This document shows positions 1 through 64,000 of a DNA stretch of 64,000 nt, piece after piece. Origin of the DNA: Thermoplasmata archaeon. GTDB lineage: Archaea > Thermoplasmatota > Thermoplasmata > UBA10834. The notes under the pieces are model-generated. The model was not told the origin of the DNA and made no database searches. It saw only the letters and a list, made by a program, of their open reading frames with translations. Within the stretch, counting starts at the first letter, position 1. Every line of letters begins with the position of its first letter. Location: assembly GCA_041304525.1 (NCBI GenBank), contig JBFYNF010000045.1:7479-71478 (forward strand), written 5' to 3'. A program made the translations under genes and the position numbers.

Positions 1-1
1 G

Positions 2-415
2 ATGAAGGCCGCCGTGCACTACGGCTGTCACTTCCTGAAGCCGAGCAACATCAAGAAGATCGACGACGCCGAGAGGCCGCACATATTCGACGACATCGTC
101 GAGGCGGCTGGCGTGACGAGCCTGCCATTCAAGGACAAGGGGACTTGCTGCGGCGCGGGCGGAGGCGTCAGGGCGAGGACGCCCGATGTGGCGCTCAAGA
201 TGACCAAGGAGAACCTGACGAACATGAAGGCCGCGGGCGCCGAGGTCATCGTCGACTGCTGCCCGTTCTGCCACCTGCAGTACGACGCCGGACAGGCGCA
301 GCTCAAGGAGTTCGGCATACCGGTGCTGCACCTGTCCCAGCTGCTCGGGATGGCGTTCGGGCTCGACAAGGCGAAGCTTGGGCTAGAGGTCCACCAGACC
401 AAGGTGAACCTGTAA
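2..415 (+). CDS. CCG-domain Fe-S protein, C-terminal fragment (heterodisulfide reductase subunit B / GlpC-like); the gene starts upstream of the window
   Basis: Translation carries the cysteine-rich CCG signature twice (C..CCGAGGG and CCPFCH), typical of HdrB/SdhE/GlpC; the ORF is open to the window edge. Confidence 0.6.
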   Translation: MKAAVHYGCHFLKPSNIKKIDDAERPHIFDDIVEAAGVTSLPFKDKGTCCGAGGGVRARTPDVALKMTKENLTNMKAAGAEVIVDCCPFCHLQYDAGQAQLKEFGIPVLHLSQLLGMAFGLDKAKLGLEVHQTKVNL

Positions 416-420
416 ACCAC

Positions 421-711
421 ATGGGGTGTCCGGAAATGCACAACGCTAACCTCGTAGTGATAACCGAGGTGAGGAACGTGCCCCCGGACATCCGACCGTT
501 TGTTTCTTTCAGGGCCGATGTGGAAGAGAGGACGCTCACGGAAGACGAGCTCGTCGCAATCCTGGTCATAGACACGACCACGAGCTACATACCCGTGTTC
601 CTGAAGGACCCGCCCTCTATGGCGGGCCTTGAGGGGATGCTCGCCAAGCAGGACGCGAAGCTCACCTCCGAGGCGAAAGCGGCCCTCTCCAGGCACATCA
701 AGATAAGCTGA
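421..711 (+). CDS. hypothetical protein (about 96 aa)
   Basis: ATG directly after the HdrB-like stop. G/C-ending codon bias resembles neighbouring genes. No recognisable motif and no clear RBS. Confidence 0.3.
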   Translation: MGCPEMHNANLVVITEVRNVPPDIRPFVSFRADVEERTLTEDELVAILVIDTTTSYIPVFLKDPPSMAGLEGMLAKQDAKLTSEAKAALSRHIKIS

Positions 712-763
712 AAAGTTCATTACTGACCACGCGATACACGTGCCGCCCAAGGAGCGGACCGAT

Positions 764-904
764 ATGGCGCGGACGATGTTCAAGTGCTTCACGTGCGGCA
801 GAGTCTACAAGGACGAAGAGAGCGCGGTCAAGTGCCACAACGCCCCCGTCCAACGCATAGTGGAGAACGAGAGGGCGTCGAAGCCCAGGTTCCTGGGCAA
901 CTGA
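764..904 (+). CDS. small Cys-containing protein (46 aa, CxxC...C..H), possible zinc-ribbon-like
   Basis: ATG at 764 is preceded by AGGAGCGG 6 nt upstream. Peptide is MARTMFKCFTCGRVYKDEESAVKCHNAPVQRIVENERASKPRFLGN. Below the 60-aa cutoff of the ORF track. Confidence 0.35.
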   Translation: MARTMFKCFTCGRVYKDEESAVKCHNAPVQRIVENERASKPRFLGN

Positions 905-940
905 CCGTATTTTCTTTCGCCTCATACGGGAGGACGAGAC

Positions 941-2458
941 ATGTCACTGCAGGAGTTGCACAGAGAGGTGGACAGGAAGTGGAGCAGACACCTGGCCGAG
1001 ACCAGGAAGCTGCTCAGGATCCCGAGCGTGTCCATGACCGGCGAGGGCATCGAGGAGTCGGCTGCCGCGGTCGCGGACATGCTCTCGAAGATCGGGGCCA
1101 AGCCAAAGCTCTTCAAGGGCTCCAAGGGGAGCCACCCGCTGGTGACAGGCTATCTCGACGTCGGGGCTGAGAAGACCGGCATCCTGTACGGCATGTACGA
1201 CGTCCAGCCCGTCGGCGACCTGGACGAGTGGGACCACCCTCCGTTCGGCGCGACGATCGTCAAGAGGAAGCCGCACGGCGAGGTGCTGGTCAACAGGGGG
1301 GTATACAACTCCAAGGGTGCGCTCGCGGGCATGCTGCTCGCAGTCAGGACGATGTTGGAGAAGGACGACATGCCGCTGAACTTGCACTTCGTGATAGAGG
1401 GCGAGGAGGAGTGCGGCGGCCTCAGCCTGCCAAGGTACATAATGAAGAACAAGGAGCGATTGTCAAAGGCCGATGTGGCGTTCGGGTTCGATTACAACGA
1501 GAATTCCGATGGCGTGCCCGTGATCTCGCTCGGGCTCAAGGGGGTCGTGTATTTCGACCTCGTAGCGGAGGGGAACGCCGACACGGGCGGCCCGATGAAG
1601 GATGAGATACACAGCGGTGAGGCCTCATGGATCCACAACCCCGCGTGGAGGCTCGTGCAGGCCCTCTCGACGCTCGTCGACGCGGACCAGCGCCCCACGG
1701 TCGACGGACTCTGGGACGATGTCAGAGAGCCGGATGAGGACGACCGTGAGTTGATCAGGAATGTGGCGCCCAGGTTCGATCCCGAGGCGTGCCTCGGTGA
1801 CCTGGGGGTCGCGAGGTTCAAGGGCGAGGGGACGAAGGAGGAGATGATCACGAGGTACCTCTTCGAGCCGTCGCTGAACATCGATGGACTCATATCAGGG
1901 TACACCGACCCGGGCACGAAGACGGTCATCCCCAAGACCGCGACGGCGAAGGTCGATATCAGGACCGTGCCGGACATGACCATCGAGGGGACGAGGGACA
2001 AGGTCATGGCGCACCTGCGCAGGAGGGGCTTCACCGACATCAGGATGCGGACCTACGAGGACTACCCGTGGTCGAAGGTGTCGCCCCGCGAGACCATCTC
2101 CAAGGCCTGCGTCGAGGCGATGAGGTACCACGGCAAGGAGCCGGAGGTGTGGCCTATGATGGCCGGGTCGGCCCCGTTCTACCTGTTCGACCAGGTCCTC
2201 GGGGTCCCCTGGGGGGGCGTCGGCCTCGGGTTCGGAGGCAACGCCCACGCGCCGAACGAATTCGCCGTCGTGAAGGGCATGCGTGAGTTCGAGAAGAGCG
2301 TGATCACCGTCGTGCACGAGTTCGTGGCGCAGTCCGACAAGGACCCGCTGCTCGGAAGGGCCGACCACCCGGTGAGATCTAGGGGTGCTGAACGACGTCC
2401 GAGGCGCACCGATACGGTATGCGAACCGAAAGTACCTTTTTCGAACCGAGACAGATGA
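941..2458 (+). CDS. M20-family metallopeptidase (ArgE/DapE/CPG2-like, dimeric type)
   Basis: Motifs HGEVLVNRG..KGALAGML and FVIEGEEECGG with GFGGNAHAPNE are typical of the M20 catalytic and dimerisation domains. RBS GGGAGG upstream. The C-terminal tail of about 40 aa is basic and low-complexity. Confidence 0.8.
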   Translation: MSLQELHREVDRKWSRHLAETRKLLRIPSVSMTGEGIEESAAAVADMLSKIGAKPKLFKGSKGSHPLVTGYLDVGAEKTGILYGMYDVQPVGDLDEWDHPPFGATIVKRKPHGEVLVNRGVYNSKGALAGMLLAVRTMLEKDDMPLNLHFVIEGEEECGGLSLPRYIMKNKERLSKADVAFGFDYNENSDGVPVISLGLKGVVYFDLVAEGNADTGGPMKDEIHSGEASWIHNPAWRLVQALSTLVDADQRPTVDGLWDDVREPDEDDRELIRNVAPRFDPEACLGDLGVARFKGEGTKEEMITRYLFEPSLNIDGLISGYTDPGTKTVIPKTATAKVDIRTVPDMTIEGTRDKVMAHLRRRGFTDIRMRTYEDYPWSKVSPRETISKACVEAMRYHGKEPEVWPMMAGSAPFYLFDQVLGVPWGGVGLGFGGNAHAPNEFAVVKGMREFEKSVITVVHEFVAQSDKDPLLGRADHPVRSRGAERRPRRTDTVCEPKVPFSNRDR

Positions 2459-2602
2459 CCTCTGCGGGGCGTCCGAACAACCGGAGCGGCGACCGGTCCT
2501 GGCCGTTGCCGGGTATCATCTCATAAGGGCCGGAGCGTTGTCCGAGTCTGTGCAACGCGTGGCCGTCGGCGAACCCATCCAGCATACGCGAACTCACATT
2601 GT

Positions 2603-2610
2603 TTATATAG
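2603..2610 (+). promoter_or_regulatory. candidate TATA box (TTTATATA) for the SBP-PKD gene
   Basis: AT-rich octamer in an otherwise GC-rich 234-nt intergenic region, about 85 nt upstream of the start at 2693. Confidence 0.3.
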
Positions 2611-2692
2611 CATAAAGTCCAATGCCCGCGCGAAAGGGGGCCAGGGGAGTGCCCATCCGCCACTTTGTCGGATACAAGGGGAGTATAGGGGA

Positions 2693-5600
2693 ATGACGAG
2701 TATGTATATGGGAACATCAAAACGTGTGCTAGCGTTCTTTCTCGCGACTGCATTTTTGTTCATGGCCATCCCGATGGCCGCGGACACGCCTCCACCTGTG
2801 CGGGAGGCAGCGGCTCTCGGAGAGACTTACGTCCAGGTCGGCTACATGAACATGGAGATCTCGTTCTGGAACCCTCTGACCATACAGATGGTCGAGGACT
2901 ACGTGGCGTGCTACCTGATGTACAGCGCCCTTTGGACCTATGACGAGGACTGGGCGGGACCCGTGAGCGACCTCGCCCTCGAATGGGATTCCGAACCTCA
3001 GGCGAACGGATCGATGAATACCTATGTGAGAATCACCGACAACGCTTACTTCAGGAACATGGGCAACCTCGCGGACACGAGCCAGAAGCTCACCGCGTAC
3101 GATGTCTCATGGACATTCAACCTGATTATGAACAACACGGGCTACACCTTCGACTGGTACTTGAGGGACATATACGAGATCGAGGTGTTGAGTGATACCG
3201 AACTCATCATCAAGACGACCTTCGTGAAGGCCACCCTGATAGATGACCTGTCCGGAGTCCCGATCTTGTGCGAGGATTACTGGGGCGACCTGAGCCAGCC
3301 GATGGCGAAGAGCATGGCACCCGAGGCCCAGTATGGGACGGGGCCGTTCGTCTATGAGGACCACGAGGAGGCCAGCTGGTACGCATTCAAGAAGGCGCCC
3401 AACTACTTCGGCGAGATTGAATACGGTGGTGACAGAACCATCGACATAGACGGCATCATGTACCGCATCTATACTGACCCGAGCGGAATCGCGCTTGCCC
3501 TGAACAGCGGCGATGTCGACGCCGTGAACCTCGGAGGGGAAGTGACCACTTACATGGAGGTCCTGGGTGTCGGCACATCCCTCGACATCGATAAATTCGC
3601 TGTCTCGGAGCCAGGTATCTGCGACGTCGCGATTAACGGGATACCCGATTTCTTCGACACGAACACATACTACAACGGCAACCCCATCCTGAGGGACCCG
3701 TTCGTCAGGCAGGCCATCATGATGACGCTCGACAAGACCTACATCGTGGGCACCATCCTCAACGGCCTGGCTACGCCGGCCGCGTCTGTTGTGCAGCCGG
3801 GGGCCTGGCAGGCGGACATCGACGAGTACGCCTTCGACCCTGCAGCAGCCAGGCAAATCCTGATAGACCACGGATACAGCGCTGACGATGATGGTGACAC
3901 ACTCCTGGAGGCCACGAGTTCCTCCATGGCGGTCCAAGAGGGCTGGTGCGACGAGGGTGACGAACTCTCAGGATTCAGATGTGAAGCGCCCGACACCGAC
4001 CAGAACTACTACACCATTGCTCTGAACTGGGTCAATGATGCGTATGAGGCAGGCGTCGGACTGGTGGCTGCCCAGAAGTCCGAGGGCGTAATGACCTCCA
4101 AGGCCTGGTACCTGTCCGACTACGACATATGGGTATGGCACTGGGGCTGGGGACCTGAACCGATCGGCGCCGCACTCACATGCTGGCTGACCGAGGAGAT
4201 CAGGGATGGCGGATACAACTGCCAGGGTCCGATGGGACCATGGTGGGTCCATGGCGAGAGCGCGGACTATGAGGAGAACTACTCCACGAGCCCGTTCGTC
4301 GATGCCGCGATGATCGAAGAGTTCGGCATGGATGAGGAAGGCTTCATCGGCTTCTCCGCGTTCGACCAGAACATATCGATTGCGCAGCAGACCCTTGATG
4401 TGACAGAGAGGAAGGTCATCCTCGACAAGCTGCAGCAGTGGGTTTACGACTCCTACACCGAGAACCCACCGTACTATGACCTTGGACTCTACGGCGTCAG
4501 CACAGCCCACTTCGTCGGCTGGGGCGACTGGGAGGAACACAACGGACGCCCGATGACCTCGGATCTCCTCTGGACCTGGTTCGACCTGATGAACGCGGAC
4601 AACCTGGCGCCTGAGTTCACAAGCGACCTCGACACAGACTACCAGGCGCTGATAAATCAGGACTTCTACGTGACAGTCCAGGTTAAGGACCGAGACGGCG
4701 ACCCGATCACCGTCAACTGCACTTGGGGCGACGGAAGCCTGCCGGAACAGATGCTGCTGACTGGCGACACGACAATCGCTGAGTCGGTCACATTCACGCA
4801 CCAGTATACCACCGTAGCATCGGACCTCGAGCTGATGATTTCGGCCTGGGACGGCTTGCAGAACCACGAAGCCTCGACCAGCGCGCTGGTCGATGTCGTC
4901 ACCATCCTGGACTACGGCCCTGTGATTGTGCCAGGCTCGCTGGTTGGAACGCCGGCATCGCCGGTCTATATCGAGCAGGCAGTCGATTGGACGATTTCCG
5001 CGAGCGACGCCGAGACCGACGAAACGGGTGCGCTCAAGTTCACTTGGGTTTGGGACGACGGCACATACGACGTATCAGAGCAGATCCCGGCCGAACTCGG
5101 AGGCACGGTGACGGACACGCAGACCCACACATGGACCGACATTGGCACCAAGGTGGTGGAGGTATGGGTGTTCGACGGATACCAGGACGACGAGACGAGC
5201 TCGGAGCACAACATCACCGCGACCAAGACCTACACGGTTCTGGAGAACACCGCGCCGTACAGCCTATCGGCATCGGAGATCCTCTGGACGCCTGACACCT
5301 GGGCGACGGTTTCTGGATCCGCGATTGACAACGACCCCGACACGCTAACCTTCACCTGGGAGTGGGACGACGGGACGTTCAACGTGACATCGGTGCTCAA
5401 CGAGGACCCGGGCTCTACCTTGGCCAACTCAGTCAAACACATGTGGGATGCTGATGGCACGTACGACGTCACCCTATGGGTCGACGACGGAAATGACCAC
5501 AACGAGTCCGTATCGGGGACCGTCACGATATCCAGCAACCCCGGGCCGACGGCACTTGCCGTGGTCCAGGAGCCCAACCCCGGATGGGTCGATCAGGAGA

Positions 5601-6601
5601 TCACCTTCACCGCATCCGCGAGCGACGCCAACGGCGACCCGTTGACCATGACGCTCGAGTTCGGAGATGGAACGCTAGCGGTCGACACCACCGAAGGAGG
5701 TTCGACGGAAGCTCAGACCGTGGTCTTCACCCACACATACACGGCCGAGGGACCGTTCTCGGCGACGCTTTATGCAGACGACAGCACGACGAACTCGTCG
5801 TTGCCGTTCTCCGCCAGGGTGTCCGAGAACGCAGCGCCTGATGTCTCGATGCAGTCGTCGTTCGTTGCGGGATTCAACGTCACCTTCGAGATAGCGCCGA
5901 TCGAAGTCTCGGACGATGATGGCGACGTGGTGACGATCTGGTACGACTGGGGAGACGAGACGCCCATGACCATGGGCGACCCTGAGGACTATTACTCGGC
6001 GACGCACGTGTACATGGACATCGGGACATTCACCGTGAAGGTGTATGCGGACGACGGGATGGGGCACAACGACAGCATATCCGTGCCCGTGATGGTCAGC
6101 GAGACCAACCTCAAGCCCACGTTGGCCGACCTGACCTTGACCCCCGAGGCCGACACATACTTTGTCGGCGACGTGATCACCTTCACCGTGAAGGTCAGCG
6201 ACCAGGAGGGAGACAACGTCACAGTGGTGATCGACTTCGACGATGATACGACCGACCAGATGGTCGTCGACACACTGCCCGGCAACGTCAACGCAACGGT
6301 GAACTTCACGCACGCGTTCGAGACGATCGGGGACTACTCGGTAGTCGCGAGCGTCACGGACGGAGAGGACCACTCGGACATGACGCCGCAATCCAGGACC
6401 ACGGATGTGGACATCGTCGGCCAACCGGTCGATACCAACTGGATCCTCATAGGCGGGATACTCCTGCTGATTGTGGCCGTGATCGTGGCCGCGTTCCTGC
6501 TGATGAAGCGGAAGAAGGGAGCTGAGCCCGCCGCCGGCGAGGACGGAATGGAAGGGATGGCCGCCCCGGTGGACCAGTCCCCGCCCCCACCTCTGAACTG
6601 A
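2693..6601 (+). CDS. cell-surface anchored ABC substrate-binding protein (family 5, oligopeptide/dipeptide type) fused to six PKD-like Ig repeats, a C-terminal TM anchor and a Pro-rich tail
   Basis: N-terminal signal peptide. First roughly 640 aa resemble OppA/DppA-type SBPs and are followed by DppB/DppC-type permeases. Six repeats carry WDDGT/FGDGT/WGDGS PKD-type cores. End is WILIGGILLLIVAVIVAAFLLMKRKKG plus a PPPP tail. Confidence 0.75.
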   Translation: MTSMYMGTSKRVLAFFLATAFLFMAIPMAADTPPPVREAAALGETYVQVGYMNMEISFWNPLTIQMVEDYVACYLMYSALWTYDEDWAGPVSDLALEWDSEPQANGSMNTYVRITDNAYFRNMGNLADTSQKLTAYDVSWTFNLIMNNTGYTFDWYLRDIYEIEVLSDTELIIKTTFVKATLIDDLSGVPILCEDYWGDLSQPMAKSMAPEAQYGTGPFVYEDHEEASWYAFKKAPNYFGEIEYGGDRTIDIDGIMYRIYTDPSGIALALNSGDVDAVNLGGEVTTYMEVLGVGTSLDIDKFAVSEPGICDVAINGIPDFFDTNTYYNGNPILRDPFVRQAIMMTLDKTYIVGTILNGLATPAASVVQPGAWQADIDEYAFDPAAARQILIDHGYSADDDGDTLLEATSSSMAVQEGWCDEGDELSGFRCEAPDTDQNYYTIALNWVNDAYEAGVGLVAAQKSEGVMTSKAWYLSDYDIWVWHWGWGPEPIGAALTCWLTEEIRDGGYNCQGPMGPWWVHGESADYEENYSTSPFVDAAMIEEFGMDEEGFIGFSAFDQNISIAQQTLDVTERKVILDKLQQWVYDSYTENPPYYDLGLYGVSTAHFVGWGDWEEHNGRPMTSDLLWTWFDLMNADNLAPEFTSDLDTDYQALINQDFYVTVQVKDRDGDPITVNCTWGDGSLPEQMLLTGDTTIAESVTFTHQYTTVASDLELMISAWDGLQNHEASTSALVDVVTILDYGPVIVPGSLVGTPASPVYIEQAVDWTISASDAETDETGALKFTWVWDDGTYDVSEQIPAELGGTVTDTQTHTWTDIGTKVVEVWVFDGYQDDETSSEHNITATKTYTVLENTAPYSLSASEILWTPDTWATVSGSAIDNDPDTLTFTWEWDDGTFNVTSVLNEDPGSTLANSVKHMWDADGTYDVTLWVDDGNDHNESVSGTVTISSNPGPTALAVVQEPNPGWVDQEITFTASASDANGDPLTMTLEFGDGTLAVDTTEGGSTEAQTVVFTHTYTAEGPFSATLYADDSTTNSSLPFSARVSENAAPDVSMQSSFVAGFNVTFEIAPIEVSDDDGDVVTIWYDWGDETPMTMGDPEDYYSATHVYMDIGTFTVKVYADDGMGHNDSISVPVMVSETNLKPTLADLTLTPEADTYFVGDVITFTVKVSDQEGDNVTVVIDFDDDTTDQMVVDTLPGNVNATVNFTHAFETIGDYSVVASVTDGEDHSDMTPQSRTTDVDIVGQPVDTNWILIGGILLLIVAVIVAAFLLMKRKKGAEPAAGEDGMEGMAAPVDQSPPPPLN

Positions 6602-6735
6602 CCACGAGGGCACACGGAAAAACCTTGACAAACCACTTACACCCCCTTTTATATGGGGCGTGAGCCAGACGGACAATCAAAACGAATACGAACCAGGTTC
6701 GGAACTGACAGACCATACTACCGGAAGGTGAACTC

Positions 6736-7716
6736 TTGGCTTCATTCAGGCGCGTGCTGTCGAAGCGGGTATTCAACGCATTCGTTACGATATTATTGAT
6801 CATGCTCGTCAACTTCCTCCTCTTCAGGGTCATGCCGTCCGACCCCGCGGACATGATGACCCCGAGGGACCCGACGACGCCTCCGGAGGTGAAGTGGAGG
6901 AACATCGAGGCGTGGGGACTGAACGACTCACTGTATGTGCAGCTCTACAAGTACTTCGTTGGGACGTTAACGGGTGATTGGGGGATATCATTCTGGTACG
7001 AAGACAATGTCGCCAACGTTTTAGGGAGTGCCATCGGCTGGACTATGCTCCTCTTAGGTACCTCGTCCGCGCTCACATTCATAATCGGCATAATCCTCGG
7101 CAAGTACGCCGCCCGCAAGAGGGGTAAACCGGCGGACGTGGCCATCACCTCGTTCGGCCTGTTCTTCTACGGGATGCCGATATTCTGGTTCGGCATCCTG
7201 CTGATGGTGCTATTCGTGAGCATCATACCCCTGTTCCCGAGCGGGCAGTACATTTCGGCAGGCCTCCACCCCGAGCTGACCCTGACATCCATTTCGGACA
7301 TCCTCTGGCACATGGCGCTCCCATGCGCCACGCTCACGATAGGATCCATCGCGGGCATCGTGCTCATACAGAGGAACTCACTCATAGACGTCCTGACGGA
7401 GGAGTACATAGTCACCGCCTACGCAAAGGGGCTGACAGAGGCACAGGTAATGAAGCGCCACGCGACTCCCAACGCCAGGTTGCCGGTTGTGACGACATTG
7501 GCGATGGATACGGCGTTCATCCTGGGAGGCGCGTTCCAGATAGAGGTCGTGTTCAGCTACAAGGGATTGGGGTACGTCACGATCGAAGCGATTGGCAGAC
7601 AGGACTACCCGATTCTCCAGTTCGTGTTCTTCATAGGTGGAGTCGCGGTAGTGATCGCCAACCTGATAGCAGACCTAGTGCTGGTCAAACTCGACCCAAG
7701 GGTGACGATTACCTGA
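6736..7716 (+). CDS. ABC transporter permease (OppB/DppB family)
   Basis: TTG start preceded by GGAAGGTGA. N-terminus ..LLFRVMPSDP matches the DppB N-terminal signature. Multiple TM segments with the EAA-like region. Confidence 0.85.
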   Translation: MASFRRVLSKRVFNAFVTILLIMLVNFLLFRVMPSDPADMMTPRDPTTPPEVKWRNIEAWGLNDSLYVQLYKYFVGTLTGDWGISFWYEDNVANVLGSAIGWTMLLLGTSSALTFIIGIILGKYAARKRGKPADVAITSFGLFFYGMPIFWFGILLMVLFVSIIPLFPSGQYISAGLHPELTLTSISDILWHMALPCATLTIGSIAGIVLIQRNSLIDVLTEEYIVTAYAKGLTEAQVMKRHATPNARLPVVTTLAMDTAFILGGAFQIEVVFSYKGLGYVTIEAIGRQDYPILQFVFFIGGVAVVIANLIADLVLVKLDPRVTIT

Positions 7717-7726
7717 TGGTGGTACC

Positions 7727-8659
7727 ATGACGTTCGAGAAGAAGTTCGAATCTGGCACGAGGAGACTCCTGGCATTCAACCCGCTGCTGGCCGACAAAGC
7801 CGGCCTATCGATGAGGAACATCGGGAGGACCACCGACCTCTTCATGGCGACGTGGATGGGAAAGATCGGGACGGGGATACTCGTGTTCTTCCTTGGAATC
7901 GTGGTGTTCACCGAGTTGTTCGTCCCCTACGACCCTGGAGATTTCACGACTGACAAGCTGCTGGACCCGAGTCTCGAGCACCCGTTCGGGACGGACCAGG
8001 TGGGTAGGGACGTCCTCACTAGGACCCTGCACGGCACAAAAGCCTCACTCATGGTGGGCTTCACGGCTATGATCATATCGATGGGGCTCGGGACAATCGT
8101 GGGCCTCGCCTCCGGATACTGGGGAGGGTGGAGGGACGAGGTGATCATGAGAGTCAACGACGTCTTCCTGTCCGTCCCGTGGCTCGTCCTGATGATTGTC
8201 ATCGCATCCATATGGGGCGCCCAGGACCTGACATCGGTCATCGTCGTTATCGGCGTGACAGGGTGGTCTACCACGGCGAGGATCGTGCGGTCGCAGGTAC
8301 TCTCCCTCAAGGCGAGGCAGTTCATCGAGAGGGCGAAGGCGCTCGGCGCGGGCGATTGGCACATCATAAGGAGGCACATATTCCCCAACGTCGTGCCCCT
8401 GATATTCGCCAACGCCATCCTGACCATCGCGATATCGATCCTCTCCGAGAGCACGCTCAGCTTCCTAGGTCTCGGGCCGCAGGACGTGGAGACCTGGGGC
8501 AGGGTGCTGGAGGACGCATACAACAACAACGTCGCCCTCGCTGGCCCGTTCATGTTCATCATCATGCCGGGAATATGCATCGTCGTGGTCGTCCTGGGGT
8601 TCACGTTCATCGGCTACGCGATGGACGAGATCCTGAACCCGAAGCTCAGGAAACGATGA
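7727..8659 (+). CDS. ABC transporter permease (OppC/DppC family)
   Basis: Starts 8 nt after the previous permease; polytopic membrane protein with OppC-like conserved loop. No ATPase genes follow. Confidence 0.85.
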   Translation: MTFEKKFESGTRRLLAFNPLLADKAGLSMRNIGRTTDLFMATWMGKIGTGILVFFLGIVVFTELFVPYDPGDFTTDKLLDPSLEHPFGTDQVGRDVLTRTLHGTKASLMVGFTAMIISMGLGTIVGLASGYWGGWRDEVIMRVNDVFLSVPWLVLMIVIASIWGAQDLTSVIVVIGVTGWSTTARIVRSQVLSLKARQFIERAKALGAGDWHIIRRHIFPNVVPLIFANAILTIAISILSESTLSFLGLGPQDVETWGRVLEDAYNNNVALAGPFMFIIMPGICIVVVVLGFTFIGYAMDEILNPKLRKR

Positions 8660-8761
8660 TCCGGGCGTCTGGTCGGCGAAAACCCTTTTCACAAACCACA
8701 GCAACCTTTTAATACGGCCACCTATTATCGAGCCACCTTATCATCCAACCAGGGGTATCAG

Positions 8762-9529
8762 ATGGCTCAGAAGGCAAGGGCTGCGACAAAGAAGGTCAAG
8801 GACAAATGGCGCGCGAAGCAGTGGTACAACATCCACGCGCCGGACATGTTCAGCAAGATGCAGCTCGGGGAGACCCCATCGGACACGCCTGACCATATAA
8901 TGGGCAGGATAGCCGAGGCGACGGTCCAGGATCTCACGGGCGACTTCTCGAAGATGCACATAAAGCTCAAGTTCAAAGTGACCGACGTGCGGGGTTTCGA
9001 CGCATTCACGCTCTACGACGGACACACCCTGACGAACGACTACGTCAGGAGGCTCACCAGGAGGAAGAGGACCAAGACCGACGCGGTCATCGATGTGACC
9101 ACGAAGGATGGCTGGGAAGTCAGGATAAAGCCCATGGCGGTGTCCGAGCAGCGCATACAGGCGTCCCAGGAGACCGCCATCAGGAACATCATGAAGGAAT
9201 CCGTCCTCAAGGTCGCGTCCGAGTGCACCATAAGCGACCTCGTCCGCAAGATCATCATGGGGGACATGTCCAAAGCGATATCCGACGCGTCGAAGATCAT
9301 CGTACCTGTCAAGAGGATAGAAATCGGCAAGAGCGAGGTCATCAAGGCGGGCAGGCCACCGGAGCCGGACGAGGCCCCGATCGTGGCCCCCGAGGAGCCC
9401 GAGCCAGCACCGGAGCCGGCGCTCGAGGTCGCCCCGGCCGAGGAGAAACAGCCGACGCCTGAGCCGGCCCCTGCGACGAGCAGCGCTCCCGCCGAGGAAG
9501 AGATTCCCCCTGAGGAGAGGGCGCAGTAG
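8762..9529 (+). CDS. rps3ae: 30S ribosomal protein S3Ae (eS1) with an acidic/Pro-rich C-terminal extension
   Basis: N-terminus MAQKARAATKKVKDKWRAKQWYNIHAP is the S3Ae hallmark. The last roughly 55 aa are a PEPA/EEP low-complexity tail not usual for S3Ae. Confidence 0.85.
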   Translation: MAQKARAATKKVKDKWRAKQWYNIHAPDMFSKMQLGETPSDTPDHIMGRIAEATVQDLTGDFSKMHIKLKFKVTDVRGFDAFTLYDGHTLTNDYVRRLTRRKRTKTDAVIDVTTKDGWEVRIKPMAVSEQRIQASQETAIRNIMKESVLKVASECTISDLVRKIIMGDMSKAISDASKIIVPVKRIEIGKSEVIKAGRPPEPDEAPIVAPEEPEPAPEPALEVAPAEEKQPTPEPAPATSSAPAEEEIPPEERAQ

Positions 9530-9566
9530 CCCCCAGGGCCGCGCCTGCTCCGAGGGGAGACAACAT

Positions 9567-9674
9567 GTCGGGGTGGCTCAGCCTGGTAGAGCGTCGGACT
9601 CATAGGGAGTTCTTCTGACCAGATGCTCCTAGGACATCCGAAGGCCGCGGGTTCGATTCCCGTCCCCGACACCA
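9567..9674 (+). tRNA. tRNA-Met (anticodon CAT, elongator type; could alternatively be tRNA-Ile2) with a 31-nt intron at the canonical 37/38 position; CCA encoded
   Basis: Manual fold: acceptor GTCGGGG/CCCCGAC, D arm GCTC..GAGC, anticodon stem TCGGA/TCCGA with loop CTCATA|intron|A, T arm GCGGG-TTCGATT-CCCGT, then ACCA. Intron 9605-9635 lies between the anticodon-stem halves. Confidence 0.75.
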
Positions 9675-9713
9675 TTATCAGAGGAGAGGGCGTTCCCTCG
9701 CCCTCGGGACGAC

Positions 9714-10940
9714 ATGAGGGTAATCATCTACACGGGCAAGGGCGGGGTCGGGAAGACATCCGTCGCCGCCGCTACAGCGCTCAGGTCCGCCGCGCTCGGC
9801 CACAGGACGGTCGTGATAAGCACCGATGCGGCCCACAGCCTATCGGATTCTCTCGAGGTGCCTCTCTCAGGAACGCTGCAACGCATAGGCGAGAACCTCG
9901 ACGGCCTCGAGATCGACATACAGCTCGAGCTCGAGACCCGGTGGAAGGAGATACAGATCTACTTCTCCGACTTCCTGGCGTCCCAGGGCATGGACGGGGT
10001 CTCGGCGAAGGAGATGGCCGTGTTCCCGGGCATGGAGCTGATGTCCGCGCTCTTCTATGTCGAGGAGTTCCACAAGTCGAAGAGGTATGACGTGGTCGTC
10101 ATGGACACTGCCCCGACGGCCGATACTCTCAGGCTCCTGGCGTTCCCCGACATAGCGAACTGGTACTTCGACCACCTGTTCCACATGGTCAGGAACGTTC
10201 TCAAGATCGCGAGGGTCACGGTGGGCAGGATCGTCTCGACGCCACTGCCCTCCGACAAGTTCCTCGAAGACCTTGAGGAGCTGAGGGAGAGGCTCAGGTA
10301 CGTCCGGGACCTCCTGACGGACCCCGAGGTCACCTCCGTGAGGCTCGTCGTGAACCCCGAGAAGATGGTCATATCCGAGACTCAGCGGGCATATACATAC
10401 CTGTGCATGTACGGGTACACAGTCGAGAGCATCGTCATCAACAGGATCATGTCCGAGGACGTCACCGACCCGTTCTTCGCCGACAAGCTCGAGGAGCAGA
10501 GGGGGCACCTCAGGAGCATCGACGAGATGTTCTCGCCCCTGAAGGCCTTCAGGGCCGAGCTGATGCCGAGGGAGGTCCTGGGCAAGGCAGCCCTGGAGAG
10601 GCTGGCGGAAGAGCTGTTCGGCAAGGACGACCCCACGAAGGCGTACTCCCTTGAGTCGCCCATGAGAATCGAGTCCGGAGAGGGGGAGAACACGCTGGCC
10701 GTGAAGCTCCCGTTCGTGATGGACCAGAAACTAGAGCTATATACGCGCAAGGATGTTCTCGTACTGCAGCTGGGGGCGTTCAAGAAGTCCATCATCCTGC
10801 CATACGCGCTCGCGGGCAAGGAGCTCCTGGGGGCGGACATGGACGGGACCTGGCTGACCATCAGGTTCGAAGGTGAGGAAGTTGGGAGGAAGAAGGGAAA
10901 GAGGGACAGAGGCCGCAAAGCGGCTCGAAAGGCACCTTGA
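9714..10940 (+). CDS. ArsA/Get3-family anion-transporting ATPase homologue
   Basis: P-loop MRVIIYTGKGGVGKTSVAAA and the ArsA/Get3 signature VVMDTAPTADTLRLL; basic C-terminal tail. Confidence 0.85.
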   Translation: MRVIIYTGKGGVGKTSVAAATALRSAALGHRTVVISTDAAHSLSDSLEVPLSGTLQRIGENLDGLEIDIQLELETRWKEIQIYFSDFLASQGMDGVSAKEMAVFPGMELMSALFYVEEFHKSKRYDVVVMDTAPTADTLRLLAFPDIANWYFDHLFHMVRNVLKIARVTVGRIVSTPLPSDKFLEDLEELRERLRYVRDLLTDPEVTSVRLVVNPEKMVISETQRAYTYLCMYGYTVESIVINRIMSEDVTDPFFADKLEEQRGHLRSIDEMFSPLKAFRAELMPREVLGKAALERLAEELFGKDDPTKAYSLESPMRIESGEGENTLAVKLPFVMDQKLELYTRKDVLVLQLGAFKKSIILPYALAGKELLGADMDGTWLTIRFEGEEVGRKKGKRDRGRKAARKAP

Positions 10941-10974
10941 GGAGATCGTCTCCGAGGTCACGACCAAGGAGACC

Positions 10975-11202
10975 ATGACACACTTCGTGAACGCGGGCAT
11001 GGATGTGGTCCAGGCGGCCAACTCCGCGCTGAAGCACATCGATGTGCCCGAGGAGACCAAGCTCAGGATCCACAGGGCCGAGAAGGAGGTCCTCCTGGCG
11101 GCAAAGAGCTTCATCGACGCGGTCCTCACGGAGCTCGACAAGGAGATGCCCGAGCGCAAGGCCGCGCTCAAGAAGGTCGAGATCAAGCGGAAATCGAAGT
11201 AG
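10975..11202 (+). CDS. small alpha-helical hypothetical protein (about 75 aa)
   Basis: ATG at 10975 (the track ORF starts at 10873 inside the ArsA gene in another frame). Lys/Glu-rich predicted coiled coil; lies between ArsA and the ferredoxin-AOR pair. Confidence 0.35.
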   Translation: MTHFVNAGMDVVQAANSALKHIDVPEETKLRIHRAEKEVLLAAKSFIDAVLTELDKEMPERKAALKKVEIKRKSK

Positions 11203-11277
11203 CGCTCCGATATCATCGGGGTCGGGACGCACAACTTTTTTACACGTACCCCGTTACCGAGCACCGTCAAACCAGGG

Positions 11278-11739
11278 GTGTCTTACCGTATGGTAAAGAT
11301 GTTGGTTCCGTACCCGGACAAGTGCACGGGGTGCAGGTTCTGCGAGATGGCCTGCTCACTGTATCATGAAGGCAAGGTCAACCACGGCAGCGCGCGGCTG
11401 CAGGTCCACAGGAGGGATGTCAGGACCGACTTCCCAGCTGTGTGCACGCACTGCGTGTCGTGCGGGGAGGAATGTTGCGTCCTCCACTGCCCGGTCGAGG
11501 CGATCAAGAACGAGGACGGCATCGTCCGTGTCGAGGAGAGCGAGTGCACCGCGTGTGGCACCTGCGTCGAAGTGTGCCCGTTCGGAGTGATGCGCATGGA
11601 GGATGTGGCGTTCAAGTGCGACCTCTGCGGAGGGGACCCCACATGCGTCAAGTTCTGCCCGATGGGCGCCATCAAGTACGAGGAGCCGAAGCCCGAGCAG
11701 TACGAACTCGTCCGGAACCTGCTCAAGGAGGAGGAGTGA
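11278..11739 (+). CDS. 4Fe-4S ferredoxin-type protein (poly-cluster), likely AOR electron-transfer partner
   Basis: Four CxxCxxCxxxCP-like motifs (CTGCRFCEMAC; CTHCVSCGEECCVLHCP; CTACGTCVEVCP; CDLCGGDPTCVKFCP). Stop overlaps the AOR start region. Confidence 0.85.
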   Translation: MSYRMVKMLVPYPDKCTGCRFCEMACSLYHEGKVNHGSARLQVHRRDVRTDFPAVCTHCVSCGEECCVLHCPVEAIKNEDGIVRVEESECTACGTCVEVCPFGVMRMEDVAFKCDLCGGDPTCVKFCPMGAIKYEEPKPEQYELVRNLLKEEE

Positions 11740-11740
11740 C

Positions 11741-13570
11741 ATGAAGGGATATGCAGGCAGGATCTTGAAGGTCGATCTCTCCACTGGGAAGAGCTCCATC
11801 AAGACCATCGACGAGAAGTACGCCAGGAAGTACCTGGGAGGCCAGGGCTTCGCGGTAGAAATTGTCTATCACAACGTGCCCGAGGGCGCGGACGCGCTCT
11901 CGCCCGAGAACGTGCTCGCGATGGCGCCCGGACTGTTCGCAGGCTACCCCGTCCCCACGGGCGGGAAGACCGCGTTCGCGGGCAAGTCGCCGGCGACCAA
12001 CACGCTCGCGGAGAGCATCATGGGAGGCTCCATAGGGGCCGAGCTGAGACACGCGGGGTATGACGCGCTCGAGGTCCACGGGAAGGCTGAGAAGCCCGTG
12101 TACCTGTTCATAAACGACGACGAGGTCGAGGTCAACGAGGCCGACGACCTATGGGGCAAGGACACGAGGGTCACGCCGGAGACGCTCAAGAAACGCCACG
12201 GCTGGGATGTCAAGGTCGCGTGCATAGGCGTCGCTGGCGAGAAGCTGGTCAGGATGGCGTGCATCGACTGCGACGACAGGCAGTCCGGCAGGGCCGGGCT
12301 CGGGGCCGTCATGGGCTCCAAGAACCTCAAGGCGGTCGTCGTCAGGGGCACAAAGGACCTGGAGCCGGCAGACCCAGGCGCGCTCCTCGAGATAGCCCTC
12401 AGATATCAGAAGATCATGGAGGCCGCGCCCTCGTTCATAGAGGACACGAAGTACGGCACCGGCGAGTTCCTGGGCTGGATCAACAAGGAGAAGGGAGTGT
12501 TCCCGACAAGGAACTGGCAAGAGAGCGTCTTCAAGGAGAGGGAACAGATCGACCCATACTATTGGGCGACCAGGTACGTGACGAAGAACAAGGCGTGCTT
12601 CGCCTGCACCAAGCCCTGCGGCAAGCTGTTCGAGGTGAAGGACGGCAAGTTCGCGGGGGTGGTCATCGACGGGCTCGAGTACGAGACCCTGTACTCTCTG
12701 GGCAGCAGCTGCGGCAACGCGAGCATCGAATCCGTCGCCAGGGCGAACGAGGTCTGTGACCTCGTGGGCATAGACACCATATCCGCTGGTGTCACCATCG
12801 GCTTCGCGATGGAGCTCATCCAGAGGGGCATCCTGACGGAGCAGGAGGTCGGCATGAAGCTCACGTGGGACAACGCCGCGGACGCGGTGCCCAAGATGTG
12901 CGAGATGATGGGTAACCGCGAAGGCTTCGGCGACGTCCTCTCGGAAGGCGTGAAGAGAGCCTCGGAGAAGATAGGCAGAGGCTCCGCGAGGTACGCGATA
13001 CACACGAAGGGCATGGAGCCTCCAGCGTACGATGTCAGGGGCATGAAGGGCCACGGGCTGTCGTTCATGACGTCTACCAGGGGTGCGTGCCACCTGAGGG
13101 CAGGGTTCTACGCCCCCGAGCTCGTGGGCAAGTTCTGGCGCTGGGAGGGCATCGACAGGTTCTCGACCGAGGGCAAGGGCGAGAAGGTCGCCACCATGGA
13201 GAACTTCATGTGCGTGTACGACTCGATCGGCCTGTGCAAGTTCTCGAGGGGCTTCTTCCTCATAGACAAGCTGAGGGAGGTCATCAAGGCCATCACAGGG
13301 CTGGAGTTCACCGAGGACGAGCTGCTCAGGACCGGCGAGAGGATACACACCATGAAGGGCAACTTCAACGTGCTCCAGGGCATCACCAGGAAGGACTGGC
13401 TCCTCCCACCCAGGATACTCGAGGACCCGATCCCGGACGGACCATCCAAGGGTTCCAAGATCAGCGTCGAGGAGATGAACAGGATGCTCGACGACTACAT
13501 GACCTTCAGGAAGTGGACGGCAGACGGGGTCCCCACCCCTGAGAAGCTGAAGGAGCTGGAGATAGCCTAG
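11741..13570 (+). CDS. aor: tungsten-containing aldehyde:ferredoxin oxidoreductase (AOR family)
   Basis: N-terminus MKGYAGRILKVDLSTGK is the classic AOR start. Conserved AOR blocks are present throughout. RBS GGAGGAGGAG upstream. The track ORF begins earlier at 11603 but overlaps the ferredoxin gene. Confidence 0.9.
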   Translation: MKGYAGRILKVDLSTGKSSIKTIDEKYARKYLGGQGFAVEIVYHNVPEGADALSPENVLAMAPGLFAGYPVPTGGKTAFAGKSPATNTLAESIMGGSIGAELRHAGYDALEVHGKAEKPVYLFINDDEVEVNEADDLWGKDTRVTPETLKKRHGWDVKVACIGVAGEKLVRMACIDCDDRQSGRAGLGAVMGSKNLKAVVVRGTKDLEPADPGALLEIALRYQKIMEAAPSFIEDTKYGTGEFLGWINKEKGVFPTRNWQESVFKEREQIDPYYWATRYVTKNKACFACTKPCGKLFEVKDGKFAGVVIDGLEYETLYSLGSSCGNASIESVARANEVCDLVGIDTISAGVTIGFAMELIQRGILTEQEVGMKLTWDNAADAVPKMCEMMGNREGFGDVLSEGVKRASEKIGRGSARYAIHTKGMEPPAYDVRGMKGHGLSFMTSTRGACHLRAGFYAPELVGKFWRWEGIDRFSTEGKGEKVATMENFMCVYDSIGLCKFSRGFFLIDKLREVIKAITGLEFTEDELLRTGERIHTMKGNFNVLQGITRKDWLLPPRILEDPIPDGPSKGSKISVEEMNRMLDDYMTFRKWTADGVPTPEKLKELEIA

Positions 13571-13641
13571 GCACCCGCTGAGAAACCCCTTCCAGAAACC
13601 CATTACAATCATTCTGTCCGCTGTGCGACCAGGCCCGCGCT

Positions 13642-14037
13642 CTAGATCATCCTGATCGTGTCGGCGAGCTTCAGAAGCTCCCCCTTCGCGGCCGATGGAT
13701 CCACCCTGCTCGGGAGGACCGTGACGATCAGAGCCTTGCGGCCGGCGCCCACGACGAGCATCTTGGCGTCCTCACTCTCGACCAGGACACTCTGGGGCGT
13801 GCCGACTCTCAGCTCCGAGTTTGCGGTTGAGGCGGCGCCTATGAGCGTCGCGCACATGATCGCGAAGGTGTCCATTGACACGCCTTCCGGCAGGTCAGCA
13901 GCTATGACGAGGCCGTCCCTGCTTATGATGGCCGATGCGATGGACCCGCAGTTCTGTCTGAGGGCCCTCAAGGCCGGTTTGAGTTCCAATTCAATTCCCT
14001 CCGAGAGGTTCGACCCTGAACACGCAGTGCTTGTCAC
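13642..14037 (-). CDS. Roadblock/LC7 (MglB-like) domain protein
   Basis: ISRDGLVIAADLP ... AKMLVVGAGRKALIVTVLP matches the Roadblock/LC7 core. It overlaps the end of the upstream V4R gene, so the true start is probably a little downstream. Confidence 0.6.
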   Translation of the reverse strand: MTSTACSGSNLSEGIELELKPALRALRQNCGSIASAIISRDGLVIAADLPEGVSMDTFAIMCATLIGAASTANSELRVGTPQSVLVESEDAKMLVVGAGRKALIVTVLPSRVDPSAAKGELLKLADTIRMI

Positions 14038-14476
14038 CCTTGCTGATGCACTCTATCTCCTCGCAGTGGAGACGCCTGTGGCCCTTGGCCTCGTAGACCC
14101 TCTTGACGATACCCCTGAGCCTGTGGCAGGTCGGGACATCCGACTGAGTGGCCTCGATCGAGCCCTCCGCGACGGCGGTGGCCTCCTCGAAGACGATGTT
14201 GTCGACCCATCCCCTCGCCCTCAGCAGGTTGGCGCATATCTCGAAGTACTTCTCGGGCTCCTGCAGAGCGATCTTGGAGATCTCGTCCCCGAGTATCATG
14301 CCCTCCCGGAAGAAGAGGCCGTAGCACGCCTGAGACATCACGCCCTCGTAGAGCTTGCGTATCTCCTCGTACTCGGACTGGGAGAGCTTAACGAACTTCA
14401 TCGTAACCGCTCGTGGATTCGTATGGATGATATTTAAGGTTTGGCGCATGGCCGTCGAGCCAGGCAACCCATGCAC
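13991..14476 (-). CDS. V4R (4-vinyl reductase-like) domain protein
   Basis: C-terminal HCEEIECISKGDKHCVFRV fits the V4R E..C...Gd..C.F motif. Start at 14476 has GGAGGAAG 5 nt upstream; alternative ATG at 14401. Confidence 0.55.
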   Translation of the reverse strand: MHGLPGSTAMRQTLNIIHTNPRAVTMKFVKLSQSEYEEIRKLYEGVMSQACYGLFFREGMILGDEISKIALQEPEKYFEICANLLRARGWVDNIVFEEATAVAEGSIEATQSDVPTCHRLRGIVKRVYEAKGHRRLHCEEIECISKGDKHCVFRVEPLGGN

Positions 14477-14508
14477 TTCCTCCGACGAAATCGTGTTGAA
14501 AAGTCTTT

Positions 14509-15162
14509 ATGTCTGATACTCGATTGCGCAGGAAGATTGCGATGTTCTCTGACGAAGACGGCCGACTGGCGGTCAATGCCGCAAGGGCCGTCGTAGAGTG
14601 CCACGTGAAGAAGGAGAAGGCCCCGAAGCTCGGCCTCCCGAGCGGTTTCAAGAACAAGTCAGGGGTGTTCGTGACCCTCACGACCCATCCTGGAGGGGAC
14701 CTGAGGGGATGCATAGGGTATCCAGAGCCACTCCTCGCGCTTGAAGAGGCGCTCAGGGACTCGGCCATCAGCGCATGCTCGCGGGACCCGCGGTTCCCGC
14801 CCGTGAAACCCTCGGAACTGGACGGGATCAAGGTCGAGGTTAGCCTGCTGACGCCACCGGAGGAGATCATCGTCAAGAAGCGCACGGAGTACCCGAAACA
14901 CATCAAGGTCGGGGACGACGGCCTCATAGTGCAAAGGGGTTGGAACCGCGGCCTGCTTCTGCCGCAGGTGCCCGTGGAATGGGGATGGGACCCTGAGGAG
15001 TTCCTCTCGCAGACCTGCCTGAAGGCAGGGCTCACGCCAGACACATGGCTCCAGGAAGGCACGAAGGTTTTCAAGTTCCAGGCGGAGGTCTTCTCGGAGG
15101 AGGAGCCCCGCGGAGAGGTCAAGCGAAGGAGTCTGGATGAGGAGCATGGAGCTTGTCATTGA
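14509..15162 (+). CDS. AMMECR1-domain protein
   Basis: Conserved LRGCIGYPEP and the surrounding AMMECR1 core; length about 217 aa. Confidence 0.8.
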   Translation: MSDTRLRRKIAMFSDEDGRLAVNAARAVVECHVKKEKAPKLGLPSGFKNKSGVFVTLTTHPGGDLRGCIGYPEPLLALEEALRDSAISACSRDPRFPPVKPSELDGIKVEVSLLTPPEEIIVKKRTEYPKHIKVGDDGLIVQRGWNRGLLLPQVPVEWGWDPEEFLSQTCLKAGLTPDTWLQEGTKVFKFQAEVFSEEEPRGEVKRRSLDEEHGACH

Positions 15163-16411
15163 GGGCGAGTGTTACATATCCGGCCGCTTCGAGAGGGCGT
15201 GCATCGGGATAGACGGTGGCAGAATATCCGCCATCGCGAGGAACCTCGAGGGTGACCGACGGATTGACTTCGGCAGCAGGAAGATATTGCCCGCAGCCAT
15301 CGATTCGCACGTGCACTTCAGAGAACCTGGCATGACCCACAAGGAGGACTTCGGCTCCGGCTCATTGGCAGCGCTCCACGGAGGAGTGAGCTGCGTCCTG
15401 GACATGCCCAACACAATCCCTCCGACGACCACCTCGTCCGCGCTCACTGAGAAGGCCGAGATCGCGGCGTCGAAGTCCTTGGTCGATTACGGGTTCTTCG
15501 CAGCTGTGAGGCCAGGGGTCGACATAGCCGGGCTTGCCCCGAGGGTCGCGGGCTTCAAACTGTACATGGCAGGGACCACCGGGGACCTCCTGGTGCCGTC
15601 TCTCGCTTCAGTCGAACGTGAAATAGCCGAGGTGGCCAGGTCAGGGAAGGTCCTCGCGGTGCACGCGGAGGACGAGAGCCTGAGGCACAAGAACCTGGCG
15701 AAGAACCTGAGCGACCACCTGAGGAACAGGGGCAACGACTGCGAGGTCAGCGCGATCCGGAAGGTCGCGAAGAGTGGCGAAGGGTGCAGGCTGCACATAT
15801 GCCATGTCTCGTCGAAAGACTCGTTGTCGCTTGCCCTGGGTCAGCCCAACATGACCGCCGAGGTGACCCCGCACCATGTCCTGCTCGACAGGGACCGGCC
15901 GCTCGGTACGTACGGGAAGGTCAACCCCCCCCTTCGCACAAGGGCGGACAGACAGGCGTTGTTCCTGGCGTTCAAGCAGGGCAGGTTCGACACCATGGCC
16001 TCGGACCATGCGCCCCACACGATCGACGAGAAGAAGGAGGATTTCGATTTCGCGCCTAGCGGCATGCCAGGCGTGGAGACCATGTTCCCAATCATGCTGC
16101 AACATGTCCGAGACCGACATCTCGCGTTGGCGACGGTCGTCAAGGCACTCTGCGAGAGACCAGGTGAGATATTCGGCATCAATAAGGGCAGGATAGACAT
16201 CGGGTACGATGCGGACCTCGTCGTCGTCGATTTCATGGATGGGCGCGATGTCAGGGCCGACGACCTGTACTCCAAATGCGGCTGGACAGCGTTCGAAGGT
16301 ATTCCAGCCGTGTTCCCCAGGGCCGTCATGGTCCGAGGGGAGCTGGTCATGAAGGACGAGGAGCAGGCCGGTGAGTTCCGGGGCAGGGACGTTGTGACCC
16401 ATGGACGATGA
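15137..16411 (+). CDS. pyrC: dihydroorotase (cyclic amidohydrolase family)
   Basis: Metal-binding DSHVHFREPG near the N-terminus, plus the later KLYMAG..AVHAED and ..DHAPHT.. blocks typical of DHOase. RBS AAGGAG 4 nt upstream. Confidence 0.85.
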   Translation: MRSMELVIEGECYISGRFERACIGIDGGRISAIARNLEGDRRIDFGSRKILPAAIDSHVHFREPGMTHKEDFGSGSLAALHGGVSCVLDMPNTIPPTTTSSALTEKAEIAASKSLVDYGFFAAVRPGVDIAGLAPRVAGFKLYMAGTTGDLLVPSLASVEREIAEVARSGKVLAVHAEDESLRHKNLAKNLSDHLRNRGNDCEVSAIRKVAKSGEGCRLHICHVSSKDSLSLALGQPNMTAEVTPHHVLLDRDRPLGTYGKVNPPLRTRADRQALFLAFKQGRFDTMASDHAPHTIDEKKEDFDFAPSGMPGVETMFPIMLQHVRDRHLALATVVKALCERPGEIFGINKGRIDIGYDADLVVVDFMDGRDVRADDLYSKCGWTAFEGIPAVFPRAVMVRGELVMKDEEQAGEFRGRDVVTHGR

Positions 16412-17552
16412 CATGATCGAAACCGACCTCTCGGATCTCGGGGGGCTCACATACACATGCATAGACGGTTGCGCGCTCTGCTGTCTTTGCCAACCAGAGC
16501 TGCTCCCGGACGAGGAGAAGTTGTTCAGAAGCGACCCGACACTCTCCCAGGGTCTCGCCGACAAGCACATCTCGCCAGATGTGACGGGCGCTGCCATCAA
16601 GCTTCAGGGAGCTCACGGCGCATGCCACTTCCTCAGACAACGAAGGTGCGCGATATACACCAGACGTCCGCACTACTGTAGGGCGTTCCCAATCAGCGTG
16701 TATGCAGGCTGGCGCATCCAGATGAACGCGAACCAGTCCTGCAGGGGCATCGGACTAGCGGGGGAGGATATGATGGAGGCCGGCAAGGCCTTGCTCGCAC
16801 GATATGGCGAGAGCGAACTCATGGACGAACTCCGAGGTTCCAGGGAGGTGTTTGCCGAGTTCTCGGACAACACGAGGGACGCCAAGGTCGCACAGTCCGT
16901 CCCCTCCCTGAGAGATGCGGCAGGCGCGCTCATGGACGACCTCACGGAAGAGTTGGGCCTGAGCAGGATATTGACCTATGCGGAATCTGGGAGCACCCGG
17001 CAAAACTCCTCCGCGCAGGATATCGCCAGGAGGGCCAGGAGCTCAGAGCCAGAAGTTGACGTGCAGGACCTCGGAGTCTCGATTGGGACGGAGTTGTTCG
17101 ACCTACCTGACCTGAGCTACCTACCAGTCTACGTGGCCGAAGACCTGACATGGAAGATATTCAAGCTCGTCGGGGACGACGTCGTCGGATTCGTCCTCCA
17201 CGAGGACGGCAGGACCGAGGAGTTCTCCAGGACCGCACCCTCAGACGTTACGTTGATGTCACTGACGGCCGGAGGGAGGAAGGTTTTCGAGGAGTACTTG
17301 AGGACAGTCAACCAGAGGGATTGCTTCATCGGACACGCCGCGCACCTGCTGGACCTCGAGGACTACTCATTCAGCTATGCACAGGCGTATCTGGGAGCCA
17401 TCGGGAACGCCGCGGTGGATCTATGGTGGCGCTCGTCGTTCCTCGCCCGTCAGCGTGGAGAGGTGACGCTGGACCAGCATGGAGTCAGGGAGGGCATCAT
17501 CTTCTTCGACATGGACCTGCTGGACCAGCCGACGATCGGCGCCTTCCTATGA
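16401..17552 (+). CDS. protein with N-terminal YkgJ-like CxxxCxxCC putative Fe/Zn-chelating domain and a 280-aa uncharacterised C-terminal region
   Basis: CIDGCALCCLCQ followed by HGACHFLRQRRCAIY...YCRAFP resembles the UPF0153/YkgJ cysteine cluster. Confidence 0.55.
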   Translation: MDDDMIETDLSDLGGLTYTCIDGCALCCLCQPELLPDEEKLFRSDPTLSQGLADKHISPDVTGAAIKLQGAHGACHFLRQRRCAIYTRRPHYCRAFPISVYAGWRIQMNANQSCRGIGLAGEDMMEAGKALLARYGESELMDELRGSREVFAEFSDNTRDAKVAQSVPSLRDAAGALMDDLTEELGLSRILTYAESGSTRQNSSAQDIARRARSSEPEVDVQDLGVSIGTELFDLPDLSYLPVYVAEDLTWKIFKLVGDDVVGFVLHEDGRTEEFSRTAPSDVTLMSLTAGGRKVFEEYLRTVNQRDCFIGHAAHLLDLEDYSFSYAQAYLGAIGNAAVDLWWRSSFLARQRGEVTLDQHGVREGIIFFDMDLLDQPTIGAFL

Positions 17553-17643
17553 TGTACCCCGTTGACAGGCTCCGGTCTGACCAAACGAACTGATGGACAC
17601 ATTCGTACATTGCATGAGGGCAGGGTCGTGACACGTCGTTCGA

Positions 17644-18204
17644 TTGGCGTTCTATTCGAGGATGACCCAACGAAAGCGTTATCTATCCGATTTTCATGTT
17701 ACCTTTTCGAACGTTTTAGAGGGGGCACCTTCGTTGGACAAACCGGACCCGGTCACGCTGGACAAGAGCGACAGGATCATATTGAAAATGCTTCAGGATG
17801 ACTGTAACATAAGCCTGAAGAAGATCGGCGAGAAGACGGGACTATCCTCGTCCACAGTCCACTACAGGGTCAACAGACTGATCGAGGAAGGGGTCATCAC
17901 CGGGTTCAAGGCATGTGTCAACCCCCTGAAGGTGGGGAAGGAGATACTGGCCATCTCGCTGATCACTGGCAGGTACGGTCCCGACTACTCCAAGAAGATA
18001 GGCGAGAAGATATCGAAGATCCCCGGCGTTTGGGCGACGTACTTCCTCCTGGGGAACATCGACTTCGCCATCCTGCTCAGGGCGTCTTCCAGAGAGGAAC
18101 TCAAGGACATAGTGGACGCATTCATCAGGATCGACGAGGTTGAGCGCAGCAACACATACCTCATACTGGACAGGATCAAGGAAGATATCACAGTGCAGCT
18201 GTAG
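17644..18204 (+). CDS. Lrp/AsnC-family transcriptional regulator
   Basis: HTH region DRIILKMLQDDCNISLKKIGEKTGLSSSTVHYRVNRLIEEGVI plus a C-terminal RAM-like domain. True start is probably downstream (TTG near 17735), giving about 156 aa. Confidence 0.8.
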   Translation: MAFYSRMTQRKRYLSDFHVTFSNVLEGAPSLDKPDPVTLDKSDRIILKMLQDDCNISLKKIGEKTGLSSSTVHYRVNRLIEEGVITGFKACVNPLKVGKEILAISLITGRYGPDYSKKIGEKISKIPGVWATYFLLGNIDFAILLRASSREELKDIVDAFIRIDEVERSNTYLILDRIKEDITVQL

Positions 18205-18217
18205 TCCAGCAGGCTGG

Positions 18218-19450
18218 CTACCTCTGTGTGCGCTTGGCGGCCGACACGGCTGACAGGTAGTCCTCGATGCGCTTGATACGCATAGACACCTTGGCCACGT
18301 CGTTCGTCAGGGTACCGATCCTGAGGACCAGTTCGTCAGGAACCCTTGGCTCGGGGATTATCGGTATGTCGGGCATTCTGATGTTCTCGGCAATCGACCG
18401 CACCGTGGCGACCTCCTCGACCAGTTCTTCGAACCTGGCGGGGAGGTCGTCCTCGCCCTCCTCTTCCTCCGGGACCCGCAGAAGCTCGATTGTGCTCTTG
18501 AGAGCGGTCACTTCGTCGGCCAAATTCGCGACTGCCGACTGGGTGCCCGAATCCTTCGCAGGTGCATGAGAGGATGCGATAGCCTTGTCTATCTTCCTGT
18601 CCGTTGTGGCCAGTATGACACCGAGCCCCTTGGCGATCTTCTTGTCCAGCTCGATCTTGAAATCGTGGAGTTCTCCCCTCAGATGTTCCTGGACGTCCTC
18701 CAACTTCTCGCCTTGGAGCTTCACGTCCCTGAGCATCGTGGTGAGGTCCGACATGAGGGAGGATGCACCTGACAACGCCTCGAGGTCGTCAGGGTCGAGC
18801 TTACCGCCCGCTGAAGCGATGTTGCAGTGCCTGAGACCGTCGACCATCGCAAGCATGTCCACGGTCGGGCCGCTCCTCTGGACCGCCTGCCTGATCGGCT
18901 CCAATCGGGCCATGACAGTCTCGGCCATCTTCACGGGGTTCTTCGTCCATTCGCCCATGTTGCTGAGCTCGCTCATGGCCTTCTCAAGCTGACGAGTGGC
19001 GTCAACCATGTCCGAACTCTCGATAGCGCGTATGTCCCTAATCGCGTCGCGCCGTCCCTTGGCCACGGCGTCATCCACAGAGAAACCCTCGTGAGGATAC
19101 ACGGTCGCCAGGTAGGACACGCCGGACATCACCTTGCCCATCACGTATTCCCAGTCTTGGCTAGTGACGGCTATCGTCGGCCTCTCGGACTTCTCGAACA
19201 GTAGGCAGAAACTGTCGTTGGGCATGTAGCATGCCTCGATGGAGTAGGGATGGTTCTTGTAGAACACTGGCGGGTGTTCAGGGCTCTCGCTCTGGACTGC
19301 GCCCATATAGGCGCCCATGTATGCCCTCGCGTAATTCGCGAGGTCCACGTCGGTGGGCCCTTTGTCCCTGCGCCCGCTCGGTTCTGCGCTCATATCCGCA
19401 CCAGGCATTGTGTCAACCTGGCTCTCACATGCCGTACTTGCGAAAGGCAA
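18218..19450 (-). CDS. coiled-coil hypothetical protein (410 aa), co-directional with the upstream wHTH gene
   Basis: Long ORF with good codon bias. Central and C-terminal heptad-like Glu/Lys/Leu-rich segments. No recognised enzyme motif. Confidence 0.5.
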   Translation of the reverse strand: MPFASTACESQVDTMPGADMSAEPSGRRDKGPTDVDLANYARAYMGAYMGAVQSESPEHPPVFYKNHPYSIEACYMPNDSFCLLFEKSERPTIAVTSQDWEYVMGKVMSGVSYLATVYPHEGFSVDDAVAKGRRDAIRDIRAIESSDMVDATRQLEKAMSELSNMGEWTKNPVKMAETVMARLEPIRQAVQRSGPTVDMLAMVDGLRHCNIASAGGKLDPDDLEALSGASSLMSDLTTMLRDVKLQGEKLEDVQEHLRGELHDFKIELDKKIAKGLGVILATTDRKIDKAIASSHAPAKDSGTQSAVANLADEVTALKSTIELLRVPEEEEGEDDLPARFEELVEEVATVRSIAENIRMPDIPIIPEPRVPDELVLRIGTLTNDVAKVSMRIKRIEDYLSAVSAAKRTQR

Positions 19451-19549
19451 ACTACAGCATGCCGCATCGGGTAGAACGGTGAAATATGTTTCCGGTCGAA
19501 TCTCGGATATGATTATCAGTCCGGACGAGCTCAGCGAGATGCTCTCTGT

Positions 19550-19930
19550 CTACACAGCAGCGGAGGCGATCCAGTCCTCGGACCACTTCACCTGGCCGGT
19601 CCTGAGTTCGAACTTCAGTCGCACCTTGCCGTCATCGAAGAATATCTGGGCGCGTCTGACCTGAGACAGATAGGTCCTTGTCCACTTGCCCTTCTGCGTG
19701 AGGACCTTACCCTCGCATTCCAGGAGTCCTTCTGAAAGGAGAGTGTTGACCCTCCTGTAACCCAGCGTGACTGGTATGTCCAGACGTTGGCACATGTCCT
19801 GGACGGTGCGCGGCCTGTCCCTCGAGTAGATGAGGATCTTGGCCGAGTACTCATCGACCAAGAGCTTGGACAGCTCGTACGCGTTCATCCCAGGTGGCCT
19901 CGACCTTGACAATTCTATGTCATCCGTCAT
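19550..19930 (-). CDS. small winged-HTH DNA-binding protein (candidate archaellum regulator, EarA-like by context)
   Basis: 126 aa; paralogous to the ORF at 20179-20547 (shared pattern DEY...IL.......R...ELA...DIP....YR....L...GL.E.EG..LT..GK). Sits divergently next to the archaellin genes. Confidence 0.55.
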   Translation of the reverse strand: MTDDIELSRSRPPGMNAYELSKLLVDEYSAKILIYSRDRPRTVQDMCQRLDIPVTLGYRRVNTLLSEGLLECEGKVLTQKGKWTRTYLSQVRRAQIFFDDGKVRLKFELRTGQVKWSEDWIASAAV

Positions 19931-20178
19931 AAACCATCTGGCTCAATTCCAAGCCGAGACAATCAGAGACGATACACCGCCCTATGAGACAGTTCTGACA
20001 GCAAGGAGTGAGGGACGTATCTGGCCGGCCTGAAAGGACGCCTGTGAGAAGTTCGTGTGATTCTCACCCGTTACAAACAAATCGTGAATTATATATATTG
20101 ACAAAATAGTACCCCTGGACAAGGGATGGGAATAAGCTCTAACTCCCCCCTAACGAGGGGATCCGAACGGCTACCGAA
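19931..20178. promoter_or_regulatory. divergent promoter region between the two wHTH genes (AT-rich, TTATATATAT box)
   Basis: Only markedly AT-rich stretch locally (aaatcgtgaattatatatattgacaaaatagt); lies between two divergently transcribed genes. Confidence 0.45.
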
Positions 20179-20547
20179 TTGGGCATCACAGCGGACGCTA
20201 AGAAGCTGAGTATCGCGCAGATACTCACAGACGAATACAACATGAACATCCTTGCAGCCACGAGCCACAAGGCCCGTAGCGCCAGGGAGCTTGCGTTCAT
20301 GTTCGATATACCACTCGCGAGCTGCTACAGGAAACTGAGGGAGCTCGGGACATCTGGTTTGATCGAGCAGGAAGGCAGCGAGCTCACATCGGATGGGAAG
20401 AGGTACAAGGTGTACCGCTCGATGATAGGGAGCGTGACGATGGTCTACGAGAAGGGCACTCTCCGCATGAAGGTGGACATGAACTTCAGGTCCGCCCCGC
20501 TCGAGATCATCCAGAATATGGCGTTGCCGAAGTCGAGAGAGTTCTGA
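20179..20547 (+). CDS. small winged-HTH DNA-binding protein, paralogue of 19550-19930
   Basis: TTG start in the track; 122 aa. Alignable over its whole length to the divergent neighbour. Followed by two hairpins (20566-20584; 20605-20630) and a T-tract. Confidence 0.55.
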   Translation: MGITADAKKLSIAQILTDEYNMNILAATSHKARSARELAFMFDIPLASCYRKLRELGTSGLIEQEGSELTSDGKRYKVYRSMIGSVTMVYEKGTLRMKVDMNFRSAPLEIIQNMALPKSREF

Positions 20548-20604
20548 TTCTGCGAGAAGATTGTGCCTGCGGAGCCTCCGCAGGAAACCTTTGCATAGTC
20601 ATGC

Positions 20605-20638
20605 CAGCATGTGCGGCCGGCGGCACATGCTGATTTTC
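20605..20638 (+). terminator. hairpin plus T-tract downstream of wHTH gene 2
   Basis: AGCATGTGC-GGCCGGCG-GCACATGCT (9-bp stem) followed by GATTTTCT. Confidence 0.4.
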
Positions 20639-20746
20639 TAAAAAGAGAATCACACCGGAACCGTCTTCTATTACACATGATAATCATTCATGGCTCTCAG
20701 GGGCGGAAGTAACGCTCCGCGCAGGGCAACGCTTGGACTATCCACA

Positions 20747-20769
20747 GGGCATGTAGACCTCCAAGGGAG
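20747..20769 (+). repeat. conserved 23-nt archaellin-upstream motif, copy 1 (ACTATCCACAGGGCATGTAGACC)
   Basis: Identical 23-mer recurs at 22208-22230 and, inverted, at 24218-24240; this copy is about 150 nt upstream of archaellin 1. Confidence 0.6.
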
Positions 20770-20919
20770 TGAGCTAGAACAACAACGAAGGCGGATAGGC
20801 CAGGCAGCGGATTCTGGACCCATGTCATAACGGCAGTGCTTCCTCACTACCGTCCTCCAATCCCATGGTCCCAGGACACGATGCCTAGCCTTCCCGCACA
20901 CACCACGGAGGTATGAGAA

Positions 20920-21534
20920 ATGAAGAAGATATCCAAACCCAGAAGGGTGCGGATGGGCGAAGAGGCCGAGATGGGGGTCGGGACATTGCTGATCTTCATC
21001 GCGATGATACTTGTCGCGGCGGTTGCCGCGGGGGTGCTCGTCCAGACCGCGTATGTACTACAGCAGCAGGCGGAGTCGACAGGAGATCAAGCACTGATGG
21101 AAGTGGCAACGGGATTCAGAATACTCGCGGCGTACGGGGTGACGAACCTATCGGTCCCTGAGGTGACCGACCTATACATCAAGATAACCTTGGCGGCAGG
21201 TAGCCCGGTCATCAACCTCGAGCACGTGATCATCGAGATCACGAACGGCGACAACGACGTTTCGCTGGCGTTCAATGTCACTGGCTCTGATGTGGATTAC
21301 TTCGGCGCGACACAGATCAGGGACACCTATCCCACGAACGACTGGACCACTGGCGAGCCGGGGATGACACAAGGCGACATCGCCCTCATCCACGTGAACC
21401 TTAGTGCGAACAGCCTCAGTCTGGCGTCGCAGCAGCAGGCGGACCTGTTGATCATCCCGAAGCACGGCATACCGACATACCTGTCGGTGGTTGCGCCGTC
21501 AGTGCTCTCGAACACCTACGAGAACCTCACCTAG
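20920..21534 (+). CDS. arlB: archaellin (FlaB/ArlB) 1
   Basis: Class III signal peptide ..EAEMG|[26 protein letters not shown] and archaellin core. RBS GGAGGT upstream. Confidence 0.85.
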   Translation: MKKISKPRRVRMGEEAEMGVGTLLIFIAMILVAAVAAGVLVQTAYVLQQQAESTGDQALMEVATGFRILAAYGVTNLSVPEVTDLYIKITLAAGSPVINLEHVIIEITNGDNDVSLAFNVTGSDVDYFGATQIRDTYPTNDWTTGEPGMTQGDIALIHVNLSANSLSLASQQQADLLIIPKHGIPTYLSVVAPSVLSNTYENLT

Positions 21535-21557
21535 AAGGCTTTGAAGGATGTGATTCC

Positions 21558-22019
21558 ATGAACGAGGACGGGGAAGCCGCGTTGGAAGTGATTTCGGTCG
21601 ATTCGAGGACCAACATCATCACGATGCGGTGGCTCTCGTTCCTCATGGACAAGATTGACCCTGAGGCATTGCCTGAGCTGTTCGTCTTCTACAAGAGGAT
21701 AGGGTGGCTGGGAACGCAGGCAGCCGCGTACATGTCTGCGTTGGCCGAAGGGGCGAAGCCCGAAGCGCCTTCTGAAGAGCAGGCGCTGATGGAAGAGGAC
21801 GTCGAAGACCACAACCTCCTGATAAGGAGAGGGACCGATTCCGGAAAGGAACCGATGGTGGAAGAGGTCGACTGGCGGCTGACGCCCGAGGACCACATCA
21901 AGTGCTGGATGTTCATGATGGAGATAGCCGGATTGGACGTCGATAGGAACACTTGGGTAGAGGTCGACGAGCGCATCAGCCGGTTCGAGAGAAGGCTCGC
22001 GGACTACTACAAGGTATGA
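21558..22019 (+). CDS. FlaD/E-family archaellum accessory protein (ArlE-like)
   Basis: Contains the Arch_fla_DE-type block TMRWLSFLMDKI. C-terminal HIKCWMFMMEIAGLDVDRNTWVEVDERISRFE is homologous to the C-terminus of the FlaC/D ORF at 25285-26442. Confidence 0.6.
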   Translation: MNEDGEAALEVISVDSRTNIITMRWLSFLMDKIDPEALPELFVFYKRIGWLGTQAAAYMSALAEGAKPEAPSEEQALMEEDVEDHNLLIRRGTDSGKEPMVEEVDWRLTPEDHIKCWMFMMEIAGLDVDRNTWVEVDERISRFERRLADYYKV

Positions 22020-22153
22020 TACTCTGTAGGTGCTCCGCCGCTGCGCTGAGAGAGGCAAACATACACACAGGGCATCCGAACGTACCTGGACCAGGCTTCG
22101 GCCAAACCCTTTACAATTCTGATTTTCTCCCGTGAAAATCACGGCTGGTCGCC

Positions 22154-22161
22154 TTATATAT
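22154..22161 (+). promoter_or_regulatory. candidate TATA box (TTATATAT) upstream of the giant archaellin gene
   Basis: AT-rich box about 45 nt upstream of motif copy 2 and about 205 nt upstream of the ATG; flanked by a duplicated ATATCAAC. Confidence 0.35.
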
Positions 22162-22202
22162 CAACGGCCCTGATTGAATATCAACAGCCTCCAACGCATC
22201 TC

Positions 22203-22230
22203 GAGGCACTATCCACAGGGCATGTAGACC
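22203..22230 (+). repeat. conserved archaellin-upstream motif, copy 2 (GAGGCACTATCCACAGGGCATGTAGACC)
   Basis: 28-nt version shared exactly with inverted copy 3; followed by the hairpin CTCGTCC-tca-GGACGAG and a GAGCTAG block also seen after copy 1. Confidence 0.6.
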
Positions 22231-22365
22231 GTAGGCTCTCGTCCTCAGGACGAGCTAGTAGGCAGGTCCGTAGGACCTGCCCATTCTGATAGTGTCCCAC
22301 GTTGGTGACCGCTGCAATCCGAACATAGCCACGTTCCATGCCCTCCAAACACGGAGAGGACTGGG

Positions 22366-24087
22366 ATGGGGCTTCGCAAGATCCGACAACTGAGGGCACA
22401 GGACGAAGAAGCCGATATCGGTATCGGTACTCTGATCATCTTCATCGCGATCGTACTAGTGGCGGCCATTGCGGCATCGCTCATACTGTACGCGGCCGCG
22501 CTGCTCCAGGAGCAGGCTGAGAGGACCGCGGACGACGCAGTATCGGAAGTGGCTGGTGGCCTGTCGGTCATCAACATAGCGGGTGACCGAAACCCGGACG
22601 GAGAAGCGTCGACGATAGTCTCGGGATACATGCCGGTGACTGACAACCATGCGCCCATCGGTGGAATACTATGGAATGTCACAGCCTCGACCGACGGGAC
22701 GTCAGTACTAGGGGTTGCCCTGAACTGGACCCCTGCGAACGATTTCGGGTCAGGGTTGTACGAGGAGATCGTGTACCGCACCTCCGTGTACGATCCCACC
22801 AACCCGGCCGTATTCAACGAACAGATCGCAAGGAACCGTCTCTTGACGCTCGACCAGCTGAACCCATCCATGGAGCTCGTCAGGCTCGGCGCGGGTTCCA
22901 GGTCTACCGTCCAATACACTGACTACACCGTTAGGGACGACAACTCGACCTCCTACGCCTACGCCATAGTGGGCGTGGACAGGGCGGGGAACGTCGTACT
23001 CTACACAGCCATCGACAGCTCCACCTCCACGGACGGCTCGTCGCATGACGAGGACCTCGTGCCGCCCTCCGGCGGCTCGATGACGAGCACTGCCAGGCCC
23101 GACGAATATTCAGTGGCGCTGTTCTGGGTGCCTGCGAGTGACGGCGCGAGCGGAATAGATGCTCAGAGGCTGTACAGGACCGAGGGGGCTGTGAGCTCTC
23201 TGCCTATAACCATCCAGGATGGAAGGACCGTGGTGACTGTCCCAGTCACGGTGACACTCTTGGAGGAGTTCAATTCCACCACATCGAGTCACGTCGACGC
23301 TCCCTCTGAGATCGGGGTGTACACGTACTTCATCGTGGTCCGAGACAACGCTGGGAACGAGGAGTTCATCGGCACCCTCAGTTACGACGCGCAGACGGTC
23401 GATTCGAACCCGCCCGAGAACGCAGGGTCGGTATCCGTCAGACAGGCCCCACAGTCAATGAACATATCCTGGACGGAGGCGACCGATGCGCAGACGGCTG
23501 TCTCTTCGTACCTGATCTTCAGGAGCACGAGTATCGGCACCCTTGACACGATTGAAGAGCTCATGACCATGGCGCCGTTGGCGGAGCTCGACTCGAGCGC
23601 CGGGAACTACTCCGACTACTCCGGTACGTCGGGCACGCTCTACTACTACGCAGTCGTGGCAGTCGATTCCGCCGGCAATTACGCTCAGTCCTCGATGCCA
23701 TCCAACACCATACAGATGATCGAGATCAAAGTCAAGACCGTCCCGGGAAGCAGGCCTGTGCAGTTCACGACCATGATGATCGAGATAACCGATGGCATGA
23801 CCGATGTCACCCTGAACTTCAACTCCGGTCAGTTGGGGGCCTCCGGCGCGACCGCCACCATGTTCTCCGCAGAGATCCTGAGGGATCCCGACAGCACCTT
23901 CGCCACCACATTCTCACTCTACGATGGTGCCCTAGTGAAGGTCTTCATCGACGCGGGCGAGATTGGATTGAGCCTGCATGCGGACTCGTCGTTCTCCCTC
24001 AAGTTCATACCGGCAATCGGGCAGCCGACCCTCGAGGAGTGCAGGATACCATACCTCGGTACGTATAGGTACGTAATACTCGTGTGA
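22366..24087 (+). CDS. arlB: giant archaellin (573 aa) with FN3/Ig-like central insert
   Basis: N-terminus ..EEADIG|IGTLIIFIAIVLVAAIAASLILYAA (class III). C-terminus IEIKVKTVPGSRPVQFTTMMIEITDG..VTLNFNSGQ matches the conserved archaellin C-domain. About 330 aa of FN3-like beta-repeats lie between. RBS GGAGAGGA. Confidence 0.75.
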   Translation: MGLRKIRQLRAQDEEADIGIGTLIIFIAIVLVAAIAASLILYAAALLQEQAERTADDAVSEVAGGLSVINIAGDRNPDGEASTIVSGYMPVTDNHAPIGGILWNVTASTDGTSVLGVALNWTPANDFGSGLYEEIVYRTSVYDPTNPAVFNEQIARNRLLTLDQLNPSMELVRLGAGSRSTVQYTDYTVRDDNSTSYAYAIVGVDRAGNVVLYTAIDSSTSTDGSSHDEDLVPPSGGSMTSTARPDEYSVALFWVPASDGASGIDAQRLYRTEGAVSSLPITIQDGRTVVTVPVTVTLLEEFNSTTSSHVDAPSEIGVYTYFIVVRDNAGNEEFIGTLSYDAQTVDSNPPENAGSVSVRQAPQSMNISWTEATDAQTAVSSYLIFRSTSIGTLDTIEELMTMAPLAELDSSAGNYSDYSGTSGTLYYYAVVAVDSAGNYAQSSMPSNTIQMIEIKVKTVPGSRPVQFTTMMIEITDGMTDVTLNFNSGQLGASGATATMFSAEILRDPDSTFATTFSLYDGALVKVFIDAGEIGLSLHADSSFSLKFIPAIGQPTLEECRIPYLGTYRYVILV

Positions 24088-24129
24088 TTCTTGGAAGCCA
24101 GTCGTCCCGGAATCAACGCGGAGCGAATC

Positions 24130-24158
24130 AGGGGTGAGAATCACCCCTAGTAATTTTT
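24130..24158 (+). terminator. hairpin plus T5 terminator after the giant archaellin
   Basis: AGGGGTGA-gaa-TCACCCCT followed by AGTAATTTTTCT. Confidence 0.55.
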
Positions 24159-24217
24159 CTGAATATTTGTATAATAATGTTTATGACTTGTCCTCTCGAT
24201 AGTAAGGGCTCGAGAGA

Positions 24218-24245
24218 GGTCTACATGCCCTGTGGATAGTGCCTC
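24218..24245 (-). repeat. conserved archaellin-upstream motif, copy 3 (inverted orientation)
   Basis: Reverse complement of 24218-24245 equals GAGGCACTATCCACAGGGCATGTAGACC. Adjacent hairpin CCTCTCGA..TCGAGAGAGG. Lies about 320 nt upstream of archaellin 3, downstream of an AT-rich box TTTGTATAATAATG (24166-24179). Confidence 0.6.
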
Positions 24246-24566
24246 TCAAGCCAACCTTGGGAGGCACATCTCTCTCACTCCCCGCTGTAGGGCACGGCGG
24301 TTGCCTCGGAGGTGAGGCGTGAGGACCTGGTAAACACGATTGACCTGGTTGCCGCCAGAATCGATTGATCGCCCCAGAGCAACGACGTGCCAAGTACGGG
24401 GTACAAAACCGTGTGTTTTGGACCTACATCGAGCAGAGGAAGCTCTCGATGTCCCGCCTGTGGCGGGGGAGCCAGGATCGGCTCTGACGATCCCCGCGCC
24501 GGCAGGTTCGCCGGTCGTCCCTCAGGTACGGAACCTGGGAAAGATGCGAGATTGGAGGAAGAAAGA

Positions 24567-25181
24567 ATGCAGAAACTAGCATGGAAGAAGAGGAAGATGG
24601 AAGAGGAAGGTGAGATGGGTGTTGGTACCCTTCTGATCTTCATCGCCATGATACTCGTAGCCGCTGTGGCCGCGGGTGTACTGGTTCAGACCGCATACAA
24701 GTTGCAGCAACAGGCTGAGAGCACCGGTAACGAGGCACTGCAGGACGTCGCCACGGGCTTCAAGGTCCTGACTGTCTGGGGAACCACGGGCACTGGTGGG
24801 AACATCACTGACGTGTACCTGAAGATCGCCCTTACGGCGGGCAGCCCCGGCATCAACCTTGCAGACGCCAAGATCGAGGTCATACAGACAATCGGCGGAA
24901 CCACTGCCTCTGAAGTGACCCTTGATTATGTGGACGGCGCGCCATCGGCATCGGCGTTCAACGCAACTGTGCTGAGGGACATGGCTCCGTCGACGACTGC
25001 CGCGATGATGACCTCTGGCGACATATTCCAGGTCCACCTTGACCTCGAGACGATGGTCATGGGTCTGGATGTCCAGGAGCAGCTCTCTGTGTTGCTGATG
25101 CCGAAGCACGGTGTCCCAACACTGTGTGAGATAACTGCGCCCTCGACGCTCGAGGCAAGCAGCGTGGTTGTCCTGAAGTAG
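24567..25181 (+). CDS. arlB: archaellin (FlaB/ArlB) 3
   Basis: [18 protein letters not shown]|[26 protein letters not shown]; near-identical signal and N-domain to archaellin 1. RBS GGAGGAAGAAAG. The track ORF starts further upstream (24387) without archaellin-like sequence. Confidence 0.85.
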
Positions 25182-25284
25182 AGACACAAGCCTCTGCGAA
25201 CCCGTCAGGGCATCACCAAACCCCTCCCTTTCTGGGAGGGGGATGGTGCCCTGACTAGAGAGCACGGGGAAATGGTGTAAGGAA

Positions 25285-26442
25285 ATGGCTGGCCTGTTCC
25301 GCAAGAAACCAGAGAAAGACGGTTCCTCCGCAAGAAGGAAGCTGAAAGGCTTCGAGGAGGGATTCGAAGAGGAGGCGGAAGAGGGGGCCTACGAGGAGAC
25401 TGAGACTAGCCAGAGAGCCGACAAACTCGTCAGCGCGGAAGATGAAGACTACTTGGGAGAGGACGAGGCCAGCGGCGCAGGTCTCGCAGGCGTCAAGGAG
25501 CTAAGCGAGCTCATGGGACGCCTGGAGGAGATCGAGGACAAGATGGGCCGGATCGACTCCGCTCTCACAACGGATCGGAACGAGAATGCCAAGGTCCGGG
25601 ACCGGCTCAATCAGATGGAACAGGACATCAGGAAGCTCCTTTCCGTCTACGAGGTCGTGTCCACCAAGTTCAACCCCTTCCTAGATGTCTCCGAGAAGAC
25701 CCCCCCACCTGTCCAGCCCCAACCGGCTGTGATGCCTGAGCCCGCTCCGTTCGCTCCAATCGAGCTGGACGGGGACATACCGGAGTTCCGGCCATATCAG
25801 GAAGGGGAAGTGGAGCCGCCCACCTTCAATGGCAAAGGGCCCAAGGCCAGCCGCGACGCCGCCCCGTGGGAGCCAGGGACGTCAACCGCTACCGTTGAGA
25901 CAGTGTTCTCCGGACCCAGGAGAGAGCCCCCACCGACACTCGACAAGACCTCGAAGGACGAGAAGTATGAAAGGCAGGTGAGAGCGTCCGCGAGGAGCAA
26001 ACACAACAAGAAGCCGCTCCTTGCGTACATCCCACACGACTACCTGACGCTGGTCCTCGTGATGCGCTGGATAGAGTTCCTGTTCGAGCGCGTGACCAGG
26101 GAAAGGATGTCGCTCGTGCTAGACTACTATGTCGATGTAGGATGGATCAGCGAGGACGTGAAATCAGAGATCATGTCCTACGCGCGCGGAGAAATGCAGG
26201 ATGTGACCAAGTACATGGGCCAAGAGGAGGTAAGGGAGGACGTGTTCCGCGACCTCCCGCCGCCGACAGCGGCCCCGTACAAGAAGGTCGAGGACTGGCG
26301 TCTGTCCGCAGACGACCACCTGAAGTCCCTGCTGTTCGTGCAGAAGATAGCCGGACTAGAGGTTGACAAGGACCGCCTTAACTCCCTCGAACAGAACATC
26401 TCCAAATTCAAGGAGAGTCTGGAGGGCTTTCATGGGGTTTAG
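25285..26442 (+). CDS. FlaC/FlaD-like archaellum accessory protein (N-terminal FlaC-type coiled coil, C-terminal FlaD/E domain)
   Basis: Coiled-coil block LEEIEDKMGRIDSALTTDRNENAKVRDRLNQMEQDIRKLLSVYEVVSTKFNPF is FlaC-like. C-terminus has LVLVMRWIEFLFERV and ..LLFVQKIAGLEVDKDRL homologous to the ArlE-like ORF. Confidence 0.7.
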   Translation: MAGLFRKKPEKDGSSARRKLKGFEEGFEEEAEEGAYEETETSQRADKLVSAEDEDYLGEDEASGAGLAGVKELSELMGRLEEIEDKMGRIDSALTTDRNENAKVRDRLNQMEQDIRKLLSVYEVVSTKFNPFLDVSEKTPPPVQPQPAVMPEPAPFAPIELDGDIPEFRPYQEGEVEPPTFNGKGPKASRDAAPWEPGTSTATVETVFSGPRREPPPTLDKTSKDEKYERQVRASARSKHNKKPLLAYIPHDYLTLVLVMRWIEFLFERVTRERMSLVLDYYVDVGWISEDVKSEIMSYARGEMQDVTKYMGQEEVREDVFRDLPPPTAAPYKKVEDWRLSADDHLKSLLFVQKIAGLEVDKDRLNSLEQNISKFKESLEGFHGV

Positions 26443-27622
26443 TGTCTCGGCTACAATGGCGATATTCTTCGCCGCCTTTCTAATCCTTTTTTCTATTCTT
26501 TATTCCTCTTTGAACGACGCCTTCGACTCTGTGTCGGAGTCGTTCGATGAGAAGTACGAATACATGAACGATCGACTCGATACGCAAGTGACGATACTCG
26601 ACGTCAGTTACCAGAGGGACTCAAACACCCTAGATATCAGGGTCCAGAACACTGGCAGCAAGGTCCTGGACATATCCAAGGTCGACCTGATTCTGGAAGG
26701 GGCCATCCCCACGTCGTTCAATAAGACCATCCAGGGGACGGACACAGAGGTTTGGCTCCCGACTGAGGTCCTCACGATCACTGTCGATGATCCCGATGTG
26801 TCATTCGAGACTGACCTCGACCCGCGCGCTTCGCTCACCAATGACGCCTCCCTGTCTGCCCCCTCGAATGTCTCCGTTGGAGAGAGCGTCTACGTCCTGG
26901 ATGGACAGGACATAGATGTCTTCACGCTCGGAGGTGTCTTCGATTTCACGATTACAGACTCATCAAACATGGTCTCGCCCTCTGACCTGAAAGTGTGGGG
27001 AGATTATCTCTACGTACTGGACGAGGGCACACACATCGATCGGTTCGGACTCGACGGGGCTTGGGTGGACCGGATAGTGAACGACACGACGAACTCGTCC
27101 ATCCTGACCTCATTCAGCGTCGATTCCGAGTACATATACATCATAGACAACAGGAGCCACATCGACCGGTATGGCCTGGCCACAGGAATATTCGTGGACT
27201 CGATTGTGCCGAACGGAGGCACGATGACATCGCCGCGAGACATCTTCGTCAGCTCGCACATCTTCGTGATCGACTACAGTTCGGGATACCATGTTGACGT
27301 GTACGAGCTGGACGGCAGCGGAGGGACGGAGTTAGTCGGCACGGTAGGGCTCTCGTCGCCAACGGATATCTGTGCCAGCGCGAACGGCCTGGACGACGTG
27401 TATGTGTATGTCGTCAACGGATCGAGCGAGGTGGCCGTGTTCAACGCAACGGGGTCGCCCGTGGACATAGTCGACAGCCTGCTGAGCGACTCTGTGATCG
27501 CCGTAGACGTCACAGGCAAGATGTATGTCTCTGACAATGTGAATGGACTCGTCGTGGAGAACCTGGGTACTAACATCAAAGTGGTGGTAGAGAATGGAAT
27601 CTCATGTGTCACAGTGCAATAG
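26432..27622 (+). CDS. FlaF (ArlF)-like protein fused to a C-terminal NHL-repeat beta-propeller
   Basis: N-terminus MGFSVSATMAIFFAAFLILFSILYSS and the following beta-sandwich match FlaF. From about residue 170, five or six repeats of the type YVLDGQDIDVF / YVLDEGTHIDRFGLDG / YIIDNRSHIDRYGL / FVIDYSSGYHVDVYELDG / YVVNGSSEVAVFNATG are NHL-like. Confidence 0.65.
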   Translation: MGFSVSATMAIFFAAFLILFSILYSSLNDAFDSVSESFDEKYEYMNDRLDTQVTILDVSYQRDSNTLDIRVQNTGSKVLDISKVDLILEGAIPTSFNKTIQGTDTEVWLPTEVLTITVDDPDVSFETDLDPRASLTNDASLSAPSNVSVGESVYVLDGQDIDVFTLGGVFDFTITDSSNMVSPSDLKVWGDYLYVLDEGTHIDRFGLDGAWVDRIVNDTTNSSILTSFSVDSEYIYIIDNRSHIDRYGLATGIFVDSIVPNGGTMTSPRDIFVSSHIFVIDYSSGYHVDVYELDGSGGTELVGTVGLSSPTDICASANGLDDVYVYVVNGSSEVAVFNATGSPVDIVDSLLSDSVIAVDVTGKMYVSDNVNGLVVENLGTNIKVVVENGISCVTVQ

Positions 27623-27625
27623 GAG

Positions 27626-28072
27626 GTGGAGATGATGGGCGCAAGCGGAGCATCGACTCAGCTGATATTCTTCATATCCGCGTTGATCGTGGCAACGGCA
27701 GTAGTCGCCGTGGCCGCCAACGGGGTGTCCAAGATAACCAACGGGATAGACCAGAAGAGCGATAATGTGGAGAAGGATCTGCTGACGGACATTTCGATAA
27801 TAAACGACCCTGACGAGATCCCGAACGACCCTGTCAGGATATATGTCAAGAACGTGGGCAAGACCGTCCTGAACCAAAACTATATCACAGTAATGCTGGA
27901 TGGGTTTGCGGTCACGAACTACACGCTGACGCTGAGCGGGAGCACGTTGTCCTACTGGGACCCCGCGAGCATGCTGACGATATCAATAGACCAGAATTTG
28001 GCAGAGGGGGACCATTCGGTACAGGTGACCACCGAGAACGGCGTCTCTGACAAGCTCAGCTTCCGCATATGA
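27626..28072 (+). CDS. FlaG (ArlG)-like protein
   Basis: Hydrophobic N-terminus QLIFFISALIVATAVVAVAANG followed by a beta-sandwich domain; position between FlaF and FlaH. ATG at 27632 with AGGAGGTGG RBS is the likely true start. Confidence 0.7.
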   Translation: MEMMGASGASTQLIFFISALIVATAVVAVAANGVSKITNGIDQKSDNVEKDLLTDISIINDPDEIPNDPVRIYVKNVGKTVLNQNYITVMLDGFAVTNYTLTLSGSTLSYWDPASMLTISIDQNLAEGDHSVQVTTENGVSDKLSFRI

Positions 28073-28076
28073 CGGG

Positions 28077-28787
28077 GTGAACCCTCCAATGGGGGAGACC
28101 TACAAGCTACAGATACCCAGAGACGACCTACATGACCAGCTAGGTCAGGGCCTCCCCGCGGGAACGATAACGTTGGTCGAGGGAGCGCATGGGACCGGAA
28201 AAAGCGCCCTCGTCCAGCGGATGATCTACGGATTCCTTTCGAACCAACACTCGGTAACGTGCATATCGACGGAGCTGACCGTCAGGGACTTCATCAACCA
28301 GATGTACTCGCTCGACTACCCCATATCCTCATGGCTCCTGAACGGGAAACTGAAGTTCGTGCCTGTGTACCCACTCGTGGGCAAGGCCAGGAAGAGGAGC
28401 GACTTCCTGGGCATGCTGATGGGCTCCGAGGAACTGTACAAGAGTGACATCATGATCATAGATACCTTCTCCAGCCTCGTCAGCAACAGCCTTCATGGGG
28501 AAGACAACAGCATAGGTGTGCTGTCATTCTTCAAGAGACTCACCGGCATGGGTAAGAGCATCGTGGTGACAGTGGACCCGACTGAACTGGACCCTAAGGC
28601 GCTCGCACCGTTCGAGTCGGACAGTCACGTGTATTTGAGCATAATCGTGTCACAGGTCGGCGGGATGATATCCAGGAGCATCATGGTGAAGCGGTTCGGT
28701 GGCACCGAGTACAGGGTGTCCCCGGTCGTGGGCTTCAGGATAGAGCCTAATGTGGGCATGGTCATCGAGATCACATCAGTCGTGTGA
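28077..28787 (+). CDS. arlH: FlaH (ArlH) KaiC/RecA-like ATPase
   Basis: Walker A LVEGAHGTGKSALV and RecA-like core. Conserved operon position before FlaI. Confidence 0.8.
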   Translation: MNPPMGETYKLQIPRDDLHDQLGQGLPAGTITLVEGAHGTGKSALVQRMIYGFLSNQHSVTCISTELTVRDFINQMYSLDYPISSWLLNGKLKFVPVYPLVGKARKRSDFLGMLMGSEELYKSDIMIIDTFSSLVSNSLHGEDNSIGVLSFFKRLTGMGKSIVVTVDPTELDPKALAPFESDSHVYLSIIVSQVGGMISRSIMVKRFGGTEYRVSPVVGFRIEPNVGMVIEITSVV

Positions 28788-28797
28788 GGTCACGGTC

Positions 28798-30429
28798 ATG
28801 GCGGCGAAGTTCAGCAAGGTCCTGGAACGGAATCCCCACCTGAACGTCTATCTTCAGAGATACGCTCAGGAGACAAACCAGTCGCCGAAGTTCATGGACA
28901 CACTGGGCAGGGATCTCGGGAAGGAGGCGACCGTGGATGTCATCTACCCTGTCGGCGACCCGATATTCATACACCTGCACGGCTCCAAGGACACCGGGCA
29001 CAAGTACGATGTCGTGCAGCCAATGATGGAGGACGAGCTTGGCAAAGCGTACGAGAAGGTCGTCAATAATGTCTTCTTGAAGTCAGGGAAGGAGAAGATC
29101 CACTCGACCGATGAGGAGTTCAACGAGGTCCTGGACAAGCTCCTGAACGAAATAGTCGAGGTCACAGAGAGACGCATCCCCTCGAAGGTCGTACAGCTGT
29201 TCAAACCCAACTCCAAGATCTACGTCACCCCAGATGACTACAGCATCCTGGAGTACTACGTCAAGAGGAACATCCTCCAGAACGGCATCCTCGAACCGAT
29301 ACTCAGGGACCCGTACATAGAGGACATCCACTGCGTCGGCGTCAGGGAGGTGAACCTGTACCACAAGATCCTGGGCATGGTGGAGACGAACATCAAGTTC
29401 TCGAACGTCTCAGACCTGGACAAGTACACCAAGGGGATGAGTGAAAGGATGGGTCGTCCCGCATCGATATCGAGACCGATCATCGACGGCGCCCTCCCGG
29501 ACGGTTCCCGTATCAACATCATCTACGCTGACGACGTGAGCGTCAACGGGCCGACATTCACCATCAGGAAGTTCTCAGCGGAGCCGCTGAGTGCCGCTCA
29601 ACTCTCTGGATGGAACACTGTCTCCGCGCAGGAGGCCGCATACCTCTGGCTCTGTCTCGAGAACGGCATGAGCGTGTTCGTCTGCGGTGAGACCGCCTCA
29701 GGTAAGACGACCCTGCTCAACGCCATATTCCCGTTCATAAGGTACGACCAGAAGATATTCTCGGCTGAGGACACCCTGGAGGTGCAGCCGCCTCACGCCG
29801 TCTGGCAACAATTATCCACAAGGGAGTTCGGCCCGGAGGAGAGCAAGGTGGACACCTTCGCCCTCCTGAGAGCTGGACTCAGGTCCAGACCCAACTACAT
29901 CATCGTGGGTGAGATCAGAGGGAAGGAAGGGAACGTCGCGTTCCAGGCGATGCAGACTGGCATCCCGGTCATGGCGACATTCCACGCCGCCTCCGTCAAG
30001 AGGATGATACAGAGGTTCACCGGCGCCCCGATCAGCGTGCCCATCACGAGCATGGACAACCTCAACGTGGCGGTCTTCCAGGCGGGCGTATACAGGAACG
30101 GGAAGTTGATCAGGAGGACCCTGTCCATCGAGGAGATACTGGGCTACAGCGAGTCGATGGGCGGAGTGATGACCAGGGCAGTCTTCGTATGGAACCCGGT
30201 GAGCGACCAGCACATATTCCGAGGGATGAACAACTCGTTCATACTGGAGGAAAGGATCGCCGTCAAGAGGGGGTACAAGGACAAGAGGGACATATACAAG
30301 GAACTCGCCCTCAGGACCAGGATCATCGAGAAGATGGTCGAGACGAACATGACCTCCTACAAGACAGTCAACGACATCCTCAAGGCATTTCAGAAGGAGG
30401 GAGTGGCCGGCCTGCCGTTCACGGTCTGA
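28798..30429 (+). CDS. arlI: FlaI (ArlI) archaellum assembly/motor ATPase, copy 1
   Basis: Secretion ATPase of the type II/IV family: Walker A VCGETASGKTT and Walker B/His box. N-terminus MAAKFSKVLERNPHL. Confidence 0.9.
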   Translation: MAAKFSKVLERNPHLNVYLQRYAQETNQSPKFMDTLGRDLGKEATVDVIYPVGDPIFIHLHGSKDTGHKYDVVQPMMEDELGKAYEKVVNNVFLKSGKEKIHSTDEEFNEVLDKLLNEIVEVTERRIPSKVVQLFKPNSKIYVTPDDYSILEYYVKRNILQNGILEPILRDPYIEDIHCVGVREVNLYHKILGMVETNIKFSNVSDLDKYTKGMSERMGRPASISRPIIDGALPDGSRINIIYADDVSVNGPTFTIRKFSAEPLSAAQLSGWNTVSAQEAAYLWLCLENGMSVFVCGETASGKTTLLNAIFPFIRYDQKIFSAEDTLEVQPPHAVWQQLSTREFGPEESKVDTFALLRAGLRSRPNYIIVGEIRGKEGNVAFQAMQTGIPVMATFHAASVKRMIQRFTGAPISVPITSMDNLNVAVFQAGVYRNGKLIRRTLSIEEILGYSESMGGVMTRAVFVWNPVSDQHIFRGMNNSFILEERIAVKRGYKDKRDIYKELALRTRIIEKMVETNMTSYKTVNDILKAFQKEGVAGLPFTV

Positions 30430-30443
30430 TCCGCGTTTGCTGG

Positions 30444-30509
30444 CACTGATAGTCAGGCCTGAGAATTGGGCGCCAACCCTTATTACTTCAGGTTCTGGAT
30501 TGGCCTTTG
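30444..30509 (+). promoter_or_regulatory. conserved promoter/start module A (shared with 34185-34252): TGATAGTCAGGC..GAGAATTG.GCGCCAA.CCTTAT, about 22 nt, then start codon and GCCACCG
   Basis: About 36 of 41 nt identical to the element before the surface-protein gene. Same spacing (22-24 nt) from the TTAT(T/G)A box to a start codon (TTG 30507), consistent with a BRE/TATA and leaderless start. Confidence 0.5.
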
Positions 30510-30608
30510 AGGCCACCGAGCGCAGGCTCCACAGGGCTACCTCCGCCCAAGGGTGCGGCATTGGCTCTGCTCAGGAGCCGCTTGAGGCGCCTCAGCGGAT
30601 GGGTGAGG

Positions 30609-32258
30609 ATGCCTGCAGACGAAGCTGGCCTGAAGAAGGCCATGAGGAAGAACCCGCACCTCCTTGAATACGTCCAGGAGTTCGTCAGCAGACACAGGTC
30701 GCCTCCAGAGTTCCACCCCGTGGTCGAACGCAAGATGGGGGACGAGCAGCAGGTCAACGTGATCTACCCGATAGGCGACCCGCTCTTTGTCCATGTGTTC
30801 TCGACAGATAGCATACCCATCAGCTACAAGTCCGTGCAGCCGCCGATGACGCCGGACCTGCAGCCCAAGTACAGAAAGGTCATCCAACAGGTCTACAACA
30901 AGGCCGTCTACATGGACCCGCACGAATCTGTGGAGGAGTTCGAGAAGAATCTCCTGCAGCTGATAGACGCCTCGACAAAGATCTCCGAGAGCAGCACGGA
31001 TGGCGACGGCAAACGCATCTTCGGCGACCTTTTCACGGAGCCAAAGATATTCGTCACCCAGCACGAGCAAGACCTGATCAAATACCATGCGAAGCTGGCG
31101 ATTGTGCTAGCAGGACCCCTTGAGCCACTCCTCAGAGACCCGTACATCGAAGATATCCACTGCATCGGACACGACAACGTCTCCATCGTCCACAAGATAT
31201 TCCAGGCGATGCCGACCGATGTGAAGTTCGAGTCGATGGAGGAACTCGACAACTATGTTCGGGCCTTGAGCGAGAGGATAGGCAGGCCGGCGTCGATGGC
31301 TAGGCCGATAGTGGACGGTACGCTTCCTGACGGGTCACGTATCAACCTCATCTACGCTGACGATGTGAGCGTCAAAGGCCCCAGCTTCTCCATCAGGAAG
31401 TTCGCCGAGGAACCTATAAGCATAACCCACCTGATCGAATGGAACACCATCAGCGCCCAGGAAGCCGCCTACATATGGCTCTGCCTGGAAGAAGGCATGA
31501 GCATATTCTTCTGCGGGGAGACGGCGTCGGGCAAGACGACGACCATGGGCGCGGCCCTCCCATTCATCAAGTACGACAGCAAGGTCTACACGGCCGAGGA
31601 CACCATCGAGATGCAGGTTCCACACAAGGTGTGGCAGAGGTTGGCAACGCGGGACTTCGGCCCTGAGGAGAGCAGGGTCGACACGTTCTCACTGCTCAAG
31701 GCCGCTCTAAGATCGAGACCGAACTTCATCATAGTCGGAGAGATTAGGGGCAAGGAAGGGAGCGTTGCGTTCCAGGCCATGCAAACGGGCCACCCCGTCC
31801 TGTCCACGTTCCACGCGGCATCGACGAGGAAGCTCATACAGAGATTCACCAGCGACCCCATCAATGTGCCCATCACGTTCATAGACAACCTGAATGTCGC
31901 GTTCTTCCAGGCAGGCGTGTACAGGGAAGGTAAATTCCTGAGACGGACGATGTTCATTGATGAGATCGTCGGGTACAACGAAGCGCTAGGCGGGATCATG
32001 ACCCGGACCATCTTCCTGTGGAACGCCGCGGACGACTCTCACATGTTCAAGGGGATGAACAACTCCTACATCCTCGAGGAGAAGATTGCGGTCAAGAGGG
32101 GCTACAGTGACAAGAGGAAGATATACGGTGACCTGGCCCTCAGGACCAAGATACTCGAAGAGATGGTCTCCAGGAAGATATTCAAGTACGAGAAGGTGGC
32201 GGAGATAACCAAGGAGTTCCAGAAGAAGGGGGTGAGCGGCCTACCGTTCCCCGTGTAG
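30609..32258 (+). CDS. arlI: FlaI (ArlI)-family ATPase, copy 2 (tandem paralogue)
   Basis: About 60-65% identical to copy 1 over the ATPase core (GRPASMARPIVDGTLPDGSRINLIYADDVSV...CGETASGKTT). ATG 30609 aligns with the copy-1 N-terminus. An in-frame TTG at 30507 adds 34 Arg/Pro-rich residues and sits at the conserved promoter-module spacing, so the true start may be 30507. Confidence 0.85.
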   Translation: MPADEAGLKKAMRKNPHLLEYVQEFVSRHRSPPEFHPVVERKMGDEQQVNVIYPIGDPLFVHVFSTDSIPISYKSVQPPMTPDLQPKYRKVIQQVYNKAVYMDPHESVEEFEKNLLQLIDASTKISESSTDGDGKRIFGDLFTEPKIFVTQHEQDLIKYHAKLAIVLAGPLEPLLRDPYIEDIHCIGHDNVSIVHKIFQAMPTDVKFESMEELDNYVRALSERIGRPASMARPIVDGTLPDGSRINLIYADDVSVKGPSFSIRKFAEEPISITHLIEWNTISAQEAAYIWLCLEEGMSIFFCGETASGKTTTMGAALPFIKYDSKVYTAEDTIEMQVPHKVWQRLATRDFGPEESRVDTFSLLKAALRSRPNFIIVGEIRGKEGSVAFQAMQTGHPVLSTFHAASTRKLIQRFTSDPINVPITFIDNLNVAFFQAGVYREGKFLRRTMFIDEIVGYNEALGGIMTRTIFLWNAADDSHMFKGMNNSYILEEKIAVKRGYSDKRKIYGDLALRTKILEEMVSRKIFKYEKVAEITKEFQKKGVSGLPFPV

Positions 32259-32265
32259 GTCCTCC

Positions 32266-33927
32266 ATGGCTGCGAGCAAGATGAAGCGTCTCTACCAGTC
32301 CCTCGACATGCCCGTTGAGAAGTACTTCACGAGATACGCTCTCCCGCTCGTGATAGCGGGCATCGGCGCGACTGCCCTGCTGGTCTTCCTATTCCCCGAA
32401 CTGGCGGCCGATGGGCTGTTCAAGTATGTGTTCCTGGCAATCCCTGTCCTCTTCTCGGTCGTGGCAGTAATATACCCGATGCTACAGGGTGAACGGAAGA
32501 AGGTCCAGATAGAAAGGAACATGCACCTGTTCCTCGTCAGGATGAGCGTCCTCTCGACATCGAAGCTGCCAAGGAAGAAGATGCTCGAGATCCTTTCGAA
32601 GGTCAAGGAATATGAAGCGCTCAGCCTTGAAATCGAGAAGATCTACAAGCTCATGGAATACTGGAACATGGGTCTCTCGGACGCCGCGAGGACCGTCTCC
32701 CGCAAGACTCCCTCGCCGATGCTAGCAGATTTCCTCGACAGGCTCGCGCACTCATCCGATGCGGGCGAGGACCTCGAGGAGTTCCTCACCAAGGAGCGGG
32801 AGGTGTCCATGAGCGTCTACATCAACAAGTACGAGACGGCGCTCAAGGACCTCGACCTGCTGAACGAGATATTCGTCGCCGTGCTGATATCCCTGATGTT
32901 CATCCTCGTGTTCGTCGCGCTCCTGCCCGTGTTCGTGGACATATCCATCACCCTCATTCTTCCGGGCGTCGCGCTGCTGTTCGTCATCGTCGAGGGGATG
33001 GTGCTGTATCTGGTCAAATCGCTACTTCCATCGGACCCCATATGGCACAACATCAAGGGGCAGACCGAGATCGACAAGGTGATGAAGTCCGTCCTTCCGG
33101 CGACATACGCGGCATGCATCGGGTTCGCCGCCTTCGGGTTCCTGACGGGCTTACCCCTGATGCTCATAGTCGCGCTTGTCGTCACACCGCTCCTGTATCC
33201 AGGGTTCATGATAAGGAGGGAGGAGAAGCGGGTCAGGGCCAGGGACGAGAACTACGATTCGTTCATGAGGGCCGTGGGCAGCTACGCGGCATCTGCTGGC
33301 TCCGCGGTCACGGATGGCGTCGGCAGGCTGAGCAAGCACGACTTCGGGGAGCTCTCGGAAGGCATAGTGATCCTGTACAAGCGCCTGCTCACCCGGATAG
33401 ACCAGATACGCGCCTGGAACCTGTTCGCAGCCGAGAGCGGGAGCAACCTGATCTCCAAGTTCACGGAGATGTATGTCGTCGGTCTGTCCGTGGGCGGGAA
33501 GGTGGACAAGGTCATCGACATCATCAGCGACAACTTCGTGAAGCTGATGGGCGTCAGGCGCAAGAGGTACCAGTCATCCGACAACATGCTGGGGACATTG
33601 TATGGGATGTCCGTCGGCATAACGTTCACCTTGTTCTCCGCGCTGAGCCTGATGCAACTCCTGAACATCATGAACGAGCAGTTCGCGCTCTCCCAGACGA
33701 CGATCAATCTGCCCATCGCGCTGAAGCCATTCGACCTGGGCCTGGCTGAGGCGGTCTTCCTGCTCATCATGCTCGTGCACTCGCTCATATCCGCGAACCT
33801 CGTCTCCTTCGCCGGCGGCAGCCACAAGCATAGTTTCTACATCAACTTCGCAATCATAACATGGATCAGCACCGTGACGGCCATCGTCACACAGTTGATG
33901 CTCGACAAGGTCCTGAACCTCTCATGA
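32266..33927 (+). CDS. arlJ: FlaJ (ArlJ) polytopic membrane platform protein
   Basis: 553 aa with two TadB/C (T2SSF)-like halves and multiple TM helices. Immediately follows the FlaI genes. Confidence 0.85.
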   Translation: MAASKMKRLYQSLDMPVEKYFTRYALPLVIAGIGATALLVFLFPELAADGLFKYVFLAIPVLFSVVAVIYPMLQGERKKVQIERNMHLFLVRMSVLSTSKLPRKKMLEILSKVKEYEALSLEIEKIYKLMEYWNMGLSDAARTVSRKTPSPMLADFLDRLAHSSDAGEDLEEFLTKEREVSMSVYINKYETALKDLDLLNEIFVAVLISLMFILVFVALLPVFVDISITLILPGVALLFVIVEGMVLYLVKSLLPSDPIWHNIKGQTEIDKVMKSVLPATYAACIGFAAFGFLTGLPLMLIVALVVTPLLYPGFMIRREEKRVRARDENYDSFMRAVGSYAASAGSAVTDGVGRLSKHDFGELSEGIVILYKRLLTRIDQIRAWNLFAAESGSNLISKFTEMYVVGLSVGGKVDKVIDIISDNFVKLMGVRRKRYQSSDNMLGTLYGMSVGITFTLFSALSLMQLLNIMNEQFALSQTTINLPIALKPFDLGLAEAVFLLIMLVHSLISANLVSFAGGSHKHSFYINFAIITWISTVTAIVTQLMLDKVLNLS

Positions 33928-34184
33928 GGGAGAAAGGTGAGCGTCCGTCTGCGGTCCATGGCTGGCCTGAAGAGGTTTGGCCACCGAATCTTGCCTTTCG
34001 CAGTCGTCCTCTGAGAGAACGCGCATGGGCCAGCCTCTGGACAGGTTCTGACGAACGCTTGATTCGACTATCCTTAGCGCTTTTCATAAGCGTTTGGCAA
34101 GGAATCTCCGCACTGAGAATCGGTCGAGATTCTCTTCCCCACCCTGTGTCCGGACAACTGGTGTTGTTTCGCTGCACTTGACGC

Positions 34185-34252
34185 ACATGATAGTCAGGCG
34201 CGAGAATTGAGCGCCAAACCTTATGAGTGGATAGACCTGATTTTGACATATG
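34185..34252 (+). promoter_or_regulatory. conserved promoter/start module B (paralogue of 30444-30509)
   Basis: CACATGATAGTCAGGCGCGAGAATTGAGCGCCAAACCTTATGAG, then 24 nt, then ATGGCCACCG (start of the 1033-aa surface protein). Contains the internal GGCGC..GCGCC inverted repeat. Confidence 0.5.
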
Positions 34253-37200
34253 GCCACCGTGAGTAGGACGGCGCTCACGAGCACGATGCTCGTTGTTCTG
34301 CTCCTCCCGATGACGCTCATGGTCCTGCTCCAAGGACCGCCGGCGCCGTCCGCTCACGCATTTCCCATAGACGATTTTGGGAGCAGCATCAGACTCACTT
34401 TCGACCAAGCCATATCGACCAACGTATCCTCCAGCGTGGATGACGACGGCAATATACACGTCGTGTGGGAAGACTACAGGTCCGGGGCCGGGGACATCTA
34501 CTACATGAAGCTGGACGACGAAGGCAACAAACTCACCAACGACGCGAAGATATCCAACGACACCACCGCATCCCGGAACCCATCGGTGGCAGCTGACTCG
34601 GACGGACACATATACATCGTGTGGGAGGATGTGGACAACGGCTCGTCTGAGCTATTGTTCGCGAAGCTGTGGTACTACGAGGGCAACATCACATTCCAGG
34701 AGAATGGGCTCCAGGTATCGGACAGCGACCCCGCGAACTCGACTGAGCCGGACATCGCCGTGTGCCAGGACGGCAACCTATCCTTGGTTTGGACCGACGC
34801 TCGGCACGACGCCGGCGACGGCAACCTGGAGATCTACTATAAGCGCCTGAGGATGTCAGGGACCTCTCTCACACCCGATACGCGCGTGACTGGAGACGTT
34901 GGACGGTCTGAACACCCGAGGCTCGATACAGACTCTGATGGTATGGTCCACATCGTCTGGTACGATTTCAGGGACTCCAGTAACGGCCTGGTGATCAACC
35001 ACGGCGTGTTCTACAGGAAGGTCATAATGGACGGCACGCCCCTGACACCCGAGACGAGGATCACCTTCGCTTCACCTCAGTCGAGGCCTGACATAGCAAT
35101 AGACACTGATGGAAACGTACACGTGGTCTTCGACGACGACCGGTATGCGAGTTTCGACATATTCTACACGCTCCTCGACCCTGACGGGAACACACTCGTG
35201 GATGACAGGAACATCTCACCCAAAGACGACAACGAGTCCAGATGCCCCAGGATAGCCCTGAGCGACTCCAACGCAGTCGATGTCGTGTGGCAGGACCAGA
35301 CGTCCGGTCTATGGGCCATCCACTACTCCGCGATGAACTACAACGGTGAAATCGAGGTCTACGACCAAGGACTGACTTCAGAAACGGTCGGGAACGCCAC
35401 CATCCCTGTGGCGATGTGCGCGAATGACAACAACACCCTCGTGATGTATGTGGGCGACTATCCGAACATGGAGGTGTTCTTCTCAAGGACTCACAGGCCG
35501 GATCCGGCGGTGCTCGCGGGCGGGATTTCCATGTCATCCACCCAACCACTGATCGGGACCACTGTCTGGGTCAATGCGACCGTGTGGAACCTCGAAGGGG
35601 ATGCCCTAACGGATCTGGCTGTCCGCCTGATGGTCGATTCGGTGGCGGTCGAAGACGCCACTGTAGCCTACCTAGTAGCAGGGCACTCAACCGTCGTCAG
35701 TTTCTCACACACAGCGTCCGAAGGCGAGACCATCGTGACTGTGGCCGTCGACCCTGATCAGACCGTAAGGGAGACATTTGAGACCAACAACCAACAGTCA
35801 GCCCCTATGCTCGTCCGGACGCCCGGGGTCGTTCTGACGTCCGACGTCAGCAGCCAATCTGCTGAGCCCGACGAGACGGCCATATTCAACATCACAATCA
35901 CCAACGAAGGCAACACGGCGTTCTCATTCTGTCTGTCGAACTCCGAACCTGAGAGCGGCTGGATCATTGACCTGGGTGGCTCGCCTGAGGGCATCTACAC
36001 GGTTCCCGCAGGCTCGTCGGCCGTGGCTACTGTTGAGGTCACGGTTCCCGAGGATGAGACGCCTGGAGCGCGTGCGTTCTCCGTGCTCGCCACATGCGTC
36101 GAAAGAGACTCCGTCAACGACAGCGTCACCCTCATGGTGGATGTCGTCAGGTTCGGCGAACTGACTGTTGTATCGTCCGACGGAGGAGATGTCGAGCCGA
36201 CCATCCCTGAGCTATACACGTTCACTGTCTCAAACTCGGCCAACGCCAATGAGACCTTCGCGGTCTCGGCCTCCGACCTCCTCGGATGGGACCTCGTCGC
36301 TTCCCATGACGAGCTGGAGCTCGCACCCGGTGAGGAGGCTGAGGTGTCCGTGCTCGTGACGCCTGCTAGGTACGATCCCCCGGGCACACTGAATACGCTC
36401 ACGTTGACCCTGTCATCCATGAACTTGACCTGGAACACAGTGGAAGGGAACTTACTCATGATCGTGGGGCATCACTGGGAGGTCGACGCCAAGCTGACGC
36501 AACAGGCGTTCCTCAACATGTCTGTGCCAGATGAGAGAGAGGTCAGGTACATCCTCGATGTGACGAACCTAGGCAACTCAGATGATGTGTTCAGGCTGAG
36601 TCTATCGGGGATTGATGCGTTCTGGGCCACCCTGAACACGACCTATGTGTTCCTCGGAGCCGGGGACGAGCAGCAAGTCTACATATCCCTCACACCAGGC
36701 GTGGACGTGCTCGCAGGCGCATACCCTTTCAATGTGACCGTCGTGTCGGAATCCGACGACAATGCGACGGAGACCCTGGAGATGGGAGTGTCCGTGTTGC
36801 CGTTCTACGACATCTCAGTATCGGCTGAGTTCGCACAGGTGAGCCTACGACGAGGAGAGACCGCGTTCGTCAACCTGACGGTCCGGAACACCGGCAATTC
36901 GGCGGATGTCGTCGACCTGTACGCGTACGTGGGCGCCCTAAACACGACAACGGCTACCTTTGTGGGTGAGGTGGTGTCACTGGAAACGGGAGACCCCATC
37001 CTCATCGCTCTGGAACCCGGAGGGTCTGCCACAATCATGCTGACGATACCGGTTCCCGGAGATGTCGAGATCGGCTTGCAGGACTTGTGCATGGACTTCA
37101 GTTCCATGACCGACCCGAGCGTTATGGCATCTCAGACCGTCAGTGTGCTAGTAGAGGATGACCCGTCTTGGTTCACTCTGTGGGTCATACTGATCATAGT

Positions 37201-37351
37201 CGGCGCAGCAGTGGCCGTCGTGGTCCTCGTCGTGTTCCTGATACTCAGGAAGAGGAGGGCAGAGGAGGTCGCAAGGGAGGAGGAGCGGCGGAAGATGCAG
37301 GCAAGGAAGAGGCCTCCGGGGCCCCCGAGGGTCAAACCGAAAGCGCCGTGA
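34250..37351 (+). CDS. large cell-surface protein: signal peptide, six-bladed beta-propeller-like repeats, CARDB-like and several Ig-like domains, C-terminal TM anchor with basic tail
   Basis: Six repeats of the type D.DG..H(I/V)VW.D.R.G..DIYY. Segment ..VTVAVDPDQTVRETFETNNQQS matches the CARDB E.nE.NN end. Many N-x-S/T sequons. End is WVILIIVGAAVAVVVLVVFLILRKRR. Confidence 0.7.
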   Translation: MATVSRTALTSTMLVVLLLPMTLMVLLQGPPAPSAHAFPIDDFGSSIRLTFDQAISTNVSSSVDDDGNIHVVWEDYRSGAGDIYYMKLDDEGNKLTNDAKISNDTTASRNPSVAADSDGHIYIVWEDVDNGSSELLFAKLWYYEGNITFQENGLQVSDSDPANSTEPDIAVCQDGNLSLVWTDARHDAGDGNLEIYYKRLRMSGTSLTPDTRVTGDVGRSEHPRLDTDSDGMVHIVWYDFRDSSNGLVINHGVFYRKVIMDGTPLTPETRITFASPQSRPDIAIDTDGNVHVVFDDDRYASFDIFYTLLDPDGNTLVDDRNISPKDDNESRCPRIALSDSNAVDVVWQDQTSGLWAIHYSAMNYNGEIEVYDQGLTSETVGNATIPVAMCANDNNTLVMYVGDYPNMEVFFSRTHRPDPAVLAGGISMSSTQPLIGTTVWVNATVWNLEGDALTDLAVRLMVDSVAVEDATVAYLVAGHSTVVSFSHTASEGETIVTVAVDPDQTVRETFETNNQQSAPMLVRTPGVVLTSDVSSQSAEPDETAIFNITITNEGNTAFSFCLSNSEPESGWIIDLGGSPEGIYTVPAGSSAVATVEVTVPEDETPGARAFSVLATCVERDSVNDSVTLMVDVVRFGELTVVSSDGGDVEPTIPELYTFTVSNSANANETFAVSASDLLGWDLVASHDELELAPGEEAEVSVLVTPARYDPPGTLNTLTLTLSSMNLTWNTVEGNLLMIVGHHWEVDAKLTQQAFLNMSVPDEREVRYILDVTNLGNSDDVFRLSLSGIDAFWATLNTTYVFLGAGDEQQVYISLTPGVDVLAGAYPFNVTVVSESDDNATETLEMGVSVLPFYDISVSAEFAQVSLRRGETAFVNLTVRNTGNSADVVDLYAYVGALNTTTATFVGEVVSLETGDPILIALEPGGSATIMLTIPVPGDVEIGLQDLCMDFSSMTDPSVMASQTVSVLVEDDPSWFTLWVILIIVGAAVAVVVLVVFLILRKRRAEEVAREEERRKMQARKRPPGPPRVKPKAP

Positions 37352-37438
37352 TGGGGTGCCAGCAGGTTCCCGGACATGAATTGTGGACCCGGAAAGCTTT
37401 AAGTACAGTACCCGATTATCGGGAATCAGGTGATTTAA

Positions 37439-37654
37439 TTGATGAAACCCCTGGCAGTTCTGAACAAGGCGATCAACCAGCAGGTTATCGTGGAGCTAAA
37501 GGGGAAGAGGGGATACCGCGGAACCCTCGACGGATACGACCCTCACATGAACCTCGTACTGAGGAATGCTGAGGAGATACTCGACACGAAGGTCACCCGA
37601 AAGATGGAGGCCATCATCGTCCGCGGAGACAACGTCATATACATATCCCCGTGA
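37439..37654 (+). CDS. archaeal Sm-like protein (SmAP1/LSm)
   Basis: 71 aa with Sm1/Sm2 motifs ([26 protein letters not shown] ... [13 protein letters not shown]). Confidence 0.85.
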
Positions 37655-37665
37655 GGTAGGACAGG

Positions 37666-37833
37666 ATGACCAAGGGTACCCCGTCGATGGGCAAGAGAAG
37701 CTCCAAGAAGACGCACATCGTCTGCAGACGATGCGGCAAGAGAGCATACCATGTGCGCCACAAGACCTGTGCTTCGTGCGGCTTCGGTGCGACTGCCAAG
37801 ATCAGGACATACAACTGGGCCAAGCAGCACTGA
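37666..37833 (+). CDS. rpl37e: 50S ribosomal protein L37e
   Basis: 55 aa, [40 protein letters not shown] (C4 zinc ribbon). Classic Sm-L37e gene pair. RBS GGTAGGA. Confidence 0.85.
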
Positions 37834-39281
37834 TGAAACGCTTTCCTTTGAACTGGGGGTTGAGGTCAACGGAGCCTGATCACCCGAGGGAAGAGTGTGG
37901 GGTTTTCGCAACTGCGTCAGTGACGAACGTATCGATAGACATATTCTATGCGCTGAGGGTCCTCCAACACAGAGGTCAGGAGTCCGCAGGCATCGCGGTC
38001 TACAACCACGAGGGGATCAAGTGCATCAAGGGCATGGGGCTCGCCCATCAGGCGCTGAAACCAGATGAGGTCCAGTCCCTCAAGGGGGACTTGGGCATAG
38101 GCCATGTCCGGTATTCGACCGTCGGGTCTTCCACGATAAGCAACGCGCAGCCTTTCGTGGTGTCGACCAACTACGGCGACATCGCCCTCGCGCACAACGG
38201 CGAGATAGTCAACGCCGACAAGATCATGGACGAGCTCAAGAAGAAGGGCTGGGCGTTCATAACATCATCTGATTCGGAGATCATCGTAAGGCTCATGGCG
38301 AACGAGATATCCACCACGGGCGACCCTATCAGGGCCATCAAGAATGTCATGTCCATGATACAGGGAGCGTACTCGCTCACGGTCATGGTGGACAACCGCG
38401 TGTTCGCGGTCCGGGATCCGCTCGGCATACGCCCATTGTGCGTCGGCAGGACGAAGACGGGCTATGCTGCAGCATCTGAGAGCGTCGTGTTCGACACGCT
38501 CGGTGGGGAGTTCATCAGGGATGTCGAGCCCGGGGAGATAGTCGAGTTGCTCCAGGGCGAGATCAAGTCCCACAAGACCGGCCTCGCGAGGGGCAGGGCG
38601 CACTGCATGTTTGAGTGGGTCTACATCGCGAGGGCCGACTCGATCATCGAGGAGAAGCTCGTGTACGAGGTCAGGAGGCGCATAGGCGAGCGACTCGCGA
38701 AGGAGCAGCCGGTGCAGGCCGACGTCGTGGTGCCTATCCCTGACTCGGGAAGGTCTCACGCGATGGGGTACGCAGAGGGGTCGGGTATCAGGTACTCCGA
38801 GGGTCTCATGAAGAACCGGTATGTCGAGCGCACGTTCATCATGCCCGAGCAGTCGGACAGGACCACGAGCGTCATGCTCAAGCTCAACCCGCTCAAGAGC
38901 GTGATAAAGGACAAGAGGGTCGTCCTCGTGGACGACTCCATAGTCCGGGGCACGACAATGAGGAAGATCGTGCAGCTCGTAAGGAATGCGGGAGCCAAAG
39001 AGGTCCATGTGAGAGTGGGCTCTCCCCCGATTATCGCCCCATGCTACTTCGGCATCGACATGAAGACCAGGGACCAGTTCGCGGCTACGGGCAGGACGGT
39101 CGAGGAGATCGGGAAGATGCTCACGGCTGACAGCCTCGGATACATATCGGTCGAGGGACTCGTCGACGCCATCGGCCTGCCCGCTGGCGACCTGTGCCTC
39201 GCGTGTCTGACTGAGGAGTATCCCTTGGCCGTACCTGGGGAGAAGGTCCGGTACCAGAAGAAGCTGGACTCGTTCGCTTGA
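37833..39281 (+). CDS. purF: amidophosphoribosyltransferase (PurF) with an N-terminal propeptide of about 20 aa
   Basis: Catalytic CGVFA (Ntn Cys) preceded by [21 protein letters not shown]. Glutamine amidotransferase and PRTase blocks (VVLVDDSIVRGTT). ATG overlaps the L37e stop (TGATG). C-terminal Cys cluster CYFGIDM..C..C. Confidence 0.85.
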   Translation: MKRFPLNWGLRSTEPDHPREECGVFATASVTNVSIDIFYALRVLQHRGQESAGIAVYNHEGIKCIKGMGLAHQALKPDEVQSLKGDLGIGHVRYSTVGSSTISNAQPFVVSTNYGDIALAHNGEIVNADKIMDELKKKGWAFITSSDSEIIVRLMANEISTTGDPIRAIKNVMSMIQGAYSLTVMVDNRVFAVRDPLGIRPLCVGRTKTGYAAASESVVFDTLGGEFIRDVEPGEIVELLQGEIKSHKTGLARGRAHCMFEWVYIARADSIIEEKLVYEVRRRIGERLAKEQPVQADVVVPIPDSGRSHAMGYAEGSGIRYSEGLMKNRYVERTFIMPEQSDRTTSVMLKLNPLKSVIKDKRVVLVDDSIVRGTTMRKIVQLVRNAGAKEVHVRVGSPPIIAPCYFGIDMKTRDQFAATGRTVEEIGKMLTADSLGYISVEGLVDAIGLPAGDLCLACLTEEYPLAVPGEKVRYQKKLDSFA

Positions 39282-39485
39282 TGGACCCCGGCGACCTCAC
39301 TCGACATCGGCCTTGAGACTCTTCAACGATTGTGCCAATCTTTGATTCTTGTCCCACAAAGCACTACCCCATTCACCTTGGTGACTGATGACAGGAGACT
39401 AACAGGGCACGGAGCGGGACCGTCGAGGACGCCGCCAGACTGGACACGGGCGGCCTCGAATGGAAGACACCAAGGAAGTGAGGAT

Positions 39486-39827
39486 ATGAGGAAGGAGTTC
39501 GAGAGCGAGTTGGCGAGACAGGTATCAGGAAAGAAGAGACTCAGCAGGGCCTGGGTCATGTTGGCACTCTGTGCTGCCATTTTGGTCAGCGGGGCAGCGG
39601 CCGTGACGGCCGTAGCCGCAGGCAATGGAGATCAGCTCCAAACCCAGGACCAGCTCAAGGACGGTTCGTGCGACGACTGCGACGGCGACGGCATCTGCGA
39701 TTACGACCTAGACGGTGACGGTGTCTGTGACAATGATTGCACGTGCGACTGTGACGGCGACGGGATCTGCGACAACGACTCCGATGGAGACGGGGTCTGC
39801 GACTACCAAGAGGATTGCGTCGCCTGA
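39486..39827 (+). CDS. small membrane-anchored Asp/Cys-rich repeat protein (four DGDG(I/V)CD repeats; dockerin/TSP3-like Ca-binding-loop pattern)
   Basis: ATG 39486 with GTGAGGA RBS. Signal-anchor AWVMLALCAAILVSGAAAVTAVAA, then SCDDCDGDGICDYDLDGDGVCDNDCTCDCDGDGICDNDSDGDGVCDYQEDC. The repeat is also visible at the DNA level. Confidence 0.5.
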   Translation: MRKEFESELARQVSGKKRLSRAWVMLALCAAILVSGAAAVTAVAAGNGDQLQTQDQLKDGSCDDCDGDGICDYDLDGDGVCDNDCTCDCDGDGICDNDSDGDGVCDYQEDCVA

Positions 39828-39886
39828 AGCGCCAGTGCTGAGTCGATTAGTCCTGGCAACGGATAGTGGTTGAAACCCATTCAGAA

Positions 39887-39914
39887 CCTGTCGGGGACGA
39901 GTCGCCCCGACAGG
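39887..39914 (+). terminator. perfect 10-bp stem hairpin after the Asp/Cys-rich gene
   Basis: CCTGTCGGGG-acgagtcg-CCCCGACAGG; T-poor 3' flank, so terminator function is uncertain. Confidence 0.3.
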
Positions 39915-40008
39915 CGATCAGTATTCTCCCGTTCCCCGCCTTGGAGAATGTAGGAAGGCAGACCGGGGAAGCTTTAATTACACCTACCATATACATCGAC
40001 AGCCCACA

Positions 40009-40080
40009 TGGGCCGGTAGATCAGCGGCAGATCGCTCGCTTGGCATGCGAGAGGTCGCGAGTTCAAATCTCGCCCGGTCC
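40009..40080 (+). tRNA. tRNA-Ala (anticodon GGC)
   Basis: Manual fold: GGGCCGG acceptor with the G3:U70 Ala identity pair, D arm GATC/GATC, anticodon loop TTGGCAT, T arm GCGAG-TTCAAAT-CTCGC, discriminator A. CCA not encoded. AT-rich box GCTTTAATTAC about 30 nt upstream. Confidence 0.85.
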
Positions 40081-40267
40081 ACACTCATTTTCCGGACATC
40101 ACTCGCACAGTCAGGGATACCATCCTCCGAGCATCTCGTCCAGGGCGACCGCCTTGTCATCCACATGCTCCTTCGTCACGACGAGAGGCGTTAGGACGGA
40201 CGAGATTGGCTGACGAGGCATCCGCTCACATGTCCGTCGGTGCAGCTCAGGGGCATCGGTGGCCGAA

Positions 40268-41296
40268 TCAGTAGATACTTCCGCCTGGCTGAGTTGATGC
40301 AAGAACGCCATCGACCGCGCTCAGCGTGTACTCCACCCCTCCGGCCCCCGTCCACGACGCGAGGTCGAATTCTGATGTCATCGTCATCTTGAACACGGAT
40401 ATGCCCGTGAAGGTCAGTGGCGTCTTGGGCTGGCAGACCTCGGGCGCGTGAGTTGTCATGAGGAAGTAGGCAGCGCCTGTCCCGTCGTTGCACGCGTCGA
40501 ACAGGGTCACATCTCCATATTCGTCCACGGCCAACGCGACCTTCTCGTCGATGCCTATGCCCATCGCCACGGAGGCCCATCCATCCTGGACAATGCGCGC
40601 CATGAATGTCACGAGCCGGCCCATCCTATCCCTCGCCACGAAATGGCTGTCGGTGATCTTGTCGTCCATGTTCGGCATGGTGAGGAAGTCCTGCTCAAGG
40701 GTCAACCTCGGGTGATACGGGTTCGTCAGAGCCTCATCCGAGTCGATTGTGTTCCTCTCGGCGGAGAAGGAGAACTCGCCGAGCACCGCGAGGCCCGCAC
40801 TCGTGCCCCCGATCGGCGCGCCCTTGTCGCGCACATAGTGTATCGCATCCTCGACTGGGGTTCCCTTCCACATCCTCACATAATCCCACTGGTTGCCTCC
40901 CGCGATGAAGAGCGCATCGGCGTTGCGGATCTTGTCAAGCACGAAGACGTCGGAGCACGCCTCGTCCTTCAAGAAGATTATGGTCTCGCACGAATCGACG
41001 CCTCCAAGCTGTTTGAATATCCATGGGTTGTAAGCGTCGGTCCCAGAACAACGTATCACTACGAAGTCACCGCCGCCCGATCTCGCAATCATCCACTGCA
41101 TGGCCTCGGCGACGTCCGTGTCCCCGCCTGCTAGAAGCAGACCGGGGGTGGTCACCGTGTCGACGTCGGCGGGGTCCCCGTCTACATAGTACTCATAAGT
41201 CGCCTTCGCACCCGATGCCGACAACGATACCATCGTTGTCGACAGCACCATGATGAAAACCAAAGTCCCTGCTACAGCACGCTTCGCGAGATACAC
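40268..41296 (-). CDS. secreted peptidase S51 family protein (cyanophycinase / dipeptidase E-like)
   Basis: Signal peptide, then ..LFIAGGNQWDY.. and ..APIGGTSAGLAVLG.. (Ser nucleophile motif of the S51 family). Confidence 0.7.
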   Translation of the reverse strand: MYLAKRAVAGTLVFIMVLSTTMVSLSASGAKATYEYYVDGDPADVDTVTTPGLLLAGGDTDVAEAMQWMIARSGGGDFVVIRCSGTDAYNPWIFKQLGGVDSCETIIFLKDEACSDVFVLDKIRNADALFIAGGNQWDYVRMWKGTPVEDAIHYVRDKGAPIGGTSAGLAVLGEFSFSAERNTIDSDEALTNPYHPRLTLEQDFLTMPNMDDKITDSHFVARDRMGRLVTFMARIVQDGWASVAMGIGIDEKVALAVDEYGDVTLFDACNDGTGAAYFLMTTHAPEVCQPKTPLTFTGISVFKMTMTSEFDLASWTGAGGVEYTLSAVDGVLASTQPGGSIY

Positions 41297-41438
41297 GATC
41301 CCCTCGCCCCCAAAAGCGAAACGGGTTGAGGGTTACATTATGGTTCCGCCAGTAGCCTTCTGACCGTCCCGGATGAGGAGGCAGGCCGGCCAAGGACGGA
41401 CCTCGCCATACAACGGACGCGACGGAGTGAGCGACACC

Positions 41439-41445
41439 TATATAT
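41439..41445 (+). promoter_or_regulatory. candidate TATA box (TATATAT) for the SO-domain/ECF operon
   Basis: About 50 nt upstream of ATG 41496 in the divergent intergenic region. RBS GAGGAG precedes the ATG. Confidence 0.4.
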
Positions 41446-41495
41446 CAGGGGCCGTCATCAGCGTTATGCTTCAATGAGCATATAGAGGAGATACA

Positions 41496-43544
41496 ATGAG
41501 CGAAGACTCCAAAGTGATCAATGAGAACCCCGAATCCGGGACGGAATCCGAAAGCATAAGCCCGCCTAAGAAGACGGGCGTCTCCCCCGCGATGAAGATG
41601 GTTGCATTGGCAGCCGTAGTCATCCTCCTGGTGGCAGTGCCCATGGGGTACTTCATCCTGAGCCAGGACGATGATGAGGAGGCAAACTTCTCGGTCGCGC
41701 TCACCGGCAAGGGCGGAGAGGAGGAGACCGCGGATCTTGCATCGCTCGAGGACATGGACTTCGTAGAGAACATCTCATCGTACCAGAACAGGTTCAACAA
41801 CTGGAATGGCCTGGGGACATATGGTGGCGTTGAGCTCAGGGACCTCGCGGACCTCGTCGGCGGGATGGCCGAAGGGGACGTGATGACAGTGACCGCCTCC
41901 GACGGATACGCCGTCAACCTGTCGTACGAGCAGGTCTACGCAGGCACGGAGTTCCTCGCAGTCCAGGGCCAGATCATCCTCGCATACGAGTTCAATGGAA
42001 GCCTCATGACGGAGGAGGACTGGCCCATGATAGCCGTCCTCGCCCCGGACGAGGCGTTCAGCAACGACGACTTCAACGCGACAGCCCCGGACGCGCCCGA
42101 GTTCGAGATGCTCACTTCGGCAGGGTCGCTCTGGGTCAAGATGGTCTCGAGTATCGAGATCGGCGAGCTGCAGGAACAGGATGTCGTCCTCACGGTCGAT
42201 GGCACAACGACGGTCGACCTCACGATGTACGAGCTGGAGAACCTGGAGTCGCTCACGTCGAACGGCAGCTTCATCAAGTCGACGGGGACTGTCGAAGGAC
42301 CGTTCGAGTTCACCGGCGTGGCTCTGAAGGACCTCGTCGACCTCGTGTACTCGGGCGACGACTACTCAGTCGAGGTGGTCGCCACTGACGGTTACGCCAT
42401 GACCTACAATTACTCGCAGGTCGAGAACGGCACTTTCGAGCAATACGACTCCGCAGGGACATCCCTGGGGTTCGACAACTTCACGATGGTCGTGGCTTAT
42501 GCGCAGGACGGATTACCCCTGGTAGACATGGTCCTGCGCATAGCCATCATTGACGACAGCGAACCGATCACGGACGGCCACTTCTGGGCCAAGTATGTCC
42601 GCACGGTGAATGTGTTGTCACCCGTGCGGGAGTACACACTAGAACTCAACGGCACGACGGTCTACGAGATGGACAGACAGACCTTCGAATCCGTCGCATC
42701 CTGCGACTACCATGCAGCCAGCTGGTCCTTCGAGAACGAAACTGGGACGCACACCTACACAGGCGTCGCCCTTTGGACGCTCGTATCAGCGGTCGACGGC
42801 GCGGACGGACCGGACACTGAGTATCTGTTCAACGACCTGCTCGCCTTCGAGGGATACATTGTGAGGGTCACTGCCGAGGATGGCTACAACAAGGCCTTCA
42901 CATCGATGCAGGTCGCCCGGAACGATACTATCATCGTTGCCAACAAGCTCGACGGCGAGCCGCTGCCGGACGATGAGTGGCCCCTTAAGATCGTCGGCGA
43001 CTGGCTGGCCAGCAACCTGAAGGTCAGCCAGGTTGTGAACATATCCCTCGAGGATCTCCAACCAGTTCCTGACTGGGAACTCACCATCGTCGGCACCGAG
43101 ACGGTGACGATCAGTGCTGAGACCTTCGCGTCGATATACTACTCCGGCCTCCACGGAACATGGTTCAACTACACGAACTACGGCGGATGGCATGCGACGT
43201 ACCACAACTACACCGACGACGAGCTGGTTGACCACACATACGCGGGCATTCCGCTCTGGGTGCTGATCGCAGCCGTCGACGGCGAGGACCTATACCACTA
43301 CGAGTTCAACGACACCCTCGCAGAAGCCGGGTACGATGTGAAGGTCATCGCATCGGACGACTACAACACGACGTTCTCGATAGATGACGTCGCGTACAAC
43401 AACAGCTTCGTCGTCGCGTTCATGCTGGACTGGATGGCCCTGATCGATGACGAGTACCCGCTCAAGCTCACGAGTGAGTACCTGTTCGGGTCACAGAAGA
43501 TCAAGTCCGTAGCAACGATCGAACTGATAGGACTGCCCGCGTGA
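41496..43544 (+). CDS. membrane-anchored extracytoplasmic protein with four tandem sulfite-oxidase-fold (Moco-domain-like, apparently non-catalytic) repeats
   Basis: N-terminal TM MKMVALAAVVILLVAVPMGYFIL. Four repeats of the type [YF]TGV.L.DL..LV.G.....(V/T).A.DGY...(F/Y)......dG.PL.dde.PL.(I/L)..........K.V..I.L. For example HTYTGVALWTLVSAVDG..IVRVTAEDGYNKAF..LDGEPLPDDEWPLKIVGDWLASNLKVSQVVNISL, matching the YedY/sulfite oxidase NGePL..hGaPlRlvvP..G...vKW...I.v pattern without the Moco cysteine. Confidence 0.7.
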   Translation: MSEDSKVINENPESGTESESISPPKKTGVSPAMKMVALAAVVILLVAVPMGYFILSQDDDEEANFSVALTGKGGEEETADLASLEDMDFVENISSYQNRFNNWNGLGTYGGVELRDLADLVGGMAEGDVMTVTASDGYAVNLSYEQVYAGTEFLAVQGQIILAYEFNGSLMTEEDWPMIAVLAPDEAFSNDDFNATAPDAPEFEMLTSAGSLWVKMVSSIEIGELQEQDVVLTVDGTTTVDLTMYELENLESLTSNGSFIKSTGTVEGPFEFTGVALKDLVDLVYSGDDYSVEVVATDGYAMTYNYSQVENGTFEQYDSAGTSLGFDNFTMVVAYAQDGLPLVDMVLRIAIIDDSEPITDGHFWAKYVRTVNVLSPVREYTLELNGTTVYEMDRQTFESVASCDYHAASWSFENETGTHTYTGVALWTLVSAVDGADGPDTEYLFNDLLAFEGYIVRVTAEDGYNKAFTSMQVARNDTIIVANKLDGEPLPDDEWPLKIVGDWLASNLKVSQVVNISLEDLQPVPDWELTIVGTETVTISAETFASIYYSGLHGTWFNYTNYGGWHATYHNYTDDELVDHTYAGIPLWVLIAAVDGEDLYHYEFNDTLAEAGYDVKVIASDDYNTTFSIDDVAYNNSFVVAFMLDWMALIDDEYPLKLTSEYLFGSQKIKSVATIELIGLPA

Positions 43545-43553
43545 GACCAGACC

Positions 43554-45041
43554 ATGGAGATGCGTGAGAAGAGGACTTGGACAGTAATAGCTGTCGCGGC
43601 CAGCGCGGTGGTGATACTGGCTGGCCTAGGCCTTCCCATGCTCCGAGAGAGCGTGGAGGCCGTCGGCGGTGACATACTGTCCCAGACCTCCGACACCCTC
43701 ACGGTCAGGTGCCTGGGACCTGAGATCACGCTCACCCTGAACGGCTTCGAGGGTGAGGTGACCTTCACAAACTGCTTCCCAAACTCCACACTTTCTGGTA
43801 ATGATGACCCGGCCACGATAGATGGGTCGAACATATCCTGCACCGTTCGAGGTCCCGAGACGGAGTTGCGTCTCTCAGCTCAGGTCAAGGAGTCGTTCAG
43901 GTTCGCAGTCATGGGGGACAGTCAAGGGCAGAATGGCATACTCGCGGAAGCACTGGAACGCGTCGACGGATGCGAGTTCATTCTCCACCTCGGAGACATG
44001 ACCCCCTCGGGGCAGCCGTCCGAATTCGACGCCTTCGAATCGACCCTGGGAGCCATCACGATCCCCGTCCTCACCACACCTGGGAACCATGACGTCAAAC
44101 TCGACGGGGGCGATGAGTATACATCCAGGTTCGGGTCCTCGGCGTACAGTTTCGAGTACTCTGGCATAAGGTTCGCATCCGTCGATTCATCGGATCAGGT
44201 GATCGACGAGGGTGAGATTGATTGGCTGAGGGACACTTTCAAGGGGGCCGAAAGGAAGGTCCTGGTCACGCACATGCCAAGCTACGATCCGTTCGGAGAC
44301 AACCACACGCTAGATGCTGCATCTTGTGACAGGATACGGCAGTTCGTCCTCGAAGAGGATGTGGATGCCGTGTTCACTGGTCATATCCACGCATTCCACT
44401 ACATGCAGATGGAGAGCACCGACTTCATCATCACTGGCGGCGCGGGCGGAACCCTGGTAGACGGCGTCCATCACATCATCATCGTGAGCGTTGACGACAC
44501 CGGCTTCTCCTATGAGAAGATCGACCTCGATTACGTCCCACCTACGTCGCCACACGTGCAGGTCATCGGGAAGGATGGCTCGACCCTCAACATCACATAC
44601 GAGGAGCTGATGCTCATGGACCTCGTGGAGAACGACTCGTCATACGAGAACCTGTACGGCAACATCGCCGGACAGGGACACTACAGGGGAGTCCTCGTCC
44701 GGGACCTGCTTGAGCTCGTCGGTGGCATGACCGAGGGAGACCTGCTCACAATCACCGCAATAGATGGATACATCCAAGAGTTCGGGTTCCTGAACGCATG
44801 CCCCGATGCGACATGGCTGAATCTGCAGGGTGAGATGATAGTCTCGGTCGAATTAGACGGGGTGCTGGCGCCCACATGGACTGAGGGCCCACGGATAGCC
44901 ATGCTACCAGAGGATGGCCTGTACAGCAACTCCGACTGCGAACTCACCTCGTACGAAGGGCAGGGATACTCGACGTACGAATCCGCGGGCGCGAGATGGG
45001 TGAAGAACACGTTCACTATCACGGTGGAGGCTGCAGCATGA
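43554..45041 (+). CDS. membrane-anchored extracytoplasmic calcineurin-like metallophosphoesterase fused to a C-terminal sulfite-oxidase-fold repeat
   Basis: MPE motifs GDSQG, LHLGDMT, GNHD and GHIHAF. C-terminal domain YRGVLVRDLLELVGGMTEGDLLTITAIDGYIQEF is homologous to the repeats of the upstream protein. N-terminal signal-anchor. Confidence 0.75.
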   Translation: MEMREKRTWTVIAVAASAVVILAGLGLPMLRESVEAVGGDILSQTSDTLTVRCLGPEITLTLNGFEGEVTFTNCFPNSTLSGNDDPATIDGSNISCTVRGPETELRLSAQVKESFRFAVMGDSQGQNGILAEALERVDGCEFILHLGDMTPSGQPSEFDAFESTLGAITIPVLTTPGNHDVKLDGGDEYTSRFGSSAYSFEYSGIRFASVDSSDQVIDEGEIDWLRDTFKGAERKVLVTHMPSYDPFGDNHTLDAASCDRIRQFVLEEDVDAVFTGHIHAFHYMQMESTDFIITGGAGGTLVDGVHHIIIVSVDDTGFSYEKIDLDYVPPTSPHVQVIGKDGSTLNITYEELMLMDLVENDSSYENLYGNIAGQGHYRGVLVRDLLELVGGMTEGDLLTITAIDGYIQEFGFLNACPDATWLNLQGEMIVSVELDGVLAPTWTEGPRIAMLPEDGLYSNSDCELTSYEGQGYSTYESAGARWVKNTFTITVEAAA

Positions 45042-46114
45042 GGAAGTACTACTTCTCCACGAAGGACCTCGTGACCATCGCCTTGCTCTCGGCGCTCGGC
45101 GGAGTGCTGTCGACATACATCGGGTACCTCGGCAACATGGTCAACCACATCATCGGCGTTCCGTTCGGGGCGGGCCAGTTCTTGGCCGGACTGCACGTGA
45201 TATGGATCATGCTTGCCCTTGGCATCACGCGTAAGAAGGGGGCGGCCACCGTGACGGGATTCCTGAAGGGAGTGATCGAACTCTTCCTCGGGAGTACGCA
45301 TGGAATCGTCATAGTCATCGTTTCGCTAATCCAGGGATTGATACCAGACATCGTTCTGTTCAGTGACAAGGCCAAGGCGAACAGGAGCCCGATGTTCTAC
45401 GCACTGGCGGGGGGTTTCTCCGCTGCATCCAATGTGATTGTGTTCCAACTGTTCTTCTTCTCTGGCATACCTCTGTACCTCGTCGCGATGCTCTGCATGC
45501 TGGCAGCCGCTTCAGGCATCATCTTCGGAGGATGGCTTGTCCTGGAGATGCTCGAGTCGCTCGAGCTGTCAGGGATGATACTCGGCAAGAGGAGGGTCGT
45601 GGTGGACGACCCGAATGTCGACGAGAGCGTGTGGGTCAAGGGGAAGGCCGAGAAGCGCAAGGCGCTCACGGCGGTGATCGCCGCCACGATCTTCCTGTCA
45701 GCGTTCACGGTCGGCGCCGTATACTACTTCACATTCGTGTTCAAGCTCACAGAGGAAGGAACCATCGAAGTCTCCGGCGCGGTCACGGACCCATACACAT
45801 TCCGATACGAGGACTTCAGCGACACGCAGGTCACAGTCAACGCGGAGCTGATTGGCACCGTGACACACGTCGACCCGAGAAACTATACAGGTATCACTCT
45901 GAATGAAATCGTGAGTGAGGCGGGACCTGATGAAGGAGCCACCGAGGTCGTGGTCACTGGCCGGGACGGTTACTACGCCGTATTCGAGCTGGACGACGTC
46001 GCGGCGGACGACGGACTCATCATAACTCAAGAGGATGAGCTGTTCACGATAGTCGCTGCCAACTACGAAGGGGCATACTGGGTGGAGGATGTCGTGTCGG
46101 TCGAAGTGAGGTAG
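45038..46114 (+). CDS. ECF-transporter S (substrate-capture) component fused to an extracytoplasmic sulfite-oxidase-fold repeat via an extra TM helix
   Basis: N-terminus MRKYYFSTKDLVTIALLSALGGVLSTYIGYLG plus about 6 TM helices in roughly 190 aa, typical of EcfS. After a further TM, YTGITLNEIVSEAG..EVVVTGRDGYYAVFELDDV matches the repeat family. ATGA start/stop overlap with the previous gene; RBS GGAGGC. Confidence 0.6.
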   Translation: MRKYYFSTKDLVTIALLSALGGVLSTYIGYLGNMVNHIIGVPFGAGQFLAGLHVIWIMLALGITRKKGAATVTGFLKGVIELFLGSTHGIVIVIVSLIQGLIPDIVLFSDKAKANRSPMFYALAGGFSAASNVIVFQLFFFSGIPLYLVAMLCMLAAASGIIFGGWLVLEMLESLELSGMILGKRRVVVDDPNVDESVWVKGKAEKRKALTAVIAATIFLSAFTVGAVYYFTFVFKLTEEGTIEVSGAVTDPYTFRYEDFSDTQVTVNAELIGTVTHVDPRNYTGITLNEIVSEAGPDEGATEVVVTGRDGYYAVFELDDVAADDGLIITQEDELFTIVAANYEGAYWVEDVVSVEVR

Positions 46115-47578
46115 ATGCTCGACGTCATGGACCTTTACGTAAGGTACGAGAATAGGTCGAAGCCCGCAGTGGACGGACTCTCACTGCACGTCGACCTAGG
46201 CGAGTTCGTCCTTCTCATGGGCGACTCCGCATCTGGGAAGTCGACAGCCATGCAGGCCGTGTGCGGATTCATCCCCGACATCATACCCGCGGAGAAGAGA
46301 GGTGAGGTGCGGATAGGCGGACAGACGTATGAGGACGCCACTGCAATCTCCAGCGTCGCGTGCATGGTGCAGCAGGACCCTGAGACGCAGTTCTGCACGG
46401 AGACCGTCGAGGAGGAAGTCGCCTTCGGTCCTGAGAACCTGAACGTGCCCAGGGCGGATATCAGGAAGGCCGTGGATGAATCTCTTGCGAGCGTGGGCGC
46501 GTCCCACCTCGTCAGCAGGAAGCTCTCTACGCTCTCTGGGGGTGAGAAGCAGAAGGTCGCGATAGCGTCGATGCTCTCGGTGAGACCTCGGCTCCTCATC
46601 CTCGATGAACCCACATCGAACCTCGACCCGCGATCTGTCTCCGATGTCGTCGGAGTCATAGATGCCCTGAGACGGAGGAAAGAGATGACCATCGTGGTCG
46701 TCGAGCACCGGCCAGGAGGGTTCAAGGACCTCGCCTCGAGAGTCATGGTCATGGACAAGGGGATGCTTGTGCTGGACTGTGGACGGCATGATCCATCTTT
46801 CGCAGAGCGCATCGGGAAGGCCGAGGCGAAGCCTTCGCCACCGATACCCTCCAAGAGCGAACTGGCAGTCGTCTCGGTCAAAGGATTGTCGTACGGAGTC
46901 GATGGCACGAAGATTCTCGATGACGTGACATTCGACCTCAAAGATTGCGCTGTCGTGGCGCTAATGGGGGAGAATGGAGCCGGAAAGACGACACTTCTCA
47001 GACACCTCATGGGGCTGCTGACCCCACAGTCCGGAAGTGTCGACGTGTTAGGACATCCTCAGGACAAGGATGTGAGGACTGAACCTTGGGTCCTCGGGAG
47101 GGAAGTCGGGTTCGTCTTCCAGAATCCGAACCACCAGATCTTCGAGAGGACGGTCGAGAAGGAGATACTCTTCGCCGCGGAGAACTATGACGCACCGAAA
47201 GGCGAGGCACTGAAGGCGGTCGAGGAATTCGAGGCCTCCGAGGAGGTCAGAAAGTTCGTACACCCCCATTGCCTCAGCTTCGGTCAGAAGAGGAGGGTGA
47301 ACATCCGGTCTGCGTCGTCCCACGGCCCCAGGCTGATACTCATGGACGAACCGTTCTCGGGACAAGATGCCGAGAACGCAGAGGCCATCCGAGGGATGAT
47401 AACGAACCTCCAACGAGCGGGCAAGACGGCCGTCGTGGTCACGCACGACATACAGTTCGCGAAAACCTCGTGCACCGATGTCGTATTCATGAGGGCCGGG
47501 AAAATCGTCAGAACTGGTCCTGTGAGCAGCGTGCAGGAAAGCGAATGGGAGGAATTGTTCACCGGGGTGACCAGATGA
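46115..47578 (+). CDS. fused tandem ABC ATPase (EcfA-EcfA' / CbiO-type duplicated ATP-binding protein)
   Basis: Two full ABC domains with Walker A GDSASGKST and GENGAGKTT, signature LSGGEKQKV / LSFGQKRRV, Walker B ILDEPTSNLD / LMDEPFSGQD. Confidence 0.9.
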   Translation: MLDVMDLYVRYENRSKPAVDGLSLHVDLGEFVLLMGDSASGKSTAMQAVCGFIPDIIPAEKRGEVRIGGQTYEDATAISSVACMVQQDPETQFCTETVEEEVAFGPENLNVPRADIRKAVDESLASVGASHLVSRKLSTLSGGEKQKVAIASMLSVRPRLLILDEPTSNLDPRSVSDVVGVIDALRRRKEMTIVVVEHRPGGFKDLASRVMVMDKGMLVLDCGRHDPSFAERIGKAEAKPSPPIPSKSELAVVSVKGLSYGVDGTKILDDVTFDLKDCAVVALMGENGAGKTTLLRHLMGLLTPQSGSVDVLGHPQDKDVRTEPWVLGREVGFVFQNPNHQIFERTVEKEILFAAENYDAPKGEALKAVEEFEASEEVRKFVHPHCLSFGQKRRVNIRSASSHGPRLILMDEPFSGQDAENAEAIRGMITNLQRAGKTAVVVTHDIQFAKTSCTDVVFMRAGKIVRTGPVSSVQESEWEELFTGVTR

Positions 47579-48333
47579 CGGCAAGACTCCCTGAGGAGGG
47601 CACCCCCAGACTGAACCCCATCACCAAGGCGCTCCTGCTGGTGATGTTCTCCATACTCGTGCTCCTCGTGGTCGACCCGGTCCACATGTCCGCGATCGTG
47701 GTATGCGTGCTCGTAGCCAAAGAGCATTTCCACGCGCGAGGACTCGTCACAAGAGGCATCATTGGATTCGCGATGGCCATCTTCGTGGCGCAGATTCTAT
47801 TCAATCACTCAGGGGATGAGCTCGCGAGCTGGTCCGCATTCTCGGTCACGACAGGTGGCATCTACGATGGTGTGTCTATAGCCGGGAAGTTCCTGAGCTT
47901 GATCATGATGTCATGGGTGTTCGTCGCGACGACCTCACCCTCTGAGCTATCATCCGCCCTCACGACCGCGGGATTCCCCTACAGGTACGCGTTCCTGCCA
48001 GCGCTTTCCATGCGGTTCGTACCGGTGTTCCAGTTCGAGCTAGCCACTGTCAGGGAGGCGCAGGTCACGAGAGGGATGAAACTCGACAGGAGCATCAAGG
48101 GGATTGTGCGGTCCGCGAGGTACACGACCATGCCAATGCTCATGACGGCGATGTCCAGGGTCAACTCCATCACGGCATCCATGACGGGCAGAGGTTTCGG
48201 GATGCACAAGACCAGGACCCAGCTCCAGCCCATAAGGATGACTGCATGGGACCTCGCGTTCCTAGCCAGTTCGGCAGTATTCGTGGCAGTGACCTTCCTG
48301 GTCACAAGATGCCCGGCACTCCAAATCGCCTGA
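47575..48333 (+). CDS. ECF transporter T component (EcfT/CbiQ family)
   Basis: ATGA overlap with the EcfAA' stop. Conserved Arg-containing motifs REAQVTRG and MTGRGFG with 5-6 TM helices, typical of CbiQ/EcfT. Confidence 0.85.
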   Translation: MTARLPEEGTPRLNPITKALLLVMFSILVLLVVDPVHMSAIVVCVLVAKEHFHARGLVTRGIIGFAMAIFVAQILFNHSGDELASWSAFSVTTGGIYDGVSIAGKFLSLIMMSWVFVATTSPSELSSALTTAGFPYRYAFLPALSMRFVPVFQFELATVREAQVTRGMKLDRSIKGIVRSARYTTMPMLMTAMSRVNSITASMTGRGFGMHKTRTQLQPIRMTAWDLAFLASSAVFVAVTFLVTRCPALQIA

Positions 48334-49080
48334 TCATCCGACCCTCAGCTCACCGTTCTCGATCCTCGTCGCGTATCGTAGGAGTTCGCTCCCGTTCGAC
48401 CTGAAGGGAGCGTAATGTCTGATGGCGGCCGACACGGTAGCAGCAAGCCCGTCCGTGCGGTTCCGTCCGGAATGGGCCCAGTAACAACTCGTGAAATGCC
48501 TTGCGAAAGAAACCTTCGCCGCGGTGAAGACAGGGTCAGTCATGAGTACACTGGCGCACAACTGTCCCAGGTCGTTGAGTGTGTCTGCGGACGAGGCTTC
48601 CTCGAAGTCGAGGCCGGTGATGCCGGAGGGGGTGATGATGAAGTTCTTGAGGACGGCGTCCCCGCGAGCAAGCTTGAAATCGAATGCGATGTGGAAAGAT
48701 GACATCCATTTGGCCAGGTTGTCCGCGAGTTCTCTTTGCGCCTCGGACAGATCGGCCCCCGAAGAGTGGGAGAACAACTCATCGAAGACCACGGCCGCGG
48801 ATTCGCCCTCAATCGGTTCCATCACGATCGCATCTTCGACCATGGTGACGGGTAGCGGCACGGGGACTCCCTTCTCACGGCACCAGGATAGCACACTGAA
48901 CTCAGCTTGGGCACGCTCCTTCCATTCGTCCCTGAAGACCTTCACGACATATTCCCTTCCGCCGACAGATGTTCTGAACACGCGGTTCTTCTTGCTCTGC
49001 ATGTATGGGCCGATGCGGCCGTTCCCCAAGTCGTGCAATGACATCTTGATACTCATCGTCACTCGCCCACGGATTCCCAA
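48334..49080 (-). CDS. phosphotransferase-fold protein (APH/choline-kinase/Kdo-kinase-like)
   Basis: ..YVVKVF.. (Lys), ..IVMEPIEG.., then catalytic-loop-like GDAVLKNFII and GLDFEEASSADTLNDLGQL, resembling the H.D....N and iDfE motifs of the aminoglycoside phosphotransferase family. Confidence 0.5.
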   Translation of the reverse strand: MGIRGRVTMSIKMSLHDLGNGRIGPYMQSKKNRVFRTSVGGREYVVKVFRDEWKERAQAEFSVLSWCREKGVPVPLPVTMVEDAIVMEPIEGESAAVVFDELFSHSSGADLSEAQRELADNLAKWMSSFHIAFDFKLARGDAVLKNFIITPSGITGLDFEEASSADTLNDLGQLCASVLMTDPVFTAAKVSFARHFTSCYWAHSGRNRTDGLAATVSAAIRHYAPFRSNGSELLRYATRIENGELRVG

Positions 49081-49268
49081 GACGCGTTCCCCCTATGCCT
49101 CCGCGAAATGAATACCTACTGTCGGTCGGGAACTCCGCGAGACTTCCTCAAGGGACCTCGGCTTGACCCCGTTTCGCAGATGCTGCCCTACGATCTGTGA
49201 AGTCACACTGACTGACCGAAATCTTTATTTAGCGGAAAGTCGGACTCACCGGGTGCGAGGGGGAGTCT

Positions 49269-50555
49269 ATGAGAACGACCTGTTCGAAGAGGATTATAGC
49301 GGCATTGCTGATTGTGACTGCGTTTTCGATGGTGAATGCGTTCGCCGTCGCGAAGCCGGACAGCTTGTTTGATGCGCCGGAAGATACATTGGTCGATGCG
49401 GAATGGACCATAATAGTGTATCTGGCTGCGGACAACAACCTGCAGCTCGCGGCTGTTGGCGACCTTCAGGAGATGGAGGCCGTCGGACCCATGGATGGTA
49501 TCAACGTCGTGGTCCTGATGGACACCATTGACATAACCGAAGGGACGCACTGGTACGCCCTCGGTGATGGCGAGACGCATTTCGATGCGGACGGCGCCCC
49601 GAGCATCTGTGACTGCGACGAGGTCGCAGGCGGCTCTCCTGGCGAACTGAACATGGGTGACCCGGAGACCCTGACCTACTGCCTCAAGACCGCTGTTGCA
49701 TTCGCCCCGGCTGACAACTACATGCTCATCCTTTGGGACCACGGAGGCGGCTGGTGGGGCGTGTGCTATGATGAGGGTTCACTGACGCCCACTGGGAGCA
49801 CGGACAGACTGATAATGGATGAGGTCCAGCAGGGAATCGAAGCATCTGGAGTCGACCTTGACGTCATCGGGTACGACGCGTGCTTCATGGGCATGATTGA
49901 GATAGCCTATGAGAACAGGAACCTGGCCGAGTACATGGTCGCGTCAATCACAACTGTGCCTGGAGATGGCTGGGACTACACGGCCTGGCTGGGTGGAATC
50001 GACGGCACTGACAGGAGCCCGTACGCCGTGAGCGAACTGGCTGCCTCGACATATGTCGATTTCTACACCATATGCATGGGCGTTGGCCTGGGCGGATTCC
50101 CTTACACTAGCATGGGCGTGTTTGACCTCACAACGGTCGAGAACCTCGTAATCAACGGCATAGACCCGGTGGCCGCGGCGCTCGTACCACTGACCGAGGA
50201 GTACTACCTCCGCGGGCCGATAGAGTCCTCGGAATCGCAGACGCCGCAGATACAGTTCCACGGCGAGGCGTTCCCGTTCACTGACATCGGACTGTTCATG
50301 ACACTGCTTGGCGAGAAGATACCAGAACTGAGCGTAGAAACCGCTAAGGCCGTCACACTGCTCGACGATACGATCCTGTGGTTCGACTATGTCGCGCCTG
50401 ACGCAGACATGTGTCTCCGGTCATTCGGGATGTCCATATACTACACCATAAGCGGGGACAAGCTGTACGACAACTACCTCACCAGCAACCTCGACATGGT
50501 GGACGACACGAACTGGGACGAGTTCCTCTGGGCCTTGGCGATGACGGCGGAATAG
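49269..50555 (+). CDS. secreted clostripain-like cysteine peptidase (family C11)
   Basis: Signal peptide. WTIIVYLAADNNL near the N-terminus is the C11 hallmark. ..LILWDHGGGW.. (catalytic His) and ..GYDACFMG.. (catalytic Cys). Confidence 0.8.
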   Translation: MRTTCSKRIIAALLIVTAFSMVNAFAVAKPDSLFDAPEDTLVDAEWTIIVYLAADNNLQLAAVGDLQEMEAVGPMDGINVVVLMDTIDITEGTHWYALGDGETHFDADGAPSICDCDEVAGGSPGELNMGDPETLTYCLKTAVAFAPADNYMLILWDHGGGWWGVCYDEGSLTPTGSTDRLIMDEVQQGIEASGVDLDVIGYDACFMGMIEIAYENRNLAEYMVASITTVPGDGWDYTAWLGGIDGTDRSPYAVSELAASTYVDFYTICMGVGLGGFPYTSMGVFDLTTVENLVINGIDPVAAALVPLTEEYYLRGPIESSESQTPQIQFHGEAFPFTDIGLFMTLLGEKIPELSVETAKAVTLLDDTILWFDYVAPDADMCLRSFGMSIYYTISGDKLYDNYLTSNLDMVDDTNWDEFLWALAMTAE

Positions 50556-50746
50556 GCCCGCCGACGCGCAAAGGGATTCAGGACCCGCACCGACAACTAG
50601 CGCGACCATTAGCATGCAGCGGATGCCTTCCTCCCCCTCGGTCGACTGGCGCCATACTAGCCCGCCAGGCTAGATAGGACTGTCGAGCTTGAGACCGGGG
50701 GGAAGCAGGGAGTATATATCCCACAACGACTAGAAACCCCACAACG

Positions 50747-51196
50747 GTGTGCTATATGGGATTCCTAGACAAGATGAGACCCGCCGGATCAGCCATCACC
50801 GGCGGCTCAGCTAAGGTGAGCATCGAATACCCGCACCAGCCAATGATGCGTGGCGATGCCTTGCCGGTCAAGGCGACCATCATGTCGATGGGAAAGGAGG
50901 TCAAGTCAGGGGGTGTTTTCGTCGACATCCACGCGACCGAAGCAGGACAGGTGAAGTGCAAGCACTGCGGCCAGATGACCCAGGTGCAGCAGGAGACCAT
51001 CAAGCAGGCGATACCGGTCGGGCCAGCATTCGTCCTACAGCCGAACGAGACCAAGGTCGTTGAAGCGACCATACAGATGCCAATGGGCCAGCTGTCCTAC
51101 AGCGGCCAGGTCAGACACGAGTGGAGGATACGCGCCAGACTGGATGCGTTCGGCAACGACCCGGACTCCGGATTCCAGGTAATCGAGATACGTTGA
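50747..51196 (+). CDS. Spo0M-like (arrestin-fold) domain protein
   Basis: N-terminus MGFLDKMRPAGSAITGGSAKVSIEYPHQPMMRGDALPVKATIMSMGKEVKSGG resembles the Spo0M family start (G.GsAKVd..l......ge.v.g.v...Gg). Good codon bias. TATA-like AGTATATAT about 35 nt upstream. Confidence 0.45.
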   Translation: MCYMGFLDKMRPAGSAITGGSAKVSIEYPHQPMMRGDALPVKATIMSMGKEVKSGGVFVDIHATEAGQVKCKHCGQMTQVQQETIKQAIPVGPAFVLQPNETKVVEATIQMPMGQLSYSGQVRHEWRIRARLDAFGNDPDSGFQVIEIR

Positions 51197-51267
51197 AATG
51201 AAAACTCTTCGGACCGGCCATGTTTCATCCCGCCGGCCCAACGATTTCATTCTCCGACATCGGCCAC

Positions 51268-52776
51268 TCAAGGATACTCTAGTCGTCTCGTATCGAATCC
51301 CTTCGCATACTCCCGGAGCAGAACAGCCATGCCCTTGCTCACCTCAGGCTCGAGCGGCTCGGGTGTATGAGTTTTCAGGAGTTCGTACATACGCTCCTTC
51401 GCACGTTCGTCGGCGCTCTTAGACCCTTTGGCGACCCACTGCTGCCTGGTCGACCTGTCTGATAGCCTGGCCGTATGGTGCTCATTCCTGAACTGCGTCA
51501 GCGTCTCCTTCCTCTTCAGGTAGTTGCCCTGAGGACCAGTCTTGTGGATGACGTCTACCGACAGAGTGCTCTCGTCGACCACGATGCCAGCAGCGATTCT
51601 GTTCACGTTCGAGGCGATTTCGTCATCAATAATCAGCTGAACGGGGGAGAAGGCGTTGAACGCCTCCGTAGAACCCATGAAGAGTTCGGCGAAGTCCGCC
51701 CCGGCCAGAGTGGCCATCAACGCCGCTTGCGTCTTCTCGTACGAAGTCTGAGCGTCAACCATCTTCGAGTCGCTCTGGACACCCATGTCGCTCGGCAGGC
51801 CATAGAACTTAGCGAGTTCGACCGTGCCGACCCCCAAGAGGGAGAACTCGGGCGCACCTGTGGCGGCGATGCCTGACCTCATGTCCAGAGGACATGAGAC
51901 GGACCCGTAGACGACCCTTGGGGATTTCGTGACGCACTTCGCTATCGCTATCGAGCTCAGTATCTCGGCGTTCTGCTGGACGAGCAGACCAGCCAGCGAG
52001 GCGGGCGCTGTCCCCCCTGCGAGCGCCATGACCATGATGAAGACCGGCAGGTCCATCTCCGCATACTTCAGGAGCGTCTCGAGCATGTGCTTGTCGTGCC
52101 CCAGAGGGCTAATCGGGTCGATGTAGCCCGGGAAGAGCGGAGTCTTCCTGAGGAGTTCCCTGTCCCCCAGGAGTAGCTCCGAGACGCGGAGCATGAGCTC
52201 GAACTCGATGCTGTCTCCGCTGCTCCCATAACTCGGCTTGGACGTGTGCATCAGACTCGTGACCCACATGACCATGCTCTGGGCGTCGGTATGGACGTCG
52301 CCCGGATAGACGGGCACATAGCCGACGGTGCATGTGTCCAGGGCGTCCAGGAGCCGGCTTATGAGGATTCCGTCCTTGAGGGTCGACGGCCGATACTCAC
52401 CCGTTTCGGGATCGATGTAGAACAGACACTGCGCCCCAGGGCCGAACTTGGTCCTGCCGTCGACGGCATCCACTGACCGGCTCTTATTTCTTGCATGCCA
52501 TCGGAAGTTGTGGGCGCAACTCTTGACCGCCTCCGCGACAGAAGACTCGGACATGCGCACGATCCTCGACTTCCGATCAACTGAGTAACCGTTGCTCTGA
52601 AGCATGTCGAGCACTTCTGGGGAGTCCACGAACACGCCTGTCTTCTCGAGCACTTCGAGGGTCGCGCCGTGAATCGCCTCCAGATTGGCTCTCCCAAGCA
52701 CCGTGAGCATGTTCTTCCCAGAAACCATGTGTACCTCTGCTCCGCCGATAGTGATGGCGTTGGTTCGGTTGACCAT
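51268..52776 (-). CDS. MttB-superfamily methyltransferase, non-pyrrolysine type (trimethylamine/quaternary-amine:corrinoid methyltransferase-like)
   Basis: 502-aa uninterrupted ORF with MttB-like N-terminus (..LEAIHGATLEVLEKTGVFVDSPE..) and TIM-barrel blocks; no in-frame TAG. Confidence 0.75.
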   Translation of the reverse strand: MVNRTNAITIGGAEVHMVSGKNMLTVLGRANLEAIHGATLEVLEKTGVFVDSPEVLDMLQSNGYSVDRKSRIVRMSESSVAEAVKSCAHNFRWHARNKSRSVDAVDGRTKFGPGAQCLFYIDPETGEYRPSTLKDGILISRLLDALDTCTVGYVPVYPGDVHTDAQSMVMWVTSLMHTSKPSYGSSGDSIEFELMLRVSELLLGDRELLRKTPLFPGYIDPISPLGHDKHMLETLLKYAEMDLPVFIMVMALAGGTAPASLAGLLVQQNAEILSSIAIAKCVTKSPRVVYGSVSCPLDMRSGIAATGAPEFSLLGVGTVELAKFYGLPSDMGVQSDSKMVDAQTSYEKTQAALMATLAGADFAELFMGSTEAFNAFSPVQLIIDDEIASNVNRIAAGIVVDESTLSVDVIHKTGPQGNYLKRKETLTQFRNEHHTARLSDRSTRQQWVAKGSKSADERAKERMYELLKTHTPEPLEPEVSKGMAVLLREYAKGFDTRRLEYP

Positions 52777-52872
52777 CCCCGCCCCAATCCCGGCGAGTGG
52801 GGAACCGACTACTGGATATTTAAATGGGGCATCCGAGGTCGCTACAATAAGCGTCGGACGATATCCTCTGAC

Positions 52873-53958
52873 TCACGCCTCCTTCCAAGACATCCATCTG
52901 CTGGCAAGGATGAAGAACACCAGACCGAGCACGGTCACAATCAGTAGGTTCACGAGTGCGCTCGTCTCGTTCCCGAACACCATGGTGTCCCTGAGACCGT
53001 TGTTCAGGTACGTGAGAGGCATCGCCTTCGAGATTACCTGGAGGTACAAGGGCGATGCGCTCAGGTCCCAGAACGATCCCGAAAGGAACATCATCGGGAA
53101 ACCGATGACATTTGACACTGCGGCCGCCGACTCGGGGTCCTTCACCACAACACCGAGGAGCATCCCAAGACTCGTGAACATGAACGCCCCCGCCACGACC
53201 AGGATGAGTGACACCGGGGTCAGCACGGCCTTGAGATCGAAAGCGGCCATGGCAACTGCGAACGTGACCAGCAGCGAACCGATGAGCATGATCGAATTGA
53301 AGATGAACTTGGATGACAGCCATTCTGATTTCTTGAGCGTCGTCGTGGCGAGGAGCTTGAAGTATCCCCTAGACCTGTGCTCCGCGCATATCGACGTCAT
53401 GAAGTACATCGCGCTCACCATGACGGTCAATCCGACAAAGCCGGGGAGGAGGAAATCATATCCTGTGAACTGTTCCGAACCCGCGAACTGGACCTCGAAC
53501 GAGACTATGGGGCTCGCTCCCGTCAGGTTGTAGTTCATCTGATTTATGACTGCGTCAAGGACGCCCTGAGCAATCGGGAAGGACGAACGTGAGGTGTCAC
53601 CGCAGAGCACGACCGTTGCAGGCAAGGACGATGCCACGTTGGAGCTGAAGTTGGCCGGCACGCGCAGGGCCAAGGCAAGAGAGTTGTCGTTCACGTAGTC
53701 CACGATATCATCCTCGCCCTCTATCATCGAGATCTCGAAGTAGCCCGTCTGGTTGAGTATGTCCAGGAGAGCTGTGGAATACGGGCCCGTGTCGAGATTC
53801 TGAACGGGGAGGGATATCCCTCCGCCGTCGGGTGCGCTGAACACCGCGCCGAACAACAAGATGAGGAGGACCGGGAATATGAAGGAGAAGAACGGGCCAA
53901 TCTTGGTCCGGAGGTACTGTCGGCCGAAGGATATCGTGTCCGAGAGCAGCCTGTTCAT
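52873..53958 (-). CDS. ABC-2 type transporter permease
   Basis: N-terminal cytoplasmic segment and first TM, large extracytoplasmic loop, then 5 TM helices, typical of ABC-2 permeases. Start overlaps the ATPase stop (ATGA). Confidence 0.8.
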   Translation of the reverse strand: MNRLLSDTISFGRQYLRTKIGPFFSFIFPVLLILLFGAVFSAPDGGGISLPVQNLDTGPYSTALLDILNQTGYFEISMIEGEDDIVDYVNDNSLALALRVPANFSSNVASSLPATVVLCGDTSRSSFPIAQGVLDAVINQMNYNLTGASPIVSFEVQFAGSEQFTGYDFLLPGFVGLTVMVSAMYFMTSICAEHRSRGYFKLLATTTLKKSEWLSSKFIFNSIMLIGSLLVTFAVAMAAFDLKAVLTPVSLILVVAGAFMFTSLGMLLGVVVKDPESAAAVSNVIGFPMMFLSGSFWDLSASPLYLQVISKAMPLTYLNNGLRDTMVFGNETSALVNLLIVTVLGLVFFILASRWMSWKEA

Positions 53959-54893
53959 TCCTCCAGCACCCCCTCGTCCATCCTCGACCCTATCAGGCTA
54001 AGAAACACATCCTCCAGTGTCTCACGCCGGGTATACATCTCCTTGTAGCTGACCTCGATAGATGAGAGCTTCGCGAACATCTTCCTCAGCTCGGCCGGGT
54101 CCTCCACGGTTACGACCACGTCGCCGTTCCTGTCCAAAGCGGGTATTCCTCGCCTAGAGAGCTCTCTGAGCCCTTCGGGACCGGCTCCGACCAGCACGAT
54201 CGATGTCTTCTTCCCGTGTTCCGAGACCAGTTGCTCTGGAGCGCCCTGGGCGATGATCCTGCCTTTGTGCATTATGGCGACGTCGTCCGCTAACTTCTCC
54301 GCCTCGTCGAGATAGTGTGTTGTCAGGACCACCGTGGTGCCCCTCTTCTTCGTCTCCTCGATGAGTCTCCAGAGGTCACGTCTTGCCCGGGGGTCGAGTC
54401 CTGTCGTCGGTTCGTCCAGGAAGAGGAGTTCCGGGCTGTTCACCATCGAGAGGGCGATCCCGAGCTTCCTCTTCTCCCCGCCCGACAGGGTCTTTGACAT
54501 GACCTTCTGCCTCTCACCCAATCCGACGAGTTCAAGAGTCGCCGCAATCTCCTTCCTATCCAACTTCACCTCGAACAGATCGGCCCAGTAGCCGACCGCT
54601 TCGAACGGACTGAGCAGGTCGAAGGGTTCGAAGTTCTGCGGCAACACGCCGACGCGCTTCCTGATCTGGCCGTAACCCTTGGAGATGTCAGTCCCGAGAA
54701 CCGTCACGCTGCCGGATGTGGGCGCACGCAGGCCTTCGAGGATCTCTACCGTGGTTGTCTTCCCGGCCCCATTCGGGCCCAAGAGGGAGAACACTGTTCC
54801 TCTCTGGATCGAGAAGCTCACGCCATCCACAGCCATCGTGTCCGGAGGATATCTCTTCTGGAGGTCCACGACCTCCACAACAGGTCCGACCAT
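53955..54893 (-). CDS. ABC transporter ATP-binding protein (ABC-2/CcmA-like exporter ATPase)
   Basis: Walker A GPNGAGKTT, signature LSGGEKRKL, Walker B LLFLDEPTTGLD, H-loop. Confidence 0.9.
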   Translation of the reverse strand: MVGPVVEVVDLQKRYPPDTMAVDGVSFSIQRGTVFSLLGPNGAGKTTTVEILEGLRAPTSGSVTVLGTDISKGYGQIRKRVGVLPQNFEPFDLLSPFEAVGYWADLFEVKLDRKEIAATLELVGLGERQKVMSKTLSGGEKRKLGIALSMVNSPELLFLDEPTTGLDPRARRDLWRLIEETKKRGTTVVLTTHYLDEAEKLADDVAIMHKGRIIAQGAPEQLVSEHGKKTSIVLVGAGPEGLRELSRRGIPALDRNGDVVVTVEDPAELRKMFAKLSSIEVSYKEMYTRRETLEDVFLSLIGSRMDEGVLEE

Positions 54894-55131
54894 GGAATGG
54901 TGGTACTGAATATCACGGCATTATATGTTTCCGCAAGTGCCTTCAAGACGCGCCGAATCCTACATCGTCCCCTGACAAGCTTTATGCGAGCCTTCGGAGA
55001 TATGCCTCTCGGGCCTAGTCAGTAAGCGCACTGACGGGCCGAGGGGGAGGGACGATTATGTCCTGTCGCAGAAGGGATGACAGTGTCAGTGGTATGACCG
55101 TCTGTGTTCGCCGGTTACGGAGGGGAGTCAG

Positions 55132-55878
55132 ATGATCACCTGCTACAGAGGCAGGCCTGAAGAGCACACGATGGTCGTACAAAACGGGAAGGTAGTCATG
55201 CAGGGTCGTGCCCTGAACTGCCTCGTGACAAGACGTCGCCATATACTGGCCATACCAGGTGCGTGCCTGACCGCTCGCATTAGCTTTCCCGCAAGAAGCT
55301 CGGACATGCAGCCGGTCGGGATCGATGGAGACCTGGTCTACAAGGTCGTGTCCCCATCAAGGGCGGCCTCGAACTTCGATTTCTCGGTCGACCCGAAGAC
55401 CAGCGATCACATATCAGACGGACCGGCCTCGCTCCGCAGAGCGGTCATATCCATCACAAGGGACCTGGTCAGGGACGAGGTCTCGCGGATGAGGGTGGAG
55501 AGCATCATCGGCAGAGAGCCGGCTGTCGGCAGGGCGGTGCTCGTCAGGTTGAGGCACTCCTCAAGACTGAGGGAGATGGGGGTCCGTCCGATGGATGTGT
55601 TCATCAAGGAACTGAAAGTGAGTCCCGATACCGCCAGGACCGTCGAAGAGAGGATGGTGCTCAACTGTGTCTCGGGCGAGACGGTCACGCCCGGAAGAGA
55701 CCGCGCAGTTGCCTGGAACCCGCCTGCGGAGGGGGGCTCCCAACACACGCATGACGGTGCATCGGCAGGAATGGAGTGCACGGACAACTGCCCCTTCAGG
55801 CATCTCTGTGGCGATTACAGGAGCGATGTCAGAGACGGGAAGGCTTGGTGCACCCTGTTTCGCGAGTTCTCCACGTGA
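55132..55878 (+). CDS. hypothetical protein (start uncertain; a later ATG near 55306 is plausible)
   Basis: Long ORF; codon bias becomes gene-like only after about residue 60. C-terminal CTDNCPFRHLCGDY Cys cluster. No family recognised. Confidence 0.3.
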   Translation: MITCYRGRPEEHTMVVQNGKVVMQGRALNCLVTRRRHILAIPGACLTARISFPARSSDMQPVGIDGDLVYKVVSPSRAASNFDFSVDPKTSDHISDGPASLRRAVISITRDLVRDEVSRMRVESIIGREPAVGRAVLVRLRHSSRLREMGVRPMDVFIKELKVSPDTARTVEERMVLNCVSGETVTPGRDRAVAWNPPAEGGSQHTHDGASAGMECTDNCPFRHLCGDYRSDVRDGKAWCTLFREFST

Positions 55879-56022
55879 GCGCGCGAGGTGCGTGCGCCAT
55901 ATTGTACGACTCGCGTGCAAACCGTAATCGACCCCGACCAACATCTCGTCCTTGGATGGACCATGCCGGCGCCCTCATGGAGTCCAGCAGATGCTCCAAA
56001 ACCGTTAAGTGCTGCATGAATA

Positions 56023-57582
56023 TTGACCATCGTAGAAACACGTGCCAGTCATGGAGACGACCACATGAGACGGGACAAGTGGACCAGTATCCTGCTTATA
56101 GCCATCCTAGCGCTCTCGATTGCTTGCACCTCGGTAGCCGCTGAGCAGCCGGAGTTCATCCAGATAATCGACGTTGACACCTACGAGAAGACGCTGCGTG
56201 CGGGCGAGTCTGTCACCTACAACTGGACGATACGCAACATAGATTCCGCCGCGAACCTTACAGTATCGGCCGAGGTGCGCTTGGCCAATGACGGATGGAC
56301 CGCGGACCTCAGCACGTACGAGTTCGCACTGACGCCGGGGGAACTCACTTCGGTCACTGCGACCGTGCACGCGCCGTTCGAGAAGGGTGACGCCATTTCG
56401 AACCTCACGGTCGTGTTCGACGTCTTCGAGGACGGATACCTTGTGCAGGTGGCGTCCGTGAGTGCCTCTACGGAGATCCTGGGCGCGTTCGGGAGCGCCA
56501 ACAAGGTCCTCGGGCTCTTCGATAACCCTCTGCCGTCGCCGCTGGACAACGAGTGGGGCATATTCCTTCTCGACGTTGCCCTCTGGCTTGGCATCGCGTT
56601 CGGCATCGCGTATCTCATGGATGCGGTCGCGTACGGGTTCACCCGCAGGACGACGACCATGCTCGACGACATCATCCTCGGGATCGTCCGCACGCCCATG
56701 CTCCTGCTGGTGTTCGCATACGGGGTAGTCAACTCCCTGGATGCTCTCCACGAGCACATACCACTCGACATCCGGGATTTAGTCCTGTCATCTTACAGCG
56801 TCGTAGTCGTGATGGTCATATTCTACCTGGCGTACAAGCTGTTCAAGCAGATCCTGGTCTACTACGGCAAGATGATCGCCAAGAAGACCACGAGCAACAT
56901 CGACGATGTCCTCATACCAGTCGTGGAGAAGGTCGGTGTGGTAGTCATAGGCATAGCAGCACTCGGATATGTGCTGGACATCATGAGCGTCGACCTGACG
57001 ATGTTCGTGGCGGGCGGCGTGGTCATCTCTATGGTGCTCGCCTTCGCCGCTCAGGAGACCATATCCAACTTCTTCAGTGGCATATTCCTCCTGTTGGACA
57101 GGCCGTTTGCTGAAGAGGACATGATCATACTCTCTGACGGCGACTGGTGCGAGGTTCGCAGGATAGGCCTGAGGACCACTCGGTTGTACAGGTTCTCGGA
57201 TGCGACTATGATCTCGCTACCGAACAACAGGCTCGTCAACGACAAGATCGTCCGGGTGAGCAACGTGACAGACCCCGCAAGGGTCAACGTCGACGTCGGG
57301 GTGGCATACGGCTCTGACCCGAAGAAGGTCAGGAACGCCATAACGAAGGCCATCGAGGCGTGTCCCTACTCCCTCCTGAAGGACGAGGCGCGCAAGCCGA
57401 TCATACTGTTCGACAGCATGGGCGATTCTGCCCTGCTCTTCAAGATCATATGCTGGGTCAACGACAACGCCAAACGCGTGGAAGCGAAGGACAATCTCGT
57501 CGAAGAGGTATACCTTAAACTCACAGAGGCGGGTATCGAGATACCGTTCCCGCAGACGGTTGTCACAATCAAGAAGGAATGA
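56023..57582 (+). CDS. mechanosensitive channel, MscS family, with N-terminal extracytoplasmic domain
   Basis: Signal/TM then beta-rich domain of about 150 aa, then TM helices and the MscS pore/beta-domain signature ..FAAQETISNFFSGIFLLLDRPF..GD..EV..IGLRTTRL..D....LPN..L....I.N.S. Confidence 0.8.
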   Translation: MTIVETRASHGDDHMRRDKWTSILLIAILALSIACTSVAAEQPEFIQIIDVDTYEKTLRAGESVTYNWTIRNIDSAANLTVSAEVRLANDGWTADLSTYEFALTPGELTSVTATVHAPFEKGDAISNLTVVFDVFEDGYLVQVASVSASTEILGAFGSANKVLGLFDNPLPSPLDNEWGIFLLDVALWLGIAFGIAYLMDAVAYGFTRRTTTMLDDIILGIVRTPMLLLVFAYGVVNSLDALHEHIPLDIRDLVLSSYSVVVVMVIFYLAYKLFKQILVYYGKMIAKKTTSNIDDVLIPVVEKVGVVVIGIAALGYVLDIMSVDLTMFVAGGVVISMVLAFAAQETISNFFSGIFLLLDRPFAEEDMIILSDGDWCEVRRIGLRTTRLYRFSDATMISLPNNRLVNDKIVRVSNVTDPARVNVDVGVAYGSDPKKVRNAITKAIEACPYSLLKDEARKPIILFDSMGDSALLFKIICWVNDNAKRVEAKDNLVEEVYLKLTEAGIEIPFPQTVVTIKKE

Positions 57583-57604
57583 AAGCCCGAAGGAGGGAAA
57601 CCGG

Positions 57605-58075
57605 ATGGCAGAGGACAAGCCAATAAGCGACATTAGGGTGTCGGATGTGCTCGACAGAGCGGCCAAGACCGTGAGCCCGGCTACCGTGCGCACGGACGCG
57701 ACCTTGCGCGACGCGGTCGATGCGATCATCGTGGACAGTGGGACAAGGAAGGTGTATGTCCTCACAGACGATGGCAAGCTCGCAGGGACCATCACGCTCG
57801 AAGTACTCCTGAGGCACGCAGGATACAAATTCGGTGTGCGATCAGTTGGGATGACGTCATTCCTGAGGATGCTGGCGGAAGTCACAGATGACAGCGTCAG
57901 GGAAGTCATGACCAAGCCGATAAGGGTCTCGAAGGACGAGCTCCTGGTCAATGCCACGAAGCTCATGGTGGAGCACCACCTGAACGACCTTCCAGTCGTG
58001 GATGAGGACGACCGGCTCGTGGCGGAGCTGAACGGCATCGACATACTGAGACTCAGTATCCGCCGCGGGAAATAA
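57605..58075 (+). CDS. CBS-domain pair protein
   Basis: ATG 57605 with GAAGGAGGGAAA RBS. Two CBS motifs (..VSPATVRTDATLRDAVDAIIVDSGTRKVYVLTDDGKLAGTITL.. and ..VMTKPIRVSKDELLVNATKLMVEHHLNDLPVVDEDDRLVAELN..). Confidence 0.75.
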   Translation: MAEDKPISDIRVSDVLDRAAKTVSPATVRTDATLRDAVDAIIVDSGTRKVYVLTDDGKLAGTITLEVLLRHAGYKFGVRSVGMTSFLRMLAEVTDDSVREVMTKPIRVSKDELLVNATKLMVEHHLNDLPVVDEDDRLVAELNGIDILRLSIRRGK

Positions 58076-58322
58076 CGCGCCATTCACCAGGTCGGACGGA
58101 ACAGTTGATCCCACTGTAGCCGGTCCAGCGGAACCGGCTCTGCAAGCGTCCGCGAAGCCCGCGACTGATCCTGGCCAACATCCGCAATAGGCCAGACCAC
58201 GACGATGAGGCCATCATGGAACAGGAGGTTGACACACGCACGAAGACCTAATACACCCGTTCGGGAAGCATATTCACTGGAGCGAGAGCCTCCAATTCAA
58301 CTTCTACGACAGAGCGAGAGAC

Positions 58323-59147
58323 ATGTGCGGTCTGATGAGCATCGGACTTAGACCGAACGCGTCCGTCAAGGAGATGTTCTGCTACTTCATGATGCCAGAT
58401 GGTTCTGTCGTGAGCCTCAAGGATTCGATACCTTTGGACAGGCCGACCATGGAAGCGAAGGGGCTCAGGTTCGACATGCTCGAACCAGAGAAGAGATGGA
58501 AGGTCCACTTCGTCGGTGGGATGGAGAGGACCACTGAAAGGAAGATGAAGAAGAGTCACGTGGAACTGTCCCTCGAGTTCACCGCGCTCAACGAAGCCTT
58601 CGATTGCGGTCCGCGCGCATACAGACACGGGCAACAGGCATCCGAGGAGGTCACCCCGGGCGACCTAGCGCAGGTCGGGAGATTGAGGGGAAGGCTCTCC
58701 ACAGGACTGGACGAATTCGAGATCGACGCCCTAGGTGAGCGCAGACATTCATGGGGAGTGACTGACTGGGCCGCCCCCAAAGGGTGGACAAGGCTCACAT
58801 GCCAGTTCTCGGAATCTCACGCGCTGGTCCTGACCAGGCTCGTGACGGAGGAGGGAACCACTGACGCGGGATTCGTGTTCCAGGACGGAAGGAACATGTC
58901 CATCAAAATGGCCGAGCTCAACGTGAACGTGGACTTCGACAGGAACCCGAAGTCATTCGACTTGACCCTGCACGATGATGAGGGGGATGTCCACAAGGTG
59001 TTTGGATCCGCGGTGAAGAGAGTGGGAATCCATCTCAAGTCCTCCGACGGCGGCCCGGTGTTCGCCTTGAACGAGACCCTTACGAGATACACGATAGCGG
59101 GAAGGAACGGATACGGCATCGCGGAGCTCTTGAGCAAGACTGACTGA
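58323..59147 (+). CDS. hypothetical protein (274 aa)
   Basis: Good codon bias and no overlapping alternative. No motif recognised by eye. Confidence 0.4.
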   Translation: MCGLMSIGLRPNASVKEMFCYFMMPDGSVVSLKDSIPLDRPTMEAKGLRFDMLEPEKRWKVHFVGGMERTTERKMKKSHVELSLEFTALNEAFDCGPRAYRHGQQASEEVTPGDLAQVGRLRGRLSTGLDEFEIDALGERRHSWGVTDWAAPKGWTRLTCQFSESHALVLTRLVTEEGTTDAGFVFQDGRNMSIKMAELNVNVDFDRNPKSFDLTLHDDEGDVHKVFGSAVKRVGIHLKSSDGGPVFALNETLTRYTIAGRNGYGIAELLSKTD

Positions 59148-59168
59148 CCGCTGCCCGAACGGGGAGGG

Positions 59169-61925
59169 TCAGTCCGGTGTTTCGTCGAGCGATTCCAAGT
59201 TCCTCTTGGCCGCGGCCAGAGCCGCATCATCGCCCAGCAACTCTGCCTGTCCGACGGCTTCGACATACCGCGATCTCGCGGCTGTGTAATCCCCACGTTT
59301 CTCCTCGATGTTGCCAAGCATGAGATGGACCGCCACAAGCCCGGCCTTGTCTCCTGCTGCCCTCAACAGTCTCTCGGCGTCCCTGAGCTTGTCCGAAGCC
59401 CCATCCAAGTCGCCTGAACGCTCCTTCACCAGGGCGAACTCGACCTTGGCCTTGGAGCGGAGCACCGAGTCATCCAGTGACTCTGCCATGTTCGTCAAAC
59501 GTTCGATCTCGGCCTCGGCACCCTTCAGGTTCCCAGAAGACCTGAGCAGGCCGATGAGCGTGATGGACAAGGCGACATCACCGCGATCGTATCGCGCAGT
59601 CCTCTTGAGCAGGCCTGTCCTCTTCCTAAGCTCGGGCCTCGACAAGGCGTCGATGGCAATCTCGATTGCCTCACCCGTCCCGCCCTGAGCTCCGATGGAC
59701 TCCGAACACACGGCCTGGAGCCTCTTGAACTCCTCGAGCTCGCCAGCACGCCTGAATGCCTCGGACGATTCACGCAGTAGGGCAGTCATCTCATTCAGAC
59801 GCGCCTGTATCCTGAACAGTTCTGCGAGATTCTCCAACCCCCTGGCCTCACCTGCATGGTTCTTCACCGCATGTGCGAGCCTGACAGATTCCCTCAGCCG
59901 AGTCTCGGCGTCCTTGAGCCTGCCCTCGTCCCAATCGAGCAACGCCAGGTTGTTCATACATGCGGACTGGGCGCCCCTATCCTCACTCTTGCTAGCGAGT
60001 GACAGGGCCTCGGTATACGCCGCCCTCGCCTTTGCGAAGTCCCCGCGTTTCCTGTGCGCACCCCCTATGTTCAGCCACTCGCGTGTCTGCCCGCTCACAT
60101 CTCCGGTCTTCTCGTAGATTCTCAGAGCCTTCTCGTGAGCTTCGAACGATTCCGCAAACTGCTCGACTCGCGTCTTCAACTTCCCAAGCGACTCAAGCAC
60201 CTGTGCTCGTTCCTCACTGCCCTCGTCCTCCTGGAGCAGGTCCAGACAGGATTCGTAATGCCTCGCTGCGGAGGCGTCATCTCCGAGCATCTCGCTCAGT
60301 TGACCCATGTGGAAGAGCGTTCCGACTGACTCGGCAACAGAGGCCGGCTCAGCATTGATCAGTTCGAGATACTCGAGCGTCTCGTGAGGGAACTCGAGCG
60401 ACAAATCCTCGAAGGCATCTGTTGCCACTCGCCTGGCTGAGGCGATATCTCCAGCCTGGATATAGTGATGGAGGCTCTCGATCATCCAGTCGGCTCCTTC
60501 CCTGCCCTCGCAGTACCCTGCGGCCCTCCTGTGAAGCATCGCCCGTGAATCAGCGCCCAGTCGAGAGATGAAGAATTCGCGAAGAACGTCGTGGGTCCAC
60601 ACACCGTTCTCCTGTTCGACCACGAGGGCCTTATCCTTCAGGCCGATGAAGGCTGTGGCCTCTCTGTCAACGATTGCCTCCAGCGGGACTGGATGGCGAT
60701 AGACGGACAGGAGTTCGAGCATGCCACGCTCCTCTGGAGTCAGAGACATGCTGATCTCCCGGTCCATAAACGACAAGATGTCGCCCCTGGACTCGCCCAC
60801 GCCACTCCGGGACATGAGGCTCAGTAGCAATGGGTGACCACGGCTGGCATCCGCAGTCACAGCGGGGTCTTTCGCCTTCGCGCTCTCGGCGAACTTCCTT
60901 GCGGAAGCGTTGTCCAGCCCCGACAACTCCAACGTGACGTTTCCGTCCCCCGTCTTCGAGAAGAACTGAGGCAGCTCACGGGAAATCAGCACCGCCTTAC
61001 AGGTCCCGGAGGCTCTGACCGCTTCGAGAACCACCGCCAACGTCAGGCCGAGTCTCTCCGAAATCTTCTGGACATCATCCAGGAACAGTACCGCGTCAAA
61101 TCCGGCAAGGTCACTCAACAGTGGAGCGTACAGGCCGCCCACCACGGCCCCTCTTTCCCGTTCCTCAGCGGTAGATCGGCGGTTCGCAGACTCCAGAAAC
61201 TTCGACAGCACTGACACGAAGTGCTCCTCTGTGTCCCACGAATGGAAGGAGTACCAGAACAGGTGTTTCCGCCCTGAGAGCTCGTCAAACGCCTTGGATG
61301 CGAGTGAGGTCTTGCCGATGCCAGGGATGCCCCATATCAGCATGACTGACGAATCGCCGCTGACGTGGTTCATGATAGCCTTCCGCTCGTTCTCGCGCCC
61401 GTACAGAATCGGCATCTTCGGTCTGCCAAGCTCAGCCTCGACGTATCTCTCCTTCCTGACCGACGGCACGAGCTTCTTGGAGAGCTCGTCCGATCTCACC
61501 ACATCGATGCCACGAGCTATGTCCACGAGGTCGAGAAAACTGGGCGTGTAGCCAGTGAGTGCGCTGAAATGCTTGAACGCCTCGGCAAGGGTCATCTCCT
61601 CCGCCCGTCCCCTCTCCTCGTAGACCACCCGGGACTTCAGGAGGTTGTCCTTAACATCATTGGCAACCTTGTGCCCCTTCTCCGTCAGAAAGTATGCCCT
61701 CCGCCTTTTGGGGGCGCCGCGTATGTGCGCCAGCCTATCCATGACAACACCATCCGACTCCAGCACGGACAAGGCCCTTGATACGTTATGGACCTGAGTT
61801 CCCAGGCGGTTGGCAATGCCCTCCTGACTTGCGCCCAGGGGTACCTCCGGTTCCGCCCTGTGGCCATCCATCTCCAGCAGATGGAGCATTAGTCGTTCGT
61901 TCTGGGATACAACTGGGCGGGGCAT
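59169..61925 (-). CDS. STAND-type regulator: N-terminal winged HTH, central AAA+/NB-ARC-like NTPase, C-terminal TPR array
   Basis: N-terminus ..LGASQEGIANRLGTQVHNVSRALSVLESDGVV.. (wHTH). Walker A LIWGIPGIGKTSLASKA with Walker B-like VLFLDDVQ. Many TPR-like A..Y..AL helical repeats in the last roughly 450 aa. Confidence 0.75.
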   Translation of the reverse strand: MPRPVVSQNERLMLHLLEMDGHRAEPEVPLGASQEGIANRLGTQVHNVSRALSVLESDGVVMDRLAHIRGAPKRRRAYFLTEKGHKVANDVKDNLLKSRVVYEERGRAEEMTLAEAFKHFSALTGYTPSFLDLVDIARGIDVVRSDELSKKLVPSVRKERYVEAELGRPKMPILYGRENERKAIMNHVSGDSSVMLIWGIPGIGKTSLASKAFDELSGRKHLFWYSFHSWDTEEHFVSVLSKFLESANRRSTAEERERGAVVGGLYAPLLSDLAGFDAVLFLDDVQKISERLGLTLAVVLEAVRASGTCKAVLISRELPQFFSKTGDGNVTLELSGLDNASARKFAESAKAKDPAVTADASRGHPLLLSLMSRSGVGESRGDILSFMDREISMSLTPEERGMLELLSVYRHPVPLEAIVDREATAFIGLKDKALVVEQENGVWTHDVLREFFISRLGADSRAMLHRRAAGYCEGREGADWMIESLHHYIQAGDIASARRVATDAFEDLSLEFPHETLEYLELINAEPASVAESVGTLFHMGQLSEMLGDDASAARHYESCLDLLQEDEGSEERAQVLESLGKLKTRVEQFAESFEAHEKALRIYEKTGDVSGQTREWLNIGGAHRKRGDFAKARAAYTEALSLASKSEDRGAQSACMNNLALLDWDEGRLKDAETRLRESVRLAHAVKNHAGEARGLENLAELFRIQARLNEMTALLRESSEAFRRAGELEEFKRLQAVCSESIGAQGGTGEAIEIAIDALSRPELRKRTGLLKRTARYDRGDVALSITLIGLLRSSGNLKGAEAEIERLTNMAESLDDSVLRSKAKVEFALVKERSGDLDGASDKLRDAERLLRAAGDKAGLVAVHLMLGNIEEKRGDYTAARSRYVEAVGQAELLGDDAALAAAKRNLESLDETPD

Positions 61926-62104
61926 CTCGCAACCTCGAACGAGATTGGTTCCTAATACCCCTTTCGCATGAAATATCCGATTCCGAAAGCACCTGGATGA
62001 GGCATGGGAGGGTGCAAATCAGGTGCAAAACAATCCTCAGGGTTCAAATACCCCGGGGATACCTCGTGAGGGCAGAGACGCCTCAAACAGGAGGTAGGAA
62101 GAAC

Positions 62105-63580
62105 ATGAAGGACTTCAGAGTGAAGACGGCTTTCGCGGTGTCGGCCATTCTCATGATGGTAATGGGCATGCTTGCGGTACCCGCACAGGTATCCGCAGAG
62201 ACGGTCACATTGGACGAGCAGATTGCGACGGAGGATGGTGTCACCGACATACTCGGCGGCGGTGACCACTTCTTCGTCAAGTTCGGAACTGACGCTGCAT
62301 TCGGCATCGTGTGGGGGACCGAAGGGGACGAGAACTGCGTGTACTTCGTCGCAATAAAAGCGAGGTATCTCGGACTCGCGCAGGTCTACAACAGCGATGG
62401 CGAGATGATCGAGGAGAACCGCACCGTCAAGGTATACACGATGTACGCAGTGAAGCTCGACTCTATGTTGGAGTTCAACGACTCTGATGACAACGGTCTG
62501 CTGAACTACACAAGGAGCTACGATGGCGACGCTTTCCTTGACTACACCTACGACGAGACGGTATACAAGAGGGTCGACCTGACCACCGCGTGGAACGCTT
62601 CTGAGGTCATCGAGACCGATGGCGATGACAACAGGTCATGGGAGTTCAGCCTGACAGCGACCGACCTGCCTTACGATATCGTGAACGAGTCCGCTGAGCC
62701 GACCGTCGGGGACAACGTCCTCAACGAGCTCAAGCTGACGTTCCACCTGACTGCGGACCTCGTGCAGTACGACAATGTGTCCCTGCCACAGTGGAGGATA
62801 ACCGTCACGACAGGCCCCCTCGGCAAGATGGTCTTCATGACCGCTGACAGGCTAGAGAACATGCAGGTCACCGGGAAGATCCTCAAGTACGATGTCAAGT
62901 GGGACCAGGAGATAACGGGCTGGGACTACGACCCAAACAACACGAACCCGGCCGTGCTCATAGAGTTTCACAGCCTTGTGGGCAACTTCATCTCCCCACT
63001 CATGGCAACTTGGATGCAGATGAACACCCTGACATACATGAACGCCGTCGGTGTCATGAACTGCGAATCGACCGAGGGTGAACTCGATGTGGACGAAACC
63101 ACCGGTACCCTGACACAGCCCAAGGAGCTGATCAGGACCAGACTGTCCTTCGGGAGCGACTGGACAAGCATCGGCGCACTGACATGGGTCGACAACGTGA
63201 CCGTTGACGGCGAACCCGAGCTTGTGAAGGCTCAGATCATGGCGGGCCATAGGATTGTCGCCATGGCGAAGATCGGCGGCGAGTGGGCACCGTTCACAGG
63301 GTTCGTCGCCCTTGGCGCGTTGGTGTTCCCCGGCGGAACCAGCATCGTGCACGACCCAGTCTTCTCGTCCGAGGCGCTCGTCGAGATATCGACGGAGGAC
63401 ACTACGAGACTGCCAGTGTTCCTGCTCTTGATAGGTGCAGTGGTCATAGTGTTAATCGTGGTCGCGATTGCAGCCGTGACGACCACTGGGAAGAAGGCCG
63501 GCAAGGGAGACCAGGGCTCATACGAGAGGAGCAAGAGCTCCCAGCCAGGTGACTGGTCCAAGTACTACGGCAAGAAGTAG
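62105..63580 (+). CDS. secreted, C-terminally membrane-anchored hypothetical surface protein
   Basis: ATG 62105 with AGGAGGTAGG RBS. Signal peptide MKDFRVKTAFAVSAILMMVMGMLAVPAQVSA. Beta-rich Asn/Thr-rich body. C-terminal TM LPVFLLLIGAVVIVLIVVAIAAV plus a Lys-rich tail. Followed by a hairpin/T-rich terminator. Confidence 0.55.
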   Translation: MKDFRVKTAFAVSAILMMVMGMLAVPAQVSAETVTLDEQIATEDGVTDILGGGDHFFVKFGTDAAFGIVWGTEGDENCVYFVAIKARYLGLAQVYNSDGEMIEENRTVKVYTMYAVKLDSMLEFNDSDDNGLLNYTRSYDGDAFLDYTYDETVYKRVDLTTAWNASEVIETDGDDNRSWEFSLTATDLPYDIVNESAEPTVGDNVLNELKLTFHLTADLVQYDNVSLPQWRITVTTGPLGKMVFMTADRLENMQVTGKILKYDVKWDQEITGWDYDPNNTNPAVLIEFHSLVGNFISPLMATWMQMNTLTYMNAVGVMNCESTEGELDVDETTGTLTQPKELIRTRLSFGSDWTSIGALTWVDNVTVDGEPELVKAQIMAGHRIVAMAKIGGEWAPFTGFVALGALVFPGGTSIVHDPVFSSEALVEISTEDTTRLPVFLLLIGAVVIVLIVVAIAAVTTTGKKAGKGDQGSYERSKSSQPGDWSKYYGKK

Positions 63581-63598
63581 GTGCAAACCCCAGAAAAC

Positions 63599-63625
63599 GG
63601 AGGCCGAGAACGCCTCCATTTCATG
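63599..63625 (+). terminator. hairpin plus T-rich tract between convergent genes
   Basis: GGAGGC-cgagaac-GCCTCC followed by ATTTCATGCTTTCT. Confidence 0.45.
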
Positions 63626-63748
63626 CTTTCTACTCAACGACTTATCGCAACGACAGCTACATGGAAAATGCTCGAGGTCCTGAGAGAGTCGAATCCACTC
63701 TCAGGACCCGTTCGGGTTTCAGAGTCCGTCGACGCACATGAATAGTGC

Positions 63749-64000
63749 TCACAACACTTCAGGGACTTGGTAGTCCGGGAACCCAATCTCGCTTCCATCG
63801 AGTGTCAAGAGAGTCTCAGGGGTCTTGAACATCACGAATATCGAGACCATGTCTCCGTCCTCGTACGACACGCTGGTCAAATCGAGGCTCGGAAGCGTCA
63901 CCTGGATCGACAAGGACCCATCTGCGTACACCGATGTGATGTAGGTTGAGGCGACCAACGGGGAACCGTCCAACGACAGGACGACCGGGGCGTCGTTTAT
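63749..64000 (-). CDS. C-terminal part of a gene continuing beyond the 3' window edge (hypothetical)
   Basis: Reading frame stays open to position 64000 on the minus strand; stop at 63749. Function not recognisable from 84 residues. Confidence 0.3.
   Translation of the reverse strand: MNDAPVVLSLDGSPLVASTYITSVYADGSLSIQVTLPSLDLTSVSYEDGDMVSIFVMFKTPETLLTLDGSEIGFPDYQVPEVL

Follow-up and report, generated by a model that had tools for sequence, protein, structure and literature searches.

Two conserved promoter-like modules sharing a 5' box, and a candidate small RNA complementary to it, at an archaellum locus of uncultured Thermoplasmata

The EarA-dependent promoter of the fla (arl) operon, known from Methanococcus maripaludis and other Euryarchaeota (PMC5512572, PMC10665913), precedes the gene of the first archaellin, and a conserved factor site, a 6-bp TACATA repeat, lies directly 5' of its weak BRE/TATA. 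In Archaea the binding sites of activators lie 5' of a weak BRE and those of repressors at or beyond the start site (PMC5512572). Some archaellum clusters consist of two transcription units; that of Sulfolobus acidocaldarius (flaB/flaX-J) has an internal second promoter, from which the motor and assembly genes are transcribed apart from archaellin (PMC4307647). Trans-acting small RNAs that block the region where translation starts have also been described in Archaea (PMC3510493; review PMC4152357). One of them, sRNA162 of Methanosarcina mazei, is structured and intergenic, and through a single-stranded part complementary to the start region of its target it masks an internal ribosome-binding site (PMC3510493).

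The locus described here lies in a 64-kb stretch of DNA (the window) from an organism that is uncultured and known from metagenomes only, and it resembles each of these systems in part. Like the EarA promoter, it has a conserved putative factor site directly 5' of a weak BRE/TATA in an archaellum cluster, but the site reads TGATAGTCAGG-N3-GAGAATTG and precedes flaI-2 and a surface-protein gene. TACATA was not found in either module, and half-module and profile searches did not find the element at the archaellin promoters of the window. As in S. acidocaldarius, a second promoter within the cluster would serve motor genes; here, however, it lies between two flaI paralogs, in another lineage, and is duplicated at a neighbouring non-archaellum gene together with a conserved 5' box. 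With ordinary leaderless BRE/TATA promoters the modules share AA at -34/-33, a TATA-like box near -27, a purine at the start and, at one copy, the lack of a Shine-Dalgarno sequence; unlike them, they possess an extra 22-bp upstream element and an invariant +3..+10 segment common to a second promoter. The candidate small RNA reported below is similar in kind to sRNA162, but it is predicted to target the 5'-terminal 10 nt of the transcripts, a leaderless AUG among them. We favor, with a probability of about 0.6, an explanation in which paralogous activator-type promoters are combined with a small RNA pairing with their shared 5' box.

Two conserved modules around flaI-2 and flaJ

The window holds exactly two matches to the 39-nt pattern TGATAGTCAGGC-NN-GAGAATTG-N-GCGCCAA-N-CCTTAT-N-A, one at 30447-30485 (copy A) and one at 34188-34226 (copy B), both on the + strand, and none appeared in 100 dinucleotide-preserving shuffles, so that the repeated module that a sequence-only reading had noticed after flaI-1 and after flaJ is real and non-random. 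Copy A follows flaI-1 (arlI paralog 1; 28798-30429, +), an NCBIfam FlaI equivalog with 725 bits (cut-off 550) whose start at 28798 matches the gene call in the source contig. Downstream of it lie flaI-2 (arlI paralog 2; 30609-32258, +; NCBIfam FlaI, 709 bits) and, after a gap of 7 nt, flaJ (arlJ; 32266-33927, +; NCBIfam ArlJ/FlaJ, 554 bits), which is probably co-transcribed with flaI-2 from module A. Copy B precedes the gene of a 1033-aa surface protein (34250-37351, +) with BNR, CARDB and Ig-like domains (Pfam) and, as read from its translated ends, a signal peptide and a C-terminal membrane anchor, and this gene comes after flaJ in all relatives.

In copy A the upstream element consists of TGATAGTCAGG (30447-30457), N3 and GAGAATTG (30461-30468), and is followed by the BRE/TATA-like AA-CC-CTTATTA (30475-30485); in copy B the same blocks lie at 34188-34198 and 34202-34209, followed by AA-AC-CTTATGA (34216-34226). 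Past the spacer the similarity resumes in the box GGCCACCG, at 30511-30518 and 34252-34259. The shared GCCACCG had been described as directly following a start codon in both copies. The motif is indeed common to the two, but copy A reads TTG-AG-GCCACCG, TTG 30507 and ATG 34250 do not share a register, and the copy A equivalent of that ATG is GAG. Additional similarity just upstream of the module is present but weak, and it is not kept in relatives.

Both copies are kept at the same two positions in about eight related lineages. The orthologous A and B positions are occupied in 6 GTDB species and 11 metagenome contigs, and every module match in these relatives is of either A type or B type. Across the 6 species the neutral reference is saturated, with 39% identity at the fourfold-degenerate sites of flaI-2, against 97% and 100% for the blocks TGATAGTCAGG and GAGAATTG, 97-100% for the box, 82-85% for the BRE/TATA and 46-52% for the spacer. 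AA and CTTA of the BRE/TATA are invariant in 18 sequences, and the box deviates only once, as GGCCGCCG in copy A of one relative (L007). When the two copies of one genome are compared, the upstream element is 97-100% identical while the spacer is only 31% identical, and a fixed T/C difference sets every A copy apart from every B copy. These contrasts indicate selected motifs rather than a recent copy or gene conversion. The comparison supports the view that both copies are functional regulatory DNA under strong purifying selection in these lineages.

Searches with half-modules, allowing up to 3 mismatches across the 64 kb, gave no further convincing copy, and a profile built from 18 copies (E<=10, 214 kb) found no third site, leaving two sites per genome. 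The wider regulon that a genome search for more copies was expected to define did not emerge, with no third context in the metagenome contigs and loci examined. Identity with the ends of a MITE or insertion sequence was also considered and rejected, as only two direct copies exist, in the same two contexts.

Promoter geometry and translation starts

Archaeal promoters have a TATA-like box centred about 26-27 nt 5' of the start, preceded by a purine-rich BRE with A at -34/-33. The modules match this layout. In module A, AA lies at -34/-33 and the C of CTTA at -30 of the predicted +1, G30509, and this 30-nt distance is kept without indels in 13 sequences; in module B the same 30 nt lead from this C to the surface-protein ATG, which is equivalent in position to the G of copy A. 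The 22-bp upstream element occupies -62..-41, directly 5' of the BRE, the usual place of an activator. CTTAT is a weak TATA box, and conserved blocks just upstream of such a non-consensus BRE/TATA are characteristic of activator-type promoters; the element itself has no match to known factor sites. A wHTH gene (20179-20547) and an Lrp/AsnC gene (17644-18204) nearby are candidate regulators only. In both predicted transcripts the invariant box occupies +3..+10, and in copy A it runs into a small hairpin, GAGC-N4-GCTC (30518-30529). Joint control of flaI-2 and the surface-protein gene, as the sequence-only reading had supposed, is plausible. The GGCGC...GCGCC operator proposed in the same reading did not survive the comparison: the N3 and N6 positions that it involves vary freely (39-76% identity), many lineages lack the repeat, and it is perfect in the second copy only, the first reading GGCCT...GGCGCC.

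Copy B fits a leaderless mRNA for the surface protein. The predicted +1 coincides with ATG 34250 (feature 34250-34259, +, with the box at its end), which is also the start used in the gene call; the C of CTTAT precedes it by a constant 30-31 nt. The sequence at this start, ATGGCCACCGTG, is invariant in 14 sequences, synonymous positions included, and neither GGAGG nor GGTGA was found within 20 nt 5' of the ATG in any lineage, whereas Shine-Dalgarno sequences are present at other genes of the window. Leaderless geometry had been claimed for both copies; the promoter geometry holds at both, but the leaderless start holds at copy B only.

At copy A, translation of FlaI-2 from TTG 30507 would add a 34-aa Arg/Pro-rich N-terminus. 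The window's own sequence has no stop in this frame between the TTG and ATG 30609, and a GAGG directly abuts the ATG. However, the TTG exists only in the window's own species, and all other lineages have in-frame stops, 11 of 13 sequences carrying one between the box and the ATG. The predicted +1 at 30509 would moreover cut through the TTG. The ATG lies 100-109 nt past the box and is preceded by a G-rich Shine-Dalgarno-like run in 12 of the 13 sequences, and in the window a GGTGA 2 nt 5' of ATG 30609 provides an acceptable register. FlaI-2 and FlaI-1 (56% identity) are collinear from the N-terminus, with an alignment that begins at residue 3/6 of the ATG-started protein and leaves no extension, and the exact 549-aa product is called on 4 contigs. 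Because the TTG is unconserved and relatives carry in-frame stops, ATG 30609 stands as the start of flaI-2. The segment before it (30509-30608, +) would be a noncoding 5' leader of about 100 nt, whose fold z-scores of -1.85 to +0.6 reveal no significant structure.

A candidate structured RNA and its match to the box

Between flaJ and copy B we found a new, unannotated candidate for a structured RNA of 124 nt, encoded divergently on the minus strand (33937-34060). Its predicted fold comprises a terminal stem formed by the 5' and 3' ends, an internal hairpin and a conserved, mostly open core, GCGAAAGGCAAGAUUCGGUGGCCAAA. The covariance model gave one match per related locus. In an alignment fitted to the structure by this model, with the terminal stem misaligned or cut for three lineages, 96.9% of the helix cells are paired, compared with 38-55% in slid controls, and 11 of the 16 pairs show changes on both sides, a number reached in none of 500 shuffles. 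The pairs include 18 G.U cells and 1 A.C cell, which favors the minus strand; this strand also folds more stably than the plus strand in 5 of 6 comparisons. As judged on an alignment fitted to the model, the structure is thus conserved, with compensatory changes and with G.U pairs specific to one strand. A search with Rfam 15 over 20000-38000 (E<=1) gave no match to the small RNA and one chance-level match elsewhere, and searches for tRNA and tmRNA found none.

The candidate appears to have its own promoter and terminator in the intergenic region. A BRE/TATA-like block, ATTCCTTGCCAAACGCTTAT (34086-34106, -), is conserved in 11 sequences, and 30 nt separate the C of its CTTAT (34090) from the predicted +1 (34060), the same distance as in modules A and B. 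This +1 falls on nucleotides 1-3 of the terminal stem in all nine full-length sequences, and a run of U6-U8 follows the stem in five lineages and is weaker in three. Between the two divergent promoters, at 34115-34135, TGAGAATC-N4-GAGATTCTC is conserved in 11 sequences around a variable centre; it admits two readings, an inverted repeat (GAGAATC/GATTCTC) or GAGAWTC repeated directly at a distance of 11 nt, and is a probable protein-binding site.

Of the invariant runs in the small RNA, the longest is the anti-box UCGGUGGCC (33978-33986, -). It is complementary to GGCCACCGA and is the reverse complement of the box, giving 9-10 bp of complementarity that is invariant in all lineages. As both partners are invariant, there is no covariation between them; the A-to-G variant GGCCGCCG would keep a G.U pair with the anti-box. 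The predicted duplex energies, -23.7 and -23.2 kcal/mol, fall only within the top 1% of random 30-nt windows drawn from the GC-rich 64-kb window, and accessibility of the anti-box in the predicted folds is moderate (unpaired probability 0.36-0.62). On the plus strand, this region holds a third box and would form a hairpin with a U.G pair.

Competing explanations and the proposed circuit

Much of this could also arise if GGCCACCG acted as DNA, either as a repressor operator over the start or as an initiator or initially-transcribed-sequence element, with the promoters as described, the third box being a further site for the same protein and the function of the small RNA being unrelated. Repressors often bind at or after the start site (PMC5512572), the three boxes share the + strand orientation, and the flanks of the third, AATTYGG-CCA-CCGAATT, have a dyad symmetry that would suit a DNA-binding dimer; in addition, the duplex energy is by itself unexceptional and box and anti-box lack covariation. 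Little dyad symmetry flanks boxes A and B, however, and the positional rule that they follow fails at the third box, which is found not at a start site but at +75..+82 within the small RNA (the 9-nt UCGGUGGCC spans +74..+82). The third box also coincides with the longest invariant run of a covarying RNA, which a role at the RNA level explains directly. We therefore consider action as DNA possible but rather unlikely.

Processing or protein-binding signals in a read-through polycistronic RNA from the archaellin promoters, with no internal initiation, would account for the position of copy A, 18 nt past the flaI-1 stop in a tightly packed operon with no clear terminator 5' of it. This is improbable given AA-N2-CTTA at a fixed 30 nt from an invariant ATG that lacks a Shine-Dalgarno sequence, which has the look of a leaderless promoter, given the convergent RNA gene with oligo-T runs that separates flaJ from copy B, and given the same BRE/TATA spacing on the opposite strand, where operon read-through cannot reach. 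Copies A and B are direct repeats 3741 bp apart that bracket flaI-2 and flaJ, and their similarity extends by about 20-30 nt into the coding start of the surface-protein gene, as might be expected if A were a decaying, non-regulatory relic of a segmental duplication or if the pair were the ends of a mobile or recombining element. Yet A is as well conserved as B although neutral sites are saturated, the fixed A/B differences show that the copies are not homogenised, only two copies occur and always in the same contexts, no inverted partner or transposase was found, and the bracketed segment is present in every relative; this origin is very improbable. Least probable of all is the sequence-only reading taken whole, with both mRNAs leaderless, FlaI-2 starting at the TTG and the inverted repeat, whose positions are unconserved, serving as operator.

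Under the favored explanation, A and B would be paralogous archaeal activator-dependent promoters, long kept in one uncultured Thermoplasmata clade, with an activator on the 22-bp element directly 5' of the weak BRE/TATA, AA-N2-CTTAT. Copy B would start a leaderless mRNA with AUG as its 5' end, encoding the membrane-anchored surface protein, and copy A, internal to the archaellum cluster, would start an mRNA for flaI-2 and flaJ whose leader is about 100 nt long and from which FlaI-2 is translated at ATG 30609. The +3..+10 box is most likely read as RNA. The small RNA, transcribed from its own similar BRE/TATA, would pair through UCGGUGGCC in its core over 9-10 bp with the extreme 5' end of both mRNAs, covering the AUG of the leaderless one, so that joint post-transcriptional control would be added to joint transcriptional control.

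It is conceivable, although we would put it below an even chance, that these parts form a clade-specific, self-contained circuit in which the 8-nt tag GGCCACCG on both mRNA 5' ends is read by the small RNA. If so, the second motor ATPase of the archaellum would be switched after transcription jointly with FlaJ and a protein of the cell surface, and the locus would exemplify both a small RNA that acts at the 5' end of a leaderless mRNA in Archaea and archaellum motor genes under RNA-level control.

Two modules in the archaellum cluster

The window belongs to a freshwater-sediment metagenome contig of 255 kb (JGI 3300009087, Ga0105107_10000001), and the MAGs closest to it carry the labels uncultured Thermoplasmata or Methanobacteriota. 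The region around the modules is an archaellum cluster with three archaellin genes (20920, 22366, and 24567), a short FlaD/E-like ORF (21558–22019) and, listed between this ORF and flaI-1 (28798–30429), flaC/D/E, flaF, flaG, and flaH. Module A comes after flaI-1 and is followed by flaI-2 (30609–32258) and, 7 nt behind it, flaJ (32266–33927). A 322-nt intergenic region with module B at its end leads from flaJ to the gene of a 1033-aa protein (34250–37351), which carries a signal peptide, BNR/CARDB/Ig-like domains, and a C-terminal membrane anchor. Farther downstream, a small ORF (39486–39827) ends in tandem 30-nt repeats (39674–39833, plus strand) encoding Asp/Gly/Cys-rich DGDGxCD units that weakly match bacterial TSP3 calcium-binding repeats.

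Each module consists of an upstream element, TGATAGTCAGG-N3-GAGAATTG, a BRE/TATA-like AA-N2-CTTAT, a spacer, and the box GGCCACCG at +3 to +10 of the predicted transcript. The 39-nt pattern described in the sequence-only reading was confirmed at exactly two sites, 30447–30485 and 34188–34226, both on the plus strand, with no match in 100 shuffles. Similarity does resume past the spacer, in the form of GGCCACCG at 30511–30518 and 34252–34259; the claimed arrangement of a start codon directly followed by GCCACCG fails in copy A, where the actual order is TTG, AG, GCCACCG, the TTG does not share the register of copy B's ATG, and the triplet equivalent to that ATG is GAG. Searching the 64 kb with either module half at up to 3 mismatches revealed no further convincing copy, and the module is absent from the archaellin promoters of this window. 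The expected regulon of further copies did not emerge either: a profile from 18 copies, run over 214 kb (the window and related loci) at E ≤ 10, returned A and B only.

A protein-based scan, with each GTDB species represented by one genome, identified six close species (FlaI-2 98–74% identical) with the gene order of the window, and both modules lie at the same two positions in all six. In JGI metagenome contigs, an exact-pattern scan for TGATAGTCAGG-N3-GAGAATTG matched 11 stretches, each continuing with GAGGCCACCGAGC (type A) or ATGGCCACCGTG (type B), and no third context was found among them.

Counted from the first base of the surface gene's ATG, the upstream-element blocks of copy B are located at −62 to −52 and −48 to −41, the invariant AA at −34/−33, CTTAT at −30 to −26, and a semi-conserved T near −12. 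In no lineage does a Shine-Dalgarno sequence precede this ATG; many other genes in the window are preceded by one. Because of these positions and the Shine-Dalgarno-less ATG, copy B has the layout of an archaeal BRE/TATA promoter with a leaderless mRNA. The spacing is as in B for copy A (30 nt from C30479 to G30509), with no indels in 13 sequences. As a general rule, archaeal activators bind upstream, adjoining a weak BRE/TATA (PMC5512572), and the conserved upstream site sits exactly at this position, beside a weak BRE/TATA. Judged from sequence, modules A and B are likely promoters; their predicted mode of working resembles that of activator-dependent archaeal promoters (EarA-type, ara-box, Ptr2), but they lack the EarA motif of the EarA-type promoters. 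Internal promoters are known in archaellum clusters (PMC4307647). A scan for sigma-70 promoters and intrinsic terminators, which is not informative for an archaeon, found no terminators.

Conservation of the module and the start of flaI-2

Conservation was expressed as mean pairwise identity among the six species, with the fourfold-degenerate sites of flaI-2 (39%) as the neutral yardstick. Identity reaches 97% in TGATAGTCAGG, 100% in GAGAATTG, 97–100% in the box, and 82–85% in the AA-N2-CTTA region, with 46–52% in the spacer and 44–76% at the N3/N6 positions. Between A and B of one genome, the upstream blocks are 97–100% identical and the spacer 31%, and the base directly 5' of GAGAATTG is T in all A copies and C in all B copies. 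These three observations indicate that the similarity is old-standing and reflects shared selected motifs. Gene conversion is rejected as its source because of the fixed A/B differences, which, together with the divergent spacer and a FlaI-1/FlaI-2 identity of only 56%, also speak against a recent tandem duplication. The GGCGC...GCGCC inverted repeat, previously taken for an operator, is perfect in copy B and imperfect in copy A, and comparison with relatives places it at unconstrained positions, so that this role is rejected.

Both FlaI proteins score above the NCBIfam FlaI equivalog cut-off, and the distance between them is about as great as that to FlaI proteins of other orders. Tandem flaI duplications were also observed in Methanoperedens and loci labelled only Methanobacteriota (L021, L022, L034, L036, L038, L040, and L042) and in Thermoplasmata/Methanobacteriota MAGs (L071, L081, and L082). 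Since the pairs of other lineages lack the module, with genes 12–50 nt apart, the paralog pair seems to have arisen more than once.

Translation of FlaI-2 from TTG 30507, as proposed earlier, is not borne out: this TTG is found in the window's own species only, and in every other lineage an in-frame stop interrupts the stretch from the box to the flaI-2 start. Of 13 sequences, 12 have an ATG 100–109 nt past the box with a G-rich run ahead of it, and the FlaI-1/FlaI-2 alignment runs from the annotated N-termini. On these grounds, module A is predicted to yield a flaI-2 mRNA with a leader of ~100 nt, and flaJ, given its position, is presumably on the same mRNA. In the related locus L008 (7998–8010), a CTG is aligned at the conserved start position, without ATG, GTG, or TTG, so the gene may use an unusual start codon or start later, or a sequencing error may be responsible. 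A conserved structured leader or riboswitch before flaI-2 was rejected, as no significant or shared fold was detected past the first ~22 nt; the only leader features shared in the fold analysis are GGCCACC and a small GAGC-N4-GCUC hairpin.

A candidate small RNA and its possible pairing with the box

The intergenic alignment between flaJ and the surface gene contains further conserved blocks: TTGGCCACCGAAT..TGCCTTTC (33975–33999), ATAAGCGTTTG..CAGGAAT (34086–34106), which reads on the minus strand as CAAACGCTTAT, a BRE/TATA like that of the modules, and TGAGAATC-N4-GAGATTCTC (34115–34135), between the divergent small-RNA promoter and module B. The last block can be taken either for an inverted repeat or for direct repeats of GAGAWTC spaced by one helical turn, and GAGAAT also occurs within GAGAATTG. 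The putative factor of the module may bind here too. The upstream region of the small-RNA promoter was rejected as kin of the module: the in-register match in the window, at 12 of 19 positions, is too weak, and the profile search misses it.

The small-RNA +1, set 30 nt from the C of the minus-strand BRE/TATA, is 34060, and this predicted 5' end falls within 1–3 nt of a long terminal stem in all nine full-length sequences. The stem joins the 5' end to a 3' segment and is followed by a U6–U8 run in five lineages. A covariance model built from two sub-lineages matched each related locus once and had no match in Thermoplasmata loci that are more distant. In its alignment 96.9% of cells are paired, compared with 38–55% in slid controls, and 11 of 16 pairs have changes on both sides, which no shuffle equals; MAFFT with RNAalifold gave no structure, and the covariance-model alignment was needed. 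The helices contain 18 G·U cells versus a single A·C cell, indicating that they work on the minus rather than the plus strand, and minus-strand folds are more stable in 5 of 6. Rfam and tRNA scans gave no match. Read by eye, the sequences have no reading frame common to the lineages, and a coding role was rejected because the window and the related locus L004 have different frames across the conserved core and indel lengths are not divisible by three. Given the promoter geometry, covariation, strand bias, and absence of an Rfam match or shared frame, we propose an unannotated 124-nt RNA gene at 33937–34060 (minus strand), a candidate well supported by comparative evidence.

The constraint on the box acts on nucleic acid rather than protein, because ATGGCCACCGTG is invariant in 14 type-B sequences, synonymous sites included, while the codons after it vary. 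Past the TATA box, GGCC(A)CCG is the sole run that does not vary among 18 module sequences, and the longest invariant run of the small RNA (14 sequences), the anti-box TCGGTGGCC, is the reverse complement of GGCCACCGA. The small RNA could therefore pair over 9–10 bp with the first nucleotides of both predicted transcripts, at GGCCACCGAG in type A and at UGGCCACCG, overlapping the AUG, in type B. In the sole box variant (GGCCGCCG, type A of the related locus L007), a G·U pair would remain. As the main rival, the box would be a protein operator or initiator element; a third box, inside the small-RNA gene, has flanks with dyad symmetry, which would fit a DNA-binding dimer as well. No joint variation of box and anti-box was seen, and the anti-box is only moderately accessible in predicted folds. 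At −23.7 and −23.2 kcal/mol, the predicted duplex energies reach only the top 1% of windows in this GC-rich DNA and were rejected as proof of targeting. RNA–box pairing is a reasonable though unproven inference. Such an RNA would resemble archaeal trans-acting small RNAs such as sRNA162 (PMC3510493), but its target, unlike that of sRNA162, would be the 5' terminus of a leaderless mRNA.

None of the other GGCCACCG sites in the window has a promoter context; those at 9354, 14176, 45244, and 50167 are apparently within coding sequence. The remaining one (40257–40264, minus strand) lies just past the stop of an S51 peptidase gene (40268–41251, minus strand). Its flanks, TTCGGCCACCGAT, are similar to the complement of the small-RNA core, and the site may be a third target, within a 3' untranslated region, or a chance match. 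At the start of ORF 18218–19450, an 11-mer with complementarity to the RNA core was dismissed as a second target and is probably chance, because it is not conserved in the compared locus L092.

Regulation of the archaellum cluster

Each of the three archaellin genes has a long upstream region in which a perfect 25–28-nt repeat, GAGGCACTATCCACAGGGCATGTAGACC, follows TATA-like boxes (20737–20761 and 22203–22230, plus strand; 24216–24245, minus strand). Because the third copy is inverted, plus-strand RNA from the third promoter would match the leaders of the first two genes with perfect complementarity. In another reading, the 28-bp inverted repeats on either side of the second archaellin gene, which lie 1987 bp apart, serve as sites for a protein or for recombination. 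Six relatives share the inverted copy unchanged, apart from one substitution in L008, and a plus/minus pair at equal spacing is present in L092. The repeat includes TACATG, near the EarA motif TACATA. Candidate archaellum regulators are an Lrp/AsnC-family protein (17644–18204, plus strand) and a small winged-helix protein (20179–20547, plus strand) just upstream of the first archaellin gene; 19550–19930 (minus strand) is listed with their coordinates. The winged-helix protein is 86% identical in L092, where a divergent paralog (33% identical) adjoins it.

In Euryarchaeota, what is known of archaellum regulation concerns mainly EarA at the archaellin promoter, and we know of no work on it in these sediment Thermoplasmata. 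A strongly conserved internal flaI-2/flaJ promoter common to an adjacent membrane-anchored protein suggests that the surface protein, which could be a surface scaffold, for example, works with the archaellum, and it points to expression of the two FlaI paralogs under different conditions. The module and the small RNA are each of known kinds, and their combination would be unusual if confirmed. If the small-RNA link is untrue, an ordinary pair of co-regulated promoters remains; if true, it would be a compact and testable case of 5'-end control of leaderless mRNA, resting on three short invariant elements within 4 kb.

Follow-up and report, generated by a model that had tools for sequence, protein, structure and literature searches.

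YkoEDC of Bacillus subtilis is a group I ECF transporter for thiamine and hydroxymethylpyrimidine (HMP). Its S component belongs to PF09819, and its S, fused EcfA-A' and CbiQ-type T components are encoded in that order in one operon. In YkoE, Glu77 and Gln95 bind the aminopyrimidine ring. PruR of Agrobacterium, Vibrio and Klebsiella (7kos, 7kp2, 7rkb) is a periplasmic pterin binder, whose residues N102 and Y104 hydrogen-bond to the pterin and stack on it (PMC11194511). The protein is soluble, has a single domain and serves as sensor partner to the c-di-GMP enzyme DcpA; it lies outside any transporter and has never been tied to transport. Here we describe a locus in which a YkoEDC-type importer is joined to PruR-like domains of the sulfite oxidase (SUOX) fold. 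No publication describing this architecture was found in the literature searched, in agreement with the first-pass annotation, which had not recognised it as a described system.

The window, the whole stretch of DNA analysed, is 64 kb from a Thermoplasmata archaeon. The first-pass annotation had placed five genes at 41496-48333 on the + strand and read them as a single transcription unit. All five ORFs (P1 to P5) are present there, and the single-unit claim held. The genes are tightly packed: the P1-P2, P2-P3, P3-P4 and P4-P5 spacings are 9, -4, 0 and -4 nt, the last being an ATGA overlap. P1 is preceded by an opposite-strand gene across a 199-nt spacer. By sequence inspection only, this spacer holds a candidate archaeal TATA box (TATATAT, 41439..41445, + strand), 57 nt from the P1 ATG, and a Shine-Dalgarno-like GAGGAG lies immediately 5' of that ATG.

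The cassette encodes a dedicated (group I, YkoEDC-type) ECF ABC importer. P3 (45038-46114, +, 358 aa; the start at 45038 is also that of the public gene call) matches ABC_cobalt (PF09819) over aa 9-128 with an E value of 2.1e-20 in the Pfam/NCBIfam search, and the solved YkoE structure 5EDL over aa 7-183 with an E value of 1.1e-8. The proposed importer would have been refuted had the N-terminus of this ORF failed to match any S-component profile; instead, about 185 aa match both such profiles and the YkoE structure. P4 (46115-47578, +, 487 aa) is a YkoD-like fused EcfA-EcfA' ATPase with two ABC_tran domains. It scored 332 bits against TIGR04520 ECF_ATPase_1 (cut-off 315) and 315 bits against TIGR04521 ECF_ATPase_2 (cut-off 330). 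P5 (47575-48333, +, 252 aa) is the YkoC/CbiQ-like EcfT transmembrane component (PF02361 CbiQ, E 5.1e-25). Gene order for these three components is the same as in ykoEDC.

Compared with YkoE, the P3-type S component keeps the equivalents of E77 and Q95, whereas conserved His, Ala and Gln take the place of W49, Y46 and D131. P3 also has additions that YkoE lacks. After the S component (aa 1-185) come a cytoplasmic linker rich in Lys and Arg, then a seventh TM helix (aa 210-235, nt 45665-45742) and finally a Cys-free SUOX/PruR-like domain of 123 aa that faces outward (aa 236-358, nt 45743-46111). Unlike ykoEDC, the importer is co-transcribed with two accessory membrane-anchored ecto-proteins carrying the same domain, a four-repeat "antenna" (P1) and a metallophosphoesterase (MPE; P2).

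P1 (41496-43544, +, 682 aa) has an N-terminal TM helix (aa 36-55) followed by four extracytoplasmic SUOX-fold repeats, with approximate limits from the repeat alignment at nt 41676-42173, 42174-42626, 42627-43064 and 43065-43541. It matches Pfam Oxidored_molyb above the curated cut-off (E 1.2e-15), and its 50%-identity cluster representative shows four matched stretches; its orthologues have 2-7 repeats each. The P2 C-terminus (aa ~329-495, nt 44538-45038, +) shares 39% identity with P1 repeat 1 (E 3e-32). In P3, aa 242-328 reached 20.6 bits against Oxidored_molyb, slightly below the cut-off of 24, and a profile of the P3 C-domain matched P1 repeat 3 in hhalign (probability 85%, E 6e-6). Pairwise identity among the six segments is 21-37%. 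The first-pass claim of six copies over three proteins thus held, as did their placement outside the membrane: Lys and Arg lie on the N-side of each anchor helix, the ectodomains are acidic, and N-glycosylation sequons occur at 2.9 per 100 aa in P1 and 0.2 per 100 aa in the cytoplasmic ATPase. Nor do the repeats belong to another binding family already known with ECF modules, which would have counted against the original proposal; they have the sulfite-oxidase fold.

That annotation had also noted the absence of the Moco-ligating Cys, and this held. When aligned to SorA with HMMER, the Cys column reads S, S, S and N in P1 repeats 1-4, S in P2 and E in P3, and 105 of 121 P3-family C-domains have no Cys anywhere. 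In this the domains differ from SorA, YedY/MsrP, SoxC and the nitrate reductase Moco domain. They also differ from these enzymes in being repeated, up to 10 times per protein in the wider family, and the cassette proteins lack dimerisation and redox partner domains, while the N-termini of P1 and P2 carry no twin-arginine pair. PruR is the nearest Moco-free characterised relative. Its Cys position is taken by Trp (PW motif), and its hairpin is truncated. The window domains, unlike PruR, are repeated, and are tethered to the membrane or form a fusion with an S component. The D and Y of a D-G-Y motif align with PruR N102 and Y104. Both residues show no variation across the six window repeats or across 40 P3-family domains, and in a set of 93 diverse family members their conservation is 90% or higher. 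A C-terminal Trp is present in four of the six window copies.

P2 (43554-45041, +, 495 aa) matches Metallophos (E 8.8e-18), its MPE domain covering aa ~115-315 (nt 43896-44498, +). Among solved structures, the closest matches are to GpdQ (E 5e-5) and to purple acid phosphatases (E 4e-3), and the motifs GDxQG, GDxTP, GNHD, TH and GHxH are kept in 118 homologues. The first-pass description of a secreted phosphoesterase failed in part, as an N-terminal TM helix (aa 11-29) makes the protein membrane-anchored rather than freely secreted. Beyond P5, and outside the coordinates of the first-pass annotation, a convergent gene (48334..49080, - strand) encodes a small cytoplasmic APH/ELK-fold kinase. 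Its catalytic residues are intact by sequence and it mostly resembles small-molecule hydroxyl kinases. Such a kinase is a recurrent neighbour of the cassette in both archaea and bacteria; a functional tie is likely, and it could restore a phosphate in the cytoplasm. Within +/-6 kb, MPE and kinase occurred together in 13 loci, the MPE alone in 11, the kinase alone in 6 and neither in 9, so the phosphate cycle is optional.

Relatives of the S+SUOX protein are encoded in 206 species genomes, of Thermoplasmata, Asgard archaea and anaerobic Bacillota. The cassette is conserved in these groups, the Bacillota being strict anaerobes. Conservation was seen in 80 fetched loci, and the core of S+SUOX, AA' and T was found in 39 of 39 full-length loci mapped. 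Bacterial flanks were enriched in ModA/TupA-type binding proteins, ModB-type permeases, MOT1 and MobB, and in additional surface proteins that carry SUOX domains and are anchored through SLH or dockerin modules. No Mo/W theme was found in the archaeal flanks.

In Bacillota, the cassette is part of the regulon controlled by Moco riboswitches of the P3-less, tungsten-cofactor type. In two loci (L007 and L008), an RF01055 match of 79.5 bits lies 50 nt 5' of the first cassette gene. In total, 26 riboswitch matches were found in 20 Bacillota loci, and a SUOX-domain gene lies directly 3' of 17 of the 25 + strand matches. The riboswitch P3 hairpin is missing in all eight RF01055 alignments examined (seven loci). 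The P3-less form has been associated with the tungsten cofactor (PMC2408646; PMC11725836). The RBS sits inside the riboswitch P1 helix, from which we infer an OFF switch upon cofactor binding. The first-pass annotation had called a pterin or tungsten link speculative and unsupported; these bacterial orthologues now give it evidence. However, no riboswitch match was found in any archaeal locus, the window included, so this evidence reaches the window only by orthology (43-47% identity). Regulon membership does not fix the substrate either, because in Eubacterium limosum Tuco riboswitches are also found ahead of genes for a tungstoenzyme, iron transporters and FocA (PMC11725836).

Taken together, the cassette is likely an undescribed system that scavenges a pterin cofactor or its metal. 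Our best reading, inferred without ligand or binding data and as apt to be wrong as right, is extracellular capture of a pyranopterin-type species, dephosphorylation, ECF import and re-phosphorylation. Shortage of tungsten or molybdenum cofactor would induce the system. The SUOX-fold domains would bind Moco/Tuco, molybdopterin, its dinucleotide forms or a precursor through the pterin-binding face of the fold (D-G-Y, C-terminal Trp), and the multi-repeat antenna would hand the ligand to the S-fused domain. The phosphoesterase would cut off a phosphate or nucleotide, the YkoE-like S component with its Glu and Gln would import the heterocycle, and the adjoining kinase would put the phosphate back. 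The first-pass proposal of capture and dephosphorylation feeding an ECF importer remains an inference, but gains support because the cassette is conserved in the fetched loci and the MPE motifs are kept. Against the pterin reading, MPE and kinase are not present at every locus, the bacterial flanks fit tungstate/molybdate acquisition as much as pterin, the archaeal loci have neither a Mo/W theme nor a riboswitch, and the domain, being found in many large surface proteins, may instead be structural or adhesive. Syntrophomonas wolfei, whose riboswitch-linked genes include "sulphite oxidase" genes, reportedly has MPT-synthesis genes. The lability of pyranopterin dithiolenes is high, and no prokaryotic importer for them is known.

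The main rival, which remains possible, is ECF-type tungstate/molybdate acquisition. Here the S component would import the metal, and the ecto-domains, perhaps with the dinuclear metal site of the MPE, would bind the oxyanion itself or its complexed or thio form. Phosphoesterase sites of this kind bind tetrahedral oxyanions, ECF transporters import metals such as Ni and Co, and the active-site pocket of the SUOX fold is made to hold oxyanions. The P3-less riboswitches found over the cassette also control tupABC, TupA/ModA-type proteins, ModB-type permeases and MOT1 are enriched nearby, and, as we infer, the conserved carboxylates E35 and D75 could ligate W as in WtpA. However, complete TupABC/ModABC/MOT1 systems already adjoin the cassette in bacterial loci, and no ECF S component is known for an oxyanion. 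Among the P3-family domains no Arg or Lys is conserved, and the residues that are conserved fall on the PruR pterin contacts. Oxyanion uptake has no obvious need of a motif-intact phosphoesterase or a small-molecule-type kinase, and the S component keeps the heterocycle-binding Glu and Gln. TupABC, WtpABC and ModABC share Moco/Tuco riboswitch control and chromosomal neighbourhood with the cassette in Bacillota, but are binding-protein-dependent type I ABC oxyanion importers with no common component beyond generic ABC ATPase homology.

A plain thiamine/HMP importer with incidental SUOX-fold domains is very unlikely. The PF09819 and 5EDL matches, the JGI name COG4721 "thiamin/HMP permease", the ykoE-D-C order and the kept E77 and Q95 all favour it; the ecto-phosphatase would then cleave thiamine phosphates and the kinase would act like ThiK, the E. 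coli thiamine kinase, which is of the APH family. However, no TPP riboswitch was found at any bacterial orthologous locus, where RF01055 recurs, the essential stacking Trp49 is lost along with Tyr46 and Asp131, identity to YkoE is low (E 1e-8), and the fused domain is a pterin/Moco-binding fold. It is also unlikely that the repeats are merely structural, adhesive or protein-protein modules, forming a stalk or a homotypic dock tying P1, P2 and P3 together, with an ECF substrate unrelated to pterins, Mo or W. Such a module would be expected in all three proteins, as observed, and the family (2889 cluster representatives, up to 10 repeats) is combined with the PKD, Big, SLH, dockerin and cohesin modules that surface scaffolds typically contain. 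However, its best-conserved positions form the ligand (pterin) site rather than a surface patch, and direct control of SUOX-domain genes by 17 riboswitches is hard to square with a neutral scaffold. That the domains are extracytoplasmic Moco/Tuco-dependent redox enzymes served by the transporter is very unlikely. Pfam does assign them to Oxidored_molyb, and Regulski et al. in 2008 classed the riboswitch-linked genes of S. wolfei as putative Moco-using sulphite oxidases (PMC2408646). Against this stand the missing Mo-ligand Cys, the missing heme, dimerisation or other redox partner domains, and P1 and P2 N-termini in which sequence inspection found no twin-arginine pair; the RBS position also implies repression at high cofactor, the opposite of what a cofactor user would need.

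By analogy, the pterin capture-and-import reading resembles two known schemes. In the Gram-positive Isd/NEAT heme relay, one cofactor-binding domain is reused from surface to transporter, in multi-repeat wall- or surface-anchored proteins (SLH or dockerin in our bacterial loci), small lipoproteins and the transporter itself, and cofactor shortage induces expression, as proposed here. The present system differs in having the SUOX rather than the NEAT fold, an ECF rather than a type II ABC transporter with a binding protein, and an unproven ligand. In NadN/e(P4)-PnuC-NadR and UshA-type salvage, a cofactor in phosphorylated or dinucleotide form is first cut back outside the cell by a metallophosphoesterase; the core, now without its phosphate, is then taken up and is phosphorylated again by a kinase in the cytoplasm. 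The importer and kinase families differ from those of the cassette, the window enzyme is fused to a capture domain, and its substrates are inferred. On the host side, the window also encodes a tungsten-type aldehyde:ferredoxin oxidoreductase, which lends support to the pterin reading.

The five plus-strand genes at window positions 41496-48333 encode P1, a membrane protein with four repeats of the sulfite-oxidase (SUOX) fold; P2, a metallophosphoesterase (MPE) with one SUOX domain; P3, a YkoE-type S component with one SUOX domain; P4, a fused EcfA-A'; and P5, an EcfT. Successive gaps between them are 9, -4, 0 and -4 nt. The gene 5' of the operon (40268-41296), coding for a Peptidase_S51-like protein, is on the opposite strand. 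The spacer between the two is 199 nt long and contains a TATATAT box 57 nt ahead of the P1 ATG. This layout fits a single transcription unit, which is inferred from sequence alone, without transcription data.

P3 is an ECF S component. It matched PF09819 over the cut-off (E 2.1e-20), and its residues 7-183 matched the crystal structure of B. subtilis YkoE (5EDL) with an E of 1.1e-8 in phmmer. Residues 1-185 were assigned to the YkoE family of S components. P5 is a CbiQ-type EcfT (PF02361, E 5.1e-25), which scored 48.5 bits against TIGR02454, under the equivalog cut-off of 111.8. Both ECF-type ATPase domains are joined in the single 487-aa protein P4, an ordinary fused EcfA-A' with 332 bits against TIGR04520 (cut-off 315) and 315 bits against TIGR04521, slightly below the cut-off of 330. 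The genes for S, A, A' and T adjoin as a dedicated module (gaps of -4, 0 and -4 nt), and the same arrangement was found in 39 of 39 full-length orthologous loci. All criteria for an ECF group I transporter (S fold, EcfT, two ATPase domains and a dedicated module) are satisfied. The first-pass annotation had claimed a single transcription unit and an S-component identity for the N-terminal part of P3; the gaps and the TATATAT box support the former, and the latter held on both the PF09819 and the 5EDL matches.

ECF importers are thought to need no extracytoplasmic binding domain. In P3, helix six is followed by a linker rich in Lys and Arg, then by a seventh hydrophobic helix (aa 210-235) and an acidic domain of 123 aa. 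The N- and C-termini of ECF S components are both cytoplasmic. Since S components end in the cytoplasm and P3 has one extra helix, its SUOX domain is placed outside. P1 consists of a single N-terminal anchor helix and four repeats. P2 also starts with an anchor helix and has a single repeat in addition to the metallophosphoesterase (PF00149, E 8.8e-18). Positive charges precede each of these anchor helices, and the ectodomains are strongly acidic. N-glycosylation sequons occur at 2.9 per 100 aa in P1, compared with 0.2 in the cytoplasmic ATPase. The sequence features of anchor charges, acidic ectodomains and sequons thus place P1 and P2 outside.

The six SUOX copies in the window share 21-37% pairwise identity by alignment. 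The P2 copy matched repeat 1 of P1 with 39% identity (E 3e-32), and comparison of profiles linked the P3 copy with repeat 3 of P1 (probability 85%, E 6e-6). P1 scored over the Pfam Oxidored_molyb threshold and the P3 copy slightly below it. No Pfam match to the SUOX-like domain of P2 was obtained at E <= 1, so its homology rests on the match with P1 repeat 1. Sequence searches of P1 and of the neighboring kinase against PDB chains gave no match, and a fold search is required for these two. A profile built from the six copies matched PruR proteins (E 2e-7 to 1.7e-6) and SorA (E 3.7e-7) equally strongly, and the domains qualify as the SUOX Moco-binding fold. At the column of the Mo-ligating Cys of SorA, repeats 1-4 of P1 have S, S, S and N, P2 has S and P3 has E. 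No Cys is present anywhere in 105 of 121 P3-family domains. Because the Mo-ligand Cys is missing, the window domains are not sulfite-oxidase-type enzymes. The Moco-type fold without its Cys, as claimed in the first-pass annotation, therefore held. A DUF4430/transcobalamin-like identity of the repeats, which the same annotation had named as a refuting case, did not hold and is ruled out by the SUOX fold.

At E <= 1e-3 the wider SUOX family comprises 2889 cluster representatives, and a single protein may carry as many as 10 repeats. PF00174 was matched by 88 of 93 tested members. Among the modules that accompany the domain are dockerin, cohesin, SLH, PKD and Ig-like ones. P1 aa 242-319 (E 1.4e-9) and the C-terminal domains of P2 and P3 weakly matched NCBIfam NF041762, "GEGP motif-containing diheme protein". 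These matches suggest that the NF041762 family holds a related SUOX-like domain joined to cytochrome c modules. Within the SUOX-like domain of P2, a long insert (YSNSDCELTS) carries a "DC" pair at aa 460-461 (window 44931-44936). The pair is at least 90% conserved in 118 P2 homologues and lies away from the canonical Mo-ligand position; a Thorarchaeota P2 orthologue lacks the Cys.

PruR is the sole characterized Moco-free member of the SUOX fold. It is periplasmic and holds its pterin between Tyr104 and Trp160, with a hydrogen bond from Asn102 (PMC11194511). PruR and the window domains have in common a Moco-free, Cys-less SUOX fold outside the cytoplasmic membrane, and the N-D-Y of PruR aligns with a D-G-Y of the window repeats. 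The D and Y of this motif are invariant in the six window copies and in 40 P3-family domains, and are among the only three positions at least 90% conserved in 93 diverse family members. As this conservation maps to the pterin contacts of PruR, the pterin face is the best-conserved part of the family. Four of the 6 copies have a Trp close to the C-terminus, and no alignment equates it with Trp160. The two also differ: PruR has a Pro-Trp motif in place of the Cys, whereas the window domains have Ser, Asn or Glu there. PruR systems have a pruR-dcpA operon, whereas here there is no DGC/PDE partner and ECF components adjoin instead.

Thiamine is bound in YkoE by Tyr46, Trp49, Glu77, Gln95 and Asp131 (PMC5037267). 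P3 keeps only the Glu and the Gln, which bind the aminopyrimidine ring. Trp49 is replaced by His, Tyr46 by Ala and Asp131 by Gln, with all three exchanges conserved in the set of 121 homologues.

Fusion of S component and SUOX domain is the rule in the clade, as the best 120 P3 homologues were all 341-414 aa long. The homologues carry the names Thermoplasmata or Thermoplasmatota; the window itself is part of a 255-kb JGI metagenome contig (3300009087), and NCBI MAGs hold near-identical contigs. When one genome per species was scanned, an S+SUOX relative was found in 206 genomes. The closed MAG chromosomes CP070736.1, CP070748.1 and OY970070.1 and the cultured Anoxynatronum buryatiense, A. sibiricum and Thermovorax subterraneus DSM 21563 are among the carriers. 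The best 80 loci belong to Thermoplasmata, Asgard archaea (Thor-, Hermod-, Heimdall-, Odin- and Promethearchaeota) and about 50 strictly anaerobic Bacillota, which include Syntrophomonadaceae, Dethiobacteria, Pelotomaculum, Desulfosporosinus and Fermentithermobacillaceae, and the cultured Anoxynatronum and Thermovorax. We mapped the cassette components by BLAST across all loci. The core of S+SUOX, AA' and T was present in 39 of 39 full-length loci (23 bacterial, 16 archaeal), each with at least one SUOX-domain protein of 2-7 repeats or a small one-domain lipoprotein. Bacterial and archaeal S proteins are 43-47% identical over the full length, fused domain included. The cassette is one orthologous unit across bacteria and archaea.

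The phosphoesterase and the small kinase are less constant. The former was found in 15/23 bacterial and 9/16 archaeal full-length loci, the latter in 8/23 and 11/16. Their co-occurrence within +/-6 kb was not significant (13 loci with both, 11 with MPE only, 6 with kinase only, 9 with neither), and we do not claim them as an obligate pair. A minimal cassette of a two-repeat SUOX protein, S+SUOX, AA' and T was seen in Hermod-, Prometh- and Odinarchaeota (loci L068, L070-L072, L074, L078 and L083), where both enzymes were absent within 6 kb. These minimal Asgard loci indicate that a phosphate cycle is dispensable or encoded elsewhere.

The MPE is nearest to the glycerophosphodiesterase GpdQ and purple acid phosphatases. 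Its motifs GDxQG, GDxTP, GNHD, TH and GHxH are at least 90% conserved in 118 homologues, and motif I has a conserved Gln in place of its canonical His. The kinase gene (48334-49080, minus strand) is convergent with EcfT with zero spacer. It encodes an APH-family protein without an equivalog or any curated family match. Its catalytic residues (Lys, Glu, Asp, Asn and the DFG-like Asp) do not vary, and the protein qualifies as an APH/ELK fold. It is a repeated neighbor of the cassette in Thermoplasmata and Bacillota, and also in Thorarchaeota, where it lies upstream on the same strand.

Bacterial cassettes are under riboswitch control. In the first bacterial locus inspected (L007/L008), Rfam found the Moco/Tuco riboswitch RF01055 (79.5 bits, E 1.6e-17) 50 nt 5' of the first cassette gene, and RF01055 was present in 8 of the first 11 bacterial loci scanned. 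A covariance model made from the RF01055 matches of these first loci was applied to the loci and the window, and gave 26 matches across 20 bacterial loci. Directly 3' of 17 of the 25 plus-strand matches is a SUOX-fold gene (repeat protein, MPE+SUOX or S+SUOX). The remaining 8 precede TupA/ModA-type binding proteins, a second ECF S component, or a dockerin protein with a SUOX protein after it. The model had zero matches in the window and in all archaeal loci. Rfam at the gathering threshold found two tRNAs and no riboswitch in the window. To our knowledge, there is no archaeal example of RF01055.

Judged from the Rfam alignments, the riboswitch hairpin P3 (model positions 59-73; unrelated to protein P3) is missing in all 8 displayed RF01055 alignments, from seven loci. 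Regulski et al. tied the variant without this hairpin to the tungsten cofactor, and a 2024 Eubacterium limosum study concurs. The ribosome binding site GGAG lies within the 3' strand of the riboswitch P1 helix. Ligand binding would hide it, so we infer that the genes are expressed under cofactor shortage. Regulski et al. also reported, as an unexplained exception, two such RNAs in Syntrophomonas wolfei before "putative sulphite oxidase" genes. The SUOX family described here likely explains this exception, if the S. wolfei genes are family members as we presume.

The bacterial flanks (143 ORFs) contained 16 extra SUOX-domain proteins and 9 ModA-type and 6 TupA-type binding proteins. Permeases (5), DUF364 (5), SLH proteins (6), MOT1 (2) and MobB (2) were also enriched. 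No Mo/W or pterin theme was seen in the archaeal flanks (88 ORFs), which showed only lineage synteny (amidohydrolase, MscS, serine dehydratase, GNAT). The E. limosum Tuco regulon also includes iron transporters and a tungstoenzyme (2024 study); because that regulon is mixed, regulon membership alone cannot name the substrate.

The results for ECF identity, the Cys-less SUOX/PruR-like fold, outside topology (from sequence features), conservation in two domains of life and bacterial riboswitch control are direct, and we hold this layer of architecture and regulon to be very likely. For the substrate we infer a pyranopterin species without binding data, and the case could fall either way. In the mechanism we propose, a cell short of cofactor would display pterin-fold domains outside, which would capture a pyranopterin-type ligand. 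The multi-repeat antenna would hand the ligand on to the copy fused to the transporter, and the phosphoesterase would trim a phosphate or nucleotide. The S component, with Glu and Gln kept and the thiamine-specific Trp, Tyr and Asp lost, would import the core, and the kinase may put the phosphate back. Anaerobes account for all of the bacterial hosts that have names, and the window has a gene for an aldehyde:ferredoxin oxidoreductase, a tungstopterin enzyme (AOR; ~11738-13570, plus strand; AFOR_N E 1e-74, AFOR_C E 4e-123), 28 kb 5' of the operon. Anaerobic hosts and a tungsten-type AOR would fit a ligand stable only without oxygen.

Our bolder reading, which on balance we lean slightly against, is that this is the first dedicated prokaryotic importer of the Mo/W pyranopterin cofactor, molybdopterin or cPMP. 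The Cys-less SUOX domains would be reversible extracellular cofactor carriers in a relay, with trimming by the ecto-phosphoesterase, uptake through the modified YkoE-type ECF module and re-phosphorylation by the new kinase. If true, anaerobic archaea and Bacillota use Moco/Tuco as an exchangeable "vitamin", and the riboswitch-linked "sulphite oxidase" exception of the original Moco riboswitch paper is explained.

The serious alternative is that the cassette takes up tungstate or molybdate. This remains possible and agrees with the riboswitch and the bacterial neighbors. However, it leaves the conserved pterin site and the enzymes unexplained, and gives no reason for the complete Tup/Mod systems next door. 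A plain thiamine transporter was rejected: the binding residues do not fit, and Rfam scans of bacterial orthologous loci gave no match to the TPP riboswitch, with RF01055 there instead. With residues and riboswitch class both wrong, a plain thiamine/HMP importer is very unlikely. A purely structural role of the repeats is unlikely, as it would leave their targeting by the riboswitch unexplained. That the domains are genuine Moco enzymes is all but excluded by the missing Mo-ligand Cys.

Automatic database labels for these proteins are "ECF transporter S component", "metallophosphoesterase" and "molybdopterin-dependent oxidoreductase". The literature we searched describes no ECF S component with an extracytoplasmic SUOX-fold domain, no link of ECF transport to Moco/Tuco riboswitches and no architecture of ECF with molybdopterin/Oxidored_molyb/tungstate; PMC3197636 and PMC13119186 have no bearing on it. 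The first-pass statement that this is not a recognized system also held, none being found in the literature searched. What is new is an ECF importer with a novel capture apparatus and a predicted new substrate class; its function would be categorically new only if cofactor import is demonstrated. An S component and two tethered helpers with binding domains would represent a way of delivering substrate that is new for the ECF class. The Mo/W cofactor has always been regarded as made in-house, and transport of pterins across membranes is an open question in a 2026 pterin review. If the ligand is a pyranopterin, communities of anoxic habitats (sediments, digesters, syntrophic consortia) would share the Mo/W cofactor as a common resource, auxotrophy and W/Mo limitation would be read differently from Thermoplasmata and Asgard MAGs, and membrane passage of pterins would become directly testable. 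At least 2889 clusters now labeled "molybdopterin-dependent oxidoreductase" would gain a function. If the ligand is tungstate or molybdate, this would be a fourth Mo/W importer class and a mechanistically unusual one.

Several bacterial loci showed further features. In Anoxynatronum (L017, L020), a riboswitch without the P3 hairpin (11254-11372) precedes a bare ECF S component (11501-12037; PF12822, 178 aa), two genes 3' of the cassette, which puts a further ECF S protein in the same regulon. Five loci (L035, L038, L043, L044 and L045) have two or three Moco/Tuco riboswitches each, with separate control of TupA/ModA-like binding proteins, of large surface proteins with SUOX repeats and of the S+SUOX-AA'-T core. 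Genes of the DUF364 ("putative heavy-metal chelation") and TrmO_N-like kinds are repeatedly found close by. In a Bacillota MAG (L031), a c-di-GMP-I riboswitch (12792-12877, plus strand, 87 bits) lies about 3.3 kb 3' of the cassette.

Elsewhere in the window, an archaellum cluster (~20900-34000, plus strand) contains five Arch_flagellin hits, FlaC, FlaD/E, two ATPases of the T2SSE type (FlaI/FlaH-like) and one T2SSF (FlaJ-like) protein. The tRNA match at 9567-9671 (plus strand) spans 105 nt against a 71-position model and likely holds an intron; a second, ordinary tRNA is at 40010-40081. A small plus-strand ORF with an Asp/Cys/Gly-rich repeat (CDGDGICDxD...; 39330-39827) has no family and is possibly no real gene. 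On the 3' side, the operon is flanked by a clostripain-type Peptidase_C11 with a signal-like N-terminus (49269-50555, plus strand), and an MTTB-family methyltransferase is encoded at 51268-52776 on the minus strand.
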